In this document: positions 1 through 64,000 of the stretch, in pieces
How positions within the stretch are numbered: position 1 is the first letter of the stretch
Layout: each line of letters begins with the position of its first letter
Assembly: GCA_963765675.1 (NCBI GenBank)
Contig: CAVXXK010000001.1
Span: 320,001 to 384,000, forward strand
Length of the DNA stretch: 64,000 nucleotides
Direction of reading: 5' to 3'
Source of the DNA: an uncultured delta proteobacterium
GTDB lineage: Bacteria; Desulfobacterota; Binatia; Binatales; Binataceae
Program-made: the position numbers and the translations under genes
Notes under the pieces: generated by a model
What the model saw: only the letters and a program-made list of their open reading frames with translations
What the model was told of the DNA's origin: nothing
The model's database searches: none

Positions 1-167
1 TTCGTCTCATCGTCGTCGAGTCTATCGCGAAAGTGTGAACGACGCTCGCCGATTGGATGAATTTTCTATTTCGAAATCCCTATCGCGGATTTTATCATGA
101 CAACTTGATGCGAAGCGGTCGATCACGCGGTAGTAACAGGTCCGGAACCTCGCTCATTCATTGGCGG

Positions 168-253
168 GGCGCGCCTGCGGCGCGCCAGTCTCCCACGGAG
201 AATCACCGGCTAAAGCCGGTGCCACCTTCAGAGGCCTACCGGCTCAGGATGAC
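168..253. repeat. REP-like palindromes (GGCGCGCC-tgc-GGCGCGCC; CACCGGCT-aa-AGCCGGTG; CTCAGGATGAC half-site)
   Basis: Hairpins read directly at 168-186 and 204-221; related motifs recur near 19593-19610 and 24406-24416. Confidence 0.6.
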
Positions 254-262
254 GGACCAATG

Positions 263-1789
263 TTACCTGCGATCTCGCGAGGTGTGACGCACGCTCACAG
301 CCAGCAGCGCGATCATCGCGGCTGCCAGCAGGAGCATCAGGTCAGCGAACCAATTGCCGTGGCGCGCGTAGAATGTCGCACCGCTCCCCGGCGGCATCGC
401 GAACACGATCATTGCGGGATCCTTGTCGAAGGTCGATTCGTGTTGGAGTAGCAGTCCGCGCGAGTCGCTGACCGTCACCAATCCCTGGCGCGCCGAGCGT
501 GCGACCGAGAGTCCCGACTCGATTCCGAACACAATCGCCATCCGGGCATGAATCTCGTCCGAGCCTGGCCAATCCCACGCGGGCACGAACAGGAAGCGCG
601 CGCCGGCGTCAGCGATCTGGCGTCCCAGCGCGGGAAAATCCAGGTCCTTGCTGATCGCGACCGCGGCTTTGCCTTGCGGCAGATCGAAGATCGTCAGATC
701 GGTTCCCGGCGCATAACCCTGCTCGAGGCCCGGACTCGGATGATGCTTGTAATAGCGCGCAACGATATCGCCCGCCGGCGAGATGACGATCGCGAGATTG
801 CGCTTGGGTTCGGGTTCGACCTCGTTCAGTCCGGCGATTAGCCAGACGTGATTGGCAGACGCCATCTGTGTGAAGCCGGAAAGCATGTCCTGCTCGTATT
901 TCGGCCGCACGCCGATGAGCTTCTCGGGCAGCACGATCACCTGCGCGCCCTGAGCCGCCAGCTTCTGCACCATAGGCGCGTAAAGATCGAGCACCGGAGC
1001 GGCGTCGGCTGCTTCAATCGAGTCGAATGCCCCGAGCATATGATCGGTCGCAGCCAGGCCGACGGTGATCGGCGCTCCCGCGTCCTTGCCGCTTAGCCGG
1101 ACCGCGCCGATCGCCGAAATCAGCACGAACACGACCAGCGGAACCGCCGCCATAATCTCCCACTGCATGCGCCATCGGCGCCGATACCACGCAACCGCCA
1201 ATCCCGCAGGCACCCACGCCATCAGAAAGGTAACTCCGGCAAGTCCGGTTACCGAAGCGATCTGCATTATCGGCAGAAACGACGAGACCCAATACGCCGG
1301 CACGCCCCAGCTTCCCTGCGAGGATAGCGTTGCGATTCCGTGCCATGTGGCCGTGGTCAGGATTGGATAGACCAGCGCTGCAAGCAGGCCGACCCATCGG
1401 CGGGCAGCTTGGCAGTGCAGCACCACCAGCAGCGCGAACAGCAGCGCTCCGCAGGCGTGTAGCGCAGCCAGTTTCACCAGCGGAATCGCGAAACTCTCGG
1501 CCGGCCAGAGCGCCATGTTGCCAAGGAAGTAGGCGACGAATGCGCATCGCGCGGCGAACCAATCGGACATCTCGGGTGCCGCCGCCAGAACCGGTAGCGG
1601 GGCCAGAATCGCAACCGGCCATAACCTGATCTCCGCACCGGCGACCGCGTAAAGCATCACGGTCACCGCGACTGCGATTACCGCGGTGGAATAGTTATCC
1701 CATGGGCGCAGGTTGGCGGCCGACCTGAATTCGGCCGCGCGAAAGTCCCGCTCCGATTGCGGGCGATTATCTCGGAACCCGTCTTCCAG
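263..1789 (-). CDS. Membrane-bound nitrilase/CN-hydrolase family protein (apolipoprotein N-acyltransferase-like), nucleophile position is Ser
   Basis: N-terminal TM helices; VLPE, YYKHH and AISKDLDF motifs. ORF track starts at GTG 1666, but the frame is open upstream to a CTG at 1789 preceded by GGAGG. Confidence 0.8.
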   Translation of the reverse strand: MEDGFRDNRPQSERDFRAAEFRSAANLRPWDNYSTAVIAVAVTVMLYAVAGAEIRLWPVAILAPLPVLAAAPEMSDWFAARCAFVAYFLGNMALWPAESFAIPLVKLAALHACGALLFALLVVLHCQAARRWVGLLAALVYPILTTATWHGIATLSSQGSWGVPAYWVSSFLPIMQIASVTGLAGVTFLMAWVPAGLAVAWYRRRWRMQWEIMAAVPLVVFVLISAIGAVRLSGKDAGAPITVGLAATDHMLGAFDSIEAADAAPVLDLYAPMVQKLAAQGAQVIVLPEKLIGVRPKYEQDMLSGFTQMASANHVWLIAGLNEVEPEPKRNLAIVISPAGDIVARYYKHHPSPGLEQGYAPGTDLTIFDLPQGKAAVAISKDLDFPALGRQIADAGARFLFVPAWDWPGSDEIHARMAIVFGIESGLSVARSARQGLVTVSDSRGLLLQHESTFDKDPAMIVFAMPPGSGATFYARHGNWFADLMLLLAAAMIALLAVSVRHTSRDRR

Positions 1790-1851
1790 AACCCCCTCCG
1801 CTCCTAAGATTGCGCCACAAGAGGGCCGTCAGATGCGTCTCCGGCCACGCT

Positions 1852-2694
1852 TCAGGAACGCGCCGCAGGCACGGCGAGACCTTCGTTGAGCGAGCCGGAG
1901 CGAAAGCCGCGCAGATCGATCGCGACGAAACGAAATCCGATCTTCTTGAACTCGCGATCGACCATCTCACGAATCTGCGGTTCGAAAATTCGCGCGATCT
2001 CGGCCTGCTCGAGTTCCAGGCGCGCCACATCGCCGTGATAGCGAACCCGCGCAACGCGAAACCCGAGCGCGCGCAGAAGATCCTCGCCAGCAGCCACTTT
2101 GCGCAAACCCTCGGGAGTGATTTCGGTTCCGTACGGAAAGCGCGACGACAGGCACGGAGACGCCGGACGATCCCACGTCTCGAGCTCCATCGCGCGCGAT
2201 AGTTCGCGAATCTCGGCCTTGCTGAGCTCGGCCTCGACCAGCGGATGGCGCACGCGCTTTTCCGCCGCGGCTTTCATTCCCGGCCGATAGTCGTGCAAAT
2301 CGTCGAGATTGAGCCCGTCGGCAATTTCGTCGATTCCAAGCTCGGCCGCCTTGGCTTCGCACACCGTGAACAGGTTCGACTTGCACAGGTAGCATCGATC
2401 GAGAGGATTGCGCGCGTAGCCGGGAATCTCGAGCTCGTTGGATTCGACGACCAGGTGCCGCGCGCCGATCTGCGCCGCCATCTTGAGCGCGGTATCGCGA
2501 TCCTGCTCGGGCATCGTGGGCGAAGTGGTGGTGAGCGCAAGCACCCGATCTCCGATCGTGTCGTGCGCAGCCTTGAGCACGAAAGTCGAATCGACCCCGC
2601 CCGAGAACGCAACGATCACCGAGCGCATCGGCGCGAAGATCGCGCGCAGCTTCTCGAGCTTGGCGGCCAGTTCAGGTGCGAGTTGCAAATCCAC
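1852..2694 (-). CDS. larE: LarE-family PP-loop ATP-dependent sulfur transferase
   Basis: AFSGGVDS PP-loop, RCYLCK, DYRPG, SPCLSSRFPYG and C-terminal GFRSGSLN. Confidence 0.9.
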   Translation of the reverse strand: MDLQLAPELAAKLEKLRAIFAPMRSVIVAFSGGVDSTFVLKAAHDTIGDRVLALTTTSPTMPEQDRDTALKMAAQIGARHLVVESNELEIPGYARNPLDRCYLCKSNLFTVCEAKAAELGIDEIADGLNLDDLHDYRPGMKAAAEKRVRHPLVEAELSKAEIRELSRAMELETWDRPASPCLSSRFPYGTEITPEGLRKVAAGEDLLRALGFRVARVRYHGDVARLELEQAEIARIFEPQIREMVDREFKKIGFRFVAIDLRGFRSGSLNEGLAVPAARS

Positions 2695-2703
2695 GATTGC
2701 GCC

Positions 2704-3639
2704 TCAAATCCCCTCGGCCTGGAACAGATCGGTCGTCAGGTAGCGCTCGCCGGTGTCGCAGAAGACCACCACCACGATCTTGCCGGGGCCGAGCCGCTTT
2801 GCGATTTTTAGCGCCGCGCAGCAGTTGGCGCCCGACGAGATCCCGACCAGGATTCCCTCTTCGCGCGCGAGACGGCGCGTGTAGAGCGTCGCGTCTTCGT
2901 CGCTGACGGTGATTATCTCGTCATAGGATTTGGTGTCGAGATTTTTCGGAATGAAGCCCGCGCCGATTCCCTGGATCTTGTGAAAGCCCGGTTCTCCGCC
3001 CGACAGCACCGGAGAATTTTTCGGCTCGACCGCGACCACCAGCACCTTGTTCTGGCAATGCTCGTGCAGGTAGCGGCCCGTGCCCGTGATCGTGCCACCG
3101 GTGCCGACGCCCGAGATGAACGCGTCGATGCGCGGCATCTGCTCGACGAGCTCAGGACCGGTCGTGTGATAGTGGATATCAGGATTGGCCGGATTACTGA
3201 ACTGCTGCGGCATGAAGTAGCCGGGATTGTCCCTGGCAAGTTCTTCGGCCTTCGCGATCGCGCCGTGCATCCCGCGAGTGTCGGGAGTCAGCACCAGCTT
3301 GGCGCCGTACGCGGCCAAGAGCGAGCGGCGCTCCTCGCTCATCGTGTCGGGCATCGTGAGAATCAGCTTGTAGCCCTTGACCGCCGCGACCAGCGCCAAT
3401 CCGATACCGGTGTTGCCGGAAGTAGGCTCGACGATCGTGTCGCCGGGCTTGATGCGGCCGGATTTCTCCGCCGCTTCGATCATCGCAAGGCAGATGCGAT
3501 CCTTGACGCTGCCGCCCGGATTGTAGTTCTCGAGCTTGGCCCAGATTTCGGCTTCATCCTTGCCGGGCAGGCGATTTAGGCGGACGACCGGCGTATGGCC
3601 GATAAGATCAAGTGGCGAATGTGCGACGCTCACGGGCAT
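2704..3639 (-). CDS. cysK: Cysteine synthase A
   Basis: NPGGSVKDR (PLP Lys), [22 protein letters not shown]; start taken at ATG 3639. Confidence 0.95.
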
Positions 3640-3699
3640 GGTCGCAATTCTAGCCGTAAATCGCGTCCTCATGCGACACCGTGGGAACCGGTAAGAAAA

Positions 3700-3742
3700 C
3701 ACCAAGGCACCAGGCGGCCACTAAGACACAAAGGCACAAAGA
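3700..3742. repeat. Short degenerate 8-bp periodic repeat (CACnAAGr)
   Basis: caccaagg caccaggc ggc cactaaga cacaaagg cacaaaga in the cysK/GT9 divergent spacer. Confidence 0.5.
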
Positions 3743-3811
3743 AGAATTTTTGGGTGGAAGACTTTAAGAACAGTTCGGTGCCGCTGTCGCTGCGATGCTA
3801 CTTTATTGCGC

Positions 3812-4745
3812 ATGGGTGGACGCGTGTTGATCATCTTTCCCGGGGCGCTTGGCGACCTGATTTGCCTCGGGCCGGCGATTCGCGCGCTCGGGCGGATGAA
3901 TCCGGGCGCGGCGGTCGAGCTGATGGCGCGTGGGGAGTTGGCGGAGTTCGCGGCCGGACGCCTCGGCGTCGTGGCGGGGCATTCGATCGATCGGCGCGAG
4001 ATGAGCGCGATGTTTCGCGAGGACGGCGCGAGCGATCCGGTCGCGCGGAAATTCTTCGGGCAGTTCGATAAGATCTATTCGTTCTTTGCGTTTGACGATC
4101 CGGTCTATCGCCGCAACCTCAGCCTCGCATCCGGCGGCACTGTAGCGTTTCATCAGTTTCGGCCCGAACGGCGAGGGACATATCGCGGAGCTTTATTTGA
4201 AATCGATCGGAGCCGGGAACGAACCAATCGAATCGCGAATCGATCTGACGCTGGAGGATCACGAAGCCGCTGCTCAAGTGATCGGGAGACTCAACCTGAT
4301 TCCCGATGAGTTCGTGATGCTCTTTCCCGGCAGCGGCAGCGAAAAGAAAAACTGGCCGGAGAAAAACTTCGCGCGGCTGGCGCTCGAAATCGAGGACCTG
4401 ATGCGGATACGTCCGCTCACGGTGCTCGGGCCGGCGGAAGAGGATCTGGGGCCGGTGTTCCACGACTTCGGAATCCCGACGGTTTCGATGCTGTCGCTGG
4501 CGACCGTCGCGTCGCTCGCGGGCTTCGCCGCTGGCTTTGTCGGCAACGATTCTGGAGTCTCGCATTTGGCGGCGGCGGCAGGAGCGTTGGGCGTCGTGAT
4601 CTTCGGGCCGACCGATCCAGCGCGATGGCGTCCGCTCGGACGCGTTACCGTCCTGCCCTCGCCGGAACTCAAAGAGCTTCAGGTCACGACCGTCACAAAT
4701 GCACTTCAAGCCGCGTGCGCGGGTCCGCCGCGATGCTTACATTGA
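3812..4745 (+). CDS. Glycosyltransferase family 9 (ADP-heptose:LPS heptosyltransferase-like), +1 frameshift near 4163-4165
   Basis: PGALGDL at the N-terminus; FPGSG..KNWP, VGNDSGVSHLAAA and IFGPTDPARW in the second frame; removing one C joins the two ORFs. Confidence 0.85.
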
Positions 4746-4880
4746 CTGTGAAAATGGCGTGGCGTAGCTTCAAGATGCGCTTTCGTGCGGATAATTCACC
4801 CATGTTTTTCCTATCTCTTCCGCGCTTGGAATCACCGGGCACCTTGATGACGTGCGTTCGCGAGTCCGCCTGAAATCCAC

Positions 4881-5744
4881 ATGAGAAGCTTTCTCAAAAC
4901 CACCTTTCTGCTCGGCGCGATGACCGGGCTGCTGATGCTGATCGGCGGACTTATCGGAGGACGCGGCGGAGTCGTCATCGCGTTCGTGTTCGCCGCTATA
5001 CTTAACTTCGCGAGTTACTGGTTCTCGGATCGGATGGTGCTCGCGGCGTACCACGCGCAACCGCTGGACGCGACCAGTGCGCCCGAGCTGTACTCGATCG
5101 TCAACGAGCTGGCGCATTCGGCGGGTATCCCGATGCCGCGCCTGTTCATGATCGATGATGACACGCCCAACGCGTTTGCGACCGGACGAAATCCGACGCA
5201 TGCGGCGGTCGCGGTCACGCGCGGAATCATGCGCATCTGCGATCGCGAGGAGCTGAAGGGAGTGATCGGGCACGAGCTCTCGCACGTGATCAACCGCGAC
5301 ATCCTGACCAGCTCGATCGCGGCGACGCTCGCCGGCGCGATCATGATGCTGGCGTACGGAGCGCGATGGGGTGCGCTGCTCGGAGGGTTCGGCGGACGCG
5401 ACGACGACGAGCGCGGCGGAATTATCGGATTGCTCGCGATAAGCATCCTCGCGCCGTTCGCGGCCACGATGATCCAGCTTGCGATCTCGCGCACGCGCGA
5501 GTACCAGGCCGACAAGAGCGGTGCCGAGCTTACGCACAATCCGCTCTTGCTCGCGAGCGCGCTGCGCAAGCTCGAGAACGCCAACGAACGGATGCCGCTC
5601 GAATCCGCGGGACCGGCGACCGCGCATCTGTTTATCGTCAACCCTCTCAGCGCTGGGGGAGTCACGCGCCTGTTTTCAACTCATCCTCCGATCGAGGAAC
5701 GGATCCGGCGGCTCGAGAACATGGCGGCCGGACGCTCCGACTAG
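4881..5744 (+). CDS. htpX: Zinc metalloprotease HtpX
   Basis: PNAFATGRNP, HELSH, SRTREYQAD, FSTHPPIEERI. Confidence 0.95.
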   Translation: MRSFLKTTFLLGAMTGLLMLIGGLIGGRGGVVIAFVFAAILNFASYWFSDRMVLAAYHAQPLDATSAPELYSIVNELAHSAGIPMPRLFMIDDDTPNAFATGRNPTHAAVAVTRGIMRICDREELKGVIGHELSHVINRDILTSSIAATLAGAIMMLAYGARWGALLGGFGGRDDDERGGIIGLLAISILAPFAATMIQLAISRTREYQADKSGAELTHNPLLLASALRKLENANERMPLESAGPATAHLFIVNPLSAGGVTRLFSTHPPIEERIRRLENMAAGRSD

Positions 5745-5754
5745 GGAGGCGGCG

Positions 5755-6195
5755 ATGCGCGACGAAGAAGAAAAAGACAAAGGCTTCAAGGTTCAGGATC
5801 GGCGCCGCTTCTCGCCCGAAGGGGAAGCCAAACCGGACGAGGAGACCGAGGCCGCTCCCGCCGCGGCCGAAACCAAGCCAAACGCAAGTCAAACCGCCGA
5901 GGCATCCGCGCGTCCGTCGGCCAGCGCGCACGCTGCCGAGCCCGAAATCAATTTCGTGACCTTCGTGGTAGGGCTGTCGACCGAGGCGCTGGCGGCGCTA
6001 GGCGAGATGCCCGATCCCGCGACCGGAAAGCATTCGCGCGATCTGCGCGCCGCGCAACAGTTGATTGATATCATCGCAATGCTCGGCGAGAAGACGCGCG
6101 GCAACCTGGACGCGAACGAACAAAGCCTGATCGAGGCGATTCTCTTCGACCTCAGGATGAAATACGTTGAACTTGCGAAGGCGCCCGTGCGTTAA
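5755..6195 (+). CDS. DUF1844-like protein
   Basis: GGAGG RBS; FKVQDRRRF N-terminus; ALGEMPDP, IDIIAMLGEKTRGNL..E and LRMKYVE pattern. Confidence 0.8.
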   Translation: MRDEEEKDKGFKVQDRRRFSPEGEAKPDEETEAAPAAAETKPNASQTAEASARPSASAHAAEPEINFVTFVVGLSTEALAALGEMPDPATGKHSRDLRAAQQLIDIIAMLGEKTRGNLDANEQSLIEAILFDLRMKYVELAKAPVR

Positions 6196-6217
6196 TCGGC
6201 GGCCTCGCTCATTACCA

Positions 6218-7681
6218 ATGCCCCACAAATCAATTCGAGCCGCGCTTTGCGCCACCGCGATAACTGCCGCCGCGATTCTTGTACTGACGGGCGCGGCCGC
6301 CGCAGCCTCCGCCTCTCCGACGCGTTTCTGGACCGACCTGCCCGACGATGCCGGCGGTCATATCGCCAAGGCGCAAACGCTTCCTGATTTCGTCGATCTC
6401 GCCGCCAAGCTCTCGCCGGCGGTCGTCAATGTCTCGACCGAAGAGTCCGACAACTCCGAAGGCGAAGGCGACGACCCGGGCAGGCATCGCGGCGAGTTCT
6501 CCGGCCCCTTCGGGCATCAGCATTCCAAGAGCCTCGCGTCGGGCTTCATCATCTCGAAGGACGGCTACATCCTGACCAACGATCATGCGGTCGATAACCC
6601 GACCAAGGTCACGGTCACGCTGCAGAACGGGCACATCTATCCGGCCAAAGTTGTCGGCAGGGACAAGAAAACCGACATCGCGCTGATCAAGATCGACGCG
6701 GGACACGATTTGCCGGTCGCGCCACTGGGAGATTCGGATCAGGTGCGCGTGGGCGAATGGGTGATGGCGATCGGCAACCCGTTTGGCTTTGACCATTCGG
6801 TGACGGCGGGAATCGTGAGCGCCAAGGGCCGCTTTATCCCGGACAATTTCGATCAGTTCCTGCAGACCGATGCGTCGATCAATCCGGGCAACTCCGGCGG
6901 CCCGCTGATCGATCTGCGCGGCGCCGTCGTGGGCGTCAACTCCGCCATCTACACGCAGACCGGCAGCAGCATGGGAATCGGCTTCGCAATTCCGATCAAC
7001 CTGGTCAAGGAAGAGCTTCCGCAACTGCGCGACAAGGGCAAAGTGACGCGCGGATGGCTGGGCGTGTACATCCAGGCTGTCACTCCCGAACTCGCGCAGT
7101 CGCTCGGACTGAAAGACGCGCAAGGCGCTCTGGTCGCGCAGGTGCTGCCGCACGGGCCTGCGCTGGCGGCCGGTGTTTTGCGCGGCGACGTAATCACGCA
7201 GTATGACGGCAAACCGGTGCTGGATTCGCGCGAGCTGCCGCTGTTGGTCTCGCGCACGCCGCTCCGCAAGACGGTCACGATCACGATCGTCCGCGACCGG
7301 CAGACGAAAGATCTCTCCGCGACGATTACTGAATCGCAGGAAGCGCAGCTCGTGGCTGCCGAGAATCCGCAAAAGACCGGGCCCGAGGGAACGCCGTCGG
7401 AATTCGGGTTGAGGGTCAAGGATCTGAATAGCGAGCTCGCGAAGGAGCTCGGCCTCGACGCGAATCACGGCGTGGTCATCGCCTCGGTCGAGCCGGGCAG
7501 CTCCGCCGATCAGGCCGGGTTGCGTGCGCGCGACGTCGTGCTGGAGGTAAATCGCGCGCCCGTCAGCAACGTCGACGCCTACCAGGCCGCGATCAAGGCG
7601 GGAGCGTCCGGCAAGGTGGTGCTGCTGCTGGTCAAGCGCGCCGAGGGAACACTTTTCTTCGCGATCAAGCCGCAGGGCTAG
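6218..7681 (+). CDS. degP: DegP/DegQ (Do) family periplasmic serine protease with two PDZ domains
   Basis: Signal peptide, LTNDH, TDIAL, QTDASINPGNSGGPL, RGWLGV PDZ. Confidence 0.92.
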   Translation: MPHKSIRAALCATAITAAAILVLTGAAAAASASPTRFWTDLPDDAGGHIAKAQTLPDFVDLAAKLSPAVVNVSTEESDNSEGEGDDPGRHRGEFSGPFGHQHSKSLASGFIISKDGYILTNDHAVDNPTKVTVTLQNGHIYPAKVVGRDKKTDIALIKIDAGHDLPVAPLGDSDQVRVGEWVMAIGNPFGFDHSVTAGIVSAKGRFIPDNFDQFLQTDASINPGNSGGPLIDLRGAVVGVNSAIYTQTGSSMGIGFAIPINLVKEELPQLRDKGKVTRGWLGVYIQAVTPELAQSLGLKDAQGALVAQVLPHGPALAAGVLRGDVITQYDGKPVLDSRELPLLVSRTPLRKTVTITIVRDRQTKDLSATITESQEAQLVAAENPQKTGPEGTPSEFGLRVKDLNSELAKELGLDANHGVVIASVEPGSSADQAGLRARDVVLEVNRAPVSNVDAYQAAIKAGASGKVVLLLVKRAEGTLFFAIKPQG

Positions 7682-7715
7682 GCGCAAGTCGAAGCAGCAT
7701 AATCCGCAGACCGCG

Positions 7716-10085
7716 ATGTCCTTACGACGCATTCTCAAGATCGTCCTGCTGAGTGTGGCGATTCTGGCTCTGTTCTGCATTCCGCCGGCGCTTTACTACT
7801 TCAGTATCTATTACCGCGCGCTCGAGCAGGAAGTGGTAACTCGTTTTTCCGGCAAGCGATGGAATATACCGTCGCGGATCTATTCCGATACTACAATCGT
7901 CTATGCCGGCCAGAACCTGGACGATCTCGGGTTCTTCGAACGCCTGGCCCGGCTTAATTATCATCGTACCGATCCGGGCCACGTAACGACCCGCGGCGAG
8001 TACAGCTTCGATGCGAAGCGCGGCGACCTGGTTATCTTCCTGCACAGTTTCGCATATCCATACGGCAACTTCGGCGGACAGCTGGTCTCGATAGCGCTCT
8101 CGAAGGACGACACCATCGAATCGATGAGCGATCCGGTGACCAAAAAGCCGGTGTTCTCGATCGAGCTCGAGCCCGAATTGATTAGCGGCATCTTCGAGGG
8201 TAGTTGGGATCAGCGCCGGTTGGTGCGCCTCAACCAGATTCCGCCGCTGATGGTGGACGCGATTCTCGCCGCCGAGGATCATCGCTTCTACGAGCATCAC
8301 GGCATCGATCCGGTGCGAATCATCAAGGCGGCTATAGTCGATCTGACTTCGCACCATATCCAGCAGGGCGCCTCGACACTGACTCAGCAGTTGATGAAGA
8401 ATTTCTTTCTGACTAATCAGCGCAGCTACAAGCGAAAACTCACTGAAGCGCTGATGGCGTATATAGCGGAACGCAAGTACTCCAAAGATGAGATCCTCGA
8501 GAACTATATAAATGATATTTATCTCGGCAGGCGCGGACAGGAAGGTATCTACGGCGTCTGGGAAGCTTCCGAATACTATTTTTCGAAAGACCCGCGCGAT
8601 CTGACTATTGCGGAAATGGCGACTATCGCCGGAATGATCAGCTCGCCCAACCGCCTGAACCCGCTGCGCCATCCCGAGGACTCCCAGAAGCGGCGCAATG
8701 AGGTTCTCGCCTCGATGCTCCAGTTTGGCTACATCTCGAAGGCCGCCTACGACGGCGCGGTCGTCGAGCCGCTGCACGCGCGCGAGGTCTATGCCGAGGG
8801 CAACGACGCGCCCTACTTCGTCGAGTACGTGAAGAAGGAGCTGGCCGAGCGCTACCCGCCCGAAGTGCTCAACGACGAGGGCCTTAGAATCTTCACCTCG
8901 CTCGACGTGCATATGCAGAAGCTCGCCGAAGCGTCGATTACCCAGAACCTGACCGACCTCGAGACCAAGCATCCCAAGCTCCTGCGCAAGGAAAAAGACC
9001 AGAAGCTCGAGTCGTGCCTGATTTCGCTGGAGCCGCAAACCGGCAAAATTCGCGCGATGGTCGGCGGACGCAATTATCAATCGAGCCAGTTCAATCGGGT
9101 GATTCAATCCAAGCGCCAGCCGGGCTCCGCGTTCAAGCCGGTGACCTACATGGCCGCGTTCCAGGAAACGCTCGAAGGCGGTCCGGTAAAATTCCTGCCG
9201 ACCAGTTACGTCGATGACAGCCCTTGGACCTGGCAGTACGCCGACAACATGAGTTGGTCGCCGCGCAATTACAAGGACCGCTTCTTCGGAAACGTCACGC
9301 TCGAGTTCGCGCTCGAGGAATCGCTCAACGCCGCCACCTCGCGCGTCGCGTATACGATCGGCCTGGACCGCGTGGTCGCGATGGCGAAGAAGCTCGGCTT
9401 CGGCGACCTGCCGGAATATCCATCGATCGTGCTCGGCGGAATCGAGGTCTCGCCGATCCAGCTCGCTCACGCCTACGCGATAATCGCCAACTACGGCCAG
9501 GAGGTCGAGCCCTACGCGGTCACCTCCGTGGTCGATGAAAACGGCAAGGTGATCGAGGGCCACGAGCTCGAAGCCCACCAAGTCGTCTCGCCCGAGCTCG
9601 CATTCATGATGCAGTTCATGATGGAGCAGGTGATTAATCACGGTACCGGTTACGGCGCGCGCCAGGCCGGCTTCATGCGGCCCGCTGCTGGAAAGACCGG
9701 GACTACCAACGACTCGAAGGACGCGTGGTTCGCCGGCTTCACGCCCAATCTGCTGACCGTCGTGTGGACCGGATTCGATCAGAAAGACACGCTCGGGCTG
9801 ACCGGCGCGCAAGCCTCGTTGCCGGCGTGGACCAACTTTATGAAGAAGGCGACGGCGTCGCGCCCCGCACTTGATTTCACTCCGCCGCCGGATATGGTGA
9901 TCGAACGAGTCGATCCGCTGACCGGATGCAAGGCCGCGCCGGGTAACCCGGTTTCAATCGAGGGAGTATTTCCAAAGTCGATGGAACCGGCTGATCCTTG
10001 CCCCGCCAAAGCCACCGGCACGGTTCCCGCCTCGGTACGCGCGATGCCTGAACTGTCGAATCCTGCCACCGATCCCAACGACTGA
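7716..10085 (+). CDS. mrcB: Class A penicillin-binding protein 1B (UB2H + transglycosylase + transpeptidase)
   Basis: EDHRFYEHHG, GASTLTQQ, RQPGSAFKP, SLN and KTG motifs; UB2H-like segment after the TM anchor. Confidence 0.9.
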   Translation: MSLRRILKIVLLSVAILALFCIPPALYYFSIYYRALEQEVVTRFSGKRWNIPSRIYSDTTIVYAGQNLDDLGFFERLARLNYHRTDPGHVTTRGEYSFDAKRGDLVIFLHSFAYPYGNFGGQLVSIALSKDDTIESMSDPVTKKPVFSIELEPELISGIFEGSWDQRRLVRLNQIPPLMVDAILAAEDHRFYEHHGIDPVRIIKAAIVDLTSHHIQQGASTLTQQLMKNFFLTNQRSYKRKLTEALMAYIAERKYSKDEILENYINDIYLGRRGQEGIYGVWEASEYYFSKDPRDLTIAEMATIAGMISSPNRLNPLRHPEDSQKRRNEVLASMLQFGYISKAAYDGAVVEPLHAREVYAEGNDAPYFVEYVKKELAERYPPEVLNDEGLRIFTSLDVHMQKLAEASITQNLTDLETKHPKLLRKEKDQKLESCLISLEPQTGKIRAMVGGRNYQSSQFNRVIQSKRQPGSAFKPVTYMAAFQETLEGGPVKFLPTSYVDDSPWTWQYADNMSWSPRNYKDRFFGNVTLEFALEESLNAATSRVAYTIGLDRVVAMAKKLGFGDLPEYPSIVLGGIEVSPIQLAHAYAIIANYGQEVEPYAVTSVVDENGKVIEGHELEAHQVVSPELAFMMQFMMEQVINHGTGYGARQAGFMRPAAGKTGTTNDSKDAWFAGFTPNLLTVVWTGFDQKDTLGLTGAQASLPAWTNFMKKATASRPALDFTPPPDMVIERVDPLTGCKAAPGNPVSIEGVFPKSMEPADPCPAKATGTVPASVRAMPELSNPATDPND

Positions 10086-10987
10086 TGCACCGCGATTACA
10101 TCGCGCGGCGCGGACGTGCTTTGGCGATCGCCGCCGCGATCGGAATATCTGTCGCGCCGCTGCTTGCCGTCCGACGCGCATCCGGCGCGCCGGTTGTCGT
10201 AGCGCTGGAAGAAGAATCGATCGGCGGGGCGGACCTCACGCCGACTCCGACGGTCACTCCAACTCCCGACGCGAATGGGAACCTGCCGCCGACTCCTTCT
10301 TCCACGCCGTCGGCCACGCCGACGGAAGCTCCCATCTTCGCCGAGCCGACTGCGATGCCGACCTCGAGCGACGAGGCGCCTCCGCTCGACATCGGCGCCA
10401 TCACCCCGACGCTGCGAGTCAGCGACGCTCCGCTGAACGCCGTGATCGCCGCCGAGCCCTCGCCAGCGCGCGCCGCGTCGCTGCGCGCAACCGATAAAGC
10501 ACGCCAGCAGCTCATCGCCAATCATCCGGACGAAGCCATTCGCACGCTAGGAAGCGCGATAGGAATCGATCCGGCAAATCCGTACGCATACTTTTATCTC
10601 GGCCGCGCGTACGTCGCGAAAAAAGACGACGAGCAGGCGCTGAGCTTCTTCAAACGCGCCGAGATCGGTTTCGGATCGAACAACGCCGTATGGCTCAGCG
10701 AGACGCTCGCTTTCGAGGGCCTCACCTACGAGGAATCGTCTCGCATCAATGCCGCCGCGGCCGCGTATCAGCAGGCAATCGCCGCCGATCCCGGCAACCT
10801 GATGGCGCGGGTCGGCTACACTCGAGTTTCGCCGGATGTAACCCCAGTCGCTCCCGCCGCACCCGAAGGTGCGCCTGCCGAATCGGGCATTACCGCGCCC
10901 CCTGCGGGCGACGCGGCGCAGCCGCCTCCGGCCGCGCCGCCGCCGCCCGGTCCGCCCAGCGATGAAGACGCTCCGGCGACCGACTGA
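10085..10987 (+). CDS. Exported TPR protein with Pro/Thr-rich disordered flanks (LpoP-like)
   Basis: Start overlaps the mrcB stop; signal-like N-terminus; TPTPT linker; TPR motifs (AYFYLGRAY, AYQQAIAADP). Confidence 0.75.
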   Translation: MHRDYIARRGRALAIAAAIGISVAPLLAVRRASGAPVVVALEEESIGGADLTPTPTVTPTPDANGNLPPTPSSTPSATPTEAPIFAEPTAMPTSSDEAPPLDIGAITPTLRVSDAPLNAVIAAEPSPARAASLRATDKARQQLIANHPDEAIRTLGSAIGIDPANPYAYFYLGRAYVAKKDDEQALSFFKRAEIGFGSNNAVWLSETLAFEGLTYEESSRINAAAAAYQQAIAADPGNLMARVGYTRVSPDVTPVAPAAPEGAPAESGITAPPAGDAAQPPPAAPPPPGPPSDEDAPATD

Positions 10988-11044
10988 TTCTTTTCGAGCG
11001 CGCTCGCGCGGACTATTCTCATCTGGGCGGGCACGATCCAAATC

Positions 11045-12049
11045 ATGTTAATTCTTGGAATCGAATCTTCGTGCGACGATGCCGCCGCCGCGATCCTGGA
11101 AACTACGCGCGCCGGCATCGCGACGGTCCGCGCGAGCGCGGTCGCCAATCAGGACGATATCCATCGCGCATACGGCGGTATCGTCCCCGAGCTCGCGTCG
11201 CGCAATCACGTCATCACGATCCTGCCAGTGATCAGCCGCGCGCTCGCCGGCGCCGGCGTGACGCTCGCGCAGATCGAGGGTATCGCGGTGACGCGCGGAC
11301 CCGGTCTGGTCGGCTCGCTGCTGGTCGGCCTGATGTGCGCGAAGGGGATCGCGCAGGCGAGCGGCACTCCGATGGTGGGCGTGAATCATATCGAGGGACA
11401 TCTGCTCGCGCCGATGCTGGAAAACGAAATCGCGATGCCGTATCTGGCGCTGGTGGTCTCGGGAGGCCACACTGCGCTGTTCGCCGTCGAGGATTTCGGG
11501 CGCTACCGCCGCCTCGGCTCGACTCGCGACGACGCCGCCGGCGAGGCGTTCGACAAGGTCGCGAAGTTGATGGGCCTCGGCTATCCGGGCGGGAAAGTGA
11601 TCGACGACCTGGCGCGGCAAGGAAATTCGAAGCAGGTGAAATTTCCGCGCGCCAAGGTACGCGGGGCGCCGCTCGATTTCAGCTTCTCCGGCGTCAAGAC
11701 TGCCGTCGCAACTTTTCTTGCCGGCGCGCCGGGACGCGCCACGGCGCAGCATGATCTGGCGGCGAGCTTTCAGGAAGCCGTCGTCGATATGCTGGTCGGC
11801 CCGACGATCGCGGCCGCGCGCGAGCTTGGCGCCGGCACGATCGCGCTGACGGGCGGCGTCGCCGCGAACTCACGCCTGCGCGCGCGCCTGGCCGACGCCG
11901 GCGCCGCCGAAGGCTTTCGCGTCGTTGCGCCTTCTCTCAAGTACTGCACCGACAACGCCGCGATGATCGCGATCGCGGGAAGCTGGCGTCTGCTGCGCGG
12001 CGAGCGCGACGATCTTTCGATCGACGCGGAAGCGAATCTGAGGCTCTAG
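11045..12049 (+). CDS. tsaD: tRNA N6-adenosine threonylcarbamoyltransferase
   Basis: LGIESSCDD, GGIVPELASR, HIEGH, SGGHT, DNAAMI. Confidence 0.96.
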   Translation: MLILGIESSCDDAAAAILETTRAGIATVRASAVANQDDIHRAYGGIVPELASRNHVITILPVISRALAGAGVTLAQIEGIAVTRGPGLVGSLLVGLMCAKGIAQASGTPMVGVNHIEGHLLAPMLENEIAMPYLALVVSGGHTALFAVEDFGRYRRLGSTRDDAAGEAFDKVAKLMGLGYPGGKVIDDLARQGNSKQVKFPRAKVRGAPLDFSFSGVKTAVATFLAGAPGRATAQHDLAASFQEAVVDMLVGPTIAAARELGAGTIALTGGVAANSRLRARLADAGAAEGFRVVAPSLKYCTDNAAMIAIAGSWRLLRGERDDLSIDAEANLRL

Positions 12050-12055
12050 CCTTTC

Positions 12056-12952
12056 ATGCGCTCCGCACCAAAATCGCACCGCGCGAGTATCGAGCCTTCC
12101 GCGCCGACGCGCGCAGTGCCCGCCCTGGCGGCAGTCGGCGTCCGCCCGTCCAAATCGCGCGGGCAGAATTTTCTCGTCCAGGCCGCGATCGCGAACCGTA
12201 TCGTCGATACCGCGGCGCTCACGGCAGGCGACGACGTCCTCGAAATCGGTCCCGGCCTCGGAATCCTGAGCGAGCGAATCGCGGCGCGGCCTATCGCGCG
12301 GATTACGATGGTCGAGATCGATCCGCGCCTCGCCGCCCGGCTCCAGGAGCGCTTCGTCGGCGATCGCCGCGCACGAGTCGTCGTCGGAGATTTCCTTGAG
12401 GTTGACCTGTCCGGCGTGTTCGATCGCCGTCCGATCAAAGTGATTGGGAATCTTCCGTTCAACGCCGCCGCCGCGATTTTGCGCCGCCTGTGCGGCGACT
12501 CACGCGCGATCGATTCGATGGTCTTGATGTTTCAGCGCGAGGTCGCCGAGCGTATCCGCGCCCAGCCCGGAGAGTCCGCCTACAGCGCGCTCAGCGTATT
12601 CACCCAACTCTACTTCGAGATCGAATCGCACTTCCGGGTCGGAGCGGGAAATTTTCATCCGCGGCCCAAGGTCGATGCGGAAGTGCTGGTGATGCGCCCG
12701 TATCGCAAGCCGCGATTTCCACTCGGCGACGAAGCGACGGTCCTGCGCACCGTCCGCGCCGCGTTTTCGGCGCCCCGCAAGACACTGCGCAACGCGCTGG
12801 GCCACGCGCTCGGAATCGATTCCGCGAAAATCGAAGCCGCCGTGCGCCGCGCCGCGATCGATCCCGGAGTCCGGGCCGAAACTTTGTCCGCGGACGACCT
12901 GCTGAGCCTTGCGCGCGAGCTCGGCGCCGATCTGAAGATAGCCGATGCCTGA
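12056..12952 (+). CDS. rsmA: 16S rRNA A1518/A1519 dimethyltransferase
   Basis: GQNFL, EIGPGLG, GNLPFN, MFQREVAER, PRPKVD. Confidence 0.95.
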   Translation: MRSAPKSHRASIEPSAPTRAVPALAAVGVRPSKSRGQNFLVQAAIANRIVDTAALTAGDDVLEIGPGLGILSERIAARPIARITMVEIDPRLAARLQERFVGDRRARVVVGDFLEVDLSGVFDRRPIKVIGNLPFNAAAAILRRLCGDSRAIDSMVLMFQREVAERIRAQPGESAYSALSVFTQLYFEIESHFRVGAGNFHPRPKVDAEVLVMRPYRKPRFPLGDEATVLRTVRAAFSAPRKTLRNALGHALGIDSAKIEAAVRRAAIDPGVRAETLSADDLLSLARELGADLKIADA

Positions 12953-13779
12953 ACTTCCGGAAGTCGAATCGCTCCGGCGAATCCTGCGCCGCAGTGCGGT
13001 TGGCCGCGTGATCACCGGCGCGCGAATCAGCCAGATCGCGCTCAGGCGCAAGCCGCCCGGCGAGTTTGCCGCGCAAATCACCGGCCGCAAAATCCGCGAA
13101 ATCGCGCGCCGCGCGAAATATCTAGTCGTCGATCTCGACGGCGACAACGTGATCCTCGTGCATCTCAGGAATGAGCGGCAGCTTGACGCATCGCCGCCCC
13201 GGCTTCGACGGCGCCGACTTCGACCCGCGCCACGACCACATCGAATTTTTTCTCGACGACGGAACCCGCCTGGTGTTCAACGACCCGCGCCGATTCGGAA
13301 TCGTCAAGTTGATGGCGCGCGACGCGATGGCCTCGAGCGCGGAGCTGCGCGCGATCGGCCCCGAGCCTTTTTCCAAAGCCTTCAACGCGAAGTACCTGGC
13401 AGACAAGGCGCGCGGGCGCCGCGCCGCGATCAAGAACCTGATCATGGATCAACGAATCGTCGCGGGCGTTGGAAATATCTATGCTTCCGAAATTCTTTTC
13501 CATGCGCGCGTTCGGCCAACGCGCCGCGCGGGCAAAGTGACCGCCACCGAGATGGAAAAAATCGCCGACTTCACGCGCGAGGTCCTGCGTGCCGCGATCG
13601 GCAGCCGTGGCACCACGTTTCGCAGCTATCGCGATTCGAAAGGACGCCCGGGACGCTTCGCCGCGCGCCTACAGGTGTACGGACGCGAGGGCAAACGCTG
13701 CTACGTCTGCTCCACTCCGATACGCAACGTTGTGGTCGGACAACGCGCGAGCTTCTATTGCCCCAAATGCCAGAAGTAG
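12945..13779 (+). CDS. mutM: Formamidopyrimidine-DNA glycosylase, +1 frameshift near 13167
   Basis: MPELPEVE start; the HLGMSG motif is interrupted by one extra A (catctc-a-ggaatg); DPRRFG, GVGNIYASE, C-terminal zinc finger. Confidence 0.92.
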
Positions 13780-13803
13780 CGCCCGCGACGCGGAGGCCGG
13801 TCG

Positions 13804-15216
13804 ATGCCAAAAGCAATTTCGATTTTCGCGATCCTGGTACTCTGCGCGTTCTGCTCCGCCGCGCGTGCGGCGGATAATCCCGCCCCCGACTGGAAAGCGC
13901 TCGACACCGAGGCGCTCGGCTACTATCAGACCTACCTCCGTTTCGACACGACTAATCCGCCCGACAACACCGTCGCCGCCATCACCTATCTGAAATCGAT
14001 TCTCGACAAGGAACAAATCGACAACCAGACTTTCGTCAGCACCGGCGGCGCGATGTCGCTCGTCGCGCGCCTGCCCGGTCCGGCGGACGTGAAGCCGCTT
14101 CTGCTGATGTCGCATGCCGACGTGGTACCCGCAGTCGCCGCCGACTGGTCGCATCCTCCTTTTTCCGCCGACCTCGACGACGGATTCGTGTGGGCGCGCG
14201 GCGCGATCGACAACAAAGCGCACGGCATCATGGCTCTCGCAACTCTGCTAGCGCTCAAGCGCAATCATGTCGCGCTGCGGCGCGGAGTCGAGATGATGAT
14301 CAATCCCGACGAAGAGGCCGGCGGCGAGGACGGCGCCGAGTGGATGGTGAAAAATCATTGGGACGCGATCGATCCCGCGTTTGCGGTGAATGAAGGCGGC
14401 TCGGCGGGTATCGATCCTTTCGGCGGCTCCGCGCCGATCTTCAAAGTCGCGATCGCGGAGAAGCGCGTGATGTGGCTGCGGCTGACCGCGCACGGACAGT
14501 CCGGACACGGCTCGGTGCCGACCGCCGATAATCCTACCCTGATACTAATCCAGGCGCTCGCGCGGCTGCTCCGGCGTCAGCCCGAGATCCGCGTGATCTC
14601 GCTGATGGCCAATGCCTTCGACGAGATCTCGCCGCACGAAAGATTTCCCGCCTCGTTCGAGCTGGACCATCTGGGGTGGCCCCTCGTGCTCGGATACGCG
14701 CTGCGCGGTCCGCTCCGTACCGACGACATCAGGGCGCTTCTGCGCGACACGATCTCGCCGACGATGCTCCGCGGCAGCCTCAAGATAAATGTGATTCCAT
14801 CGACCGCCGAGGCCGGGCTCGATTGCCGCCTGCTTCCCGGCACCGATGCGAAAGATTTCATGGCTCGGATGCGCGCGCTGCTGAACGACGACCGCATCAC
14901 GATCGATACTTTTCAAGCGCCCGATTCGCCGCCGCCGTCGCCAACCAGCGGCGAGATGTGGGACGCGATCGGCCGCGTGGTCGCCGCCGATTTTCCCGGC
15001 ACCTACGTCGTGCCGTGGATGACCTCGGGCGGAACTGACTCGCGCTTTCTGCGGGAAAAGGGAGTCCCGGCTTACGGCTTTATCCCGATCGTGCTACCGC
15101 CCAGTGAGGAGCGGCGCTTTCATGGCGTTGACGAGCGGCTCTCGGTCGAGAATCTGAACCGCGGAATCAAGGCGACTTACGATCTCGCGATCGATCTCTG
15201 CGCCGCCCGCAAATAG
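13804..15216 (+). CDS. Exported M20/M25/M40 family metallopeptidase
   Basis: Signal peptide, SHADVVP, RGAIDNK, DEEAG, GGTD, HGVDER. Confidence 0.9.
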   Translation: MPKAISIFAILVLCAFCSAARAADNPAPDWKALDTEALGYYQTYLRFDTTNPPDNTVAAITYLKSILDKEQIDNQTFVSTGGAMSLVARLPGPADVKPLLLMSHADVVPAVAADWSHPPFSADLDDGFVWARGAIDNKAHGIMALATLLALKRNHVALRRGVEMMINPDEEAGGEDGAEWMVKNHWDAIDPAFAVNEGGSAGIDPFGGSAPIFKVAIAEKRVMWLRLTAHGQSGHGSVPTADNPTLILIQALARLLRRQPEIRVISLMANAFDEISPHERFPASFELDHLGWPLVLGYALRGPLRTDDIRALLRDTISPTMLRGSLKINVIPSTAEAGLDCRLLPGTDAKDFMARMRALLNDDRITIDTFQAPDSPPPSPTSGEMWDAIGRVVAADFPGTYVVPWMTSGGTDSRFLREKGVPAYGFIPIVLPPSEERRFHGVDERLSVENLNRGIKATYDLAIDLCAARK

Positions 15217-15324
15217 CCCCGCGCTGGCTCCAGGAGCGACTCGGTCATGAGGGTCGCGCGCCGCGCCGACCTAACGGTGGATGCGGCGAACCAACTCAAG
15301 TCCGGAGCTTGACGCCAAAGGCAC

Positions 15325-15457
15325 GCAGAGCAGCACCCTCATCCGGCGCTCCGCGCCACCTTCTCCCGAAGGGAGAAGGCATCATTCGCGGTTTTTTTTG
15401 ATCCCTCTCCCTTCGGGAGAGGGTGCCGCGAAGCGGCGGGTGAGGGTGCTGCTCTGC
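15325..15457. repeat. 55-bp imperfect inverted repeat made of CCCTCTCCC..GGGAGAGGG REP-like units
   Basis: 15325-15379 is a near reverse complement of 15403-15457; a GGGATTCC..GGAATGAC half element follows at 15482-15517. Confidence 0.85.
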
Positions 15458-15636
15458 CCAGGTTGAGCACGATCCAAACTCGGGATTCCTCGCGCGGCAG
15501 CGACGCGCGGGAATGACAGAAGAGGAACAACCGGCACGCCGCCAAACTCCGATGGCGCTCGCCCGCTCGCGTCCGTAATATCTGGTACTGGAATAATGAT
15601 GTTGGCCGGTCAAACCGGCGATGAGGGGGAGCAAGG

Positions 15637-16464
15637 ATGGACCTGCCGAGCGGAGTTGGCGTAGCGCTGGCGTTCATACTCGGAGCCGTAATCGGTAGCT
15701 TCGCGAATTCGGTGGCGTACCGGATGCCGCGCGATATATCAATCGTCGCGCCGCGCTCGTTCTGCGAGAGCTGCGAGCGCGCGATCCCGTTCTGGGCGAA
15801 TATCCCGATTCTCGGCTATCTCGGCCTGCGCGGGCGATGCCTGATGTGCGGCGCGGCGATTCCGTTTCGCCACTTCATGACCGAGCTCGCGCTGCCGATT
15901 ATCGCGATGTATCTCTATCTGACCTTTCCGCTCGGCGACGCGATCGCGCGCTTCATCCTGTGCACCGCCTTGTTCATCGTTGCGCTGATCGATTACGACT
16001 GGCGCCTGATTCCGAATCTGATCACCTTTCCCGGGATGTTGGTTGGCTTCGTTCTGGTCACGCTGTTCGTTCCCGAGGTCGGATGGAAAAGCTCGCTCAT
16101 CGGAATTCTCGCGGGCGGCGGAGTCCTGTTCCTGACCGGCTTCGTCTACGAGCTGGTCCGCGGACGCGAGGGCGTCGGGATGGGCGACGTCTGGCTGCTC
16201 GGGATGGTCGGAGGATTTCTCGGATGGCCCGGGGTGATCTTCACGCTGTTCTTCGGCTCGATGCTGGGCGCGGTCGGCGGGATCGTCTTCGCGATGACCG
16301 GCGGCCAGACCGCCGCGCCGGTCGCCGACCCCGCCGGCGACCAGGTCGAGGCCGACGCGTCGATCCTGCAGACCACCGTTCCTTTCGGACCCTTTCTGGC
16401 GCTTGCCGCGGGCGCCTTCGCGCTCTTTCAGCCGCAACTCACGCGCTGGTATCTTGGCGGGTAA
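15637..16464 (+). CDS. pilD: Prepilin peptidase (A24)
   Basis: GSFAN, two CxxC motifs, IDY..LIPN, GMGDV, VPFGPFLA. Confidence 0.93.
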   Translation: MDLPSGVGVALAFILGAVIGSFANSVAYRMPRDISIVAPRSFCESCERAIPFWANIPILGYLGLRGRCLMCGAAIPFRHFMTELALPIIAMYLYLTFPLGDAIARFILCTALFIVALIDYDWRLIPNLITFPGMLVGFVLVTLFVPEVGWKSSLIGILAGGGVLFLTGFVYELVRGREGVGMGDVWLLGMVGGFLGWPGVIFTLFFGSMLGAVGGIVFAMTGGQTAAPVADPAGDQVEADASILQTTVPFGPFLALAAGAFALFQPQLTRWYLGG

Positions 16465-17111
16465 TGGCACAAGGAATTTTCATCACGCTCGAAGGCGTCG
16501 AAGGCTCCGGCAAGACCACCCAGGCTGCGATACTCGCGGACTCGCTGCACGCCGCCGGCCGCCACATAGTGGTCACGCACGAACCGGGCGGCACTCGCGC
16601 CGGCGAGGCGATCCGCTCGATCTTTCTCGATCCCGCCGTCTCGCTCGACGTCGCGGCGGAGTTGCTGCTGGTGCTGGCCGATCGCGCGCAGCACGTGCGC
16701 GAGAAATTGCGCCCCGCCGTCGCCGCCGGCTCAATCGTAATCTCGGATCGCTATTCCGATTCCACAACTGCGTATCAAGGTTACGGGCGCGGTTACGATC
16801 TCAAGCTGCTCTCCGATCTGAACCGGCTCGCAAGCGACGGGATGAAGCCCGAGCTGACTATCGTCCTCGACCTTCCGGTCGAGACCGGCCTCGAGCGTAC
16901 CCGCGCCCGCGCCAAAGGAGCGATCAGCGGGCCCGACCGCTTCGAGGGTGAGGTGACCGACTTCCATCGCCGCGTGCGCGAAGGGTTTCAGGCGATCGCA
17001 CGGGCGGAACCCGACCGCGTCGTGATAATCGACGCGGCGCGCCCGCTCGAAGCCGTCAGCGCCGATATCCTCGCCGCGGCAACCGCGCTCGTCAAACGCC
17101 GATGCCTCTGA
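16464..17111 (+). CDS. tmk: Thymidylate kinase
   Basis: FITLEGVEGSGKTTQ, EPGGT, SDRYSDSTTAYQG. Confidence 0.96.
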   Translation: MAQGIFITLEGVEGSGKTTQAAILADSLHAAGRHIVVTHEPGGTRAGEAIRSIFLDPAVSLDVAAELLLVLADRAQHVREKLRPAVAAGSIVISDRYSDSTTAYQGYGRGYDLKLLSDLNRLASDGMKPELTIVLDLPVETGLERTRARAKGAISGPDRFEGEVTDFHRRVREGFQAIARAEPDRVVIIDAARPLEAVSADILAAATALVKRRCL

Positions 17112-18184
17112 CCGGCCTGCGAGCGCATCGCGAGCTGGCCGAGCGCCTGCTCGCGGAGCTTACGTCGCGACCCTCGCACGCCTACCTGTTCTCCGGCCCG
17201 GCCGGCACGGGCAAGAGCCTCGTCACGACCGCGCTTGCGCATGCGATGCTATGCGAGCGCGCGCCCGGCGCGAATTTCTGCTGCATCGCCGAGCGATGCG
17301 CGGTGCGGATGGCGCCCGCGACCGCCGTGCGTCCGCGTTCCGCCGCTGCCGCACCGCGATGCGACTGCTGCGCGGCGTGCGTGCAAGTCGCGTCGGGGAC
17401 GCATCCGGATTTCATCCGGATCGGCCGCGCCGCCGGGCGCAGCGACGTGCTGATCGAGCAGGTGCGCACGCTGATCGCGCAGCTCGGCGTCAAGCCTTCA
17501 CGCGCCGGCGCGCGGATCGCGATTATCGACGACGCCGAGACCCTCAACCTGCCCGCGCAAAACGCGCTGCTCAAGACTCTCGAGGAGCCGCCCGGCCACG
17601 CGATCATCTTCATGATCACCTCGTCGGAACGCGCGCTGCTCGATACCGTGCGCTCGCGGATGCGCGCGGTGCGGTTCGGCGCTCTGGCGCCCGCCGATAT
17701 CGAGGCGATTTTATCCGCCCGCGGTGCCGGCGCTTCCGCCAACCGTGCCGCCGCGGCGCGCCTGGCGCGGGGCAGCGCGGCCCGCGCGATCGCCCTTCTG
17801 GACGGCGACGCACCGCCGATGAAAGACCTGCTCGCCGCGATCGGGCGCGCCCGCTCGCTCGACTTTGCCGGCGCCCAGCAGATCGCGCAGGAGTACTTCA
17901 AGACTCGCGACGAGGCGGCCGGCCACTTCGAGTTGATTGCGCGGATGCTCGAAGAAATACTATGTCTCAAGCTGCTCGGGGCGGATGAAATACCGGAATC
18001 GAAGGACGAAGAAGCGAAATTGATAAAACAGCTCGCCGGCGTTCTGGAGACTCGCGCGATCGTCGATTGTCTCGCGGCCGCGGTGAAGGCGCGCACCGCC
18101 GTCGACGCGATGGCGAATCCGCGGATGCAGGCCGAGCAATTCTGGATGACCGCCGCCGAGGCGATTCGCGAAAGATCCGAGTGA
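17102..18184 (+). CDS. holB: DNA polymerase III delta' subunit
   Basis: HAYLFSGPAGTGK, HPD, AQNALLKTLEEPP, TVRSR; tmk-holB synteny. Confidence 0.9.
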   Translation: MPLTGLRAHRELAERLLAELTSRPSHAYLFSGPAGTGKSLVTTALAHAMLCERAPGANFCCIAERCAVRMAPATAVRPRSAAAAPRCDCCAACVQVASGTHPDFIRIGRAAGRSDVLIEQVRTLIAQLGVKPSRAGARIAIIDDAETLNLPAQNALLKTLEEPPGHAIIFMITSSERALLDTVRSRMRAVRFGALAPADIEAILSARGAGASANRAAAARLARGSAARAIALLDGDAPPMKDLLAAIGRARSLDFAGAQQIAQEYFKTRDEAAGHFELIARMLEEILCLKLLGADEIPESKDEEAKLIKQLAGVLETRAIVDCLAAAVKARTAVDAMANPRMQAEQFWMTAAEAIRERSE

Positions 18185-18198
18185 AAGCGGAGTGAAAT

Positions 18199-19047
18199 AT
18201 GCCCGGTGAGATTGATCCCTTCGAGGGCGGCGCCGAGCTTCCCAAAATCGTCGCGATAAGCCTGCAGACCACCGGGCATCTGTACAACTATCTGGCCGGC
18301 GATCTTCGCCTGACGCGCGGCGACCGCGTACTGATCGACACCGAGAACGGCACCCGCGTCGGCACTGTCGAGATCGAGCCTCACGAGCCCGCGCATACGC
18401 TCAATCTCGCCGCGATGAAACCGGTGATGCGCCTGGCGTCGGATACTGACTTCGACGTCGAGCACGAAAATATTTTGCGCGAGGAGCGCGCGCGCCATCT
18501 ATGCCTCCAGCGCCTGCGCGAGCGCAACCTGCTGATGAAGCTGGTCAGCGCCGAGTACAGCTTCGACGGCCGCAAGGTGGTTTTCTATTTTATCGCCGAA
18601 GGGCGAATCGACTTCCGCGACCTGGTGCGCGACCTCGCCAACACGCTGCGCGTCCGCGTCGAGATGAAACAGATCGGCGCGCGCGACGAAACCAAAGTCA
18701 CCGGCGGCGTTGGCCCCTGCGGACGCGAGCTCTGCTGCTCCTCTTTCCTGCGCGACTTCGACGCGGTCACGGTCAAGATGGCGCGCGAGCAGGGCCTCGC
18801 GCTGAATCCTTCGCGCCTGGCCGGGATGTGCGGGCGCCTCAAGTGCTGCCTCAAGTACGAATACGGCACCTATCTCGAACTAAAGAAGTCGCTGCCGAAT
18901 CTCGGCCGCCGTGTGCAATCGGTAAAAGGCGACGGCAAGGTCGTCCGCCAGAACATCCTCAAGCAGACGGTAATGATCGCGCTGGACAACGAAGGCCCCG
19001 TCGTCGAAGCAACGCTCGAAGACCTCGTAACCTCGCGCCAGAACTAG
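18199..19047 (+). CDS. ricT: PSP1-domain regulatory Fe-S protein RicT/YaaT
   Basis: RIDFRDLVRDLA, GPCGRELCC, GMCGRLKCCLKYE. Confidence 0.9.
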   Translation: MPGEIDPFEGGAELPKIVAISLQTTGHLYNYLAGDLRLTRGDRVLIDTENGTRVGTVEIEPHEPAHTLNLAAMKPVMRLASDTDFDVEHENILREERARHLCLQRLRERNLLMKLVSAEYSFDGRKVVFYFIAEGRIDFRDLVRDLANTLRVRVEMKQIGARDETKVTGGVGPCGRELCCSSFLRDFDAVTVKMAREQGLALNPSRLAGMCGRLKCCLKYEYGTYLELKKSLPNLGRRVQSVKGDGKVVRQNILKQTVMIALDNEGPVVEATLEDLVTSRQN

Positions 19048-19156
19048 CCAGTTCGCGATGAACCGAGGGGCGGGCGGCTCCCGACGAAAACAAATTCCTG
19101 CCTGTCGCGACTCGATTGTGCAAGCAAGCAGACCGCGAAGGCGGCAACGAATGGAT

Positions 19157-19614
19157 TCGTAGGGGGCGCGTCGCGACGCGCCCGTCTCCGCACTGCTGGT
19201 GCTCGGATGCCCTCTCCCACCGGGAGAGGGCGACGCGGCGCGGCGATTGCTCTTTTTAGCAATCGCCGTGACGCGCGGGTGAGGGCGGCCTTCCGCTGAG
19301 CTTTCGTTTCAAAATCGCGCGACGCGCTCGTCTTTGCTGGATACCCTCTCCCTCCGGGAGAGGGCGGCGCGGCGCGATGCTTGCGTTTTTTTCGCAAGCA
19401 TCGTGACGCGCGGGTAAGGGTGCTGCTGCCGCTTCCTGAATACCGCGAGCGCCGCGATTTCTCCGCACACATACAGATGACGCTTCGCGTGGCCGACGGG
19501 CCGTCGGCCGCCACTGGCAGAAGCGAGCCGGTAGAGCCGGCGTCTCGCCGGGTCCTTTCCGGTTCGTGGCACAGGCTTCAGCCTGTGTCCCGCACTGGCT
19601 GAAGCCGGTGCTCC
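19157..19614. repeat. Cluster of modular REP-like palindromes
   Basis: GTAG..GGGCGCGTCGCGACGCGCCC; two ~85-bp CCCTCTCCC..GGGTGAGGG units (19205-19285, 19339-19427); GGCCGACGGGCCGTCGGCC; GGCACAGGCTTCAGCCTGTG (19568-19587). Confidence 0.85.
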
Positions 19615-20021
19615 AACACAATATATTCACCTAACACTCGTTAGTTTTTTGCCAGATTTGTTCATGGCTGAACTGTTCAGCCTTATCTTCGCCGCCGTTC
19701 TGTGTAGAATAGAGTGCGTGAAGATTCCTCCAATTCATGTCTCGTCACTGACCACCGAAATTTCGCAAGCCGATACTCCGTCGCGATGCTCAAATTTCGA
19801 GGCTGCAACCGATCGCTTCGCACAATGCGAAAGCCGGAACGAACTCCCTTCAGATACCAAATTATCAAGCAGATCTAAGGAATATCCCGGAATGCCGACA
19901 TGAAATCCGCCCAAACGAACCCACCGTTGAAACGACGTTTCCGTTCGCATACGTCTAGCTTTTTCTGCGGCGCCCGCGTTAGTCGCGTCGCAATTCTCGG
20001 GCGGTTATTCTCGGTAGTTCG

Positions 20022-21560
20022 ATGACGCAGCGAATCCATATCACCACGGCGATCCACTACAGCAACGGACCGCCGCATCTCGGCCACGCTTACGAGGATA
20101 TTGCCGCCGACGCCTACGCGCGCCATCTGCGGCGCAAAATCGGCGGCGCAAACCTGACCTTCGTCACCGGCACCGACGAGCACGGGCAGAAAAACCGCGA
20201 CGCCGCGGCGAAGGTCAACCTCGATCCAAAAGCGTTCGCGGATAAAATCAGCGCGCTGTTCCGGACCACCTTCGATCGGCTCGAAATCAGCTACACCAAT
20301 TTTGTCCGCACCACCGATCCGGTGCACGAGGCGTTCGTGCAGAAGATGCTCGCGCGAACCTACGAGCGTGGCGATATCTACTTCCGCGATTACGAGGGTC
20401 TCTACTGCGTCGGATGCGAGCGCTTCTACACCGAGAAGGAGTTGCTACCGGGAAATATCTGCCCGGAACATAACACGCCGGTCGAGCTCCTCAAGGAATC
20501 GAATTATTTTCTCAAGCTCGAAAAATATCGCGAGGCGATCCGCGCGCATATCAAGGCCAACCCCGGCTTCATCCGTCCTGAGCGCTACCGCAACGAAGCG
20601 CTCAGGATGTTCGATGAGCCCCTCGCTGATCTGTGCATCTCGCGCCCGAAGGCGCGCCTGGATTGGGGAATCGAGCTGCCGTTCGATCCCACCTACGTCA
20701 CCTATGTCTGGTACGACGCGTTCTGGGCGTATCTGAGCGAGCTGCCCGACACGAGCGATGCCGCGCTGGCGGCGCTGCTGCCCGCGACCGAGCACTTCAT
20801 CGGCAAGGACATCCTGAAGACTCATGCGGTGTACTGGCCCGCGATGCTGCTGGCGGTCGGGCTGCCGCTCTACGCGCGCCTCAACGTTCACGGGTTCCTC
20901 AACCTTGAAGGCTCGCGGATGTCGAAAAGCTCGGGCAACATGATCGATCCGCTCGAACTCGCCGAACGGCTCGGCCCTGACGTGTTGCGCCATTTCGTCT
21001 TGCGCGAGTTCGTATACGGACTCGACGGAGACTTCACCGAGGAGCGGCTCACCGAGCGCTACAACGCCGACCTCGCCAACGACCTCGGCAATCTCACCAG
21101 CCGCGTGCTCGCGATGGCGGCGCGATATTTCGGCGGCGAGCTCACGATGGCCCCAGGAGCGAACGCTGAGGATCGTGCGCTGTGCGATTCGTTCGCCACG
21201 GTCGCCGCGCGGAGCGCCGCTCAGATCGAAGAGCTTGCATTCAATCGAGCGCTCGAAGCGATCTGGCAATCGCTCGACGCCGCGAACAAATACATCGTCG
21301 CGACTTCTCCGTTCAGGCTCGCAAAGGATCCCGCGAAGCTGCCGCGTGTCGCGGAGATTCTGGCGAACTTGTGCGAGGGCCTGCGCGTCGTCGCCGACAC
21401 GCTCGAGCCGTTCATGCCGGCGACCTCGCGGAAAATCCTCGATCTCCTGAACGTCGATGACTCAACAGCGCACGCGCCGTTCGGCGAGGGCTTGAGGCCG
21501 GGGCATCGTGTGAAGGCGGCGACTCCTCTGTTTCCGCGAATCGAAAAAAAGAAAGCCTAG
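20022..21560 (+). CDS. metG: Methionine--tRNA ligase (short form)
   Basis: PHLGH, GTDEHG, CVGC..CPEH knuckle, RMSKS, YNADLANDLGNL. Confidence 0.95.
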   Translation: MTQRIHITTAIHYSNGPPHLGHAYEDIAADAYARHLRRKIGGANLTFVTGTDEHGQKNRDAAAKVNLDPKAFADKISALFRTTFDRLEISYTNFVRTTDPVHEAFVQKMLARTYERGDIYFRDYEGLYCVGCERFYTEKELLPGNICPEHNTPVELLKESNYFLKLEKYREAIRAHIKANPGFIRPERYRNEALRMFDEPLADLCISRPKARLDWGIELPFDPTYVTYVWYDAFWAYLSELPDTSDAALAALLPATEHFIGKDILKTHAVYWPAMLLAVGLPLYARLNVHGFLNLEGSRMSKSSGNMIDPLELAERLGPDVLRHFVLREFVYGLDGDFTEERLTERYNADLANDLGNLTSRVLAMAARYFGGELTMAPGANAEDRALCDSFATVAARSAAQIEELAFNRALEAIWQSLDAANKYIVATSPFRLAKDPAKLPRVAEILANLCEGLRVVADTLEPFMPATSRKILDLLNVDDSTAHAPFGEGLRPGHRVKAATPLFPRIEKKKA

Positions 21561-21572
21561 CGCGGGGCTCCG

Positions 21573-22367
21573 ATGATGACGCCGATCATCGACACGCATT
21601 GCCATCTGGCCGATCCCAAACTCGACCAGGATCTCGAGGCCGTTCTCGAACGCGCCCGCATCGCAGGAATCGCGCGGATCGTTTCAGTCGGCGCGATCGG
21701 ATCTGTCGAATGCGATCGCCGCACGGTCGAAATCGCGGAGCGCCACGAACATATTTTCGCCGCGATCGGAGTGCATCCGCACGACGCGAAAGATTGCACT
21801 CCCGCGCGGATCGCGCAGTTGCGCGAGCTCGCGCGATCGCCGCGGGTGGTCGCGATCGGCGAGAGCGGCCTGGATTTTCACTACATGCACTCGCCTGCCG
21901 AGGCTCAGGAAGCGGCGCTGCGGCGTCATCTGAAACTCGCTTCCGAGCTTGGAAAACCAATCGTTATCCACTGCCGCGACGCCGAGGATCGGCTCGCCGC
22001 GATCGTGCGCGAAACCGCGATCCCGCGGGCCGGCGGCGTGATTCATTGTTTCACCGGCAACGCCGCCGCCGCCGCGCGATTTCTCGAGCTCGGATTTCAT
22101 ATTTCGTTCTCGGGAATCGTGACGTTCAAGAATGCCGCCGCGGTGCGCGAAGCCGCGCGCATCGTTCCGGACGATCGCGTGATGGTCGAAACCGACGCGC
22201 CCTACCTCGCGCCCGAACCGTATCGCGGCAAACGCAACGAGCCCGCCTTCGTCCGCCGCACGCTCGAGGTGCTCGCGGAAGTGCGCGGCGCCGACGTTGA
22301 CACTCTCGCGGAGCTGACCGCCACCAACGCAACCCGCCTCTTCCGATTAACGGCGGCGGCGAAGTAG
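21573..22367 (+). CDS. tatD: TatD family DNase
   Basis: DTHCHL, GVHPH, IGESGLD, IHCR, HCF, ETDAPY. Confidence 0.95.
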   Translation: MMTPIIDTHCHLADPKLDQDLEAVLERARIAGIARIVSVGAIGSVECDRRTVEIAERHEHIFAAIGVHPHDAKDCTPARIAQLRELARSPRVVAIGESGLDFHYMHSPAEAQEAALRRHLKLASELGKPIVIHCRDAEDRLAAIVRETAIPRAGGVIHCFTGNAAAAARFLELGFHISFSGIVTFKNAAAVREAARIVPDDRVMVETDAPYLAPEPYRGKRNEPAFVRRTLEVLAEVRGADVDTLAELTATNATRLFRLTAAAK

Positions 22368-22422
22368 TGCCAGGTCGAGGTCATGCAGGGGCTCGGACAA
22401 CTTAGGCGCCGAGACCTCAGTC

Positions 22423-22527
22423 GTCATTTCGACCTAAGGGAGAAATCCCGAGCGAAGGACCACCGCATGTGGCGTTGGTTCCGGAGCATGGACGCCTCGG
22501 GATTTCTCGCCCAAGGCTCGAAATGAC
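22423..22527. repeat. GTCATTTCGA..GAGAAATCCC / GGGATTTCTC..TCGAAATGAC palindromic element
   Basis: Nested inverted arms read directly; same class as the elements at 24273-24416 and 24648-24808. Confidence 0.8.
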
Positions 22528-22591
22528 GATCGGTCTTTTGTCAATTTGCGCCGATTCACGGAATCGCTTCTGCGGGGTTATAGATACTGAG

Positions 22592-23104
22592 ATGCCCACG
22601 CTGGAAAAGCTCTCCCTTCCGCCGCCGTTCGAGGACGCGATGAAATCGCTCGAGAGCGAGATCATGCGCTTCATCCTGCGCAGCACGCGTGACCGCGAGG
22701 ACAGCCTGGACCTGTTTCAGGAGACGTGGCTGCGCGCATACCGCGCGTATCCGTCCCTGCGCTCGCACAATGGGCTGCGGCCGTGGGTATTCAGTATCGC
22801 GGCCAATCTGTGCCGCAATCGCGCGCGCGATCGGATGCGCCGGGCGCGCGTGATCGTGAACGACGGCCGCGACCCGGACGCGGAGGCCGAACGGTTCTTT
22901 CCGCACGCCGAGAGTTCTCCCGACGGCGTGATCGGACTTCGCCGCGCGCTCGCTGCGCTTCCGGGCAAGCAGGGCAAAGCGCTGATGATGCGCAAGTTCG
23001 GCGGGATGGAATACGCGGAAATCGCGACGGCGCTCAAATGTTCCCAGGAGAGCGCGCGGGCCAGCGTGTACCAGGCGCTCAAGAAGTTGAAGGCATCGCA
23101 ATGA
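22592..23104 (+). CDS. ECF-type RNA polymerase sigma factor
   Basis: Sigma2 (DLFQETWLRAY..WVFSIAANLCRN) and sigma4 (LPGKQ..YAEIATAL..RASVYQALKKL); about 170 aa. Confidence 0.92.
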   Translation: MPTLEKLSLPPPFEDAMKSLESEIMRFILRSTRDREDSLDLFQETWLRAYRAYPSLRSHNGLRPWVFSIAANLCRNRARDRMRRARVIVNDGRDPDAEAERFFPHAESSPDGVIGLRRALAALPGKQGKALMMRKFGGMEYAEIATALKCSQESARASVYQALKKLKASQ

Positions 23105-23922
23105 AAACCACCAATCAGAACAAGCAGATGGAAGCATCGAAAGAATTTGACGATCGCGACGTCGAGGCGCTGGTGCGCGCCGCGCATCCGGGAATCCGCC
23201 GCGCGATGAAGATTCTGCGGCGTCCCGAGGCGCGGATCGGAATCGTTGCGTCGCCGGTCGGACAACTGCTGGTGGCCGAGGGTCCGCACGGTTTTGCGAC
23301 GATCCATTTTCTCTCGTCCAGCGACGCCGAGCGTCCGCTTGAAAAGCTGCGGCGTAAATTCGATCTGCTCGAGAATGAAACCTGGCGCGCGGATACCGTC
23401 CGCGAGCTCGGGCGATATTTCGGCGGCGACTTCTCGGTGCTCGCTCACGAGGTCGATCTGGTGATGGTCGAAAGCGAGTTTCAGCGCCGCGCGCTGATGC
23501 GGCTGCGCGAGGTTCCGATCGGCTCGGTGATCACCTACCAGGGATTGGCCACGGCGGTTGGAGAGCCCGACGCGCAGCGCGCGATCGGCAACACGATGGC
23601 GTCGAATCCGATCCCGATCTTCATCCCGTGCCATCGCGTAATTCGCTCCGACGGAACCATCGGGAATTACGGCGGCGGGGTCAAGAACAAGATCACGCTG
23701 TTGCGCAACGAAGGATTCGCGCTCGGCCCGAGTGCGCGGATGCCGTCGAACCTCAGGATGCCGGCGTCGGCGGTGATGGGGCATCGGCATACGCATATCT
23801 ACTGCCGGCCGGATTGCAGCGCGGCGAAGCGCGCCGACCCGCGCCGCTCATTGATCTTCGCCGACGCCCGCCACGCGCGCGCCGCAGGCCTGCGCGCCTG
23901 CAAGCTATGCAAGCCCGGCTGA
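23101..23922 (+). CDS. Methylated-DNA--protein-cysteine methyltransferase (Ogt) fused to a C-terminal Ada zinc-binding domain
   Basis: FQRR, TYQGLA, RAIG, NPIPIFIPCHRV; C-terminal IYCRPDC..AGLRACKLCKP. Confidence 0.92.
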   Translation: MKTTNQNKQMEASKEFDDRDVEALVRAAHPGIRRAMKILRRPEARIGIVASPVGQLLVAEGPHGFATIHFLSSSDAERPLEKLRRKFDLLENETWRADTVRELGRYFGGDFSVLAHEVDLVMVESEFQRRALMRLREVPIGSVITYQGLATAVGEPDAQRAIGNTMASNPIPIFIPCHRVIRSDGTIGNYGGGVKNKITLLRNEGFALGPSARMPSNLRMPASAVMGHRHTHIYCRPDCSAAKRADPRRSLIFADARHARAAGLRACKLCKPG

Positions 23923-24237
23923 GTTGGGATTGAGCAGCACGCATCGCTCGACCAGCCGGCCAATCAGCCATCAACCGCCTATGGCAGAAGGAAACAATCT
24001 GCCAGTGGTGGCGGACGGCTCGTCCGCCTCTCCCCGCGAGAAGAGCCCATCGATAGTCGGCGAAGCGCGATCAGAAATGACCGGTGACGCCGATCCTCCT
24101 AAGAAACAGGATTGAGGATTCGTGGCACAGGCTTCAGCCTGTGCTGCTCACCCCGGGCACAGAGCAGAATCAATTCATAGAGGCGCATCGCGACGCGCCC
24201 GTCTTCGCAGTCCTCTGCCGGATACCCTCTCCCTCCG

Positions 24238-24447
24238 GATGATGTCGATTTTCTCGCGAATGCCCCCAGGATGTCATCCTGAGCCGTAGGCGAAGGATCT
24301 CCGCGAAGCGATTAGTGCAACTCTTCTGGGCGATTCGCACTAATCGCTTCGCGGAGATCCTTCACAGAGCCCGTCCTGAGCAACGCCGAAAGGGGGCAGC
24401 CTTCGTTCAGGATGACGGACAAGAATTCGGCATTTATCGAGAGCCTC
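24238..24447. mobile_element. MITE-like insertion 1 in a REP hairpin loop
   Basis: Splits CCCTCTCCC-tcc-GGGAGAGGG; CTCCG duplicated at 24233-24237 and 24448-24452; imperfect ends GATGATGTCGAT / ATCGAGAGCCTC. Confidence 0.6.
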
Positions 24448-24591
24448 CTCCGGGAGAGGGCAACGCGGCGCGGCGATTGCTTTTTTTTGCAATCGCCGTA
24501 ACGCGTGGGTGAGGGTGCTGCTCTGCTCATTTAATCGCGCGGCATGCGCGCCGCGCTGAAAAATGACCCTCACCTAACCTCTCCCTTTCAG

Positions 24592-24854
24592 GAGAGCTTT
24601 GCGTAATCGATTCCATTGAACGGGTCATGCGGCTGGCGAGATTCCTCGCGATGCGCGCAGCGCGAGCCGATCTGCACGCCGCAAAGCTGGCGCTGGATTC
24701 GCGCTCGGAATGACAACGTTTGCTGGTTTTGTGTCATTCCGAGCCCGTACAGGCGATGCGGATGGTGAGGTGCAGAGTACCGAATGGCAGCAATTGCGAG
24801 GAATCTCGCCCTGCGCACTGGGCACACTTTTCCGGTAGGTTATGCAAAGCTCTC
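24592..24854. mobile_element. MITE-like insertion 2 in a REP hairpin loop
   Basis: 15-bp TIR GAGAGCTTTGCGTAA / TTATGCAAAGCTCTC (1 mismatch); CCTTTCAG duplicated at 24584-24591 and 24855-24862; an uninterrupted site occurs at ~35214-35232. Confidence 0.75.
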
Positions 24855-24874
24855 CCTTTCAGGGCGAGGAATCA

Positions 24875-24911
24875 GAAAAGAAGAAAGACGCCGCTAGGGG
24901 CGGCGTCTTTC
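24875..24911 (-). terminator. Intrinsic terminator of the glycine-zipper lipoprotein cluster
   Basis: GAAAGACGCCGC-loop-GCGGCGTCTTTC stem followed on the minus strand by a T-rich tract. Confidence 0.75.
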
Positions 24912-24941
24912 GTGCGAATCTGAAATGTTAACCGAGATGAT

Positions 24942-25292
24942 CTATTCGGTTTCGTTCTGCTGTTGAAGTTGCTGCAACTGCTGGCGCTGCTGTTCGATTT
25001 CCTGCTGTTGCTGCTGCACTTGCTGACTGGTCTGGGCGTTGGCGTTCTCGTTGTTCTGCATCGAGTTGCCGACCGCATAGCCGGTCACTCCACCAAGTCC
25101 GCCACCGATAAGAGCGCCGGCTGCCGGATGTCCGACCGCTGCCCCTACCAGTGCGCCGCCGACGGCGCCGATTCCCGCACCGCCCAGCGTCCCTTCTTCT
25201 CGAGTCGAGAGCGGCTGGCTGCCAGCGCATCCTGCAATGAACAGCGCCGCTGCGAGCGTGATTCCTGCGATAAGGCCCGAGCGCGACCGCAT
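24942..25292 (-). CDS. Glycine-zipper lipoprotein with Gln-rich tail (copy 3)
   Basis: AAGGAGG RBS, lipobox IAGC, GAxxG repeats, polyQ coiled coil. Confidence 0.85.
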   Translation of the reverse strand: MRSRSGLIAGITLAAALFIAGCAGSQPLSTREEGTLGGAGIGAVGGALVGAAVGHPAAGALIGGGLGGVTGYAVGNSMQNNENANAQTSQQVQQQQQEIEQQRQQLQQLQQQNETE

Positions 25293-25330
25293 GATGGCCT
25301 CCTTGCCTACCCTTTACCTCGTAGGCCTGG

Positions 25331-25678
25331 TTATTCCGTTTCCTGTGATTGTTTCAACTGCTGGAGCTGCTCGCGTTGCTGCTCGATCTCCTGCTGCTGA
25401 GATTGAATTTGCGTTTCGGTCTGTGCGTTGGCGTTTTGCTGATTCTGCATCGAGTTGCCGACGGCGTAGCCGGTCACTCCGCCAAGTCCGCCGCCGATCA
25501 GAGCACCTGCAGCCGGATGCCCGACCGCAGCCCCGACCAGCGCGCCGCCGGCGGCGCCGATTCCCGCGCCGCCCAAGGTACCTTCTTCACGAGTGGAAAG
25601 CGGGTCACCGGAGCATCCCGCCACCAGAAAAAGAACAGCCAACGCGAGGGTTCCTGTCACAATTGCTGGCTTGCGCAT
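25331..25678 (-). CDS. Glycine-zipper lipoprotein with Gln-rich tail (copy 2)
   Basis: GGGAG RBS, lipobox VAGC, paralog of the flanking ORFs. Confidence 0.85.
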   Translation of the reverse strand: MRKPAIVTGTLALAVLFLVAGCSGDPLSTREEGTLGGAGIGAAGGALVGAAVGHPAAGALIGGGLGGVTGYAVGNSMQNQQNANAQTETQIQSQQQEIEQQREQLQQLKQSQETE

Positions 25679-25714
25679 GATCGATCTCCCTGACTGATTA
25701 GACTCGGCAGGGAG

Positions 25715-26068
25715 CTATTCCGTTTCATTCTGTTGCTTGAGCTGTTGAATTTGTTGGCGCTGCTGTTCGAGCTGCTGCTGCTGCGACTGAATCTGGGATT
25801 GCGTCTGCGCGTTGGCATTCTCCTGATTCTGCATCGAGTTTCCGACCGCAAACCCGGTCACGCCTCCAAGCGCGCCGCCGATTGCCGCGCCGGCGCCGGG
25901 AGCTCCCACCGCCGCACCGATAATCGCGCCGGTCGCCGCGCCAAGGCCTCCGCCAATCAGGGTGCCTTTTTCACGGGTTGAGAGTGGCTGTCCACTGCAC
26001 CCGGTCATTACTCCGAGCGCAATTGCCATTAGAATCACGGTTAAGGTTTTAGTTGCGAATTGCAGCAC
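25715..26068 (-). CDS. Glycine-zipper lipoprotein with Gln-rich tail (copy 1)
   Basis: GGAGGAG RBS, GTG start, lipobox MTGC. Confidence 0.85.
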   Translation of the reverse strand: MLQFATKTLTVILMAIALGVMTGCSGQPLSTREKGTLIGGGLGAATGAIIGAAVGAPGAGAAIGGALGGVTGFAVGNSMQNQENANAQTQSQIQSQQQQLEQQRQQIQQLKQQNETE

Positions 26069-26243
26069 GGCCCTCCTCCATCATTAGCCGGGTAGTTTCG
26101 ACGCCGCTTTGCCCAGCTCGAACTGCAAACCCCGGGTGGCAGAACCCGAAGTTTCGTATCTTATCGAGGCACGATCAAGCAAGCCGACCACTTTCCTGAA
26201 CAATAATTAAGCATGATTGGAATCGTGCATCCATCGGAGCGCT

Positions 26244-26960
26244 TCACGGCAGGACGGCGAAGCATCGCGTCGGCCCTCCCGTGCCCTTGCCGATCTTCAT
26301 CGGAATACAGAAAATCGTCGCACCCTTAGGGGGCAATTTATCCGCATTGGCAAGGTTCTCGAACCCCGGCTTGCCGGCTCCGAGCCACGCGCGATGCACC
26401 GGGTAGTCCTTCGAGATGCCGGGGTCCATGCTTGCCGTATCAATCGCGATCGCGGCGACATTGCGGTTCTTGAGCATCCAGTTGACGGCCTCGGCCGAGA
26501 AGCCGGGAAAGCGCAGCCCGGCCACGTCGCCCGGTTTGTCGGTGCCCATGTAGGCTTTCGTGTCGGGCCAATATTTGCCCCATCCGGAACGCGCAACGAC
26601 GATCGCGCCGTCGGGAATACGGCCGTAGGTGGTTTCGTAACGCTCGAGGTCTGCGACGCTCAACGTCGCGTTGCGATCTTTCGCCGCGCGATCAGAAAAA
26701 TCTACGACCGCCGCGGGACCGACGCAGCTCGCGAGCGGCACCTGGTCGAGCGTCAGGCCATCGCGGCTATAGTGAATCGGCGCGTCGGCGTGGGTTCCGA
26801 AATGTTCGGGCGCGGCATAAGTGGCCGCCGAGTAGAAATAATTTTCGGACGTCCCGTTCTGAGCTTCGAACTTATGCTCGAAACGCCCCTCGCCCGGCCA
26901 ACCGATAGTCGTGCTGTCGAAGGTGTAGGTCAGGTCGATAATCTTTGCGGAATCTATCAA
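26244..26960 (-). CDS. Cyclase family metal hydrolase (kynurenine formamidase-like)
   Basis: IIDLT, EHFGTHADAPIH, ENL, G.GGPTR. Confidence 0.9.
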   Translation of the reverse strand: MIDSAKIIDLTYTFDSTTIGWPGEGRFEHKFEAQNGTSENYFYSAATYAAPEHFGTHADAPIHYSRDGLTLDQVPLASCVGPAAVVDFSDRAAKDRNATLSVADLERYETTYGRIPDGAIVVARSGWGKYWPDTKAYMGTDKPGDVAGLRFPGFSAEAVNWMLKNRNVAAIAIDTASMDPGISKDYPVHRAWLGAGKPGFENLANADKLPPKGATIFCIPMKIGKGTGGPTRCFAVLP

Positions 26961-26984
26961 CTCGCGCCCGCCGTCATCATCCCA

Positions 26985-28754
26985 TCACCATCCGATTACC
27001 TGCGTAGGCATGACCGGTTGCGCCTGTCCGCGAGGGTCGCACGCCCCGCTGAGCAATCCCGGCGCGCGATCGATCGAAACCGCTATGACGTGGCCCTCGG
27101 ACCATGGCGGCCGCACCTCGATTTTGTGGCCGCGCTCGGCGAGCTCGGCGCGCACACGCGGATCGATTCGATCTTCGAGGCGCAGCACGCCCGGCATCGT
27201 GTTGTGCGGGTAAAAGGTGGACGGAAAGTGCGGGGTCGAGAATTTGGGCGCCTCGATCGCCTCTTGCAGATCCATTCCGAAATCGACTGCGTTGAGAAAA
27301 AACTGGAACGTCCACTGATCCTGCTGATCTCCGCCGGGCGTGCCGAATGCCATGTACGGCTCGCCCGCGCGCATCGCAAGCGACGGCGACAATGTTGTGC
27401 GCGGGCGCTTGCCCGGCACCAGCGCGTTGGGATGATTCTCGTCGAGGTAAAAGGTCTGCATCCGGCTTCCGAGCGGGAACCCGAGTGCCTCGATCACCGG
27501 CGAGCTCGGAATCCATCCGCCGCTCGCCGTCACCGCGATCATATTGCCCGCGCGGTCGCAGGCGGCGACGTGAATCGTTCCCTCGCCCCACGGACGGGCG
27601 GGAGCGGCGCCACCGGCGCGCAACGCCTGCATCGCAATCGGATCGCCGGGGCGCTGCTCCATCGACGCGCGGCGCGGATCGATAAGTCCTCGTCGCAGCT
27701 CCGCGTAGCGCGGCGCGAGCAGGCCGTCGATCGGCACGCGGGTAAATTCGGGATCGGCGTAGTAGGCCTCGCGATCGGCAAACGCGAGCTTGGCCGATTC
27801 GATCACGGTGTGGATATACTCCGCCGAGTTGTGGCGCATCGCGCGCAGGTCGAAGCCTTCCAGGACGCGGAGCTGCTGCAAGAACACGGGACCCTGTGAC
27901 CACGGACCGCATTTGAAGACGCTGACGCCGCGGTAATCGACGCTCAAAGGCTGCTCGATTCGAGTAGTGAAACCCGCGAGGTCGGATGCGTCGAGCAAGC
28001 CACCTTGCTCATCCGACCACGCCGCGATGTCGCGCGCGATATCGCCGCGGTAGAAGCGCTCGCGCGCCGCTTCCAGCGCAGGCTTGCGGCCCTGCTGCTT
28101 CGCGGAGGATTCGGAATCGAGCAGACGGCGGTAGAATCCTGCCAGCGCGGGGTTCTTGATAATCGCGCCCGGCTTCGGAACCTCGCCGCCCGGAAGATAG
28201 ACGCGCGCCGACGACGGCCATCGCGTGCGAAATCTTTCAGCGTTGGCGCGAATCGACGCGCCCGCTCCCGCCTGATACTGCTCGCCCGATTCAGCCGGCT
28301 CGCCGCACAATCCGACATGCATCGGAAATCCGTCCTCGGCCAGCTCGAGCGCGGGCTCCAGAACCTGCGCCAGCGACATCGTTCCGAACTCAGACAGCGC
28401 GGTGACAAGCGCGCCGAGCGCGGCGGGAACTCCAGCGGCGAGCAGGCCGGAGGGCGGAATCAGCTCTTTTCCCAGAGCGCGGAATTTGGCGATCGTCGCA
28501 CGCGCCGGCGCGATCATGTTGCCGTTGATCGCGACTACGCGGCGGGCATCAGCCGAGTAGATGAGCATCGGCGCTTCGCCGCCGATCGTATGCATATGCG
28601 GATTAACCACGCCCTCGACGAACGTCGCGGCGACCGCGGCGTCGATAGCGTTTCCGCCTCGGGCGAAGATTCGCGCTCCCGCCGAAGCCGACAGATAGTG
28701 CTGCGTTGCAACAACGGCCTGGCGGCCCATCACGAGCGGATACAATGTAGGCAT
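26985..28754 (-). CDS. Gamma-glutamyltransferase family protein
   Basis: GGNAIDAAVA, FYRGDIA, KLAFADRE, autoprocessing Thr (GT), PGKRPRTTLSP, GTPGGDQQ. Confidence 0.92.
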   Translation of the reverse strand: MPTLYPLVMGRQAVVATQHYLSASAGARIFARGGNAIDAAVAATFVEGVVNPHMHTIGGEAPMLIYSADARRVVAINGNMIAPARATIAKFRALGKELIPPSGLLAAGVPAALGALVTALSEFGTMSLAQVLEPALELAEDGFPMHVGLCGEPAESGEQYQAGAGASIRANAERFRTRWPSSARVYLPGGEVPKPGAIIKNPALAGFYRRLLDSESSAKQQGRKPALEAARERFYRGDIARDIAAWSDEQGGLLDASDLAGFTTRIEQPLSVDYRGVSVFKCGPWSQGPVFLQQLRVLEGFDLRAMRHNSAEYIHTVIESAKLAFADREAYYADPEFTRVPIDGLLAPRYAELRRGLIDPRRASMEQRPGDPIAMQALRAGGAAPARPWGEGTIHVAACDRAGNMIAVTASGGWIPSSPVIEALGFPLGSRMQTFYLDENHPNALVPGKRPRTTLSPSLAMRAGEPYMAFGTPGGDQQDQWTFQFFLNAVDFGMDLQEAIEAPKFSTPHFPSTFYPHNTMPGVLRLEDRIDPRVRAELAERGHKIEVRPPWSEGHVIAVSIDRAPGLLSGACDPRGQAQPVMPTQVIGW

Positions 28755-29012
28755 CGTGAAACCTCACCAGTATGTGGACATTTGTGCATCTTCAGGTCTT
28801 CGCGGGATGCGATCGCGCTACGCGTTCGGTTAAAGACCTGCCCCGAAAGAGCCATCGAAGCAAGCCTGCTACATCTTTCTACCTTCGCAATCAGCGTTTG
28901 AATTCGCGAAACCCAAGCATCGTTAGGAATATTGGGAATATAAAGATTTCCACAAGCTGGGGAAAACGAATCGGACGCTCATTAATAACGTCTAAATATT
29001 AGGCCCGAAGCT

Positions 29013-29021
29013 TGCTAGAAT
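29013..29021 (+). promoter_or_regulatory. Extended -10 promoter element (TGcTAGAAT) in an AT-rich region
   Basis: Matches TGnTAnnnT, 57 nt upstream of the small ORF at 29078. Confidence 0.5.
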
Positions 29022-29077
29022 AAAAATCGGTGGATGAGGAAAACTGACGACCGGACTGGCGCAAAGAGGACAAGACA

Positions 29078-29284
29078 ATGATGGCCAGCACAAGTATCGA
29101 GGCGGCGGTGGGGCGAAATTGCCGATTACTGAGACCAGTTCGCGATCATGAAGGTCGCAATCGTTTCGGTGAGAGACCCCTTATCCTGCGCGAGGTAAAC
29201 AACCTGGACCGGCACATGTACCTAGTGCAGTTCGACGACGGAGCCACCACTTTTCTGTTTCCCGACGAAGTCACGGTGGAATAA
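29078..29284 (+). CDS. Small hypothetical protein, probable SH3-like beta-barrel
   Basis: AGAGGA RBS, upstream promoter, beta-strand pattern ending YLVQFDDGATTFLFPDEV. Confidence 0.7.
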   Translation: MMASTSIEAAVGRNCRLLRPVRDHEGRNRFGERPLILREVNNLDRHMYLVQFDDGATTFLFPDEVTVE

Positions 29285-29375
29285 CCGCAAAGGTTTTTCG
29301 CTCGACTTTGTCCGCTGCGAAGCGTCGCTTGAGAATGCGCAAACTGCGCAGGAGGTTTTCTGCGCCGCCGACCGG

Positions 29376-30395
29376 CTAGGCCGGCTCTGCCGTAGGATCG
29401 CTTTGGCGAATCGCGGTCAGCTCTCGCGACGCGCGCGGCACGAAGAACAATCCGATCACCGCATTGCAGAACATGTAGGTGAACTGAGCCACTAGGCTGT
29501 ATGCGACCAGCTTTGCCGGCGACGCGCTGCCTGCGAAGAACAATAGCCACGCCGCCTGGCTGGTTCCCAGATGCGCGACCGAGATCGGCAGCGCGCCCGC
29601 CAGGAACACCAGCGGCAGAAATAGAATCAGCCGCAGAACCGGAATCGATACGCCATAGATCGCCAGCGCGAAGTAGTGCGCGACCGCTGACGCAAGAAAC
29701 GTCGGCGCCTTGATCGCGAGCACCGCCGCATAATCGAGCGGACGCGCCGCGATGAACGTCTGCGCGATCGCGCCGGCGCGTCCTTGCTCGACCCAATCGC
29801 GAATACGCGGGCTGCGCCGCACAATCGCAAAAAAAATCATCACGCCAAAGAGCAGCGTCCACGCGAGCAGATAGACGATGCGCAGGATTCCGATGATCCG
29901 CGCCTGCGTCGCTCCGACTGGCGTATAGAACAACACTCCGACCGTCGAGAACAGGAACAATTGGTAGATCTCGAGCATCGCGATGAACAGGATCGAGCTG
30001 AGCGCGGAAAGAAAGGAAAAGCCGCCCTTGCGATGCAGGTAGTACGCGACCCCGCCCTGCGCGAGGCCGGTGTTCAGCATCGCGAGCACGTACATGCTCG
30101 CGCGAATCGGCAGGATATCGCGCCAGCGCATCGGCGCGTTGAACCGCCGCACCACCCACGCGAGGCAATAGGAATCGATGATGCAGTAGAAGATCGAGTA
30201 GGGCAGAAAAATCGCGACGAACTTCGCAATCGGGACCTGGCGCAAATCGGCGGCGACCTTTGACGCCGAGATTCGCCAGAAGATCAGCACGAAGATGATG
30301 ACCGTGCCGGCGTAGGGAATCGCCTTGCGCCACAGCGGCGCGCCCGCTTTCGCTGCCGGCTGCTCGCGACGCTGCGATGCGCCGGGCGCGGTCAT
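29376..30395 (-). CDS. Lysylphosphatidylglycerol synthase TM / flippase-like membrane protein
   Basis: Multiple TM helices, LPISVAHLG motif; coupled to the upstream MaoC gene. Confidence 0.7.
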   Translation of the reverse strand: MTAPGASQRREQPAAKAGAPLWRKAIPYAGTVIIFVLIFWRISASKVAADLRQVPIAKFVAIFLPYSIFYCIIDSYCLAWVVRRFNAPMRWRDILPIRASMYVLAMLNTGLAQGGVAYYLHRKGGFSFLSALSSILFIAMLEIYQLFLFSTVGVLFYTPVGATQARIIGILRIVYLLAWTLLFGVMIFFAIVRRSPRIRDWVEQGRAGAIAQTFIAARPLDYAAVLAIKAPTFLASAVAHYFALAIYGVSIPVLRLILFLPLVFLAGALPISVAHLGTSQAAWLLFFAGSASPAKLVAYSLVAQFTYMFCNAVIGLFFVPRASRELTAIRQSDPTAEPA

Positions 30396-30820
30396 CGCGA
30401 GATGAGCGGCGCCCGCGCGGTGCCGGTCAGAACCGCCTCACCGCGTTGATTTTCGACCCGCATCGATAGCTCCGCGAATCCGTTCGCGATCCGCTCGATC
30501 TTCGCGCGCGCCGCCAGCGTGTCGCCGTAGAGCACCGGCTTGATGAGTGCAGCCTCGAAGCGGCCGCCGCGGTAGAAATCCTCGCCGAAGCGATCGGCGA
30601 TCAATTGCATCATCACCGCGATCGTCTGCTCGCCCGCAGCAATCGGCTTAGCGAATCCCGCCGCGGCTGCCGCCTGCGGATCGCTATGGATATTCTTGGT
30701 GCGCCTGCGCGCAGGCTCCTTGACGCTCGCGCCGTAGGCCTCGGCGGCTGCGTCGTCGAGCAGGTACGGCGCGGCGGCAATCACCTCGCCTTCGCTTGGA
30801 TGCCGATGTTCTTCGCTCAT
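30392..30820 (-). CDS. MaoC-family hotdog-fold protein
   Basis: NIHSD..A..AGF..PIA.G, KPVLYGDTL, VENQRGEAVLTGTA. Confidence 0.8.
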   Translation of the reverse strand: MSEEHRHPSEGEVIAAAPYLLDDAAAEAYGASVKEPARRRTKNIHSDPQAAAAAGFAKPIAAGEQTIAVMMQLIADRFGEDFYRGGRFEAALIKPVLYGDTLAARAKIERIANGFAELSMRVENQRGEAVLTGTARAPLISR

Positions 30821-31263
30821 GCCATCCGTCCTTTTTCGTTGAGCAGCACCGAGGTTATCGCTTGCCGCGTCAGCAGCTCGCCGGTGGCGGCGTCGCGGGT
30901 TTCGTATTCGAGGGTGAAATAAAACTTGCCGCGCTTGTGCGCCGCGTCGGTGATCACGCCATCGACGCGCACCGCCTGCCCCGCGCGCATCGGCGCATGA
31001 TACTCGCACCAATGTTTCGCGTGCACTCCCCCTTTGCCGCCCTTGAAATGTTTCGTGATGAGTAGCGCGTAATCGAGCAGGCGCATCGTTGGCGGAGCGA
31101 TCGCGTTCTCTCCGGCATGCAGCAGATTCCTGCTGCCGATCGCGCGTGTGAACGCGCCGATCTGCTCGGCCGAGACGATGTAGAAGATCGGACCGAGCCG
31201 CATCCCTTCGCGGACGTTCTCCGCGCGCATCTCGAGCCGGGCTTCGCCGTCGTCTGCGCTCAT
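30817..31263 (-). CDS. MaoC-family (N-terminal half type) hotdog-fold protein
   Basis: IAPPT, GVHAKH.CEYHAPMRAGQ, KRGK pattern. Confidence 0.75.
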   Translation of the reverse strand: MSADDGEARLEMRAENVREGMRLGPIFYIVSAEQIGAFTRAIGSRNLLHAGENAIAPPTMRLLDYALLITKHFKGGKGGVHAKHWCEYHAPMRAGQAVRVDGVITDAAHKRGKFYFTLEYETRDAATGELLTRQAITSVLLNEKGRMA

Positions 31264-31321
31264 CTTGTTGATCCTCTGATTTGATCCCGGAACGCGGTCA
31301 TGGCAGATTCTGCGCACTCCG

Positions 31322-31990
31322 ATGCCGTATTCAACCGTACCATATGCGCGCGCCGCGCGGATGCATCTCGCGCGCGTCGATCCGGTGATGGCGGCGATTA
31401 TCGCCAAGGTCGGCGCGTGCCAGATCGTGCAGCGCCGCGAGCGCTTTCGGGCGCTCGCCCGCGCGATCATTTTTCAACAACTCGCCGGAGCCGCCGCCAC
31501 CGCGATCTACGGCCGGGTGGTTGGACTCTATCCGGGCCGCGCGTTTCCGCATCCTACCCAGATTCTCGCCACTCCCGACGCGATTCTGCGCAAGGCTGGA
31601 CTCTCGGCCAAGAAGGCGCTCTACATCAAGGACCTCGCGACGCACGTCGAAAAAAAGATTCTCAACTTTCATCGCTTCGCGCGCATGACCGATGAGGAAG
31701 TCATCGCCGACCTGACGCGCGTAAAAGGGATCGGGCGATGGACCGCCGAGATGTTCCTGATGTTCAATCTCGCGCGCCCCGATGTTCTGCCTGTAGACGA
31801 CCTGGGCGTGCGCAACGCCGTCGGACGCGCGTACTCGATGCGCAAGCCGCCGACGCCGAAAGAGTTGCGCGTCTTCGGACAGCGATGGAGCCCCTACCGG
31901 ACCGCGGCCGCATGGTACCTGTGGAAAAGCCTCGAGATCAAAACGCCCGGCACTGTGGATAGAAAGCCCGCGCCGCGCCAGCACCGCTAG
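31322..31990 (+). CDS. alkA: DNA-3-methyladenine glycosylase II (AlkA-type HhH-GPD)
   Basis: IIFQQL, GLSAKKA, VKGIGRWTAEM, LPVDDLG, WSPYRT. Confidence 0.88.
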   Translation: MPYSTVPYARAARMHLARVDPVMAAIIAKVGACQIVQRRERFRALARAIIFQQLAGAAATAIYGRVVGLYPGRAFPHPTQILATPDAILRKAGLSAKKALYIKDLATHVEKKILNFHRFARMTDEEVIADLTRVKGIGRWTAEMFLMFNLARPDVLPVDDLGVRNAVGRAYSMRKPPTPKELRVFGQRWSPYRTAAAWYLWKSLEIKTPGTVDRKPAPRQHR

Positions 31991-32070
31991 AGCTCGCGTA
32001 CGATCAAACTGACTTGCCATCAAAGCCGTGACGGTCGACACTGCCGCGCGAAATTTAGTAATCGATCGGC

Positions 32071-32919
32071 ATGCGCGTTCAAGTTGGCGACGGCAGGTTG
32101 TTCTTCGACGTCGAGGGCGCATCGCTGGTCCCCGACGGTCCGCGGATGCGCGAGCGTCCGACCCTCCTGATGCTCCACGGCGGTCCCGGCGCCGACCACT
32201 CGGTCTTCAAGCCCGACTTCTCGCCGCTGGCCGATATTGCTCAGGTGATCTACCTGGATCATCGCAGCGCCGGCCGCAGCGACCGCACCGGTCGCGATCG
32301 CTGGACGCTCGATCACTGGGGCGACGACGTTTACGCCTTCTGCGAGGCGCTAGAAATCAAGCGGCCAATCGTGATGGGCACGTCGTTCGGCGGGATGGTC
32401 GCGATGGCCTATGCGACGCGCCATCCAGATCATCCCGCCAAGCTCATCCTGTGCAGCACGGCAGCGCGGGTCGATCTAGCGCGCGTCTTCGCCGCCTTCG
32501 AGCGCCGGGGAGGACGCGAGGCGGCGGAGGCGGCTCTGCGATTCTTCCGGGATCCGTCGGTGAAAAATTCGCCCGACTATCTCCGGCTCTGCATGCCGCT
32601 CTATAGCTACCATCCCGATCCGCACCTGATGGAGATGTTCGCGCGGATGGCCGGGAACATGGAGCTGAATGAGCATTACCTGCGCGTGATCGAGACCTCG
32701 TTTAATCTCTTGCCGGATCTGCCACGCGTCAAATGCCCGACGCTGGTGCTGGCGGGCGACGAGGATCCCGTCACTCCGCCCGCCGACTCCGAGGATATCG
32801 CCGCCACGCTGCCGCCCGAACTCGCGCGCCTGGTGCGCTTCGCCAGGGCGGGCCACGGAATCGTCACCGACGACCGCGCGCGCTTCATGAATACGCTACG
32901 CGAATTCATTTTGTCATGA
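32071..32919 (+). CDS. Alpha/beta hydrolase (proline iminopeptidase-like)
   Basis: HGGPG, GTSFGG nucleophile elbow, GDEDP, AGH. Confidence 0.88.
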   Translation: MRVQVGDGRLFFDVEGASLVPDGPRMRERPTLLMLHGGPGADHSVFKPDFSPLADIAQVIYLDHRSAGRSDRTGRDRWTLDHWGDDVYAFCEALEIKRPIVMGTSFGGMVAMAYATRHPDHPAKLILCSTAARVDLARVFAAFERRGGREAAEAALRFFRDPSVKNSPDYLRLCMPLYSYHPDPHLMEMFARMAGNMELNEHYLRVIETSFNLLPDLPRVKCPTLVLAGDEDPVTPPADSEDIAATLPPELARLVRFARAGHGIVTDDRARFMNTLREFILS

Positions 32920-33947
32920 ACCCAAATCGAGCTCAGGTAATCGAGAGACTACTGAGTAGCGACGAGCCGTCGATTCGCTGGAAGGTGATGGTCGGCGTGC
33001 TCGGCGAACATCCTGAGTCGCGGAAAATCAGAGACCTCCGGCAGGAGATTCGCAACTCGCCGCGAGTGAAGGCATTGCTCGCCGGCCGCGACCAGAACTT
33101 CGTGCGCGAGGCTAAAGTATATTCCAAATATCAAGGGTCGCATTGGACGCTGGCAGCGCTGGCGGATATCGGATATCCGGAGGGCGATGAGTCGCTGCTG
33201 CCGATGCGGGATCAGGTCCTTAATCACTGGCTCGGCAAACCTTTCTACCTTGAGTTCGAGTCCAAGAGCAGCGTTCCGAAATCCAGAAGCGCCGAAGGCG
33301 TTCCAAAGATCCAGGGCCGCTATCGGCGATGCGCCTCCCAGCAAGGCAACGCGTTGCTTTCCGTTACCAGGCTGGGAATTGGCGACGGCCGAAGCGAGCG
33401 CCTGGCCGAGCGTCTGCTGCATTGGCAATGGCCTGACGGCGGATGGAACTGCGATCGGAATCCGTCCGCCGATACTTCGTCGTTCATGGAGAGCTTGCTC
33501 CCGATGCGCGCGCTCACGGCCTACGCGGACGCGAGCGGCGACGATGCGGCGCGCGCGGCGGCATTGAAAGCGTCCGAGGTTTTCCTGTCGCGGCGGCTGT
33601 TCAGAAGGCGCTCCGATGGAAAAATCATCCGCCCGAATTTTCTGATGCAGCATTACCCGTTGTTCTGGCATTACGAAGTCCTGGGTGCGCTCAAGGCGAT
33701 GGCGGAAATCGGACTCATCAATGATCCGCGCTGCGGAGAAGCGTTGGATATCCTCGAGCGAAAGGAGTTGCCCGCCGGCGGTTGGGCCGCCGAAGGACGG
33801 CATTACAAGGTGACGCCAAAGCTCGACACCAGCGAGGGGTTCGGATCCGACTCGCTGGTCGATTGGGGCGGTGTCGGAAAGCGCCGAATGAACGAATGGG
33901 TTACAGCCGACGCGCTTTACGTCCTGCACGCCGCCGGCCGCGTCTAG
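32916..33947 (+). CDS. Conserved hypothetical protein, prenyltransferase/squalene-oxidase-repeat-like
   Basis: QWPDGGWNC repeat-like motif, YPLFWHY, NEWVT..AL.VL; ATGA overlap with the upstream gene. Confidence 0.65.
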   Translation: MNPNRAQVIERLLSSDEPSIRWKVMVGVLGEHPESRKIRDLRQEIRNSPRVKALLAGRDQNFVREAKVYSKYQGSHWTLAALADIGYPEGDESLLPMRDQVLNHWLGKPFYLEFESKSSVPKSRSAEGVPKIQGRYRRCASQQGNALLSVTRLGIGDGRSERLAERLLHWQWPDGGWNCDRNPSADTSSFMESLLPMRALTAYADASGDDAARAAALKASEVFLSRRLFRRRSDGKIIRPNFLMQHYPLFWHYEVLGALKAMAEIGLINDPRCGEALDILERKELPAGGWAAEGRHYKVTPKLDTSEGFGSDSLVDWGGVGKRRMNEWVTADALYVLHAAGRV

Positions 33948-34042
33948 CCGCGTTTAGCAATGACCGTCGGGACGCTGGTCCTACTATTCAGCAGGGCAGA
34001 CGCACGGCAGGATGCTACAATCCCGCGCCGGAGGCCTTCATC

Positions 34043-35026
34043 ATGCGACCTGTGAAATTCAATTGCGGACTGCCGACCACCGACTTCGCGGCGATGACCG
34101 CGATGGCGCGCCGGGCCGAGGAGCTCGGTTTCTTCTCAGTCTCGATCGACGATCACTTCTTCATGCGCGGTCTGATGTCCGAGCCCAACGCTCCCCATCT
34201 CGAATGCTACACGGCGCTGGCCGCGGTCGCCGCCGTGACCAAAACCGTCAAGCTCGCGCCGATGGTCACCTCGATGTCGTACCGCAACCCGGCGCTGCTG
34301 GCGAAGATGATCGCGACGCTCGACAATATCTCGGGCGGCCGCTTTATCGCGGGCCTCGGGGCAGGATGGTTCAAAGAGGAATACATCGCCTACAACTATC
34401 CCTACCCGTCCAACGCCGAGCGGATCGAGCAGTTCGCCGACGGGATCAAGGTTCTGAAGTCGATGTGGACCGAGGACGAGCCGAGCTATCACGGCCGCTT
34501 TCATTCGGTCGAAAAGGCCTACTGCTTTCCACGCCCGATCCAGAAACCTTATCCGCCGATCATGATTGGCGGCGGCGGCAAGAAGATTCTCAAAATCGCC
34601 GCCGAAGAGGCTGACATCCTGAACCTCAATCCGCCCATCACCAAGGGCGTGGTCGATATCGGCGACGCGATGAAGTTCGATCGCGCCGAGGTTCAGCGCC
34701 GCATCGGTATCCTCGACGATTTCGCGCGCGCCGCGGGCCGCAAAGCCGACGCGATCGAGATGTCGGGGCAGACTTTCGTGCTGATCGCGAAAGAAAAGAG
34801 CGTCGCGGACGCGATGATCAAAGCGACCGCGCAAGCGATGGGTATCGCCGACCCGGAGCTCGCGCGAACCTCGCCGCAGGTGCTGGTCGGCACCGTGGAC
34901 GAAATCAAACGGGAACTGGATTTCCGGATAGAAAAATTCCGGATGACCTATTTCGTCTGCCAGTTCATGGCCCCGGAAGGCGCCGAACTATTCGCCAAAG
35001 AGGTAATGCCAAAGTATCGGCGATAA
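34043..35026 (+). CDS. LLM-class flavin/F420-dependent oxidoreductase
   Basis: AEELGF..DH, YRNPALLAK..TLD.ISGGR..GLGAGW, PIMIGG; TGcTACAAT and GGAGG upstream. Confidence 0.9.
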   Translation: MRPVKFNCGLPTTDFAAMTAMARRAEELGFFSVSIDDHFFMRGLMSEPNAPHLECYTALAAVAAVTKTVKLAPMVTSMSYRNPALLAKMIATLDNISGGRFIAGLGAGWFKEEYIAYNYPYPSNAERIEQFADGIKVLKSMWTEDEPSYHGRFHSVEKAYCFPRPIQKPYPPIMIGGGGKKILKIAAEEADILNLNPPITKGVVDIGDAMKFDRAEVQRRIGILDDFARAAGRKADAIEMSGQTFVLIAKEKSVADAMIKATAQAMGIADPELARTSPQVLVGTVDEIKRELDFRIEKFRMTYFVCQFMAPEGAELFAKEVMPKYRR

Positions 35027-35063
35027 GATCATCATTAGTATTCGGCTGAAGGATTCGTCTGAA

Positions 35064-35232
35064 ATACCCTCTCCCCCCGGAGAGGGCGGCGCAGCGCGAT
35101 GCTTGCGATTCTTTTTTCGCAAGCATCGTGACACGCGGGTGAGGGTGCTGCTCTGCGTCTTTATAATCGCGCGTCGCTTCGCGCCGCGCTGAATAATGTC
35201 CCTCACCTGACCGCTCCCTTTCAGGGCGAGGA
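35064..35232. repeat. Uninterrupted copy of the composite REP-like element
   Basis: Colinear with 24222-24870 once the two insertions are removed; lies between convergent genes. Confidence 0.85.
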
Positions 35233-35258
35233 CAGACGGCGGGCGAGGAAGCCGCATG

Positions 35259-35981
35259 CTATTCAGCGAGCATCGGATTGGGCTTTGGATAGCCTAGCTC
35301 CGCGAGCTTCGCGTCGATCACCTCGAGGTCTTTGCTCATCGTCGTGTCGCGCGAGGATGATGCGTGCTCCGCTACATTCTCGATGCTGCGGCGAATCTCG
35401 CGCAGCGCGGCGCTCTCGCCCGCCGTCATCTGCACAATCGCGATAAAGCATAGCCACGGAATAACCACCGCCGCGACAACGGTCACGATAATCATCGTGC
35501 GCGCGCGCGCCTCGGATCGATCGGCGATCGAGAGCATCGCGGCGTCGTCGGCGGAGATCAGGTCGGAGACCAAGCCCTGCAAGTCACGCAGACGCGGCTC
35601 GAAGCTGTCGTCACCCGACGGCGCGGCGCGCATCGCGTCGAAAATCGGATTCGCCGTCTCCGCGATCTTCTCGATCGCGTCGTGCTGCGCCTCGGTGCTC
35701 GCACGCGAGCGCGCCACCTCGACCCAACCGACGAATCCGCGCTGTTGATCCCGAACAATCTGCGATGCTTCGGGCTGCGTGCGCGCCCAATCCATCTTGT
35801 ACAGTGCGTTTTCCATCCCACGCGCGGCCTCGAGCGCCGTGTATTGGTTTTCGTGCATCAACGCCGGCATCGCGCCGAATCCATAGAAGCCCAGTGCCAG
35901 GATCGGAGTCGCGATGAGCAGGATTATCGGCGCGATTACCGCGACGAATCGGAGCTTGGTGATGATCGTAATTCGGGCCAT
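35259..35981 (-). CDS. Two-TM membrane protein with a periplasmic helical (four-helix sensor-like) domain
   Basis: TM - helical domain - TM - short cytoplasmic tail; no kinase or MCP signalling motifs. Confidence 0.65.
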   Translation of the reverse strand: MARITIITKLRFVAVIAPIILLIATPILALGFYGFGAMPALMHENQYTALEAARGMENALYKMDWARTQPEASQIVRDQQRGFVGWVEVARSRASTEAQHDAIEKIAETANPIFDAMRAAPSGDDSFEPRLRDLQGLVSDLISADDAAMLSIADRSEARARTMIIVTVVAAVVIPWLCFIAIVQMTAGESAALREIRRSIENVAEHASSSRDTTMSKDLEVIDAKLAELGYPKPNPMLAE

Positions 35982-36097
35982 CGTCAGTACCGTTCTCAGA
36001 AGGTTGCGTGCAAACAAAGATGCGCGTGCGGCGCAGCCAAATGCAACGCCCGCCCGATATGATGCGTCCGGCGCGCGTTCGTGCAATGATCGCCGCG

Positions 36098-36967
36098 ATG
36101 AATTTCGCCGATCGCCTGGCCAACGCCGTGCGCCAGAAAAATTCCTGCGCGATCCTGGGCGTCGATCCACAGCTCGATACCAAAGACTCTTCCGGCGTGC
36201 CGAAATCGCACACGCTCGCGCGCTTCTGCTGCGAAATCGTCGAGGCCTGCGCATCGCATATCTGCGCGGTCAAGCCGCAACTCGCTTTCTATGAAGCGCG
36301 CGGGATCGACGGGATGCGCGCGTTCGTCGAGGTGGTGCGCACCGCGCGGCGGCTCGGCCTAATCGTGATCGCGGACGCCAAGCGCGGCGATATCGGATCG
36401 ACCTCGGCCGCATACGCGCAGGCGTTTCTGGGCGATGGCGATTTCGGATGCGACGCCGTCACCGTCAATCCTTATCAGGGCGCCGACTCGACGATGCCGT
36501 TTATCGCGAGAGTTCCGGCCGGCCGCGGCGTGTTCGTGCTGGTCAGGACTTCGAATCCGTCGTCGGGGGAATTTCAGGATATCGCCGCCGACGGCCGTGC
36601 GATGTGGGAGCACGTCGCCGCGCGGGTCCACGGATGGGGCAGCGACTATCTCGGCGAATCAGGATTGAGTCCGGTCGGCGCTGTTCTGGGCGCTACCTTT
36701 CCCGATGAAGCCCGCCGCGCGCGCAAGCTGATGCCCAACGCGTTCATCCTGGTCCCCGGCTACGGCGCGCAAGGCGCAAGCGCGACCGATGCGATCGCGG
36801 CCGCCCGCCCCGACGGCACCGGCATTATCGTGAACGCGAGCCGCAGCCTGATGTATGCGTTCAAAAAATCGGAAGGAAAATCCCCCGCCGAAGCCGCCTC
36901 CATCGCCGCCGCCGCGATGCGCGCGGACCTCAACGCCACCCTCGCAGCGACGCACGCCCGACTCTGA
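36098..36967 (+). CDS. pyrF: Orotidine-5'-phosphate decarboxylase
   Basis: GVDP, KPQLAFYE, DAKRGDIGST, LVPGYGAQG, NASR. Confidence 0.95.
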   Translation: MNFADRLANAVRQKNSCAILGVDPQLDTKDSSGVPKSHTLARFCCEIVEACASHICAVKPQLAFYEARGIDGMRAFVEVVRTARRLGLIVIADAKRGDIGSTSAAYAQAFLGDGDFGCDAVTVNPYQGADSTMPFIARVPAGRGVFVLVRTSNPSSGEFQDIAADGRAMWEHVAARVHGWGSDYLGESGLSPVGAVLGATFPDEARRARKLMPNAFILVPGYGAQGASATDAIAAARPDGTGIIVNASRSLMYAFKKSEGKSPAEAASIAAAAMRADLNATLAATHARL

Positions 36968-36968
36968 T

Positions 36969-36997
36969 CCCTCGCCCTGAAAGGGCGAGCGATCAGA
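36969..36997. repeat. REP-like hairpin CTCGCCC-tgaaa-GGGCGAG between convergent genes
   Basis: Reverse complement of the terminal module of the 35064-35232 element. Confidence 0.6.
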
Positions 36998-37028
36998 TTA
37001 GTCTTGCCGCTGGGGTCTGAGTACGCCG

Positions 37029-37589
37029 TTACGAGCGCATCAGCTCTGCTTCGTCGGCGGCGAGAGTCGCGTAAACCTCGCGATCGATCTTGCGATAGCG
37101 ATCGAGCGAGGCGTCGGCCTGCTCTTCGGAGCCCTGCTCTTTCGCGATCTCGCGCATCTTCTTTTCGATCCACGACAGATGCCAGGTCTCGTCCTTGGTG
37201 ACCGCGGCCAGGACCTCGAGCGTCTCCGCGTCGACGTTGGGCAGCGCAGCATGCGCGTTGTAGCGGCTCTGCGCGCGCTCTTCGACCACTACAGTCAGGG
37301 CGAGCAGATCGATTATCGTCTTGGGGACGCCGGTGCGCAGACCGAGCCGCCGCTGATATCCATCATCGACCATCACCGGAGCGCCGCCCAAATCGGCAAT
37401 CCGCTTGGTCCACAGCCACGCGTGGCGAGTTTCGTCGGCCAGATGCGCCGACATCTTTAGCTGCGAATCGCCGTCTTTGAGATGAGTTATGAGATTGAAA
37501 AGGAGGCGGGCGCCTCGAAGTTCGGCATCGCGATAGAAGCTGAAGATAAGAATCTGCTTCTCGTTGGCCGACATGCTACTGAAATCCAT
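37029..37589 (-). CDS. Ferritin-like diiron-carboxylate protein
   Basis: AGGAG RBS; E..DETRH..E..DETWH ligand pattern. Confidence 0.8.
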   Translation of the reverse strand: MDFSSMSANEKQILIFSFYRDAELRGARLLFNLITHLKDGDSQLKMSAHLADETRHAWLWTKRIADLGGAPVMVDDGYQRRLGLRTGVPKTIIDLLALTVVVEERAQSRYNAHAALPNVDAETLEVLAAVTKDETWHLSWIEKKMREIAKEQGSEEQADASLDRYRKIDREVYATLAADEAELMRS

Positions 37590-37863
37590 CAGTTCTCCTG
37601 CTCCTCCGCCCTTAAACAGCCACCGGGGATAAGAATATAGGGTTTGTCCGCGCCATAGATCGATCAAGTCGGCGCGCAAAGCGGTTGCGTGAACAGTATT
37701 TCAATCGGACCGGCTGGTCAAGAAATCGGCCACAGTTTCCCAATAGTTTCGATCATTTGGCGTTAAGCGCAGCTTATTGTAAAACTACCGCGACGCGCGA
37801 ATTTGTCGCGACGAATCTGGTTGAAAAGGGGGACACGGCTTTCGACGCCGCGGCACGACGACG

Positions 37864-39057
37864 ATGCCTGCTTCGATTGATTCATTGTGGCTCGCTCTCA
37901 GACGTGTGCCGGGGGTCGGACCGCGCACCGCGCATCTGCTGCTCGAGAAGTTTGGCGCACCCGAAAAAATCTTCGCGCTCAAGGCTGACGAAATCGCCGC
38001 CGCCGGAGTCCAAAACAAAGTCGCGCGCGCGGTCGCCGATTTTCGCGACTTCGAGCCGATCGAGCGCGAACTGTGCGAGCTCCCGCGAATCGGCGCGCAC
38101 CTGGTCAGGTGGACCGACGCGGATTATCCAGCAAGGTTGCGCGAGATCGCGGACCCGCCGCCCTATCTCTTTGTCCGCGGCCAGACTCCTCCTGCTGATA
38201 CCCGATGCGTCGCCGTGGTCGGAGCGCGTGCCGCTTCGGACGCCGGCCGCCGGATGGCGCGGCGCATCGGTTTCGAGCTCGCCGCCAAGGGTTTCACCGT
38301 GGTCAGCGGCCTCGCGCGCGGAATCGACGCCGAAGCGCATCAGGGCGCGCTCGACGCGGGCGGAAAGACCATCGCGATTTTAGGATGCGGCGTTGACGTC
38401 ATCTATCCTGCCGAGCATCGCCAACTCGCCGACGCGATTATCGCAAGCGCGGGCGCTATCTTCAGCGAGCTACCGGTCGGATCCCAGCCGCTGCCCGAGA
38501 ACTTCCCGACTCGCAACCGGATCATCTCGGGGCTGTCGCTCGGTGTCGTGATCGTTGAAGCGGCCGAGAAGAGCGGTTCGCTGATCACGGCCCGGATGGC
38601 GCTGGAGCAGAATCGGCAGGTGTTCGCGGTTCCCGGCAGCCCGCTGGGCGGGAAGGCAAGCGGCAGCAACCGGCTGATCAAGCAGGGAGCTGTGCTGGTC
38701 GATTGCGTCGAGGACGTGTTGGAGGAACTGGCGCCTCAACTTGTCGAGCGCGCGGCTTCGGCATCCAGCGATACTCGCAGAACGTCGGGAAGATCGGGGT
38801 CGACGGCGCAGAAATCAGCAAAAACTACAGTATCGACGGGCATAAAATCGGTCGAGCGCATCCTGGAATCGGGCGATACTACTGTAAAAGCAGCTAAAGC
38901 GATTATATTAGAGCTTAAAGATGATACGAAACTCCATATTGACGCGCTCATAGAAGCTTCCGGACTCGACGCCCAGACTGTGCTTAGATTGTTGCTTGAG
39001 CTCGAGCTAAAGGGCATAGTCGCGCAGCATCCGGGCAAGCTTTTCTCGCTAGCCTGA
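37864..39057 (+). CDS. dprA: DNA-processing protein DprA
   Basis: YPARLREIADPP, SGLARGID, FPTRNRIISG, KSGSLITA, C-terminal winged helix. Confidence 0.95.
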   Translation: MPASIDSLWLALRRVPGVGPRTAHLLLEKFGAPEKIFALKADEIAAAGVQNKVARAVADFRDFEPIERELCELPRIGAHLVRWTDADYPARLREIADPPPYLFVRGQTPPADTRCVAVVGARAASDAGRRMARRIGFELAAKGFTVVSGLARGIDAEAHQGALDAGGKTIAILGCGVDVIYPAEHRQLADAIIASAGAIFSELPVGSQPLPENFPTRNRIISGLSLGVVIVEAAEKSGSLITARMALEQNRQVFAVPGSPLGGKASGSNRLIKQGAVLVDCVEDVLEELAPQLVERAASASSDTRRTSGRSGSTAQKSAKTTVSTGIKSVERILESGDTTVKAAKAIILELKDDTKLHIDALIEASGLDAQTVLRLLLELELKGIVAQHPGKLFSLA

Positions 39058-39119
39058 GTCGTGCAGGATGATGCGGAGGCCCTAGCTGGGCCGCGGGTGG
39101 GTTGGGAGACAGCCGAATC

Positions 39120-41462
39120 GTGGCAAAAAACCTTGTTATCGTAGAATCTCCGGCCAAAGCCAAAACAATCAAGCGCTATTTGGGCTCGGCCTATGAAGTC
39201 ACATCGTCGGTGGGACACGTCGTCGATCTGCCCAAAAGCACCCTCGGCGTCGATTTGGAGCATGACTTCAAGCCCGAGTACCACGTGATTCCGGGCAAGG
39301 CCAAAGTTATCGAGGGAATCAAGAAATCCGCGCAAGGCAAGGAAAATATCTACCTGGCCTCGGACCCCGACCGCGAAGGGGAAGCGATCGCGTGGCATCT
39401 GAAGGAGCGGCTCGGCAAAGCGGCGGCGAGCAAGATTCATCGCGTGCTGTTGCATGAAATCACGTCCGACGCGGTCAAGGCCGCGATCGCGAACTGTGGC
39501 GACCTGGACGAAAACCTCTACGACGCGCAGCAGGCGCGCCGCGTGCTCGACCGTCTGGTCGGCTACCTGATAAGTCCGCTCCTGTGGGACAAGGTCAAAC
39601 GTGGAATCAGCGCGGGGCGGGTGCAGTCTCCAGCGCTCAGGATAATCGTCGAGCGCGAACGCGAGCGCGAGGCCTTTCGCGCCGAAGAATACTGGACCCT
39701 CGACGCGCGCCTGGCCGCGGCGAATCCGCCTCCATTCAAGGCGCGGCTCTATAGCTGGAAAGACCAGCGTATCGACAACAAAGCCTACAAGCTTCCAAAG
39801 GTTCAGGCTGACGAGATTATCGCGGCGGTCACCGACGCGCCGTTTATCATCCGCACGATCGAGCGCAAGGAGGTCCGCCGCAGTCCCGCTCCGCCGTTTA
39901 TCACCTCTCGCCTGCAGCAAGAGGCTTCGCGCAAGCTGTATTTCTCGCCCAAGCGGACGATGCAGATCGCGCAGCGTCTCTACGAAGGTATCGAGCTTGG
40001 CGCAGACGGCGCGATCGGGCTTATCACCTACATGCGTACCGATTCGGTGCGCGTCTCCGAAGTGGCGCTCGATTCCGTGCGCGGCCATATCGCGGGGCGT
40101 TACGGCAAGGAATATCTGCCCGACCGCGCGATTCATTATCGCACCAGCAAGGCCGCGCAGGACGCCCACGAGGCGATCCGCCCGACCGCGGTCGAGCGCG
40201 ATCCGGAGTCCGTGCGTCCGTACCTGGAGAAACCGGCCTACGATCTTTACAAGCTGATCTACGATCGCTTCGTTTCGAGCCAGATGAATCCCGCGGTTTA
40301 CGATCGCACCAGCGTCGATATCGACGCGGCCGCCGCCGTGTTCCGAGCTACAGGCCAGGTGATGAAGTTCGACGGCTTCATGCGCGTGTACCTCGAGGGC
40401 CAGGACGAACCCAGCGAGGACGATGAAGCCGCGGCGACTCTGCCCGCGATGACCGAGGGCGAGCGGCTGGCGCTCCAGGGCCTCGAGCCGGAGCAGCATT
40501 TCACGCAGCCTCCGCCGCGTTTCACCCAGGCGACTATCATCAAGGAGCTCGAAGAAAAGGGCATCGGGCGTCCGTCAACCTACGCGACGATCATGACCAG
40601 CCTGCTCAACCAGACCTACGTCGAAGAAGACGAGAGCAAGCGCCTTCGTCCGACCAGTCTCGGCCGCACGGTGGCTGACCTGCTGGTGGCGGCCTTCCCG
40701 GATATCATCGAGGTCGGATTCACGGCCGCGATGGAAGAAGACCTGGACAAGGTCGAAGAGGGCAAGGAGAACTGGGTCAAGACGCTCAAGCGGTTCTACG
40801 TCCCATTCAAAAAACGCCTGGGCGAAGCCAAAAAGACGATGCCCGAGGTCAAGCGCAAGGGTCTTCCGACCGGACTCAAGTGCGAGCTCGATGGCGGCGA
40901 CATGGTTATCAAATGGGGGCGCAACGGCGAGTTCCTTGCCTGCTCGAACTATCCAGCGTGCAAGAATACAAAAGAATTCTCGCGTGACGAACAGGGCGGA
41001 ATCCACGAGCGCGAATCAACGCCGCTGGCCGCGACCGACGAGGTCTGCGACAAGTGCGGCAAGCCGATGGTGCGCAAACGCTCGCGCTTCGGCGAGTTCC
41101 TGGGATGCAGCGGCTATCCGGACTGCGATGGAATCAAGCGGCTGCAATCGCCGCCGGTGAAAACCGGAGTCGCCTGCCCGGAATGCAAAGAAGGCGAGAT
41201 CCTGGAGCGCCGCAGCCGCCGCGGCAAGCTGTTCTTCGGATGCGGCCGCTATCCGAAGTGCAAGTTTGCGGCGTGGGATAAAGTCCTGCCTCATCCCTGC
41301 CCTTCATGCGGGGCGAACTACCTGGTCGAGAAGACCACCAAGCGCGAGGGCACGGTCTGGAAGTGCGCCAACGCAGAGTGCGGCTACAAAGCTCCCGCTC
41401 CGGCGGCATCGCCCGAGACGCCCAACGCCTCGCCGCCAGCATCCGCTCCGCACATCGCATAG
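39120..41462 (+). CDS. topA: DNA topoisomerase I
   Basis: LVIVESPAKAK, DPDREGE, SAGRVQ, ITYMRTDS, C-terminal zinc ribbons. Confidence 0.97.
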   Translation: MAKNLVIVESPAKAKTIKRYLGSAYEVTSSVGHVVDLPKSTLGVDLEHDFKPEYHVIPGKAKVIEGIKKSAQGKENIYLASDPDREGEAIAWHLKERLGKAAASKIHRVLLHEITSDAVKAAIANCGDLDENLYDAQQARRVLDRLVGYLISPLLWDKVKRGISAGRVQSPALRIIVEREREREAFRAEEYWTLDARLAAANPPPFKARLYSWKDQRIDNKAYKLPKVQADEIIAAVTDAPFIIRTIERKEVRRSPAPPFITSRLQQEASRKLYFSPKRTMQIAQRLYEGIELGADGAIGLITYMRTDSVRVSEVALDSVRGHIAGRYGKEYLPDRAIHYRTSKAAQDAHEAIRPTAVERDPESVRPYLEKPAYDLYKLIYDRFVSSQMNPAVYDRTSVDIDAAAAVFRATGQVMKFDGFMRVYLEGQDEPSEDDEAAATLPAMTEGERLALQGLEPEQHFTQPPPRFTQATIIKELEEKGIGRPSTYATIMTSLLNQTYVEEDESKRLRPTSLGRTVADLLVAAFPDIIEVGFTAAMEEDLDKVEEGKENWVKTLKRFYVPFKKRLGEAKKTMPEVKRKGLPTGLKCELDGGDMVIKWGRNGEFLACSNYPACKNTKEFSRDEQGGIHERESTPLAATDEVCDKCGKPMVRKRSRFGEFLGCSGYPDCDGIKRLQSPPVKTGVACPECKEGEILERRSRRGKLFFGCGRYPKCKFAAWDKVLPHPCPSCGANYLVEKTTKREGTVWKCANAECGYKAPAPAASPETPNASPPASAPHIA

Positions 41463-41589
41463 GTCCGGGCCGCCATCCCTCCCCTGGCTCCGAGTTCTCT
41501 ATTCAGCATGGCGCGCCAGCCACTCTAGCTACAGGATTTCGGCACCCATACCTGATGCCGCTCTTTTGACAGGGTGCGCGCCCGGAGCA

Positions 41590-41618
41590 TTCAGATTTTT
41601 GTTGCGAGCAGTCATAAT
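41590..41618 (+). promoter_or_regulatory. Possible sigma70 promoter TTCAGA-N17-CATAAT
   Basis: Consensus match with 17-nt spacing upstream of the ORF at 41667. Confidence 0.35.
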
Positions 41619-41666
41619 GCTCCGCGTCGGCGTGGCGGAAATGAATCCGCGCAGCGACGGGGGGTT

Positions 41667-42674
41667 ATGAACCAGGCAAGATATATCTCGCTATGGCTGA
41701 TGCTCATGTTGGCTGCGTTGATCTTTGCCAACGCTGGATGCGGCAGCGGATCGTCGTCGTCCGCGCCGTCGCCCTTAGCCAATCGGCGCTTCAAAACAGG
41801 CGGAATTTATCCAGAGGGAATCGGGATTGACGCCACCGACCACGTCTGGATCGCGAACCGATACAGCAACAATGTCGTCGAACTGAGCAGCGACGGCGAG
41901 ATCCTGAACACCGTAGCAGTCGGCGCTCGCCCGCACGGACTCAAAATCGATCGCGGCAACACCGAGAACATCTGGGTGCAGAATACCGCGAGCAACGATG
42001 TCACCGCGCTCACGCCGGACGGATCGGTGATCGGAACCTTCTCAACCGGGGGCACCGAACCGCAGCATGCCCAATTCGATCCCGGCGGAAATATCTGGGT
42101 GACCAACCAGGGTAGCAACACGGTCGCCGAGCTCGACGCGTCCGGCGCGATCGTCCAGCAGGTGAACGTCGGTCAGAACCCGCACGCAATCGCTCGCGAC
42201 TCGGACGGCAATTTCTGGATTGGCAACTACTCGAGCGGCAATATCACCGTGCTCGACGCGAGCGGAGGCGTCGTCACGACGATCGACGGAGTTGGTTATC
42301 AGCCGAGCGGCAACGCTATCGATCTGGACCAAAACCTGTGGCAATCCGTTCAAAGTGTCAACCAGGTGGTGCAGTTCGCCGCTGCGCCCGGGTTCAATCA
42401 GATTGCCAATCCGCCGGTCGGCATCGCCCCGCGCGGAGTTACGATCGACAACGTGGGCGACGTGTTTGTCGCCAATCAGCGAACCAACGATGTGTACAAG
42501 CTCGATAAGTCGGGCAGCCTGCTGGCGCGTTACAGAGTCGGCGCTTGTCCTGAAAACATGGCGATCGATTCCAAGGGCAATCTCTGGGTTACGGACGCGT
42601 GCGACAATACCGTTACGCGGCTGAGGCGGGTCGCCGTGCCGATCCCGTCCGGCGACGGCGACTCCAACGGCTGA
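41667..42674 (+). CDS. Lipoprotein with NHL/Vgb-like beta-propeller repeats
   Basis: Lipobox NAGC, Ser linker, about seven P.GI.ID..GN.WV.N repeats. Confidence 0.8.
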   Translation: MNQARYISLWLMLMLAALIFANAGCGSGSSSSAPSPLANRRFKTGGIYPEGIGIDATDHVWIANRYSNNVVELSSDGEILNTVAVGARPHGLKIDRGNTENIWVQNTASNDVTALTPDGSVIGTFSTGGTEPQHAQFDPGGNIWVTNQGSNTVAELDASGAIVQQVNVGQNPHAIARDSDGNFWIGNYSSGNITVLDASGGVVTTIDGVGYQPSGNAIDLDQNLWQSVQSVNQVVQFAAAPGFNQIANPPVGIAPRGVTIDNVGDVFVANQRTNDVYKLDKSGSLLARYRVGACPENMAIDSKGNLWVTDACDNTVTRLRRVAVPIPSGDGDSNG

Positions 42675-42684
42675 TCCGTTCTCC

Positions 42685-43698
42685 ATGTCCGAATCCAACC
42701 GAGTCTTCATCCGTATTGCGCGCGCGATCGCTCGCGTATCGATTCTGCTCGGCACAGTGAGTATCGGTGCCGCACTGATATTCGCGCCGGCGCCTGCGCA
42801 CGGCCGGATACGCCACAAGCCACGTCCTACTGCGACGGCGCGGCCCACGGGTCCGGTGCTCGAATCCGAAACCCAGGTCCTTGCGTACGACGTGTCGATC
42901 TATCGCGACGAGCACGGATGCGGCGGTGCGTACTTCGAGATCAAGCGCGGATATCATCTCGAATACACCAGCCGTCCGCTGTGCGACGCAGCCCTGCGAG
43001 TGGGCGCGCTCGCGCCTGACGACCCCGATGAACGTTTCCTTGCGCCCGGGCACGACCTGACCGGCGACGGCCGTCCCGACCTGGTCGTCACGGGATACAC
43101 GCCGGGCGCAAGCTGCTGCCTGACGTTCTATATGTTCGAACTGGAACCGAAATTCCGCGCGCTGGGAAAAGTCCAGTTGCGTAACGACGACCCGCAAAGC
43201 CCGCACTTCGTGCGGCTGGGAAACGACGGCGTGCAGATCGTGTTGCACGACTGGACTTTTGGCGGATGGCACACCGACTTCGCCGCCTCTCCGGCGCCGC
43301 TCGTGATCCTCGGGTATCGTGACGGCAGATGGCGGGTCGCTGCCGACCTGATGCGCCAGCCCGCGCCAAGTGCGCCGCAGCTCGAGAGCAGCGCCAACAA
43401 CACGCGCGTCGACGCGATGGCGGCGAATTACAACGATCCGTTTCGGATCTGGCCCGATGCGAAAATCCCGAGCGAGCTATGGGGCCACATGCTGACCCTG
43501 ATCTATACGGGGCATCCGGATCTGGCATCGAAGTTTGCCGATCTGGCATGGCCGGCGCGGATTCACGGCGAGGATCGTTTTCTCGCGGAGTTTCGCGCGC
43601 AACTCGCGCGCAGTCCGTATTGGACGGGAATCAAGGCGATCGCCGCGACCCCCACTGCAACGCCCACAGCGACACCGACGCCTGCCCCCGCACTATAA
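42685..43698 (+). CDS. Exported hypothetical protein with a C-terminal PT repeat
   Basis: Signal peptide, DLTGDGRPDLVV loop, ATPTATPTATP tail. Confidence 0.7.
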   Translation: MSESNRVFIRIARAIARVSILLGTVSIGAALIFAPAPAHGRIRHKPRPTATARPTGPVLESETQVLAYDVSIYRDEHGCGGAYFEIKRGYHLEYTSRPLCDAALRVGALAPDDPDERFLAPGHDLTGDGRPDLVVTGYTPGASCCLTFYMFELEPKFRALGKVQLRNDDPQSPHFVRLGNDGVQIVLHDWTFGGWHTDFAASPAPLVILGYRDGRWRVAADLMRQPAPSAPQLESSANNTRVDAMAANYNDPFRIWPDAKIPSELWGHMLTLIYTGHPDLASKFADLAWPARIHGEDRFLAEFRAQLARSPYWTGIKAIAATPTATPTATPTPAPAL

Positions 43699-43726
43699 TT
43701 CGCGGGGTCGCGCGAAAATTGCGAAA

Positions 43727-43755
43727 CGGCCGCCGCGAAGTTTTCGCGGCGGCCG
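43727..43755. terminator. GC-rich hairpin between convergent genes
   Basis: CGGCCGCCGCGAA-gtt-TTCGCGGCGGCCG; no strong U tract. Confidence 0.45.
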
Positions 43756-43785
43756 CTCGCTTACGATCAATGATGCGTTAGCCGG

Positions 43786-44391
43786 CTATTTCATCGCGCT
43801 CGCTTTCTGAAAGGATGGCCGTGCAAGGCAGGTATCGAGCCACGCCTTGGCGGTCGAGGTGCTGGAAAGATCGTGCTGCGCAAACGCCGCCATGCTCAGC
43901 ACTGAAGCCGCATTAAGGTCGGCGATCGTGAAGTCATTGCCGAGCAGATACGCGTGGCGCTTCAGATGCGCGTCAAGCACGGCCATCGGCGCGCCGAGCG
44001 CACCCGCGGCGTCCGCGAGCGCTTTTGCGCTGCGCTGCTCGGCGGGCAGAAACAGCTTTTGCCCCAGGATCGTGATCAAAGGTGGTTCGAGCTCGGTCAT
44101 CGCCCAGAAGCTCCACTGGAAGGTGTGTCCGCGATCGGCAACCGACGCGGGCCAAAACGGCGTTTTTCCGTACTTCTCGGCGAGATAGAGATTTATTGCC
44201 ATCGATTCCCAGAAATAATGGCCGCCGTCCTCGAGGACGGGGATGTGGCCGTTGGGATTGCGCTTTAGATGTTCGGGGGTGCGGGTTTCCGGGACGGCGG
44301 TTGGGACGTGATCATATTTGACGCCGAGTTCTTCGAGCGCCCAAAGGGATCGCGGGGCACGCGATTGCGAAGTGCCATAGAGGGTGGTCAT
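43786..44391 (-). CDS. Glutathione S-transferase family protein
   Basis: SRA..WALEELG, NPNGHIPVL, WESMAINLYL, YLLGNDFTIADL; GGAGG RBS. Confidence 0.92.
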   Translation of the reverse strand: MTTLYGTSQSRAPRSLWALEELGVKYDHVPTAVPETRTPEHLKRNPNGHIPVLEDGGHYFWESMAINLYLAEKYGKTPFWPASVADRGHTFQWSFWAMTELEPPLITILGQKLFLPAEQRSAKALADAAGALGAPMAVLDAHLKRHAYLLGNDFTIADLNAASVLSMAAFAQHDLSSTSTAKAWLDTCLARPSFQKASAMK

Positions 44392-44479
44392 CGTGGGTAC
44401 CTCCAGAAGGTTGCGAATTGCAACTACTTCTATAGCGCGGACGCGCGGTGGCGACAAATGCATCGCGCGCGGCAGCGAA

Positions 44480-44737
44480 TCATCCGCCGGTCAGCGCGCC
44501 GACGATCTGCACTTCATCAGTCGGCGCCAGCGTGGTCGCGAGCGTGTTCACGGCCTCGCCGTTTACGAAAATCCGGATATGGCGTCGAACGCGATCCTGC
44601 TCGTCGATAATCCGAAAGCGGATTCCTGGAAATTGCGCGTCGAGGTTTTGCGTCAGCTCCTCGAGCGTGCGCCCCGCGCCCTCAACCTCCGCCGCGTGCG
44701 TGTAAGAGCGAAGCTGGCTTGGAATCAGCACGCGCAT
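44480..44737 (-). CDS. MoaD/ThiS family ubiquitin-like protein
   Basis: IPSQLR, FPGI, IFVNG, C-terminal GG. Confidence 0.88.
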   Translation of the reverse strand: MRVLIPSQLRSYTHAAEVEGAGRTLEELTQNLDAQFPGIRFRIIDEQDRVRRHIRIFVNGEAVNTLATTLAPTDEVQIVGALTGG

Positions 44738-45951
44738 CACGCAACCGTTGCGGCGGCAACGGAGTAGATCTCCGGCAGATGCGCCGCGAGCTGACGCCAT
44801 CGGCGGCCTTCGTCGATACTGGCCCATAGCTCGCCGCAGGTGGTTCCAAAGTAAAGCCCCAGAGGATCGCGATCGTCGGCGCAAAAGCCCTGCCGCTTCA
44901 CCGTCATCCATCCTTGCGCGCGCGGGAGCCCGCGGTCTTGTCGCTCCCAAGACTCACCCGCGTCGCGTGTGAGATAAACCGCCGGACGTCCTCCCGGGCT
45001 GGTGCGCGGCCATACGGTGGTGCCGTCCATCGGAAAAACCCACGCGCGTTCGGGATCGCGGGGATGCAGCACGATCGGGAATCCGATATCGCCGATCTCC
45101 TCCGGCATGTTGCGTCCGATCCGAACCCATTCGTCGCCCGGACGGTCGAGCCGGTAGATCCCGCAGTGGCTCTGTTGGTAGAGACGATCGGGCGCGAGCG
45201 GATGCATCTGCAGACAGTGAGTATCCTGCCCAAACTCGGGATTGGAGTTGGGCAGAAAGAGCGCCTCGACGTTTTTGTTGAGCGGACGCCACGACGCCGC
45301 ATGGTCGTGCGATTCAAACACTCCGCCCTCGGACGTGACGACATACATGTGCGCCGCGTCGCGCGGATCGATCGTGACCCATTGCAGGATCGATCCGTCG
45401 GGCGTGCCCGCGTCAGGATTGTTCCACTGCCAGTACATCGGATGCTCATTCCATCCTGCGATCGGCGTCCAGGTCACGCCCGCGTCTTCACTGCGGAACA
45501 GGCCCGGCGGGCAGGTGGTCGCGTACCATGCGTTGGGTTCGCTCGGATGCGCGGGCGCGAGCGAGAATGTGTAGTCCACCGCGAGCGCGCGGGCGCCCTC
45601 AGGCGCTTTGGGAAACGCGGGAGGGCGGGACGCCTCGGTCCAGGTTCGGCCCATATCGGTCGAGCGGAAAATCGTGGGGCCCAGATGCCCGGTCTTCGAC
45701 GCCATGAGCATCGTCGCGCCGTCCCTTGGATCGAGCATCAAATGATTAACGATATGACCCAGGAAATGCGGCCCGTCGATGGTCCATTTGCGCCGCTGCG
45801 GATCGGAATGAAAGAGCCACGCACCCTTGCGCGTGCCAACCATCAGAAGTGTCCTGCCGGCCGCCGCGCGATTCTTCGCACGCGCACGCACGCGTCGAGC
45901 ACGAGCAACTGGCGACTTTGTCGCGATGCGTCCAGCGGGCTTGCGCTTCAT
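44737..45951 (-). CDS. BNR/Asp-box repeat beta-propeller protein (sialidase-like)
   Basis: VGTRKG start, repeated S.D.G.TW Asp-boxes, QQSHCG, GFPI. Confidence 0.85.
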
Positions 45952-46109
45952 CTCGATACCTCCTGCCCGGTCTCATCGGCGCAGCAAAGAATCATGCGAA
46001 AACGGATGCTAGTGTCCTCGCACATCAAGGGCAATGGCGACGGCGCAGTCCACCGCTGTGGCGATGGTTTACAGCCGCGCACAAACGGGGCACGATCGCG
46101 ATGCCTGCA

Positions 46110-47456
46110 ATGTCAGATCAAGTTGTAACCGTAATTGGCGCGGGGCTCGCCGGCAGCGAAGCCGCATGGCAACTCGCGCGGCGCGGATGCCGCGTGCGGC
46201 TGGTCGAGATGCGCCCGGTCAAGATGACCGAAGCGCATCAGACGGCAAACTTCGCCGAGCTGGTGTGCTCGAACTCATTGCGCAACGCGGGACTCGAGAC
46301 GGCGGTCGGGGTGCTCAAGGAAGAGATGCGCCGGCTCGGGTCGATCATTATCGCGGCGGCGGATCGGGCGCGCGTTCCCGCGGGATCGGCGCTGGCGGTC
46401 GACCGCGAAGATTTCTCGGGCTTCATCACCGCGACACTTTGCGCGCATCCGCTGATCGAGATCGTGCGCGCCGAGGCCGCGGCGATTCCGGCAGGACCCG
46501 CAATCGTCGCGAGCGGTCCTCTCACCAGCGACGCACTCGGCGACGCACTGAGCGCGATCATCGGGCCGCGCAATCTGTACTTTTACGACGCGATCGCGCC
46601 GATTGTCGCTGCCGATTCGATTGACATGAGTGTCGCGTTCCGCGCCTCTCGCTACGGACGCGGCGGCGACGATTACATCAACTGCCCCATGACCGAGAAC
46701 GAGTACCACGCGTTTATCGACGCGGTCGTCGCAGCGGAAAAGATTACGTTGCATCCGTTCGAGAAGCCGGTTTACTTCGAGGGCTGCATGCCGATCGAGG
46801 AGATGGCGCGGCGCGGGCCGATGACGCTGGCGTTCGGGCCGATGCGCCCGGTGGGACTTTCCGATCCTCGCACCGGAGCGCGGCCGTTCGCGGTGGTGCA
46901 ACTGCGCCAGGACGATCACGCGGGACGCATCTACAATATCGTAGGCTTTCAAACCAAGATGACCTACCCAGAGCAGCGCCGCGTATTGCGGATGATTCCG
47001 GGGCTCGCGCGCGCCGAGTTCGTGCGCCTGGGCTCGCTGCATCGCAACACCTTTATCGATTCGCCGCGCCTGCTGTATCCGACGCTGCAACTGCGCGCGC
47101 GCGGGGATTTGTTTCTTGCGGGACAGATGATCGGCGTCGAAGGCTACGTGGAATCCGCCGCGGCCGGACTTCTCGCCGCAATTAACGCGGCGCGGCTGGT
47201 CGCGAATCGTCCGCTCGTCGTGCCGCCGCGCGAGACCGCGCTCGGCTCGCTGGTCGCATACGTGACCGACGCTTCGCGCATCGATTTTCAGCCGATGAAC
47301 GCCAACTACGGACTGATGCCCGAGCTGAGTTTCCGCGCGCGCGCCCGCGAGAAAAAAATTGCGATGGGCGAGCGCGCGCTTACGGCAATCGACCAATGGA
47401 TCGCGGCGCACGCGCTGGAGCCACGCGACCATGAACCCGCGGCGAGTGTGCTATGA
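46110..47456 (+). CDS. trmFO: Folate/FAD-dependent tRNA (U54)-methyltransferase
   Basis: [48 protein letters not shown]. Confidence 0.96.
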
Positions 47457-48382
47457 AGCTCGGCGCATTCGACGTAGGCACCAATACGGTCTTGATGCTG
47501 GCGGTCGAGATCGACGGCTCGGCGCCGCCGCGAGCGCTCCTGGAGTGTTCGCGAATCACCCGGCTCGGCCGCGGGTTGGACAAGAGCGGCCATCTCGATC
47601 CCGCCTCCGCCGCGCTCACTTTGGCCGCGATCGAGGAATTCGCCGCGCGCGGACGTGCACTCGGCGTCGAGCGCTTTGTCGCCGCCGGCACCGCCTCTTT
47701 GCGCGACGCGACCGACGGTCCCGCGTTTATCGCGCGAGTGCGAGAGCGCGCGGGCGTCGAGCTCCAAACAATCTCCGGCCTTGAAGAAGCGAGCCTGTCG
47801 CATCTGGCGGTAACTCACGGGCTCGCGATCGATCCCGCGCTTCCGATCCTGATCGTCGACATCGGCGGCGGCTCGACCGAGTTGATTCGCGCCGAGCCCG
47901 GACATCCGCTCGAAATGGTGAGCCTGCAAATCGGCTCGGTCAGGATGACCGAACGCTACATCCACAGCGATCCGCCGTCCGCCGAGGATGTGCGCGCGCT
48001 CATCGGCGCGATCGACTCCGCGATCGACGCGGAGAAGTGGAATTTCCACCCGGCGAAGATGGTCGGGATCGCGGGCACCGTCACTACGATTTGCGCCGTC
48101 GCGCTCGCGATGAAGGAGTACGACGCAACAGTTGTGCATGGCCACGTGCTTGCGCGCGCCGAGGTCGAGCGCGTGGTCGAGTTGTTTCGATCGCGTCCGC
48201 TCGCCGAACGGCGCAAACTGCCGGGCCTGCTCGAGGGTCGCGCCGACGTGATTTACGCGGGCGCGATGATCTTGCTGCGCCTGATGAATCGCTTCGGCGC
48301 AAGCGAGGTAATCGTCAGCGACCAGGGCGTGCGCTGGGGTCTCGTCTGGCGGGAGGCCGAGCGGATACGCACGGGGGGCTGA
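47453..48382 (+). CDS. ppx: Ppx/GppA family exopolyphosphatase (short form)
   Basis: [30 protein letters not shown]. Confidence 0.88.
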
Positions 48383-48462
48383 GCGCTGCCCAGGTTTTGG
48401 CCGCACGCAATGTTTGCCCCTGGGCGGGTTCTGCCATAGTGATCACGCGGGAGGAACCGGCG

Positions 48463-48732
48463 ATGACCAAGGCGGAGTTGATCGATTCCGTGGCGCGGGT
48501 ATCGCGCCAGCCACGAAAATCCGTCGAGACGACGATCGACCTTGCGTTCGAGCAGATTGCGCGGTCGATCCGGCGCGATAAACGCTTCTGGGTGCCGGGC
48601 TTCGGCACCTTCACGGTTCGGCGTCATCGCTCGCGCACGGGATACAATCCGCGCACCAAATCCGCAATGACGATTCCCGCGATGCGCACGGTCGGTTTCC
48701 GCGCCGCACCACAACTGAAAAAAGGGCTCTGA
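48463..48732 (+). CDS. HU family DNA-binding protein
   Basis: MTKAELI, GFGTF, GYNPRT; GGAGG RBS. Confidence 0.92.
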   Translation: MTKAELIDSVARVSRQPRKSVETTIDLAFEQIARSIRRDKRFWVPGFGTFTVRRHRSRTGYNPRTKSAMTIPAMRTVGFRAAPQLKKGL

Positions 48733-48783
48733 CCAGATCGGCGAATCCGCCCGGACCGATTTGTTCGCGCTCAAATTCTTGAC

Positions 48784-50181
48784 ATGCCCAGGCTCTGGCT
48801 GGTGATTCTGATTCTCGCGCTGGCCGCAGGAGCGGTTTTGCGCTTCGCCAATCTGGGCGGCAACGAGATGTCCGCTGACGAGGCCGCGACTTGGGCGGCC
48901 GCGGCGGCACCGAGCGTGTCGCAAGTCATCGCGCTCGGCGAGCAGCTCAATCCTGGAAAGATCGCCGCGCACGAGGTTCTGTTGCATGGCTGGATCGCGA
49001 TGTTCGGCGACGGAATCGTCGCGTTGCGTGCGCTGTCCGCGCTTTTCGGCACTCTCGCGATCCTGCTGGTGTTCTGGGTTGCGCGCGAGTTGCTGATCGC
49101 ATCCCCTCTCCACAGCGCCGCACCCGGTTTGCCTGATGCCGAGGCATACCTGGCTGCGGCGATTGCCGCGCTGATATTCGCGGTCAGCCTGGTGATGCTC
49201 AAATATTCGCGGGAGCTGCGGATGTACTCGATGATGCTGGCGATCCTGCTCGCGCAATTGGGCTTCTTCATTCGCGCGTCGCGCCGGGGCGGGATCGGCA
49301 ACTATATCGGCGCTGGAGCCTTTGCCGGCGCGGCGGTGACCGTCAACTTTTTCGCGATCCTGATCCCTGCGTCCGAGGCGATTTGGCTCGTGTATCTGCT
49401 GGCGCGCTCTGGCTTCAGGCCTGTAGCCGCCGAGTCGCGGCGCGCGTGGGCAATCGCGATCGCGCTGGCGATCGCGGGCGGGGTCTTCGCGCCGCTGACG
49501 CTTTTGGAGTTGCGCAACGGTGGCGCGGCGGTAGATCGCGGGATGCTCCAATGGATCGGACGGCCTGCGTTGTGGGAGCCAATCTCGCTGTTCAACAAGG
49601 CCGCGGGCAGCTTCACGTTCCCACTCCTCGCCGTGCTGGCGGCCTACGGCGCGATTCGCGGATGGAGGACCGCGCGCGACGCCGTCGCCTTCGCGCTGGT
49701 GTGGATGTGGGCGCCTGTTGTCCTGATGATGATCGCGTCGTACGCCGTGGCCCCCGTGCTGGTTGAACGTTACGTGCTGTCGTGTTTCGTGCCGCTATTC
49801 TTTCTCGCTGCGATCGGCGTCTGTGAACTCCGCACCGGCGTCGCGCGCGGCGCCGTGATTGCCGCAGTAGTCGCGCTGTCGCTCGGACACGTCTGGAGCT
49901 ACGCGAGCAAGCCGCACGACATCCAGTGGCGCGAGGCAACCGCGATCGCGCTCAAGAGTCTCGCGCCTGGCGCCACGATAAGCGCGCGGCCCGCGTATGC
50001 GGTCGAGGTCGTGCGCTACTACCTGCCACCGTCAGAGCGCGAACGCGCACAGCGAAAAGGTAATCCCGCGGTCGTGCTGCTCGAGGATCGTTCTGGCAGC
50101 GCCAGGCAGCACTCGGGCTTGCGTCGGGATTTTCCCGTGACAATCGCACGACTGCGCGGTGTGATGGTCCTCAAGCAATGA
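48784..50181 (+). CDS. GT-C glycosyltransferase (GT39/PMT/ArnT-like)
   Basis: LRF..L..DE motif after TM1, LRALSALFG, YSRELRMY, ERY, many TM helices. Confidence 0.8.
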   Translation: MPRLWLVILILALAAGAVLRFANLGGNEMSADEAATWAAAAAPSVSQVIALGEQLNPGKIAAHEVLLHGWIAMFGDGIVALRALSALFGTLAILLVFWVARELLIASPLHSAAPGLPDAEAYLAAAIAALIFAVSLVMLKYSRELRMYSMMLAILLAQLGFFIRASRRGGIGNYIGAGAFAGAAVTVNFFAILIPASEAIWLVYLLARSGFRPVAAESRRAWAIAIALAIAGGVFAPLTLLELRNGGAAVDRGMLQWIGRPALWEPISLFNKAAGSFTFPLLAVLAAYGAIRGWRTARDAVAFALVWMWAPVVLMMIASYAVAPVLVERYVLSCFVPLFFLAAIGVCELRTGVARGAVIAAVVALSLGHVWSYASKPHDIQWREATAIALKSLAPGATISARPAYAVEVVRYYLPPSERERAQRKGNPAVVLLEDRSGSARQHSGLRRDFPVTIARLRGVMVLKQ

Positions 50182-50213
50182 TATAAATCGGACAGGCTCG
50201 AAGGAGTAACAAG

Positions 50214-51071
50214 ATGGCTGAATCCGCACCCAACCCGAATTCGCTCAAGCGCGACCAGCGAGTGATGTGGGACGACAGCGCCGCTGGATGGAACAAATGG
50301 TGGCCGACCTTCGAGCGCGCCGCGCAGAAAGTCAGCGACCGACTCGTCGCGCTGGCGGGCGTTCGCGCGGGTGCGCGCGTGCTTGATATCGCAACCGGCA
50401 ACGGCGAGCCAGCGGTGACGGCGGCGCGACTCGCAGGAGCGTCGGGCCATGTGACCGGGGTTGATCAATCGCCCGGGATGCTGGCGATTGCGCGCGAGCG
50501 CGCGAAGAGCCTCGGGCTCAAAAACCTTGAATTCGTCGAGTCAGACGCCGAGGCGATAGCGCTGCCCGCGGCGAGCTTCGACGCCTGCGTATGCCGATGG
50601 GGCCTGATGTTCATGCCAGATCTGTCCGCGGTGTTGCGGACTCTTCATCGCGCGCTGAAACCCGGCGCGGGTTTCGCAACCGCGGTGTGGAACTCGGGCG
50701 ACAAGGTGCCGATGATCACGCTCGCTGCCGACGCAGTGCGTCAGATCGCGGGACTGAAACCGCCATCGCCCGGCGCGCTCGAACCGACGCGGCTGGCCGA
50801 TACCTCGATTCTAAAAACCGCGCTCGAGCAGGCGGGGTTCAGCTCGATCGTGATCGAGCCGATGGCCGTGACCTTCGAATTCGTGACGATGGCCGAATTT
50901 ATTGGGTTTCGCAGCGAGGTCGGCCGCGCGCAAGCAATGATGGCAAGACTCGATCCTGCGACGCGCGCCCGCGTGCAGGCCGCGATCGGCGACGCGGCGA
51001 AAAAATTTCAGGGCTCCGACGGCCGCGTGCGCCTTTCCAACGAGACGATCTGTTTTTCCGCGCGCGCCTGA
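50214..51071 (+). CDS. Class I SAM-dependent methyltransferase
   Basis: VLDIATGNG, GVDQSPGML, FD..CRWGLMF, LKPG; AAGGAG RBS. Confidence 0.9.
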   Translation: MAESAPNPNSLKRDQRVMWDDSAAGWNKWWPTFERAAQKVSDRLVALAGVRAGARVLDIATGNGEPAVTAARLAGASGHVTGVDQSPGMLAIARERAKSLGLKNLEFVESDAEAIALPAASFDACVCRWGLMFMPDLSAVLRTLHRALKPGAGFATAVWNSGDKVPMITLAADAVRQIAGLKPPSPGALEPTRLADTSILKTALEQAGFSSIVIEPMAVTFEFVTMAEFIGFRSEVGRAQAMMARLDPATRARVQAAIGDAAKKFQGSDGRVRLSNETICFSARA

Positions 51072-51127
51072 TGAAGCCGCGTCCTCTACGCGGGACTCAC
51101 TCTCCTCGCGCAATCAGGCCGAGCGCG

Positions 51128-51271
51128 ATGAACAACTCTCGTATCGCGACAGCGCCTTCGCTGCTTCGCTATTTGCCACCTACGATCGCGATTCTAGTCG
51201 TGATCGCATGCGGCACTAGCACCGCCCACATCGATCTCCAGGCGGCCGCACTGCGTTCGAGGTTTCCATAA
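51128..51271 (+). pseudogene. Truncated N-terminal remnant of a third GT-C-like paralog
   Basis: RYLPPTIAILVVIACGTSTAHIDL aligns without gaps to RYSPALVLMAVMIADSVRVADPDL of the next gene. Confidence 0.5.
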
Positions 51272-51287
51272 GCCCGAGGGGGGGCAG

Positions 51288-52859
51288 TTGAATAACCATT
51301 TGCAAAATAGCGTCGGAGCTGGGCCCGCGCGATGGACCGAAGTGATGATTCGCTACTCTCCCGCGCTGGTGTTGATGGCCGTCATGATCGCCGACTCCGT
51401 CCGGGTCGCGGATCCGGACCTGTATGGGCATCTTCGCTTCGGCCAGCAGATTTTAGTTTCGGCGCACGTTCCACGCGTCGATACCTATTCGTATTCCGTC
51501 GTGCGTCTGCGATGGATCAGCCACGAATGGCTATCTGACGTACTGATCGCATGGTTCTATTTTCACCTGGGTGTGGTCGGACTGAAGCTGATGAAACTCG
51601 GATGTACCGCGGCAATCGTCGTGCTCCTGTTGGAGGCGATGCGCGAAACCGGAGCCTCAGCCGTGACGCAAATTTCCATCATGCTTCTGGCCAGTATCCG
51701 GCTCTCGGCGCAGATGCAGTTTCGGCCTCAGATGTTTACCTATTTGCTGTTGGCGACGATCCTGATGTTGCTGGCGCGCGACAATTTCCGTGGCTCGGCG
51801 AGATTGTGGATCACGGTGCCGATGTTTGCGTTGTGGGCAAACCTGCATGGCGGTTTCGTAATCGGGCTGGGAGTCATGGGATTGTACGCAGTTGTCCGTG
51901 GCGGACAGGAGATTGCAGCGGGCCGTGGATCAGCACGCTTCTTTCACCTGGCTGCCATAACCTCAGCGTGCATTGTGGCGACGCTGCTTACCCCGTTCGG
52001 CGCCGGAAGCTGGCTGAGCGTTTTGCATACGATCGGGAACCCGACGATGCTGGCCGCTATCAATGAATGGCAGCCCCTAATCAGCGCGACGATCGCGGAA
52101 TATCATGTCGCGCACGTGCCGCTTCTTTACGATCTCTCGGTATTCGGCATTTTTTTCGCGACTTTGAGCGCCGTCGCAGTCGCACCAAGTACCGATGATC
52201 TGCCGATGGTCGCGATTGCGGCCGTACTAATCGCATCGGCATTCGTCCAAGTGCGCAACGTCCCGCTCGGAATGATGGCTGCGATGATTCCGCTCGCGCG
52301 GCACGCGACAATCGCGCTGCGAGCGCGGCGCTCTTTCGATACTCCGGTATCACACCGGGAAATTAGCCTCGGAGGCGAGATCGTTATCGCGATCGCGGCG
52401 CTCGCGCTCGCGGCGGAGACCGGATTGTTTTCCAGCGCGCTTGGAGTGACGGAGCCCTACCCCGCGGGCGCGCTGGCGTTCATGCGCGCGCACGATCTTT
52501 CCGGCAATATGCTGTGCGATTACTCATGGAACGACTACGTAATCTTCCACGAATCGCCGCGGGACAAGGTATTTTTGGACAGCCGGTTCGAGATGATCTA
52601 CCCCAGACGAATCATTGAGGCCTACCTCGCCTTCGCGTCCAACCGCACTGGCGCGGCGCAGACGTTGGCCGACTTTCCGAACGATTTCGTCTTGATCAAT
52701 CCAAAAACCCTCGCGGCCGATGTAATGGCGGATGCCACACAATGGATTCCCATATACAGCGATGGCGATTCGACCCTCTATGCACGCCGAGGCTCGTACG
52801 CTGCCGGGATTGTTGGCGTTCCGATCCACGCTGCACCGTTGACGTCGGTCTTTCCTTAA
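51288..52859 (+). CDS. Multi-TM membrane protein, GT-C-like (DPDLxGH / RPQ / WANLHGGF family), copy 1
   Basis: Acidic motif after TM1, HEWL, FRPQ, WANLHGGF, EWQP, FLDSR. Confidence 0.75.
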   Translation: MNNHLQNSVGAGPARWTEVMIRYSPALVLMAVMIADSVRVADPDLYGHLRFGQQILVSAHVPRVDTYSYSVVRLRWISHEWLSDVLIAWFYFHLGVVGLKLMKLGCTAAIVVLLLEAMRETGASAVTQISIMLLASIRLSAQMQFRPQMFTYLLLATILMLLARDNFRGSARLWITVPMFALWANLHGGFVIGLGVMGLYAVVRGGQEIAAGRGSARFFHLAAITSACIVATLLTPFGAGSWLSVLHTIGNPTMLAAINEWQPLISATIAEYHVAHVPLLYDLSVFGIFFATLSAVAVAPSTDDLPMVAIAAVLIASAFVQVRNVPLGMMAAMIPLARHATIALRARRSFDTPVSHREISLGGEIVIAIAALALAAETGLFSSALGVTEPYPAGALAFMRAHDLSGNMLCDYSWNDYVIFHESPRDKVFLDSRFEMIYPRRIIEAYLAFASNRTGAAQTLADFPNDFVLINPKTLAADVMADATQWIPIYSDGDSTLYARRGSYAAGIVGVPIHAAPLTSVFP

Positions 52860-54443
52860 ATGGATTCTCAAGTATCCGCCGCCCGGGCGGGAGCCTATCA
52901 GCGCCCAGGCATCGTATCACTCATTCGCCAAATGCCAGGATTCGTTCTGATCGCGGTCGCGATCGCCGACTCCTTGCGCTTTGCAGATCCGGACCTATGG
53001 GGCCATATCATTTTTGGACGAGCGGTCCTTGAGCACGGACATCTGATTCTGCACGATCCCTATTCCTACTCGGCGGCCGGTCATCTGTGGCTCAATCATG
53101 AATGGCTATCCGAGTTACTCGACGCTCTGGCATTTGATTCGCTCGGAGTATTCGGTCTTAAGGCGATGAAGTTCTGTGCCGCGGCGATCACGATCGTATT
53201 CGTGGCGCTGGCCGAGAGTGAATCGGATGCGTCCGAGCTGGCGCAGTTGTCAGTGCTGGTTCTGAGTGCGGTGGCGATCGCACCGAGTATGCAGTTCCGA
53301 CCGCAGATATTCACCTTCGCGCTATTCGCGATCCTGATCTATATTCTCGCACGCGACACCTACTGCCGCAGTGGAGGGTTGTGGATCGCAATTCCCATGC
53401 TGGTTCTTTGGGCCAACCTGCACGGCGGATTTATCATGGGATTGGCGGCGCTAGGAACTTATGCCTGCGCCTCGGCCGCGTGTGACTGGATGCACGGCGA
53501 CGGAATCCGACGCGCAGCCGTACTCGGAGCGATCGCCGTCGCAGCGGCAGCGGCGACGTTGATAACACCCTACGGATTTGGAACGTGGATTGCCGTTGGT
53601 CACGCTCTGCACAATCCAGACACGCGAATTGCGATCGCGGACTGGCAACCGCTATTCCGCTCACTTGCCGCGGCTGGCCAGCAAAGTATCGCATTAGCGC
53701 TGTATGATGCTCTGCCGCTCGGCCTGATGACGGCACTGGCTATCGCAGTGGCTATTTCGCGCGACCTCGACGATCTACCGATGCTCGCGATTTCCGCTGT
53801 GATGGGTCTAGCGGCAATCCTTGCGATACGCAATGAACCGATCGCGATAATCGCGATCGCTAGCCCGCTCGCGCACCACGGCACAATCGCCATCGAACGG
53901 TTGACGAAGGCGGGACTACCGGAAGAGACAGCGTCGACATCGGCCGCGCGCTCAAGGAACCAGATCCTGCCGGTCCTGATTGCGCTCGCGATTCTTATAG
54001 AGACAGGATTTTTCTCGAATCGGCTAATCGCGCACGAGCACTATCCGGCGAGCGCTGTCGCGTTCATGCAATCTCATGACTTGCACGGAAATATACTCGA
54101 CAATTTCCTTTGGGGAGAATACCTAATCTGGCACACGGCACCTGGATCAAAGGTTTTCATCGACGGGCGCTATGATACTGTCTATCCGCAAAACGTCCTG
54201 CACGCATTCATGTTATTTCATTTCGACCGGCCCGGCGCAGACGCGATCCTGGCGCAATGGCCACATGACTATGTAATGCTGCCGCCGGACGATCTTGCTA
54301 ATCGAGTAATCGCGCGCAACCCGCAATGGAAGCTGATCTACCGAGACTGCGATGCTCTTCTCTACGCGCCTGCCGGCTCCGCCGCCACGAAGATTGCTGG
54401 TGAGCCAGTTGAAGGAGTTAATCCGCCGACCACGTTTCCTTGA
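52860..54443 (+). CDS. Multi-TM membrane protein, GT-C-like, copy 2
   Basis: Same motifs (DPDLWGH, HEWL, FRPQ, WANLHGGF, FIDGR); abuts copy 1. Confidence 0.75.
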   Translation: MDSQVSAARAGAYQRPGIVSLIRQMPGFVLIAVAIADSLRFADPDLWGHIIFGRAVLEHGHLILHDPYSYSAAGHLWLNHEWLSELLDALAFDSLGVFGLKAMKFCAAAITIVFVALAESESDASELAQLSVLVLSAVAIAPSMQFRPQIFTFALFAILIYILARDTYCRSGGLWIAIPMLVLWANLHGGFIMGLAALGTYACASAACDWMHGDGIRRAAVLGAIAVAAAAATLITPYGFGTWIAVGHALHNPDTRIAIADWQPLFRSLAAAGQQSIALALYDALPLGLMTALAIAVAISRDLDDLPMLAISAVMGLAAILAIRNEPIAIIAIASPLAHHGTIAIERLTKAGLPEETASTSAARSRNQILPVLIALAILIETGFFSNRLIAHEHYPASAVAFMQSHDLHGNILDNFLWGEYLIWHTAPGSKVFIDGRYDTVYPQNVLHAFMLFHFDRPGADAILAQWPHDYVMLPPDDLANRVIARNPQWKLIYRDCDALLYAPAGSAATKIAGEPVEGVNPPTTFP

Positions 54444-54473
54444 GCGGTCGTGGTGAACCTTAGCATCGATGTC

Positions 54474-55691
54474 CTATTGGTCCTGGTCCATCTCCTGCGG
54501 TGCCTCCTCGATAACGCTTCCGGCGCCATTGAGTGTCCGCAGGATCTGCATCCCGATGCGCCCCACGGAAACCTTACGATTGGCAAGGACTATCACGCCG
54601 GTGCCGGTTTGTTTGACAAAGCCGATGTAGCTGAAGAAGCCGGAGACGGCGCCGTTCTTCCAAATGACCGTATTGTTCGTGCCGCGGATCGGAACCATCT
54701 GCCAAGCCAGACCGGCCGCGGTTCCCCCGCGTCCGGCGCGATGCCATCGTTTCTGCAAGTCTGGGAGGAGCGTGTCGAGAGGCGTTTTCGTCTGGCCCAT
54801 GTTGTACGCGAGATAGCGCATCATATCGTCCATGGTCGAGCGCAGCGCGCCCGCGCCATTGAAAGCGGGCCAGGTCACGTTGTCGTGTGGCCGCGGAAAA
54901 CCTTCCGGACTGTAGCCCTGCGCCTGCCGCGCGACCTCCTGCGGTGTGAGATCGATGCGCGTGTCGACCATCGCGAGCGGTCCGCATATCTCGCGCTCGA
55001 CGAGGTTCTGATAGTCGTCGCCGGTTGCACGCATCAGTGCATGCGCCAACAGCGCGAACCCCCAGTTCGAGTACTCGAATTCCCGCCCCGGCGCGCGAGT
55101 GAGCTGATAGGCCTCTAGCCGCTGGTACATCGTGGCCGTATCCAGATGCCGAACGCCGCTTAGGTCCGGATCTTTCGGAAGTCCGGAGGTGTGTGTGGCG
55201 AGGTCGAGCAGAGTTATCGGGCGCCCGTGATAGCTCGGCACGGATACGCTGTCGGGCACATACTTCTGCAGCGGATCGTCGTACCGCACCACGCCGCGCT
55301 GAACATTCAGCGCCAGCAGCATCGCGGTGAACGTCTTGGTGATCGATCCGATCTCCCACTCGGTCGTGGCCGTCGGCCGCACGCCGGAGCCGAGCGCGGT
55401 CTCACCGAAGGAGCGGATCATTCGATCGTTGCCGGAGATGACGCCGAGCATGATCGCCGGTGCTTCACCATGGGCGACAGGCGCTGATGCGATCTCGTCG
55501 ATACGCGCGCGCGTCGCGGCGGCAATCTCGGCGCGCACCGGAGGTGCCGGCGCGCAAACGAGTGCAAGAGCGATCGTCGCCATCCCGATGAGCGAAATCC
55601 GGCGCATACCAAAGGCTAGCGGGCGCGTCATCGACGATGCAAAAGCGCGCGCGGTGCTGACTCCTTCGCGCCTGTGGAAAAGAGCCGTCAA
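54474..55691 (-). CDS. Serine hydrolase, beta-lactamase class C/AmpH-like
   Basis: EIGSITK (SxxK), LATHTSGL, YSN, KNG; signal peptide; the true start may be about 100 nt downstream. Confidence 0.88.
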   Translation of the reverse strand: MTALFHRREGVSTARAFASSMTRPLAFGMRRISLIGMATIALALVCAPAPPVRAEIAAATRARIDEIASAPVAHGEAPAIMLGVISGNDRMIRSFGETALGSGVRPTATTEWEIGSITKTFTAMLLALNVQRGVVRYDDPLQKYVPDSVSVPSYHGRPITLLDLATHTSGLPKDPDLSGVRHLDTATMYQRLEAYQLTRAPGREFEYSNWGFALLAHALMRATGDDYQNLVEREICGPLAMVDTRIDLTPQEVARQAQGYSPEGFPRPHDNVTWPAFNGAGALRSTMDDMMRYLAYNMGQTKTPLDTLLPDLQKRWHRAGRGGTAAGLAWQMVPIRGTNNTVIWKNGAVSGFFSYIGFVKQTGTGVIVLANRKVSVGRIGMQILRTLNGAGSVIEEAPQEMDQDQ

Positions 55692-55791
55692 TGTGGTACT
55701 AAGAGGGTTCGAGGCGTGTTCCCCGCGCCCGATGCGTGGCGCAGGCCGCGCTGAATTTGCGGGTTAATTTGCAGAGATAAGGAGAGCCCGA

Positions 55792-56877
55792 ATGAAAGCC
55801 GCTGTGTTTCATGGCCCCAAACAACCGCTCAGTATCGAGGATATCGAGGTCGATAAGCCCCAGGACCGCGAAGTCAAGATTCGCACCGTCGCCAGCGGCG
55901 TGTGCCATAGCGATCTGCATTTCGTCGATGGTCTATACCCCTACGCGGCGCCCGCGGTGCTCGGACACGAAGCCGCCGGGATCGTCGAAGAGGTCGGCCG
56001 CCAGGTCACCTACGTCAAGCCCGGCGATCACGTGATCGCGTGCCTTAGCGTTTACTGCGGCGGCTGCGAGCAGTGCATGTCGGGCCATCCGAACCGATGC
56101 ACGAACAAGGCGGCGACGCAGCGCGATCCGAAAGACAAGCCGCGCCTGTCGCAGAAGGGCAAGCTAATCAACCAGTTCCTGGACGTATCGTCGTATTGCG
56201 AGCGGATGCTGTTGCACGAGAACGCGATCGTGAAGATCAGCGACGACATCCCGCTTGATCGAGCCGCGCTGGTCGGATGCGGCGTCACCACCGGCGTCGG
56301 CGCTGTGCTCAATACCGCCAAGGTCGAGCCGGGCTCGACGGTCGCGGTGTTCGGATGCGGCGGCGTGGGACTCGCGGCGATTCAGGGCGCGCGGATCGCC
56401 GGTGCACGCAAGATCATCGCGGTCGATATGTTCGAGGGCAAGCTCGCGATGGCAAAGCGGCTCGGCGCGACCGACACTGTCGACGCGTCGTCGAGCGATC
56501 CGATCGACGAGATCAAAAAGCTTACCGGCGGCGGCGTTGATTACGCCTTCGAGGCGATCGGACTCAAGAAGGCCGCCGAGCAGGCATTCAATGCGCTCAG
56601 GCCCGGCGGCACCGCGACCGTGATCGGAATGATCCCGGTCGGGCAGAAGGTCGAGCTCGACGGCTATATGTTCCTGACCGAGCGCAAACTGCAGGGCAGC
56701 AACATGGGCTCGAACCGCTTTCGGATCGACATGCCGCGCTATCTGGATTTCTATCTGCAGGGACGCCTCAAGCTCGACGAAATGATCAGCCGCCGCGGCA
56801 AGCTGGAGGATGTAAACGAAGCGTTCCGCGCGATGAAGGCCGGCGAAGTCGCGCGCACCGTCCTGATGTTCGAGTAA
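55792..56877 (+). CDS. Zn-dependent alcohol dehydrogenase (class III-like), copy 1
   Basis: GVCHSD, GHE, four-Cys structural Zn site, GCGVTTG, GCGGVG. Confidence 0.93.
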   Translation: MKAAVFHGPKQPLSIEDIEVDKPQDREVKIRTVASGVCHSDLHFVDGLYPYAAPAVLGHEAAGIVEEVGRQVTYVKPGDHVIACLSVYCGGCEQCMSGHPNRCTNKAATQRDPKDKPRLSQKGKLINQFLDVSSYCERMLLHENAIVKISDDIPLDRAALVGCGVTTGVGAVLNTAKVEPGSTVAVFGCGGVGLAAIQGARIAGARKIIAVDMFEGKLAMAKRLGATDTVDASSSDPIDEIKKLTGGGVDYAFEAIGLKKAAEQAFNALRPGGTATVIGMIPVGQKVELDGYMFLTERKLQGSNMGSNRFRIDMPRYLDFYLQGRLKLDEMISRRGKLEDVNEAFRAMKAGEVARTVLMFE

Positions 56878-56914
56878 CGCGCGCGACGACTACGACACGA
56901 GGAGCACGATCAAA

Positions 56915-58000
56915 ATGAAAGCAGCGATATATCACGGTCCCGGCCAGGCGCTCACGATCGAGCAGGTCGATATCGACAATCCGAAGGAACGCGAAGTTCT
57001 GGTCCGCACCGTCGCCAGCGGCGTGTGCCACAGCGACCTGCACTTCGTCGATGGACTCTACATGTGGCCGACGCCGGCGATCCTCGGCCACGAGGCGGCA
57101 GGCGTAGTCGAAAAAGTCGGCTCGCAGGTCACCTATCTCGCGCCCGGCGATCACGTGATCGCGTGCCTGAGCGTCTTCTGCGGCTACTGCGAGGAATGCA
57201 TGTCGGGCCATCCCAACCTGTGCTCGAACAAGGCCGCAACCCAGCGCGGACAAAGCGACAAGCCGCGCCTGTCGCAGAAGGGCAAGCTGGTCAATCAGTT
57301 CGCCGATCTCTCGGGATACGCCGAGCAGATGCTGGTGCATGAGAACGCGCTGGTGAAGATCGACAACGACGTGCCGCTCGACCGCGCCGCGCTTATCGGA
57401 TGCGGCGTCATGACCGGAGTCGGCGCGGCGCTGCACACGGCGAAGGTCTCGCCGGGCTCGCAGGTCGCGGTGTTCGGCGCGGGCGGCGTCGGCCTCGCGA
57501 TCATCCAGGGCGCGCGCATCGCGGGCGCGCGGATGATCATTGCGGTGGATAAGTTCAAGACCAAGCTCGAACTGGCCAAGAAGCTCGGCGCGACGCACAT
57601 GGTCGATGCGTCGGCGGGCAATCCTGTCGAGCAGATTCGCGCGCTCACCGGCGACGGCGTCGATTACTCGTTCGAGGCGATCGGCCTCAAGGTCGCGGCC
57701 GAGCAGGCCTACGAATCGATCCGTCCCGGCGGAATCGCGACGATCGTCGGGATGGTGCCGCTCGGGCAGAAGGTCGACGTCGACGGCTTCTCGCTGCTGT
57801 ACGAGAAGCGCATCCAGGGATGCTTCATGGGCTCGAACCGCTTTCGGATCGACATGCCACGCATCATTGATCTCTATCGTCAGGGACGAATCGACCTCGA
57901 CGACATGATCACACGCCGCGGCAAGCTCGAGGACGTCAACGAGGCGTTCCGCGCGATGAAGGCGGGCGAAGTCGCGCGCACGGTGCTGATGTTCGAATAG
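56915..58000 (+). CDS. Zn-dependent alcohol dehydrogenase (class III-like), copy 2
   Basis: Same motifs and same 361-aa length. Confidence 0.93.
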   Translation: MKAAIYHGPGQALTIEQVDIDNPKEREVLVRTVASGVCHSDLHFVDGLYMWPTPAILGHEAAGVVEKVGSQVTYLAPGDHVIACLSVFCGYCEECMSGHPNLCSNKAATQRGQSDKPRLSQKGKLVNQFADLSGYAEQMLVHENALVKIDNDVPLDRAALIGCGVMTGVGAALHTAKVSPGSQVAVFGAGGVGLAIIQGARIAGARMIIAVDKFKTKLELAKKLGATHMVDASAGNPVEQIRALTGDGVDYSFEAIGLKVAAEQAYESIRPGGIATIVGMVPLGQKVDVDGFSLLYEKRIQGCFMGSNRFRIDMPRIIDLYRQGRIDLDDMITRRGKLEDVNEAFRAMKAGEVARTVLMFE

Positions 58001-58026
58001 CGCACCGCTCGAATCGACTGATTATC

Positions 58027-58056
58027 AAAAGCCGGCAGGGTTACCTGCCGGCTTTT
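58027..58056 (+). terminator. Intrinsic terminator
   Basis: AAAAGCCGGCAGG-gtta-CCTGCCGGCTTTT. Confidence 0.85.
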
Positions 58057-58108
58057 CCTTCGCATGCGCCGACTTGACTGAGTGCGCGCGCGCGCTCAAT
58101 TTTCGCTT

Positions 58109-58474
58109 ATGAAGATCCGCGCAATCGACCACGTGCAGTTGGCGATGCCTATGGGACGCGAAGCCGAGGCACGCGCCTTCTACACCGGCTTGCTCGAAAT
58201 TCCCGAACAGCCCAAGCCTCCCCATCTGGCTGCGCGAGGCGGATGCTGGTTCGAGCGCGGCGCGCTCAAAATCCATCTCGGCGTCGAAAAGGAATTCGCA
58301 CCGGCGCGCAAAGCGCATCCCGCCCTTATCGTCGAGGGTCTACCCGCGCTCGCGGACGCGCTCAGTCGCGCGGGATGCCGCGTCGTCGACGACGAGCCGC
58401 TCGAAGGCTACGACAGGATCTATGTCGATGATCCCTTCGGCAATCGGATCGAGCTGATGGAGCCGCGCGGCTAG
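58109..58474 (+). CDS. VOC/glyoxalase family protein
   Basis: IDHVQL, AFYTGLL, KAHPAL, DPFGNRIEL. Confidence 0.9.
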   Translation: MKIRAIDHVQLAMPMGREAEARAFYTGLLEIPEQPKPPHLAARGGCWFERGALKIHLGVEKEFAPARKAHPALIVEGLPALADALSRAGCRVVDDEPLEGYDRIYVDDPFGNRIELMEPRG

Positions 58475-59343
58475 ACGAGCCTCAGCTCTTTCATCGCCGC
58501 CTTCAGTTTCTCACTCGCCGACGCGGTCATCGGAACCAGCGGCAAACGAAGTTCATTCGCGCATTTCCCCATCAGCGCGAGCGCACACTTTAGCGGAATA
58601 GGATTGGTCTCGATGAATAGCGCACGGAGTAGCGGCAGCATCCGATAGTGCGCCACGCGGGCCTGCTGAAAATCGCCGCTGAGCGCCGCGGCCGCAAGCG
58701 CATGCATTTCGCGAGGCATCACGTTCGAGGCCGTCGAGATCACGCCCTTTCCGCCAAGCGCCATGATCGGCAGCGTTAGCGCGTCGTCGCCCGAGAGGAC
58801 CGCCAGACGGTCGCCGCAGAGCCGAAGGATGTCCGAGACTTGGTCCATCGAGCCGGAGGCTTCTTTAACACCGACTATATTTTTGATCTCTGACAGCCGC
58901 GCGAATGTCTCGGGCGCGATATTCGATGCGGTGCGGCCCGGAATATTGTAAACCACCAGCGGCAAATCGACGCTCGCCGCGATCAGTTTGTAATGCTTGA
59001 ATATCCCTTCCTGGGTGGGCTTGTTGTAATAGGGCGAGATCAGGAGCGCGCCGTCTGCTCCCATCGCACGCGCCGACGCGGTCAGGCGAATCGCCTCCGC
59101 GGTCGCGTTCGAGCCGGTCCCTGCGATGACCGGAACGCGCTTGCGCGCCTGCTCGATCGTAATCTTGACCACGCGCTCATGCTCTTCGTGCGTCAGCGTC
59201 GCCGACTCTCCGGTCGAGCCGCACGGCACCAATCCGTCGATGCCGCTTTGAATCTGCCATTCGATCAGATCACGCAGCGCGGGTTCGTCCACCGCGCCGT
59301 CGCGAAACGGAGTGATGAGTGCGCTGAGCGCTCCGTTGAACAT
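58471..59343 (-). CDS. dapA: 4-hydroxy-tetrahydrodipicolinate synthase
   Basis: GSTGE, PYYNKPTQEG, YNIPGRT, GVKEASG. Confidence 0.96.
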   Translation of the reverse strand: MFNGALSALITPFRDGAVDEPALRDLIEWQIQSGIDGLVPCGSTGESATLTHEEHERVVKITIEQARKRVPVIAGTGSNATAEAIRLTASARAMGADGALLISPYYNKPTQEGIFKHYKLIAASVDLPLVVYNIPGRTASNIAPETFARLSEIKNIVGVKEASGSMDQVSDILRLCGDRLAVLSGDDALTLPIMALGGKGVISTASNVMPREMHALAAAALSGDFQQARVAHYRMLPLLRALFIETNPIPLKCALALMGKCANELRLPLVPMTASASEKLKAAMKELRLV

Positions 59344-59361
59344 CTGCCAATCCCTCCGCGG

Positions 59362-60255
59362 CTAATACTTGGCCGGTACCATCTCGGCGGACCCGAGTTC
59401 GATCTCACCTCTGAAAACCTCGACCGCGTTGCCGGTCATGAAGACGTGATTCGCTCCGGCACCCTTTTCGCCCCACTCGATCTCGAGGTTACCACCGCGC
59501 ACCTCGACCATCGCTTTGCGCTCGGCGCGCCCAGTCAGCACGGCGGCGACCATTGCAGCACACGCACCCGTGCCGCACGCGAGAGTCTCGCCCGAACCGC
59601 GCTCCCATACGCGCATTTTCAGATGCGTGCGCGAGACCGGCAGGATAAATTCCGTATTGACGCGCCGCGGAAAAAATGGATGCGTCTCGAACTGACGTCC
59701 GAGCCGCGCAAACTCCCACACGTCCATTTTGTGGATCGCGTCGTTGTTCACGAAGAGCACGCAGTGCGGATTTCCCATCGAGACAGCGGTGATCGCCTCG
59801 CGCCGGCCGGCGACTTCGAGCGGATAGTCGATGATTCTGCCGTCGGCAGCGACGGGAATCTCACGTCCTTCGAGAATCGGCTCGCCCATGTCCACGGTCG
59901 CACCTACGACGGCTCCGGCCTCGAACCGCAGTTCAATCGTCTTCAGCCCCGAATCGGTCTCGACGACCATCGGATTTTTGCGAGCGATACCGCGTTCATA
60001 AGCAAGCCGCGCAACGCAGCGAATTCCGTTGCCGCACATGTCGCCGCGGCTGCCGTCGGCGTTGTACATCTCCATCCGCACGTCGGCGCTTCGCGACGGC
60101 GCAAGCATGATCAGGCCGTCGCCGCCGATTCCAAAATGCCGGTCCGCAACGCGCACCGCGAGCGCCGCCGGATCCGCGGGGCGCGCGTTCAGCGCAACGA
60201 CGTAAATATAGTCGTTGCCGCATCCGTGCATCTTGGTAAATTCAAGCGTCGCCAT
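59362..60255 (-). CDS. dapF: Diaminopimelate epimerase
   Basis: KMHGCGNDY, MCGNG, GNPH, ERGSGETLACGTG. Confidence 0.96.
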   Translation of the reverse strand: MATLEFTKMHGCGNDYIYVVALNARPADPAALAVRVADRHFGIGGDGLIMLAPSRSADVRMEMYNADGSRGDMCGNGIRCVARLAYERGIARKNPMVVETDSGLKTIELRFEAGAVVGATVDMGEPILEGREIPVAADGRIIDYPLEVAGRREAITAVSMGNPHCVLFVNNDAIHKMDVWEFARLGRQFETHPFFPRRVNTEFILPVSRTHLKMRVWERGSGETLACGTGACAAMVAAVLTGRAERKAMVEVRGGNLEIEWGEKGAGANHVFMTGNAVEVFRGEIELGSAEMVPAKY

Positions 60256-60258
60256 CGC

Positions 60259-61515
60259 TTACGCCTTCAGTTCGACGATCTTCTCACCGCGAATGAGATC
60301 TTCATAACTCTCGCGTTCGCGAATCACGTGCGCCTGCGCTCCGTCGACCAGGATCTCGGGCGCGCGCGGACGGCTGTTGTAGTTCGACGCCATCACGAAT
60401 CCGTAAGCGCCCGCGCTCATCACCGCCAGAAGGTCGCCCGCGTTCGGCTGCGGCATCTCGCGTTCGCGCGCGAAGAAATCTCCGCTCTCGCATACCGGCC
60501 CAACCACGTCGGCGACGATCAGCTTGCCGACCTTGCGCCGATCGACCTGAATGATCGCATGATACGCCTCGTAAAGGACCGGACGAATCAGATCGTTCAT
60601 GGCGCCGTCCACAATCACGAAGCGCTTCACGTCGGTTTCCTTCATATACAATACGCGCGTGACCAGCACGCCCGCATTGCCCACCAGCACGCGTCCCGGC
60701 TCGCTGATTATTTTGAGCCCGAGTCCGCGGATGGGGCCGAGCATCGCGGCCGCATACTCCGAGGGCGGAGGAGGGTTTTCCTGGTACGGAATTCCTAGTC
60801 CACCGCCGATATCGAGATACTTGAGCTCTACGCCCGACGCGCGCAGGTCGGTCACGATGCTCTTGACCTTGCCGGCGGCTTCGGCGAACGGAGCGGTGTC
60901 GGTGATTTGCGATCCGATATGCGTGCTAAGCCCGACGATCTCGAGGTTCTTGAGTCCGCGCGCCTCCGCGTAGTACTCGCGCACTTGCGAAAGCGGCACG
61001 CCGAACTTGGAATCGCGATGCCCGGTCGAGATATGCGGATGCGTCCCGGGATCCAGATCGGGGTTGACGCGCAAACTGACCGGCGCTCGCCGCTGCATGC
61101 GTCCTGCCACCTCCGCAATGCGGTGCAGCTCGGGACGCGACTCGACATTGAGCATCAGGATGCCCGCGTCGAGCGCGGCAGCGATCTCCGCATCAGTCTT
61201 GCCGACTCCCGAGTACACGATCGTGCGAGGATCGGCGCCCGCGCGAATGCATCGCATCAACTCGCCCGCGGACACGATGTCGAACCCCGAACCCATCGAG
61301 GCGAAAAGCTTCAGGATGCTCAAGTTCGACAGCGCTTTCATCGCGTAGCAGATCAGATGATCGGTGCCGGAAAATGCTTCGTCGAAAACGCGGTAGTGCC
61401 GCCGCAGGGTCCGGGCACTGTAAACGTAAAATGGAGTTCCGACCCGCTTCGCCAGATCGGCAAGCGCAACCTCCTCGGCGAATAGTTGATCGTTTTTGTA
61501 TTCAAAGTAATTCAT
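60259..61515 (-). CDS. lysA: Diaminopimelate decarboxylase
   Basis: YAMKA, HIGSQ, GGG, EPGR, GPVCESGD, GAYG..MASNYN. Confidence 0.96.
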   Translation of the reverse strand: MNYFEYKNDQLFAEEVALADLAKRVGTPFYVYSARTLRRHYRVFDEAFSGTDHLICYAMKALSNLSILKLFASMGSGFDIVSAGELMRCIRAGADPRTIVYSGVGKTDAEIAAALDAGILMLNVESRPELHRIAEVAGRMQRRAPVSLRVNPDLDPGTHPHISTGHRDSKFGVPLSQVREYYAEARGLKNLEIVGLSTHIGSQITDTAPFAEAAGKVKSIVTDLRASGVELKYLDIGGGLGIPYQENPPPPSEYAAAMLGPIRGLGLKIISEPGRVLVGNAGVLVTRVLYMKETDVKRFVIVDGAMNDLIRPVLYEAYHAIIQVDRRKVGKLIVADVVGPVCESGDFFAREREMPQPNAGDLLAVMSAGAYGFVMASNYNSRPRAPEILVDGAQAHVIRERESYEDLIRGEKIVELKA

Positions 61516-61640
61516 GGTGTTGTACGGAAGTTGACGGCCGCGGCCGAAGCTATGACAGTGAAGGTCGGTTTTACCACAGCCGGACGCGGCGAATAAACGC
61601 CTGGCCGGGTGGCGCAGGCTGGCCTCCTAACCATGCACCA

Positions 61641-62138
61641 TCATGGAAGTGGCGCTGGAGTTGGAACGACAAAATTCTCCGGGTTCGGTGGCGGCGGCGG
61701 AATTGAGCGCACCAACGTGATCTCGTTCGACGGCTGGCTCTTGAAGCCTTTGCTCGTGATCGAAACGATCTCATAACTATAGCTCTGGCCAAGCTTCGTA
61801 TCGGAGTCGCGATAGGTGAACGTTTCCTGCTTCTGAAAACGCCCGTTGTCAGTCACTTCGACCCGCCCGATTTCCTTGTAAGCACTCTGGCCCTGGGTTC
61901 GCATAACCAGAAACGCCTCAAGATCGCGCATCGTGGCGCCGCCCGCATAGGTATCAGGTCGCCCCCAGGTAAGCTTGATTGCACCTTTTTCGGATTCCGC
62001 GCGGAGATCGAGAATTCTTTGCGGGCGCGCCATCTCGCGAGGGATCGGCGGCGACTTCACGCCACATCCTGCCCATCCTGCCGCCGCCGCGAATGCGACG
62101 ATGCTTACGATGATATACGCGCGCATCCGATTGCTCAT
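61641..62138 (-). CDS. Lipoprotein with an LptM-like N-terminal motif and a fibronectin type III-like domain
   Basis: AGCGVKSPPIP lipobox; LTW..P and YSYEI..S.PSN FN3 pattern; located between argH and lysA. Confidence 0.7.
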   Translation of the reverse strand: MSNRMRAYIIVSIVAFAAAAGWAGCGVKSPPIPREMARPQRILDLRAESEKGAIKLTWGRPDTYAGGATMRDLEAFLVMRTQGQSAYKEIGRVEVTDNGRFQKQETFTYRDSDTKLGQSYSYEIVSITSKGFKSQPSNEITLVRSIPPPPPNPENFVVPTPAPLP

Positions 62139-63533
62139 CGTTTCAACTCTTTGAGCCGCCGCCTGACGGTGCTCGGCGCGGGTCCACCGGCAACCGAGCG
62201 CCGCGCCAGTGAATTTTCCGCGCGCAGGATTTCCGCGGCGTCAGCTTTGAAGGCCGGCGAGTAGCGCCGCAGATCGCTGTGCTTCAAATCCTCGAGGGTC
62301 GCGCCGGCCGCCGCGGTTTCGCGAACGATCCGGCCGACGATCTCGTGCGCCTCGCGAAACGCAACGCCCTTCTCGACCAGGTATTCCGCCAGGTCGGTCG
62401 CGAGCGCGAACCCTCCCGCCGCCGCGCGCATCGCGTCGCGGTCGAATCGCAGAGCCGGCCAAAGCTTCGCCATCAGCCGCGTGGCGGGCTTGATCGTATC
62501 GAGCGCATCGAAGACGCGCTCCTTGTCTTCCTGCAAGTCGGAATTGTACGCGAGCGGAAGTCCCTTCAGGATCGTGAGCATCGCGACCAGATCGCCGATC
62601 ACTCGGCCGGTCTTGCCGCGGATCAGCTCGGCCAGGTCAGGATTCTTTTTCTGCGGCATCATCGAGCTGCCGGTCGAGAACTCGTCGGGAATCGAGGCGA
62701 ATCCGAACTCGCTCGAGGTCCACAGGATCAGCTCCTCGCTCATCCGCGACAGATGCACCGCCAGCAGCGCGGCGGCGGACAGGAAATCGACCGCGAAGTC
62801 CCGATCCGAAACCGCGTCGATACTGTTGGCAGTGATCCGCGCCGAACCCGAGCTCGCGCGCGACCATCGCCCGGTCGATTGGCAGCGTGGTCGCGGCCAA
62901 CGCGCCCGCGCCCAGCGGCATCACGTCAGTGCGCGCGAGAGCCTGCGCAAAGCGCTCTCCGTCACGCGTCAGCATCTCGACGTAGGCTAGCAGATGATGC
63001 GCGAGCGAGACCGGCTGCGCGCGCTGCAAATGCGTGTAGCCCGGCATGACGGTTTCAACGTGGCGTCGCGCGAGGCGGATGAGCGCAGTGCGCAATTCGC
63101 CGACGATCGCGATCACCTGGCGCAATTCGTCGCGCAGATAAAGCCGGAAGTCGAGTGCCACCTGATCGTTGCGCGAGCGCGCGGTATGCAGCTTGCGCCC
63201 CGCGTCGCCGATCTTCGCGATCAGGCGCCGCTCGATCGCGAGATGAATATCCTCGTCGCCGATATCGAATCGAAAGCGTCCGGCATCGATCTCGCGCTCG
63301 ATTTCCTTCAGTCCGCGCTCGATCGCGCGCGCTTCTGAAGCGCGTATCAGGCGCACCTTTGCGAGCATCCGCGCGTGCGCGATCGATCCGCGAATATCGT
63401 GCCGGAAAAGCCGCCGATCAAACGGCAGCGACGCGGTGAACGCCTCGACCTCGGGCAACCGCCCGCGCGCAAACCTTCCGCGGATCAGATTGGACGCGGC
63501 GCGCGCCGGCGGCTTGATTCGGATTTTCTTCAC
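62135..63533 (-). CDS. argH: Argininosuccinate lyase, +1 frameshift near 62842
   Basis: DIRGSIAH, HTARSRNDQ, PGYTHLQ; second frame STGSSMMPQKKNPD; removing one base restores GFARITANSIDAVSDRDF. Confidence 0.93.
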
Positions 63534-63576
63534 CGTCGCGAGGATGCCTTTGCGGCGAGGCGCTGCGCAAGCCGGA

Positions 63577-63753
63577 TCATTCGGAACGGCGGGTGCGGCA
63601 TAAGCATCCGCGCGCCGAGCAGCTCATGGTGCCGTCGGGGTGAACGATATGAACGTCCATTTTGTGCAGGCATTTGGGGCAATGCCCCGAGCGGATTCGT
63701 GGCACCAACTTCGGCTGCGTCTTCGGCGGCCGGAACTGGATGACCTTGCCCAA
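63577..63753 (-). CDS. 58-aa Cys/His-rich putative zinc-binding microprotein
   Basis: Translated by hand: TTG start 4 nt after the argG stop, GGAG upstream; MGKVIQF...CPKCLH....H...C.ARGCLC. Confidence 0.6.
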   Translation of the reverse strand: MGKVIQFRPPKTQPKLVPRIRSGHCPKCLHKMDVHIVHPDGTMSCSARGCLCRTRRSE

Positions 63754-63756
63754 ATC

Positions 63757-64000
63757 TCACTTCTCCGCGCGGCCCTTTGCGCTCTCGCCGCGAACGCGCG
63801 CAAGTGCGCGCAACCGCGTGCCCGCGATCCGGATGAAGCCCTCGGCGTCGGATTGATTGTAACCGCCGGCTTCTTCAAAACTCGCGATCGCCGGATCGTA
63901 GAGCGAATTTTCCGATTTGCGCCCCGCAATTGTCGCCGCGCCTTTGTACAGCTTCACTCGCGCGACTCCGTTTACTTCGCGCTGCGTGGAATCGACGAGC
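63757..64000 (-). CDS. argG: Argininosuccinate synthase, 3' part only
   Basis: [29 protein letters not shown]; lies upstream of argH. Confidence 0.9.

Follow-up and report, generated by a model that had tools for sequence, protein, structure and literature searches.

A conserved pair of an ECF sigma factor and an Ogt-AdaZn repair protein, probably a self-inducing switch for alkylation damage

A two-gene operon encodes an ECF-type sigma factor and an O6-alkylguanine-DNA alkyltransferase with an Ada-type zinc domain (Ogt-AdaZn), and the two proteins probably form a self-inducing switch that responds to alkylation damage. Comparison with related loci confirmed that the two genes are conserved together, beyond chance, as a translationally coupled unit. 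The window referred to below is the whole 64-kb stretch of DNA that was analyzed.

Anatomy of the gene pair

The first gene (22592..23104, plus strand) encodes a protein of 170 aa with matches to Sigma70_r2 (residues 20–83, E 9.7e-13) and Sigma70_r4_2 (residues 116–166, E 5.1e-12) in Pfam, and to sigma70-ECF in NCBIfam (TIGR02937, E 8.3e-21, 74 bits against a cutoff of 42.9). It consists of the sigma-2 and sigma-4 domains alone, lacks regions 1.1 and 3, and lies within the size yardstick of about 170–200 aa, as is typical of ECF (group IV) members of the sigma-70 family. The best 120 of its 1086 relatives are 64–98% identical to it, and the nearest relatives of the pair are found in MAGs of Candidatus Binataceae/Binatus and of Acidobacteriota (Acidiferrales). 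Besides this pair, no other sigma factor, Ogt, or Ada was found within the 64-kb window.

The second gene (23101..23922, plus strand) encodes the repair protein of 273 aa. A sequence-only reading of this DNA had pointed to an ATGA shared by the sigma stop and the repair gene start; this overlap is present in the sequence (23101..23104, plus strand) and indicates translational coupling. The same reading had described the repair protein as an N-terminal helix, an Ogt with a PCHRV motif, and a C-terminal Ada zinc domain, a make-up that both Pfam and the AlphaFold model bear out. The N-terminal extension (residues 1–42; 23101..23226, plus strand), delimited by the model and by conservation, is disordered over residues 1–14 and helical over residues 18–39, and carries the conserved motif I-x-R-A-M-K-x-L-R-R-P. 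It is followed by a complete Ogt (23227..23715, plus strand), with an N-domain at residues 43–115 (PF02870, Methyltransf_1N, matched over 47–109, E 2.3e-4) and a C-domain at residues 126–205 (PF01035, DNA_binding_1, matched over 126–205, E 2.9e-28). The active site PCHRV occupies residues 176–180 (23626–23640, plus strand), with the acceptor Cys177 at 23629–23631. The zinc domain (residues 221–272; 23761..23916, plus strand) matches Ada_Zn_binding (PF02805, E 2.2e-11) over profile positions 14–64 of 65 and is truncated on its N-terminal side. Its zinc ligands are C235 and C239 (CRPDC) together with C267 and C270 (CKLC); C235 (codon 23803–23805) we take to be the equivalent of the methyl-acceptor Cys38 of Ada.

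Conservation and structure agree with these assignments. The five cysteines (C177 and the four zinc cysteines) are invariant in 71 relatives, and the Ogt residues Y146, R160, N169, C177, H178, and E204 are likewise invariant in 71 sequences. The AlphaFold model (pLDDT 82) shows one helix, then the Ogt fold, with the zinc domain set apart. Foldseek matched the protein to 1sfe (E 4.7e-11, target TM-score 0.76) and 4zyg (target TM-score 0.82), with further matches of the Ogt fold to 1yfh and 4wxc, while the zinc domain matched N-Ada both in structure (1u8b, rmsd 1.3 Å over 51 columns) and by phmmer (1adn residues 27–74, E 3.9e-5). The protein thus has the features of an Ogt/AGT, namely PCHRV with its acceptor Cys, the conserved Tyr, Arg, Asn, and Glu, and the two-domain AGT fold, and is predicted to accept methyl groups stoichiometrically from O6-methylguanine.

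In line with the earlier reading, which had noted the absence of an AraC HTH and of an anti-sigma gene, no HTH or anti-sigma family was found in either protein by Pfam or NCBIfam. For the repair protein, Pfam returned no HTH family at E ≤ 0.1 and no match to zf-HC2 or RskA. Class I and ZAS anti-sigma domains are made up of four helices, with HxxxCxxC in the zinc subclass, and the repair protein has one helix only. When its N-terminal 42 residues were compared by hhalign with the ZAS region of the sister family described below, the probability was 0.7%, not above that of reversed controls, and the full-length alignment began only at residue 38. By hhalign and Pfam, the N-terminal helix has no detectable homology to an anti-sigma domain. 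In the MAFFT alignment, this helix faces the fourth helix of the ZAS domain, which is a positional match only. In the ESM Atlas, look-alikes of residues 1–46 scored 0.85 at best, which is below a meaningful level, and were Ogt N-terminal fragments only. Predictions of the complex between the sigma factor and Ogt-AdaZn scored 0.63, 0.64, and 0.67, but one control with an unrelated partner reached 0.56, and these scores weigh on neither side of the question of binding.

Conservation of the pair, its partner architectures, and its promoter

In the survey of pair conservation that had been proposed as a check, 34 of the 80 loci examined were sigma-linked. The sigma gene lies directly upstream on the same strand in 19/19 close-family loci with upstream DNA, and also directly upstream in 15 loci of remoter relatives in Chloroflexota and Actinomycetota. 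The junction between the two genes is a 4-nt overlap in 18 of the 34 linked loci and a gap of 0–12 nt in 11 more (29/34 together).

Which Ogts are linked follows their architecture. Every Ogt with a C-terminal AdaZn domain is sigma-linked (23/23 loci), whereas canonical Ada, with AdaZn, an AraC-type HTH, and Ogt, never is (0/16); the HTH was confirmed in all 15 canonical Ada proteins checked. This pattern fits a sigma factor that replaces the AraC output. Linked Ogts also have 98–197 aa ahead of the Ogt C-domain (at least 105 in 33 of 34), compared with an upper bound of at most 98 aa for the N-terminal length in 25 of 29 unlinked plain Ogts. By alignment, the N-extension is present in 20/20 sigma-linked Ogts and in 0/6 unlinked ones.

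The pairing spans four phylum-level lineages in the sigma tree, where each of four partner architectures is confined to one side of a branch and the family of the window is sister to Chloroflexota sigmas (support 93/93). The sigma–Ogt coupling is retained even where the Ada zinc domain is missing, as in relatives at 8 actinobacterial and 3 Chloroflexota loci. Near the actinobacterial relatives, further alkylation-repair genes, either a second Ogt or a PF09859 oxygenase, lie within 2.2 kb in 6/8 loci. In 7/19 close loci, the sigma gene is preceded by a conserved small ORF of 60–74 aa with a transmembrane helix, and this membrane-anchored product could be the true regulator in those loci. The operon of the window contains no such small ORF, and no further anti-sigma candidate or other regulator was found in it.

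The earlier reading had also raised the question whether homologs carry an N-terminal zf-HC2 domain, and in the Chloroflexota sister clade the Ogt partners do, complete with HxxxCxxC. The residues of the C..HxxxCxxC motif (C/H/C/C) are invariant in 54/54 members of this sister family, PF13490 is annotated on 21 of its best 120 matches, and a structure model of the ZAS-Ogt fusion shows four helices ahead of Ogt. The best PDB sequence matches of the ZAS domain alone are the anti-sigma factors RsiW (E 0.0045) and RslA (E 0.0065); Foldseek of the whole model against the PDB returned Ogt structures only, with the small helical domain left unmatched. Judged by these sequence features, the Ogt partner in the sister clade carries a true zinc anti-sigma domain. 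The proposal that a repair protein occupies the anti-sigma position is thereby borne out literally for the sister-clade Ogts, but not for the window protein, in which no such domain is detectable.

Upstream of the operon lies a promoter-like motif, TTCACGGAATCGCTTCTGCGGGGTTATA (22555..22582, plus strand), composed of a -35-like TTCAC, N13, and a -10-like GGGGTTATA. It ends 10 nt 5' of the sigma ATG, a distance that implies an mRNA with little or no leader, and it is the sole match in 64 kb, with 0.03 expected. As a regular expression, the motif was found upstream of the operon in 15/19 close loci; 3 more have a CTCAC variant, and locus L001 has a variant -10. Its spacing to the sigma ATG is 10–11 nt in 11 loci, and GGGG is invariant directly ahead of TTATA. 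The -35 (T/C)TCAC resembles the CTCAC upstream of mycobacterial sigmas, where loci L058, L063, and L067 have TCTCAC-N17-CGTCT. This suggests that TTCAC-N13-GGGGTTATA is the sigma factor's own, autoregulated promoter.

By eye, the motif can also be read as a sigma-70-type promoter (TTCACG, a 17–18-nt spacer, and TATAGA); a consensus scan called no sigma-70 promoter at the site. Strict and relaxed patterns turned up no further copy within the 64 kb, apart from one weak relaxed match at 42274. Across 600 kb of related loci, matches were confined to the operon sites, plus one weak match in L076. The alkA-like ORF at 31322, previously named as a possible regulon member, has no motif copy upstream, which leaves that assignment unsupported, and the DNA searched (the 64-kb window and 600 kb of loci) revealed no regulon members other than the operon itself.

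The pair had been described as flanked only by repeats. This holds for the downstream side, with ~1 kb of repeat-rich non-coding DNA, but upstream lie metG-tatD, an inverted repeat, and the conserved promoter motif. The inverted repeat (22421..22529, unstranded; 23-nt arms, core GTCATTTCGA) is located between tatD and the operon promoter. Its core recurs at 24703–24744 and 3 more times with one mismatch, giving 7 matches in the window against 1.74 expected. The element is REP/MITE-like and possibly doubles as the terminator of the tatD transcript. An Rfam scan of 21500–26500 gave no match.

A proposed alkylation switch and its alternatives

In the mechanism we propose, the ECF sigma factor would transcribe its own leaderless operon from TTCAC-N13-GGGGTTATA. 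The output would be Ogt-AdaZn, as a suicide methyltransferase that needs resynthesis after use. In the resting state, unmethylated Ogt-AdaZn would hold the sigma factor, probably via the N-terminal helix, which we regard as a candidate sigma-binding element. Methyl groups would be transferred irreversibly from O6-methylguanine to Cys177, from methyl-phosphotriesters to the zinc-bound Cys235, or both; methylation would change or destabilize Ogt-AdaZn, freeing the sigma factor and inducing the operon, until fresh unmethylated Ogt-AdaZn restored repression. Taken as a whole, this model of a self-contained two-gene alkylation module, in which Ogt-AdaZn is at once the output and the negative regulator of the sigma factor, is tentative, and we give it slightly less than an even chance.

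Several lines of evidence argue for such a repressor: the conserved pairing with its tight junctions and the separation of architectures in the sigma tree, the fusions of an anti-sigma domain to Ogt in the sister clade, N-extensions that track sigma linkage, and the exclusive linkage of C-terminal AdaZn. The absence of an alternative anti-sigma candidate in the operon of the window, the fixed distance of a motif whose -35 resembles the CTCAC of ECF122, and the alkylation-repair genes near actinobacterial relatives point in the same direction. Methyl-phosphotriesters are harmless lesions that serve E. coli Ada as a signal, and given this precedent, the most plausible role for an Ada zinc domain that lacks a DNA-reading output is that of a sensor.

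Other observations count against the model. The N-terminal 42 residues lack similarity to anti-sigma domains and form a single helix, whereas class I anti-sigma domains are far larger; the small membrane ORF occurs in 7/19 close loci; no second motif copy was found; and the sigma-70-type likeness of the promoter leaves autoregulation unproven. The first and the membrane ORF would equally suit an arrangement in which the sigma factor is controlled elsewhere, be it by transcription, by an unlinked factor, or by the small membrane ORF itself, and Ogt-AdaZn is merely its expressed product; the helix and zinc domain would then have repair roles, such as extra DNA affinity and phosphotriester removal, with no part in signaling. 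Passages of the ECF literature that describe these groups without an anti-sigma factor, and for ECF203 suggest regulators of a different kind, TetR for instance, would agree with this as well (Casas-Pastor et al. 2021). Such an arrangement does not, however, account for anti-sigma domains fused to Ogt in the sister clade, for the strict tie between N-extension and sigma linkage, for 4-nt coupling across phyla, or for the strict complementarity with HTH-containing Ada, and the operon of the window offers neither a small ORF nor another regulator for the task. We consider it unlikely, though it is still a serious contender.

Control could also be positive rather than negative, with methylated Ogt-AdaZn activating the sigma factor or the holoenzyme, for example through a methylated zinc domain that gains DNA affinity and recruits sigma–RNA polymerase. 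E. coli Ada becomes an activator once its zinc-site cysteine is methylated, and methylated Ada contacts RNA polymerase. With this precedent, the retention of the zinc domain with all four cysteines and the way in which the sigma factor stands in for the HTH in the domain distribution would be natural. However, the 8 actinobacterial and 3 Chloroflexota loci that keep the coupling without an Ada zinc domain indicate that this domain is not the common mechanism, and the sister clade uses a domain known to inhibit sigma factors, making positive control improbable. Least probable by our reckoning is that the motif is a housekeeping sigma-70-type promoter, with the ECF sigma factor serving an unrelated set of genes at other sites in the genome and the adjacency of Ogt reflecting shared expression only: the by-eye reading and the lack of a second copy in the DNA searched would allow this, but the invariant GGGG before TTATA and the TCAC -35 common to ECF122-type promoters do not belong to sigma-70 promoters, no such promoter was called by the consensus scan, and the pairing is kept over four phylum-level lineages.

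Returning to Ogt-AdaZn as the negative regulator, a further-reaching version is conceivable, if on balance doubtful. The repair protein would be a consumable anti-sigma factor, with each irreversible methylation, at the Ogt Cys or the Ada zinc-thiolate, spending one inhibitor and freeing one sigma, and the sensor would have been swapped across phyla, amounting to a second, sigma-based adaptive response. Alkylation damage would be gauged by the tally of spent repair proteins, while the same enzyme is remade from its leaderless autoregulated operon. The sigma–Ogt core would be fitted with an N-terminal ZAS domain (Chloroflexota), with a C-terminal Ada domain (Binatota-like, some Actinomycetota), or with Ogt alone (ECF122-type). 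If the repair protein is an anti-sigma factor, this would be a new principle of ECF sensing, in which an inhibitor is consumed through covalent methylation, and would provide a compact, orthogonal, alkylation-inducible switch. To our knowledge, an adaptive response to alkylation with the repair protein as its own damage sensor is known only in its Ada/AraC form. The leads are the anti-sigma–Ogt fusion of the sister clade, the N-extension on sigma-linked Ogts, and the mutual exclusion, by sigma linkage, of C-terminal AdaZn and AraC HTH.

Comparison with known systems

Sigma factors paired with methyltransferases are familiar from two ECF groups, of which ECF122 was reportedly first defined by Huang et al. 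in 2015. The passages of Casas-Pastor et al. (2021, NAR) on this group describe it as 100% actinobacterial, with an O6-methylguanine DNA methyltransferase conserved at +1, no anti-sigma factor, and a predicted promoter of CTCAC at -35 and CGTCTAC at -10. The window pair likewise has a methyltransferase at +1 and no recognized anti-sigma factor, but its nearest relatives belong to Binataceae and Acidobacteriota rather than Actinobacteria; its -35, (T/C)TCAC, is similar, while its -10, GGGGTTATA, differs from CGTCTAC. ECF203, also from Actinobacteria, is described in the same source with an O6-MGMT at +1, Ada_Zn_binding, a TetR repressor, and an MFS transporter. The window pair shares the O6-MGMT and Ada_Zn_binding; its relatives are not actinobacterial, and, unlike in the ECF203 context, neither its neighbors nor the 19 close loci yielded a TetR or MFS match. 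The window sigma is 31% identical to the actinobacterial sigma of L063 and 30% to that of L027.

The sequence-only reading, which saw a different logic for the adaptive response, thus overstated the novelty of the pair, as the association of a sigma factor with an O6-methylguanine methyltransferase is already described for ECF122 and ECF203 (Casas-Pastor et al. 2021). In the part of a 2022 review concerned with these ECF/methyltransferase groups (PMC8999054), they are placed under "unknown mechanism," with a possible uncharacterized regulator. A full-text literature search returned no paper characterizing an Ogt-type anti-sigma factor or an ECF-driven alkylation response. As judged from sequence, the window pair extends a known, mechanistically uncharacterized association well outside Actinobacteria, and the proposed switch, if true, would supply a mechanism for ECF groups now classed as "unknown."

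Compared with E. coli Ada, the window protein has the same two methyl-acceptor modules, a four-cysteine zinc domain and a PCHRV Ogt-type domain. Ada is a suicide repair protein and a damage reporter in one, and the window protein would be alike in this. The order of the modules is reversed, however, with the zinc domain C-terminal and its first ~13 profile positions missing, and the transcriptional role of the AraC-type HTH, which is absent, would fall to a separate sigma factor. As with the ZAS anti-sigma factors (RsiW, RslA, and RsrA-type), the repair gene directly follows an ECF sigma gene and is translationally coupled to it. ZAS domains are zinc-thiolate sensors; in the window protein, by contrast, the place of such a domain is taken by one helix, and a zinc-thiolate domain of another kind lies at the opposite end. 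With stand-alone Ogt and human AGT it shares the two-domain fold and the catalytic residues, to which it adds the N-terminal helix and the C-terminal zinc domain, a combination that was always sigma-coupled in our sample.

The sigma gene and its repair partner

The ECF sigma gene (22592–23104, + strand) encodes a protein of 170 aa, in which Pfam and NCBIfam searches found only the domains Sigma70_r2 and Sigma70_r4_2, along with a match to TIGR02937. The adjacent repair gene (23101–23922, + strand) encodes a protein of 273 aa, and its ATG lies on the sigma stop codon in an ATGA overlap. The Ogt part of this protein matched PF02870 (weakly) and PF01035 (E 2.9e-28), with the PCHRV motif at residues 176–180, and an Ada_Zn_binding domain was found at residues 221–272 (E 2.2e-11; profile positions 14–64 only). 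An AlphaFold model (input of 71 relatives, pLDDT 82) consisted of a disordered stretch (1–14), a single helix (18–39), an Ogt fold and, beyond a low-confidence linker, a separate zinc domain; Foldseek matched it to structures of Ogt/AGT and to the zinc domain of N-Ada. With phmmer, residues 224–272 aligned with residues 27–74 of N-Ada, so that C235, C239, C267 and C270 fall on the four zinc ligands, Cys38, Cys42, Cys69 and Cys72 of Ada. The catalytic and zinc residues were all invariant across the family. The structural description in the sequence-only reading (domains, motifs and ATGA overlap) was borne out in every detail, as was the claim that the pair has no AraC-type HTH and no anti-sigma gene: in a domain search of both proteins, neither matched an HTH or anti-sigma family. 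Two cysteines of the sigma were conserved, C74 (in NLCRNR) being nearly invariant and C150, in the helix-turn-helix of region 4, invariant.

The pair was also found to be conserved. For the repair protein, the best 120 relatives were all 244–273 aa long, contained PF01035 and PF02805, and were 58–94% identical to it, with Candidatus Binataceae / Binatus and Acidoferrales MAGs as named sources, while the best 120 of 1086 sigma relatives were 64–98% identical to the window sigma. One scan of representative genomes yielded 80 loci (L001–L080), to which local HMMs from both families were then applied. The sigma gene lay directly upstream on the same strand in 19/19 loci of the close family (a count omitting L007, which has no upstream DNA), and in 15 distant loci, giving 34 sigma-linked loci of 80. 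These distant loci comprised 3 from Chloroflexota (L021, L024, L051), 4 with Ogt and a C-terminal AdaZn (L022, L026, L027, L045), and 8 from Actinomycetota with Ogt alone. Across the 34 loci, sigma stop and repair start overlapped by 4 nt in 18, were 0–12 nt apart in 11, and lay further apart in 5. Ogt with a C-terminal AdaZn was sigma-linked at 23/23 loci, whereas the 16 canonical Ada genes all lacked a linked sigma; a full AdaZn and an AraC-type HTH were present in 15/15 of the latter that were checked (L030 was left out over a coordinate error). On this comparison of gene content, the sigma appears where the HTH is missing.

Neighborhood, promoter and candidate regulon

Gene order at the 19 close loci was metG-tatD-(NnrU)-sigma-ogt, and no additional repair gene was detected among their neighbors; nor did the 64-kb window contain a further sigma, Ogt or Ada besides the pair. 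This synteny, with NnrU on the opposite strand, is kept in Binataceae-like genomes (window 20022–22367, L001, L002, L006, L011 and others), and indicates that the pair is a vertically inherited chromosomal feature rather than a mobile island. The window itself lacks the NnrU gene. On both sides of the operon (22421–22529 and 24703–24744) lie REP/MITE-like inverted repeats, whose core, GTCATT(T/C)CGA(G/C)C, has 7 copies in the window (1.74 expected). The ~1 kb 3' of the repair gene (23923–24940) is non-coding and dense in inverted repeats, for example with 32-nt arms at 24292–24363. Beyond it lie three tandem paralogous genes on the minus strand (24942–25292, 25331–25678, 25715–26068) for small lipoprotein-like proteins, all of which combine a glycine-zipper domain with a coiled tail rich in glutamine; in L001, too, a glycine-zipper gene is found 3' of the pair.

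A promoter-like motif, TTCACGGAATCGCTTCTGCGGGGTTATA (22555–22582), was located 10 nt 5' of the sigma ATG and was the sole match in 64 kb (0.03 expected). A regular expression recovered it upstream of the operon at 15/19 close loci; three further loci had CTCAC in place of TTCAC, and L001 had a variant -10. Its -10 is similar to GTGTTGTAG, which precedes Nonomuraea sigmas. CTCAC, the ECF122 element that its -35 resembles, also stands before mycobacterial sigmas, within TCTCAC-N17-CGTCT. We infer an autoregulated ECF promoter. The motif ended 10–11 nt from the sigma ATG in 11 loci, suggesting that the operon mRNA is probably leaderless; in the window (22555–22591), there is no room for a Shine-Dalgarno sequence between motif and ATG. 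At 7/19 close loci, a conserved ORF of 60–74 aa was inserted between motif and sigma gene (L002 3295–3477; same position in L004, L005, L006, L008, L009 and L010). It begins with MIPTIQ, ends in a C-terminal transmembrane helix, has its own Shine-Dalgarno sequence (AGGAG), and matched no Pfam or NCBIfam family. This ORF, absent from the window, could add a third component to the module, such as a membrane-anchored regulator.

Neither the window nor 600 kb of loci yielded a second copy of the motif. A relaxed pattern gave 2 matches in the window (0.33 expected), one being the operon promoter; the other, a weak TCAC-N16-GGTTA at 42274–42298, may well be due to chance. An alkA-like ORF (31322–31990; HhH-GPD; its AlkA match is weak, scoring 38.8 bits where the cutoff is 229) had been proposed as a possible regulon member, but the motif was not found upstream of it. 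At 6 of the 8 actinobacterial, ECF122-like loci, a second, plain Ogt (170–218 aa, without N-terminal extension) or alternatively a PF09859 "Oxygenase-NA", according to Pfam an oxygenase acting on damaged DNA, was encoded ≤2.2 kb away (L058 2822–3334 (−), L080 1822–2334 (−), L023 2595–3251 (+); L063 2041–2874 (−), L067 2462–3175 (−), L065 4477–5220 (+)). These genes, often divergent from the sigma promoter region, are likely regulon members.

The repair protein as a candidate anti-sigma factor

The best evidence that the repair protein may act as an anti-sigma factor comes from comparison. When the 35 sigmas were placed in a maximum-likelihood tree, every partner architecture was confined to one side of a branch, and the window sigma family was sister to Chloroflexota sigmas (support 93/93). 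The sequence-only reading had suggested looking for an N-terminal zf-HC2 domain in homologs, and one was found in the Ogt partners of this sister clade. Their matches (16.6–20.3 bits) fell just below the cutoff of 22.2, with HxxxCxxC visible; the C, H, C and C residues were invariant in 54 members; among the top 120 database relatives, 21 had PF13490 precomputed, Sphaerobacter and Thermomicrobiaceae proteins among them; the model placed four helices ahead of Ogt; and the two best PDB sequence matches of the N-terminal domain were RsiW and RslA, both anti-sigma factors. The Ogt of the sister clade is therefore physically fused to a zinc-binding anti-sigma (ZAS) domain.

An extension before the first strand was present in 20/20 sigma-linked Ogts aligned versus 0/6 unlinked ones, and across all loci sigma-linked proteins had 98–197 residues ahead of the Ogt C-domain, against an upper bound of ≤98 in 25/29 unlinked plain proteins. 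In the window protein, this extension is one helix without detectable similarity to the ZAS region. The fusions favor the proposed anti-sigma role and the window helix speaks against it; of the earlier account as a whole, the observation stood while the interpretation gained partial support. That helix would also suit a protein that is cargo only, with the sigma under another regulator; given the fusions, we consider this rather unlikely, if the most serious of the rival explanations.

Under the anti-sigma mechanism, the sigma would transcribe its own leaderless operon, and unmethylated Ogt-AdaZn, co-produced by translational coupling, would hold the sigma. Irreversible methylation of Cys177 and/or zinc-bound Cys235 would free it, and newly made Ogt-AdaZn would close the loop. 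At four points this mechanism is inferred: promoter specificity, sigma binding, direction of control and trigger site. If true, a suicide enzyme would be replaced at the pace of its consumption. Methylated Ogt-AdaZn might instead exert positive control, as in Ada, whose zinc ligands it shares but whose HTH it lacks; this seems improbable. Less probable still is a housekeeping promoter combined with an unrelated sigma regulon, although by eye the motif also fits a weak sigma-70 promoter.

Comparison with known systems

The association of a sigma with an O6-methylguanine methyltransferase (O6-MGMT) has been described before, for two groups, ECF122 and ECF203, the latter being actinobacterial, with O6-MGMT at +1 and TetR, MFS and Ada_Zn_binding in its context (Casas-Pastor et al. 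2021). The -35 of the window motif resembles the CTCAC predicted there for ECF122. However, the window sigma is only 30–31% identical to actinobacterial examples and 38% to a Chloroflexia one, the relatives of the pair lie outside Actinobacteria, the -10 element differs, and the TetR neighbor is absent. On these features, we provisionally placed the sigma in neither group. A full-text literature search found neither an experimental study of a sigma-Ogt pair nor any reference to ZAS-Ogt fusions; papers beyond its reach may exist. The comparative leads make the role of the repair protein toward the sigma directly testable. The window protein is not an Ada, as it lacks the HTH and has its zinc domain at the C-terminus, and it is not a ZAS anti-sigma factor. 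The association itself is not new; rather, the window pair adds a new lineage to a kind already catalogued.

What the first reader, a model, noticed from the sequence alone, without database searches (positions are those of the whole stretch)
24220..24870. Nested elements: two MITE-like inserts placed precisely in REP hairpin loops
Seen: removing 24238-24447 and 24592-24854 (each with one copy of its flanking duplication) regenerates the element found intact at 35064-35232. Insert 1 duplicates CTCCG across the loop of CCCTCTCCC-tcc-GGGAGAGGG. Insert 2 has 15-bp TIRs (GAGAGCTTTGC[G/A]TAA) and duplicates CCTTTCAG across the loop of CCTCTCCC-tttca-GGGCGAGG. Both carry a second palindrome family as cargo (GTCATCCTGAG..CAGGATGAC; GTCATTCCGAG..GGAATCTC). 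Established: some IS target REP hairpins. Inference: non-autonomous elements with IS5/IS1182-like GAG.. ends target one REP family by structure while carrying another; duplication length appears to track loop size. Exact TIR/TSD boundaries are ambiguous by 1-2 bp.
Basis: partly seen in the sequence, partly recalled or inferred. Interest (0 to 1): 0.7.

Follow-up and report, generated by a model that had tools for sequence, protein, structure and literature searches.

The report
Two MITEs nested in REP hairpins
Two small non-autonomous transposons sit inside the two end hairpins of a repeated palindromic element; their ends match an IS1182-family and an IS5-family insertion sequence found in related bacteria, and the target duplication is as long as the gap between the hairpin arms.

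Summary
Cutting out 24238-24447 and 24592-24854, each with one duplication copy, restores a ~170-bp four-hairpin element like 35064-35232. A same-genus genome (G009) has the second hairpin intact at the orthologous site.

Both inserts belong to multi-copy families: about 45 loci for insert 2 and about 30 for insert 1.

I found autonomous elements with the same ends, none of them in this genome. Insert 2's TIR (GAGAGCTTTGCRTAAC) bounds ~1.2-kb ISs whose 327-aa transposase is IS5-family (NF033581, 264 bits). Insert 1's ends (18/18 and 17/17 bases) bound a 1686-bp IS with an IS1182-family transposase (NF033551, 273.8 bits). Only the ends are shared. The cores are unrelated palindromic modules.

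The IS5-type IS and its MITE insert between CCTCTCC and GGAGAGG arms. Their duplication is about as long as the spacer: 5, 7 or 8 bp. Insert 1's family duplicates 5-7 bp near hairpin centres, and its full-length partner 4 bp.

This is a new variant of known things: REP-targeting ISs, and hairpin-targeting IS1182-family elements such as IS1272.

The parts
24222..24875 (+). Host 'base' element: a REP-like composite of four hairpins, interrupted twice. An uninterrupted paralogue lies at 35064-35232.
   Evidence: the excision product aligns with 35064-35232; 142 blastn HSPs genome-wide; the intact copy folds as four hairpins, -48.6 kcal/mol, z = -5.8; absent from the orthologous spacer of G005 and G003 (and the unpublished G010); its right half is present in G009.
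24225..24237 (+). Left arm of hairpin A (CCCTCTCC) plus the first copy of the duplication CTCCG (24233-24237).
   Evidence: (I3).
24238..24447 (+). Insert 1 (MITE-1), 210 bp. Ends GATGATGTCGATTTTCTCGC... and ...CATTTATCGAGAGCCTC. The core is a long palindrome holding GTCATCCTGAGCC..GGATCTCCGCGAAGCGATTAGTGC and its inverse.
   Evidence: a family of about 30 loci in this genome; 46 matches to GAGGMTGTCGAT in G009 against 1 for the control; the same ends bound IS1182-family ISs.
24448..24460 (+). Second copy of CTCCG (24448-24452) plus the right arm of hairpin A, GGAGAGGG (24453-24460).
   Evidence: (I3).
24578..24591 (+). Left arm of hairpin B (CCTCTCCC, 24578-24585), overlapping the first copy of the duplication CCTTTCAG (24584-24591).
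   Evidence: (D2). The intact hairpin CCTCTCCCTTTCAGGGCGAGG is at the orthologous site of G009.
24592..24854 (+). Insert 2 (MITE-2), 263 bp and nearly palindromic. TIR GAGAGCTTTGCGTAAT / GTTATGCAAAGCTCTC. Conserved inner blocks GGCGAGATTCCTCGCGA, CGCGCTCGGAATGACA and their inverses.
   Evidence: (I5, I2, I6), 16-19: 45 loci by nhmmer; the same TIR bounds ~1.2-kb IS5-family ISs in relatives.
24855..24875 (+). Second copy of CCTTTCAG (24855-24862), the right arm of hairpin B GGCGAGG (24863-24869), and the element's end AATCAG.
24883..24911 (-). Terminator-like hairpin GAAAGACGCCGC..GCGGCGTCTTTC of the convergent downstream gene (24942-25292, minus strand). It is conserved in all the orthologous loci and marks the edge of the insertion-prone spacer.
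   Evidence: (I9).
35064..35232 (+). Uninterrupted paralogue of the host element. It serves as a paralogous 'empty site' for both inserts.

Best explanation
The 650-bp stretch records three layers of insertion in the spacer between two convergent genes. First, a ~170-bp REP-like element made of four hairpins arrived. Related genomes have none there. Then two unrelated MITEs landed, one in each terminal hairpin.

Insert 2 carries the 16-bp ends of a ~1.2-kb IS5-family insertion sequence (327-aa DDE transposase with DUF772 and DDE_Tnp_1). Insert 1 carries the asymmetric ends of a ~1.7-kb IS1182-family IS (523-aa transposase). In both MITEs everything between the ends is an unrelated palindromic module. 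They are therefore 'ends plus foreign core' MITEs, mobilised in trans. That last step is inferred. Neither transposase is in this assembly, so the copies here are probably stranded now.

Shown: the IS5-type IS and its MITE are found between inverted half-sites CCTCTCC ... GGAGAGG. The target duplication runs from one arm to the other, so it is 5, 7 or 8 bp according to the spacer.

Inferred mechanism: each of the two strand transfers is placed immediately 3' of 5'-CCTCTCC-3' on its own strand, instead of at a fixed stagger. The transposon's transferred 3' end (...GCTCTC-3') looks like the arm it displaces. I therefore think the transposase reads the arms with the same surface that reads its own tips. 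The hairpin would then be a mimic of abutted IS ends.

Insert 1's family behaves like other IS1182-family elements that seek palindromes. It lands near the centre of C-rich/G-rich hairpins and duplicates 5-7 bp in the MITE copies and 4 bp in the one full-length partner.
For: Insertion is real. The excision product matches 35064-35232. G009, with flanks 93-94% identical, has the intact hairpin CCTCTCCCTTTCAGGGCGAGGAATCAG at the orthologous place, and G005 and G003 have no repeat there at all.

Families. MITE-2 has 45 loci by nhmmer. MITE-1's core is in 33 loci, and its TIR has 46, 31 and 11 matches in G009, G003 and G004 against 1, 0 and 0 for the control pattern.

Partner of insert 2. The TIR GAGASCTTTGCRTAAC bounds elements of 1187-1215 bp in G001, G013, G061, G062, G064 and G069. 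Their transposase scores 264 bits on NF033581 IS5_4 (cut-off 140) and matches DUF772 and DDE_Tnp_1. Its homologues are named 'IS5 family transposase'.

Partner of insert 1. In L207 a 1686-bp element carries 18/18 and 17/17 identical ends. Its transposase scores 273.8 bits on NF033551 IS1182 (cut-off 270) and matches DDE_Tnp_1_6. It sits in ATTCCCGC-CTCC-GCGGGAAT with duplication CTCC. Related ISs with GAGACTGTCGATTTTC...TTTATCGACAGTCTC ends are in same-family genomes G109 and G153.

Spacer rule. Of 23 IS/MITE-2 copies, both arms were recognisable in 18, and the distance from arm to element was equal on the two sides in 14 of those 18. Perfect duplications number 8 of 23: CGGAG and CTCCG (5 bp); CTTTCAG, CAGAATG and CTGATAG (7 bp); CCTTTCAG, TCGGACAA and TTGTCCGA (8 bp). 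Within this one genome the same MITE family shows both 5 and 7-8 bp. In G061 two IS copies sit in opposite orientations in the same hairpin type, and an intact copy of that hairpin lies nearby.

Targeting. 13 of 27 MITE-2 ends have CTC[TG]CC within 16 nt, against a 1.14% background (P about 1e-18).

MITE-1 duplications. In relatives, 9 of 15 copies with perfect TIRs have exact duplications: five of 5 bp, three of 6 bp, one of 7 bp. In this genome they are CTCCG, TTCAG twice, GGAAG and AATCTG.
Against: No transposition was observed, so mobilisation in trans is inferred from shared ends only.

Only one orthologous empty site was found, for insert 2. Two further attempts gave rearranged spacers.

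The window's own insert 2 duplicates 8 bp where the strict rule predicts 7. In 4 of the 18 copies with both arms called, the two sides differ in length.

Four of 23 copies have spacers that are inverted, not direct, copies of each other, and one has unrelated spacers. I attribute these to recombination between copies, as Tobes and Pareja did for ISRm22 (PMC1525189, passages read). That was not tested.

Some MITE-2 copies lie in non-REP sites (C1:608986).

The IS1182 call for L207 clears its cut-off by under 4 bits. L207 comes from an unrelated metagenome bin.

Hairpin B is a weak hairpin as single-stranded DNA (-3.8 to -5.7 kcal/mol, z = -0.6 to -1.8).
Confidence: 0.78

Rival explanations
1. 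Pure structure recognition. The transposases attack an extruded cruciform or hairpin at the 5' side of each loop, which is the hypothetical 'pathway c' in the IS1272 model. Duplication length then follows the loop and the arm sequence does not matter.
For: IS1272 (IS1182 family) targets hairpins with no sequence consensus (PMC4923244 and PMC5678879, passages read). MITE-1 is found in hairpins with quite different arms: CCCCGT/ACGGGG, CCCCTTCC/GGAAGGGG and CCTCCTGC/GCAGGAAG. Hairpin A is stable (-8.7 kcal/mol).
Against: For the IS5-type family the arms are always CCTCTCC-like, across REP families with different loops and in six genomes. The cut falls after CCTCTCC even where one or two more base pairs could form, as in hairpins A and B. 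Hairpin B folds weakly.
Confidence: 0.25
2. The arms are not targets but the outer parts of longer terminal inverted repeats. The free hairpins would then be solo remnants, that is, abutted ends left after loss of the interior.
For: The IS tips GAGAG/CTCTC resemble the arms. Four of 23 copies are flanked by perfectly inverted arm-plus-spacer sequences (C1:937966, L075, L078, L081).
Against: G009 has the intact hairpin at the orthologous site inside a conserved host element. There are direct duplications of 5, 7 and 8 bp. Two unrelated MITE families occupy the same hairpin types. IS copies lie in both orientations relative to the asymmetric outer flanks of one REP type (L085 and L086). The hairpins occupy fixed positions in a 170-bp element with about 140 HSPs.
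Confidence: 0.06
3. Several related transposases, each with its own fixed stagger (5, 7 or 8 bp), used the same ends at different times. The match with spacer length would come from each one preferring a different hairpin.
For: The full-length ISs that give 7 bp and 8 bp are diverged: 85%, 69% and 62% amino-acid identity to the G001 copy. No full-length IS with a perfect 5-bp duplication was seen.
Against: One MITE family in one genome shows 5 bp only in 5-bp spacers and 7-8 bp only in 7-bp spacers. This needs several transposases plus a perfect pairing with hairpin types, which is less economical.
Confidence: 0.1

Closest known systems
IS1272 / TnSha1 (IS1182 family) structure-dependent insertion into hairpins (Furi et al. 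2016, PMC4923244; Wan et al. 2017, PMC5678879; passages and one section read)
   Same: It is a DDE IS of the IS5/IS1182 lineage with a DUF772-type N-terminus. Its targets are inverted repeats or hairpins, often downstream of genes. The outcome depends on target geometry, not on a fixed stagger. Wan et al. drew a hypothetical route in which only the loop is duplicated.
   Different: IS1272 deletes part or all of the stem-loop and leaves no duplication, and its targets share no sequence. Here the spacer is duplicated and the arms are kept. For the IS5-type element the arms share a sequence (CCTCTCC/GGAGAGG).
REP-targeting insertion sequences (Tobes and Pareja 2006, PMC1525189; passages read): ISPsy8, ISPa11, ISPpu9/10, ISRm22, ISRm19, IS1397, ISKpn1
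   Same: These ISs are found only or mostly inside REP palindromes, some exactly on the symmetry axis. Hybrid direct repeats are explained there by recombination between copies.
   Different: Each of those ISs has one duplication length (0, 2, 3 or 6 bp in the passages read). The only IS5-family case listed, ISNm1106, is a looser 'type 2' association. No MITEs and no spacer-length duplication are described in the passages I read.
IS5 itself and the IS5 group of the IS5 family
   Same: About 1.2 kb, a single ~327-aa transposase, 16-bp TIRs, and NCBIfam NF033581 well above its cut-off.
   Different: From memory (not from any call), IS5-group elements make a fixed 4-bp duplication at a short YTAR-like site. 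Here the duplication is 5-8 bp and the site is a long palindrome.
Bacterial MITEs that share only TIRs with an IS ('type II' MITEs; term recalled, not from a call)
   Same: TIRs identical to an IS, target duplication, no coding capacity, many copies, a foreign core.
   Different: Here two such families, from two IS families, are nested in one host repeat. Their cores are themselves members of a palindromic repeat class found elsewhere in the genome.

Membership tests
MITE (non-autonomous TIR element) | Terminal inverted repeats | tested here: met
   Insert 2: 16 nt at 94% (I5). Insert 1: a 12-nt TIR core in the family consensus, with the window copy carrying two changes in its left end and one in its right.
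MITE (non-autonomous TIR element) | Target-site duplication, checked against an empty site | tested here: met
   CTCCG and CCTTTCAG. There is an orthologous empty site for insert 2 in G009. For insert 1 there is only a paralogous empty site, at 35064-35232.
MITE (non-autonomous TIR element) | Many copies and no transposase of its own | tested here: met
   45 and about 30 loci. The elements are 210 and 263 bp and palindromic. The ORFs that overlap them are short but were not scanned against Pfam.
MITE (non-autonomous TIR element) | An autonomous element with the same ends | tested here: met
   Found in other genomes only. Not found in this assembly, which is 95.6% complete.
IS5 family (partner of insert 2) | Transposase matches the curated family model above its cut-off | tested here: met
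   NF033581, 264 bits against 140. NF033551 (IS1182) gives 178-183 bits, below its cut-off of 270. Pfam DUF772 and DDE_Tnp_1 match.
IS5 family (partner of insert 2) | IS5-group habit of a fixed 4-bp duplication (recalled, not from a call) | tested here: not met
   Duplications of 5, 7 and 8 bp.
IS1182 family (partner of insert 1) | Transposase matches the curated family model above its cut-off | tested here: met
   L207: NF033551, 273.8 bits against 270, a narrow pass. Pfam DDE_Tnp_1_6 at 79 bits, plus DUF772 and DDE_Tnp_1.
IS1182 family (partner of insert 1) | Palindromic targets in some members (stated in PMC5678879 and PMC4923244, both citing Siguier 2015) | tested here: met
   The L207 IS lies in a hairpin loop. 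MITE-1 copies lie in palindromes.
IS1272-type stem-loop-replacing transposition | The target stem-loop is deleted and there is no duplication | tested here: not met
   The arms are kept and the spacer is duplicated.
REP / REPIN with a RAYT (for the host element) | Short palindromic units, intergenic, in high copy number | tested here: met
   CCCTCTCCC occurs 122 times and its complement 135 times. 142 HSPs of the 169-bp unit. It folds as four hairpins.
REP / REPIN with a RAYT (for the host element) | A Y1 (RAYT) transposase gene flanked by the same REPs | tested here: not met
   Three distinct Y1_Tnp loci, none with these motifs within 1.5 kb. One of them is flanked by a different repeat.

The most novel reading that the evidence does not exclude
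An IS5-group DDE transposase whose two strand transfers are not held at a fixed stagger. Each is positioned by contact with one half-site of a palindrome that mimics the IS's own abutted tips. The spacer (5 to 8 bp, perhaps more) then sets the duplication length. The hairpin families of this lineage would be a natural ruler series for that flexibility, and every insertion would create two new tip-plus-arm hairpins.
Probability: 0.4. Interest if true: 0.75.

Novelty: new variant of a known kind. Interest (0 to 1): 0.6.

Why it matters
Duplication length is normally treated as a fixed signature of a transposase, set by the geometry of its two active sites, and it is used to classify ISs. Here an IS5-family element and its MITE appear to make duplications of 5, 7 and 8 bp according to the spacing of two half-sites.

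That gives a simple, testable case of target-defined stagger in a family usually regarded as fixed-stagger. It also links IS5-family behaviour to the odd hairpin-seeking habit of IS1182-family elements, and it shows the 'loop-duplicating' outcome that the IS1272 work only drew as a possibility.

On the practical side, annotation pipelines that expect a fixed duplication would miss or mis-bound these elements. In this lineage, repeats are the landing pads for other repeats, which builds up kilobase-long spacers between genes.

Tried and rejected
A RAYT link for the host element was tested and not found.

PF13586-type (IS427/IS1031-like) transposases in 41 genomes: none has insert 1's ends.

I used plain TIR patterns instead. 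They gave no pair 700-2500 bp apart in G009, G005, G003, G004 or G014.

It still yielded L207.

Further orthologous empty sites were sought for C3:179646 (MITE-1) and C1:587057 (MITE-2). The relatives have rearranged or different spacers there, so nothing could be concluded.

A perfect-stem statistic was uninformative, because the arms carry mismatches and the search space was wide: 4 of 10 and 2 of 9 copies had stems of at least 6 bp, against 7.7% of random sites. The arm-motif test replaced it.

MITE-2 as a simple internal-deletion derivative was rejected: only the ~16-bp TIR is shared with the IS. The same holds for MITE-1.

Rfam found nothing relevant in 22000-37000.

Public runs hold only small shares of the stretch (0.13 or less). 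No contig bridges the locus. Loose ends at 24447, 24450, 24590, 24592 and 24855 merely show other copies in other contexts.

Full report
**What is in the sequence.** The region lies in a ~1-kb spacer between two convergent genes. One gene ends at 23922 on the plus strand. The other is at 24942-25292 on the minus strand and has its own terminator-like hairpin at 24883-24911.

From 24222 to 24875 runs a repeat element that is interrupted twice. Insert 1 is 24238-24447 (210 bp) and is flanked by CTCCG on both sides. Insert 2 is 24592-24854 (263 bp) and is flanked by CCTTTCAG on both sides. If each insert is removed with one copy of its duplication, the remainder aligns along its whole length with the uninterrupted copy at 35064-35232.

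That intact copy folds, as a single strand, into four successive hairpins (-48.6 kcal/mol, z = -5.8, no shuffle as good). Insert 1 splits the first hairpin, CCCTCTCC-CTCCG-GGAGAGGG. Insert 2 splits the last, CCTCTC-CCTTTCAG-GGCGAGG. That uncertainty exists because the tips of the inserts (G...C) repeat the inner bases of the arms.

**Evidence that these are insertions.** I searched 40 related genomes for the locus.
- In two same-genus genomes, G005 and G003, the stop codon of the upstream gene is followed almost directly by the conserved terminator, with no repeat at all. The same is true of G010, which is unpublished, so that statement rests on a genome that may not be published without its depositors' leave.
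- In G009 the flanks are 93-94% identical to the window. It has a ~170-bp element there whose right half is orthologous to the window's, and it carries the intact hairpin CCTCTCCCTTTCAGGGCGAGGAATCAG. This is a true empty site for insert 2.
- G009's element has a different left half, so there is no orthologous empty site for insert 1. For that insert I have only the paralogue.
- G001 and G002 carry yet another palindromic repeat at the same spot.

The spacer in front of this terminator is thus a place where repeats pile up. The order of events here was host element first, then the two inserts.

**Both inserts are families.** A profile built from ten copies of insert 2 finds 45 loci in this genome. 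They are nearly palindromic and share four things: the TIR GAGAGCTTTGCRTAAC, a block GGGCGAGATTCCTCGCGA and its inverse, and a central pair CGCGCTCGGAATGACA / TGTCATTCCGAGCGCG. The stretches between these blocks have diverged.

Insert 1's family has the ends GAGGCTGTCGATTTTCTCGC... and ...CATTTATCGACAGCCTC. Its 49-nt core, GTCATCCTGAGCC..GCGATTAGTGC, is in 33 loci, many of them with decayed ends.

In relatives the 12-nt TIR of insert 1 is far above its control: 46 against 1 in G009, 31 against 0 in G003, and 11 against 0 in G004.

**The autonomous partners.** This genome has only one DDE_Tnp_1/DUF772 transposase, on the small contig C9, and its ends are different.

*Insert 2.* I scanned the DNA around DDE_Tnp_1 hits in 41 genomes for the two TIRs. 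This turned up elements of 1187-1215 bp bounded by GAGACCTTTGCRTAAC...GTTAYGCAAAGGTCTC. Their single 327-aa protein scores 264 bits on NCBIfam NF033581 (IS5 family; cut-off 140). It stays below the cut-off of the IS1182 model, and it carries DUF772 and DDE_Tnp_1. Database homologues are named 'IS5 family transposase', one of them from a Candidatus Binataceae bin. A few public records that carry insert 1's end are also titled Candidatus Binataceae or Binatia. Together these suggest the lineage.

*Insert 1.* No partner appeared among the DDE_Tnp_1 or DDE_Tnp_1_2 loci, nor as TIR pairs 0.7-2.5 kb apart in five genomes. The single scan of public genome contigs gave one. In L207 a 1686-bp element has ends identical to MITE-1 over 18 and 17 bases, including the asymmetric TTTTC / AAATA sub-ends. 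It encodes a 523-aa protein that passes the IS1182 model narrowly, at 273.8 against 270 bits, and matches DDE_Tnp_1_6. Related ISs with GAGACTGTCGATTTTC...TTTATCGACAGTCTC ends occur in two genomes of the window's own family, G109 and G153, and there is a partial one in G004.

In both cases the MITE and the IS share only the ends.

**Target choice.** Of 27 well-kept MITE-2 ends in this genome, 13 have CTC[TG]CC within the 16 nt outside, and most of the others miss it by one base. Random 16-nt windows have it 1.14% of the time (P about 1e-18). In five other genomes, 13 of 19 ends have such an arm by eye. Every full-length IS copy does too.

MITE-1 copies are likewise mostly in C-rich/G-rich palindromes, but of several kinds: CCCTCTCC/GGAGAGGG, CCCCTTCC/GGAAGGGG, CCCCGT/ACGGGG and CCTCCTGC/GCAGGAAG.

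**Duplication length.** I tabulated 23 IS or MITE-2 copies for which both ends are known.
- Both arms could be called, within one mismatch of CCTCTCC and GGAGAGG, in 18 copies.
- In 14 of these 18 the distance from arm to element is the same on the two sides: 5, 7 or 8 bp.
- Perfect direct duplications (8 of 23) are CGGAG and CTCCG (5 bp); CTTTCAG, CAGAATG and CTGATAG (7 bp); and CCTTTCAG, TCGGACAA and TTGTCCGA (8 bp).
- Six more agree except for one base or an indel, and one agrees at 5 of 7 positions.

The length goes with the hairpin type, not with the genome. In this one genome the same MITE family gives 5 bp in CCCTCTCC-N5-GGAGAGGG sites and 7-8 bp in the TTTCA-loop hairpin.

In G061 two IS copies lie in opposite orientations in the same hairpin type, each with an 8-bp duplication equal to the whole spacer. 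An intact copy of that hairpin lies a few hundred bases from one of them.

The window's own copy is one base longer (8 bp) than the strict arm-to-arm distance (7 bp).

MITE-1 gives 5, 6 or 7 bp in the 9 of 15 relatives' copies that have an exact duplication. In this genome it gives 5 or 6 bp. These duplications are centred within about 1.5 bp of the hairpin axis. In the TTTCA hairpin MITE-1 duplicates TTTCA or TTCAG, not the 7-8 bp that MITE-2 duplicates there. So the two families read the same hairpin differently.

**How it most likely works.** Two things are shown: where the elements sit, and what is duplicated.

The rest is inferred. A duplication that runs from arm to arm means that on each strand the joining occurred directly 3' of 5'-CCTCTCC-3'. 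The transferred 3' end of the IS reads ...GCTCTC-3'. The incoming end therefore replaces a target strand that looks like it. After insertion each junction again forms a small CTCTC/GAGAG hairpin.

I think the transposase reads the arms as it reads its own tips, and that each active site is placed by its own half-site. The spacer then sets the stagger. The cut ignores base pairs that could extend the stem (one in hairpin A, up to two in hairpin B), and hairpin B is weak as a hairpin. Both facts favour sequence reading over pure structure reading for this family.

For MITE-1, with its varied arms and its IS1182-family partner, structure reading is more likely.

**What does not fit.**
- Four of 23 copies have spacers that are inverted copies of each other, and one has unrelated spacers.
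- In three of the four, both flanks are the same half of the REP unit. That is what an inversion between two oppositely inserted copies would leave. Tobes and Pareja explain hybrid repeats of ISRm22 in the same way (PMC1525189, passages read). I did not find the reciprocal partners. Two of the cases are in fragmented assemblies, where flanks of a repeat may be chimeric.
- A few copies lie outside recognisable palindromes.

**Comparison with what is known.** ISs of five families are known to target REPs, each with a single duplication length, and the IS5-family example is only a loose association (PMC1525189, passages read).

IS1272 and TnSha1 of the IS1182 family target hairpins without sequence preference, delete the stem-loop and leave no duplication. 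Wan et al. drew, as a hypothetical alternative, a route that would duplicate the loop only (PMC4923244, passages; PMC5678879, abstract, one section and passages). Both papers cite a review for the statement that some IS1182 members target palindromes. I did not see that review.

From memory only: IS5-group elements make a fixed 4-bp duplication, and ISfinder lists variable duplications for IS1182.

My five full-text searches found no description of an IS5-family element, or of bacterial MITEs, with spacer-length duplications in REP hairpins. That is not proof that none exists.

**Verdict.** It is a new variant of known kinds, of moderate to good interest, and it gives a clean hypothesis that can be tested at the bench.

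Noticed in passing
L107-L110 (G009, four copies); related IS on contig C9 of this genome: A ~1.5-kb IS with GAGTTTGTGAG... ends, related to the only IS in this genome, sits each time at CTCAG/CTGAG inside a member of another palindromic repeat family (GTCATTCCGAGC...CGGGAATGAC). So a third IS in this genus also uses a repeat as its landing site.
   Followed up: partly
L027, L111, L112 (G009): Another ~1.5-kb IS has ends (GGTGGCACAGGCTTTAGCC...) that resemble the hairpin GGCACCGGCTTTAGCCGGTGCC lying right beside it. This is again end-target mimicry.
   Followed up: no
33 loci in the genome; in the window 24273-24320 and its inverse 24332-24416: The 49-nt core of MITE-1 (GTCATCCTGAGCC..GCGATTAGTGC) stays nearly unchanged, with many hits at 97-100% identity, in loci where the ends have decayed or are missing. 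This suggests the core is kept for a reason of its own. MITE-1 and MITE-2 cores have parallel small stems, ATCCT/AGGAT and ATTCC/GGAAT.
   Followed up: partly
L011 (C1:651026-654271), ORF 1396-2091 minus strand: A 231-aa Y1 (RAYT-like) transposase ORF begins and ends with the same peptide words (GNANLPIGV, ANQEIGVPG). It is therefore flanked by its own, different REP. The CCCTCTCCC hairpins are not near any of the three Y1 loci.
   Followed up: partly
L003 and L005 (G001, G002), orthologous spacer: The same spacer in front of the conserved terminator holds a different palindromic repeat (GTCATTTCGAGC...GCTCGAAATGAC) in two other species. The site collects repeats independently.
   Followed up: no
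window 24942-26068, minus strand: Three tandem paralogous ORFs of 115-117 aa. Each has a signal-peptide-like start with a cysteine, a glycine-rich middle and a glutamine-rich tail. They were not checked against any family library.
   Followed up: no
C15:22757-23321 and C1:928220-938239: MITE-2 copies occur in tandem (two copies 40 bp apart) and in a 10-kb cluster of five. One copy in the cluster (C1:937966) has inverted flanks.
   Followed up: partly
L143 (G009:C3:129210-129640); G009:C1:839315-839553: MITE-2 ends lie within a few bases to ~40 bp of MITE-1 ends, so the two families also sit beside each other in the closest relative.
   Followed up: no
contigs C8, C10, C11 and C13 against C1, C3 and C6: Several small contigs are 97-99% identical to parts of the large ones. 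The assembly seems to hold some strain variants or uncollapsed duplicates.
   Followed up: no
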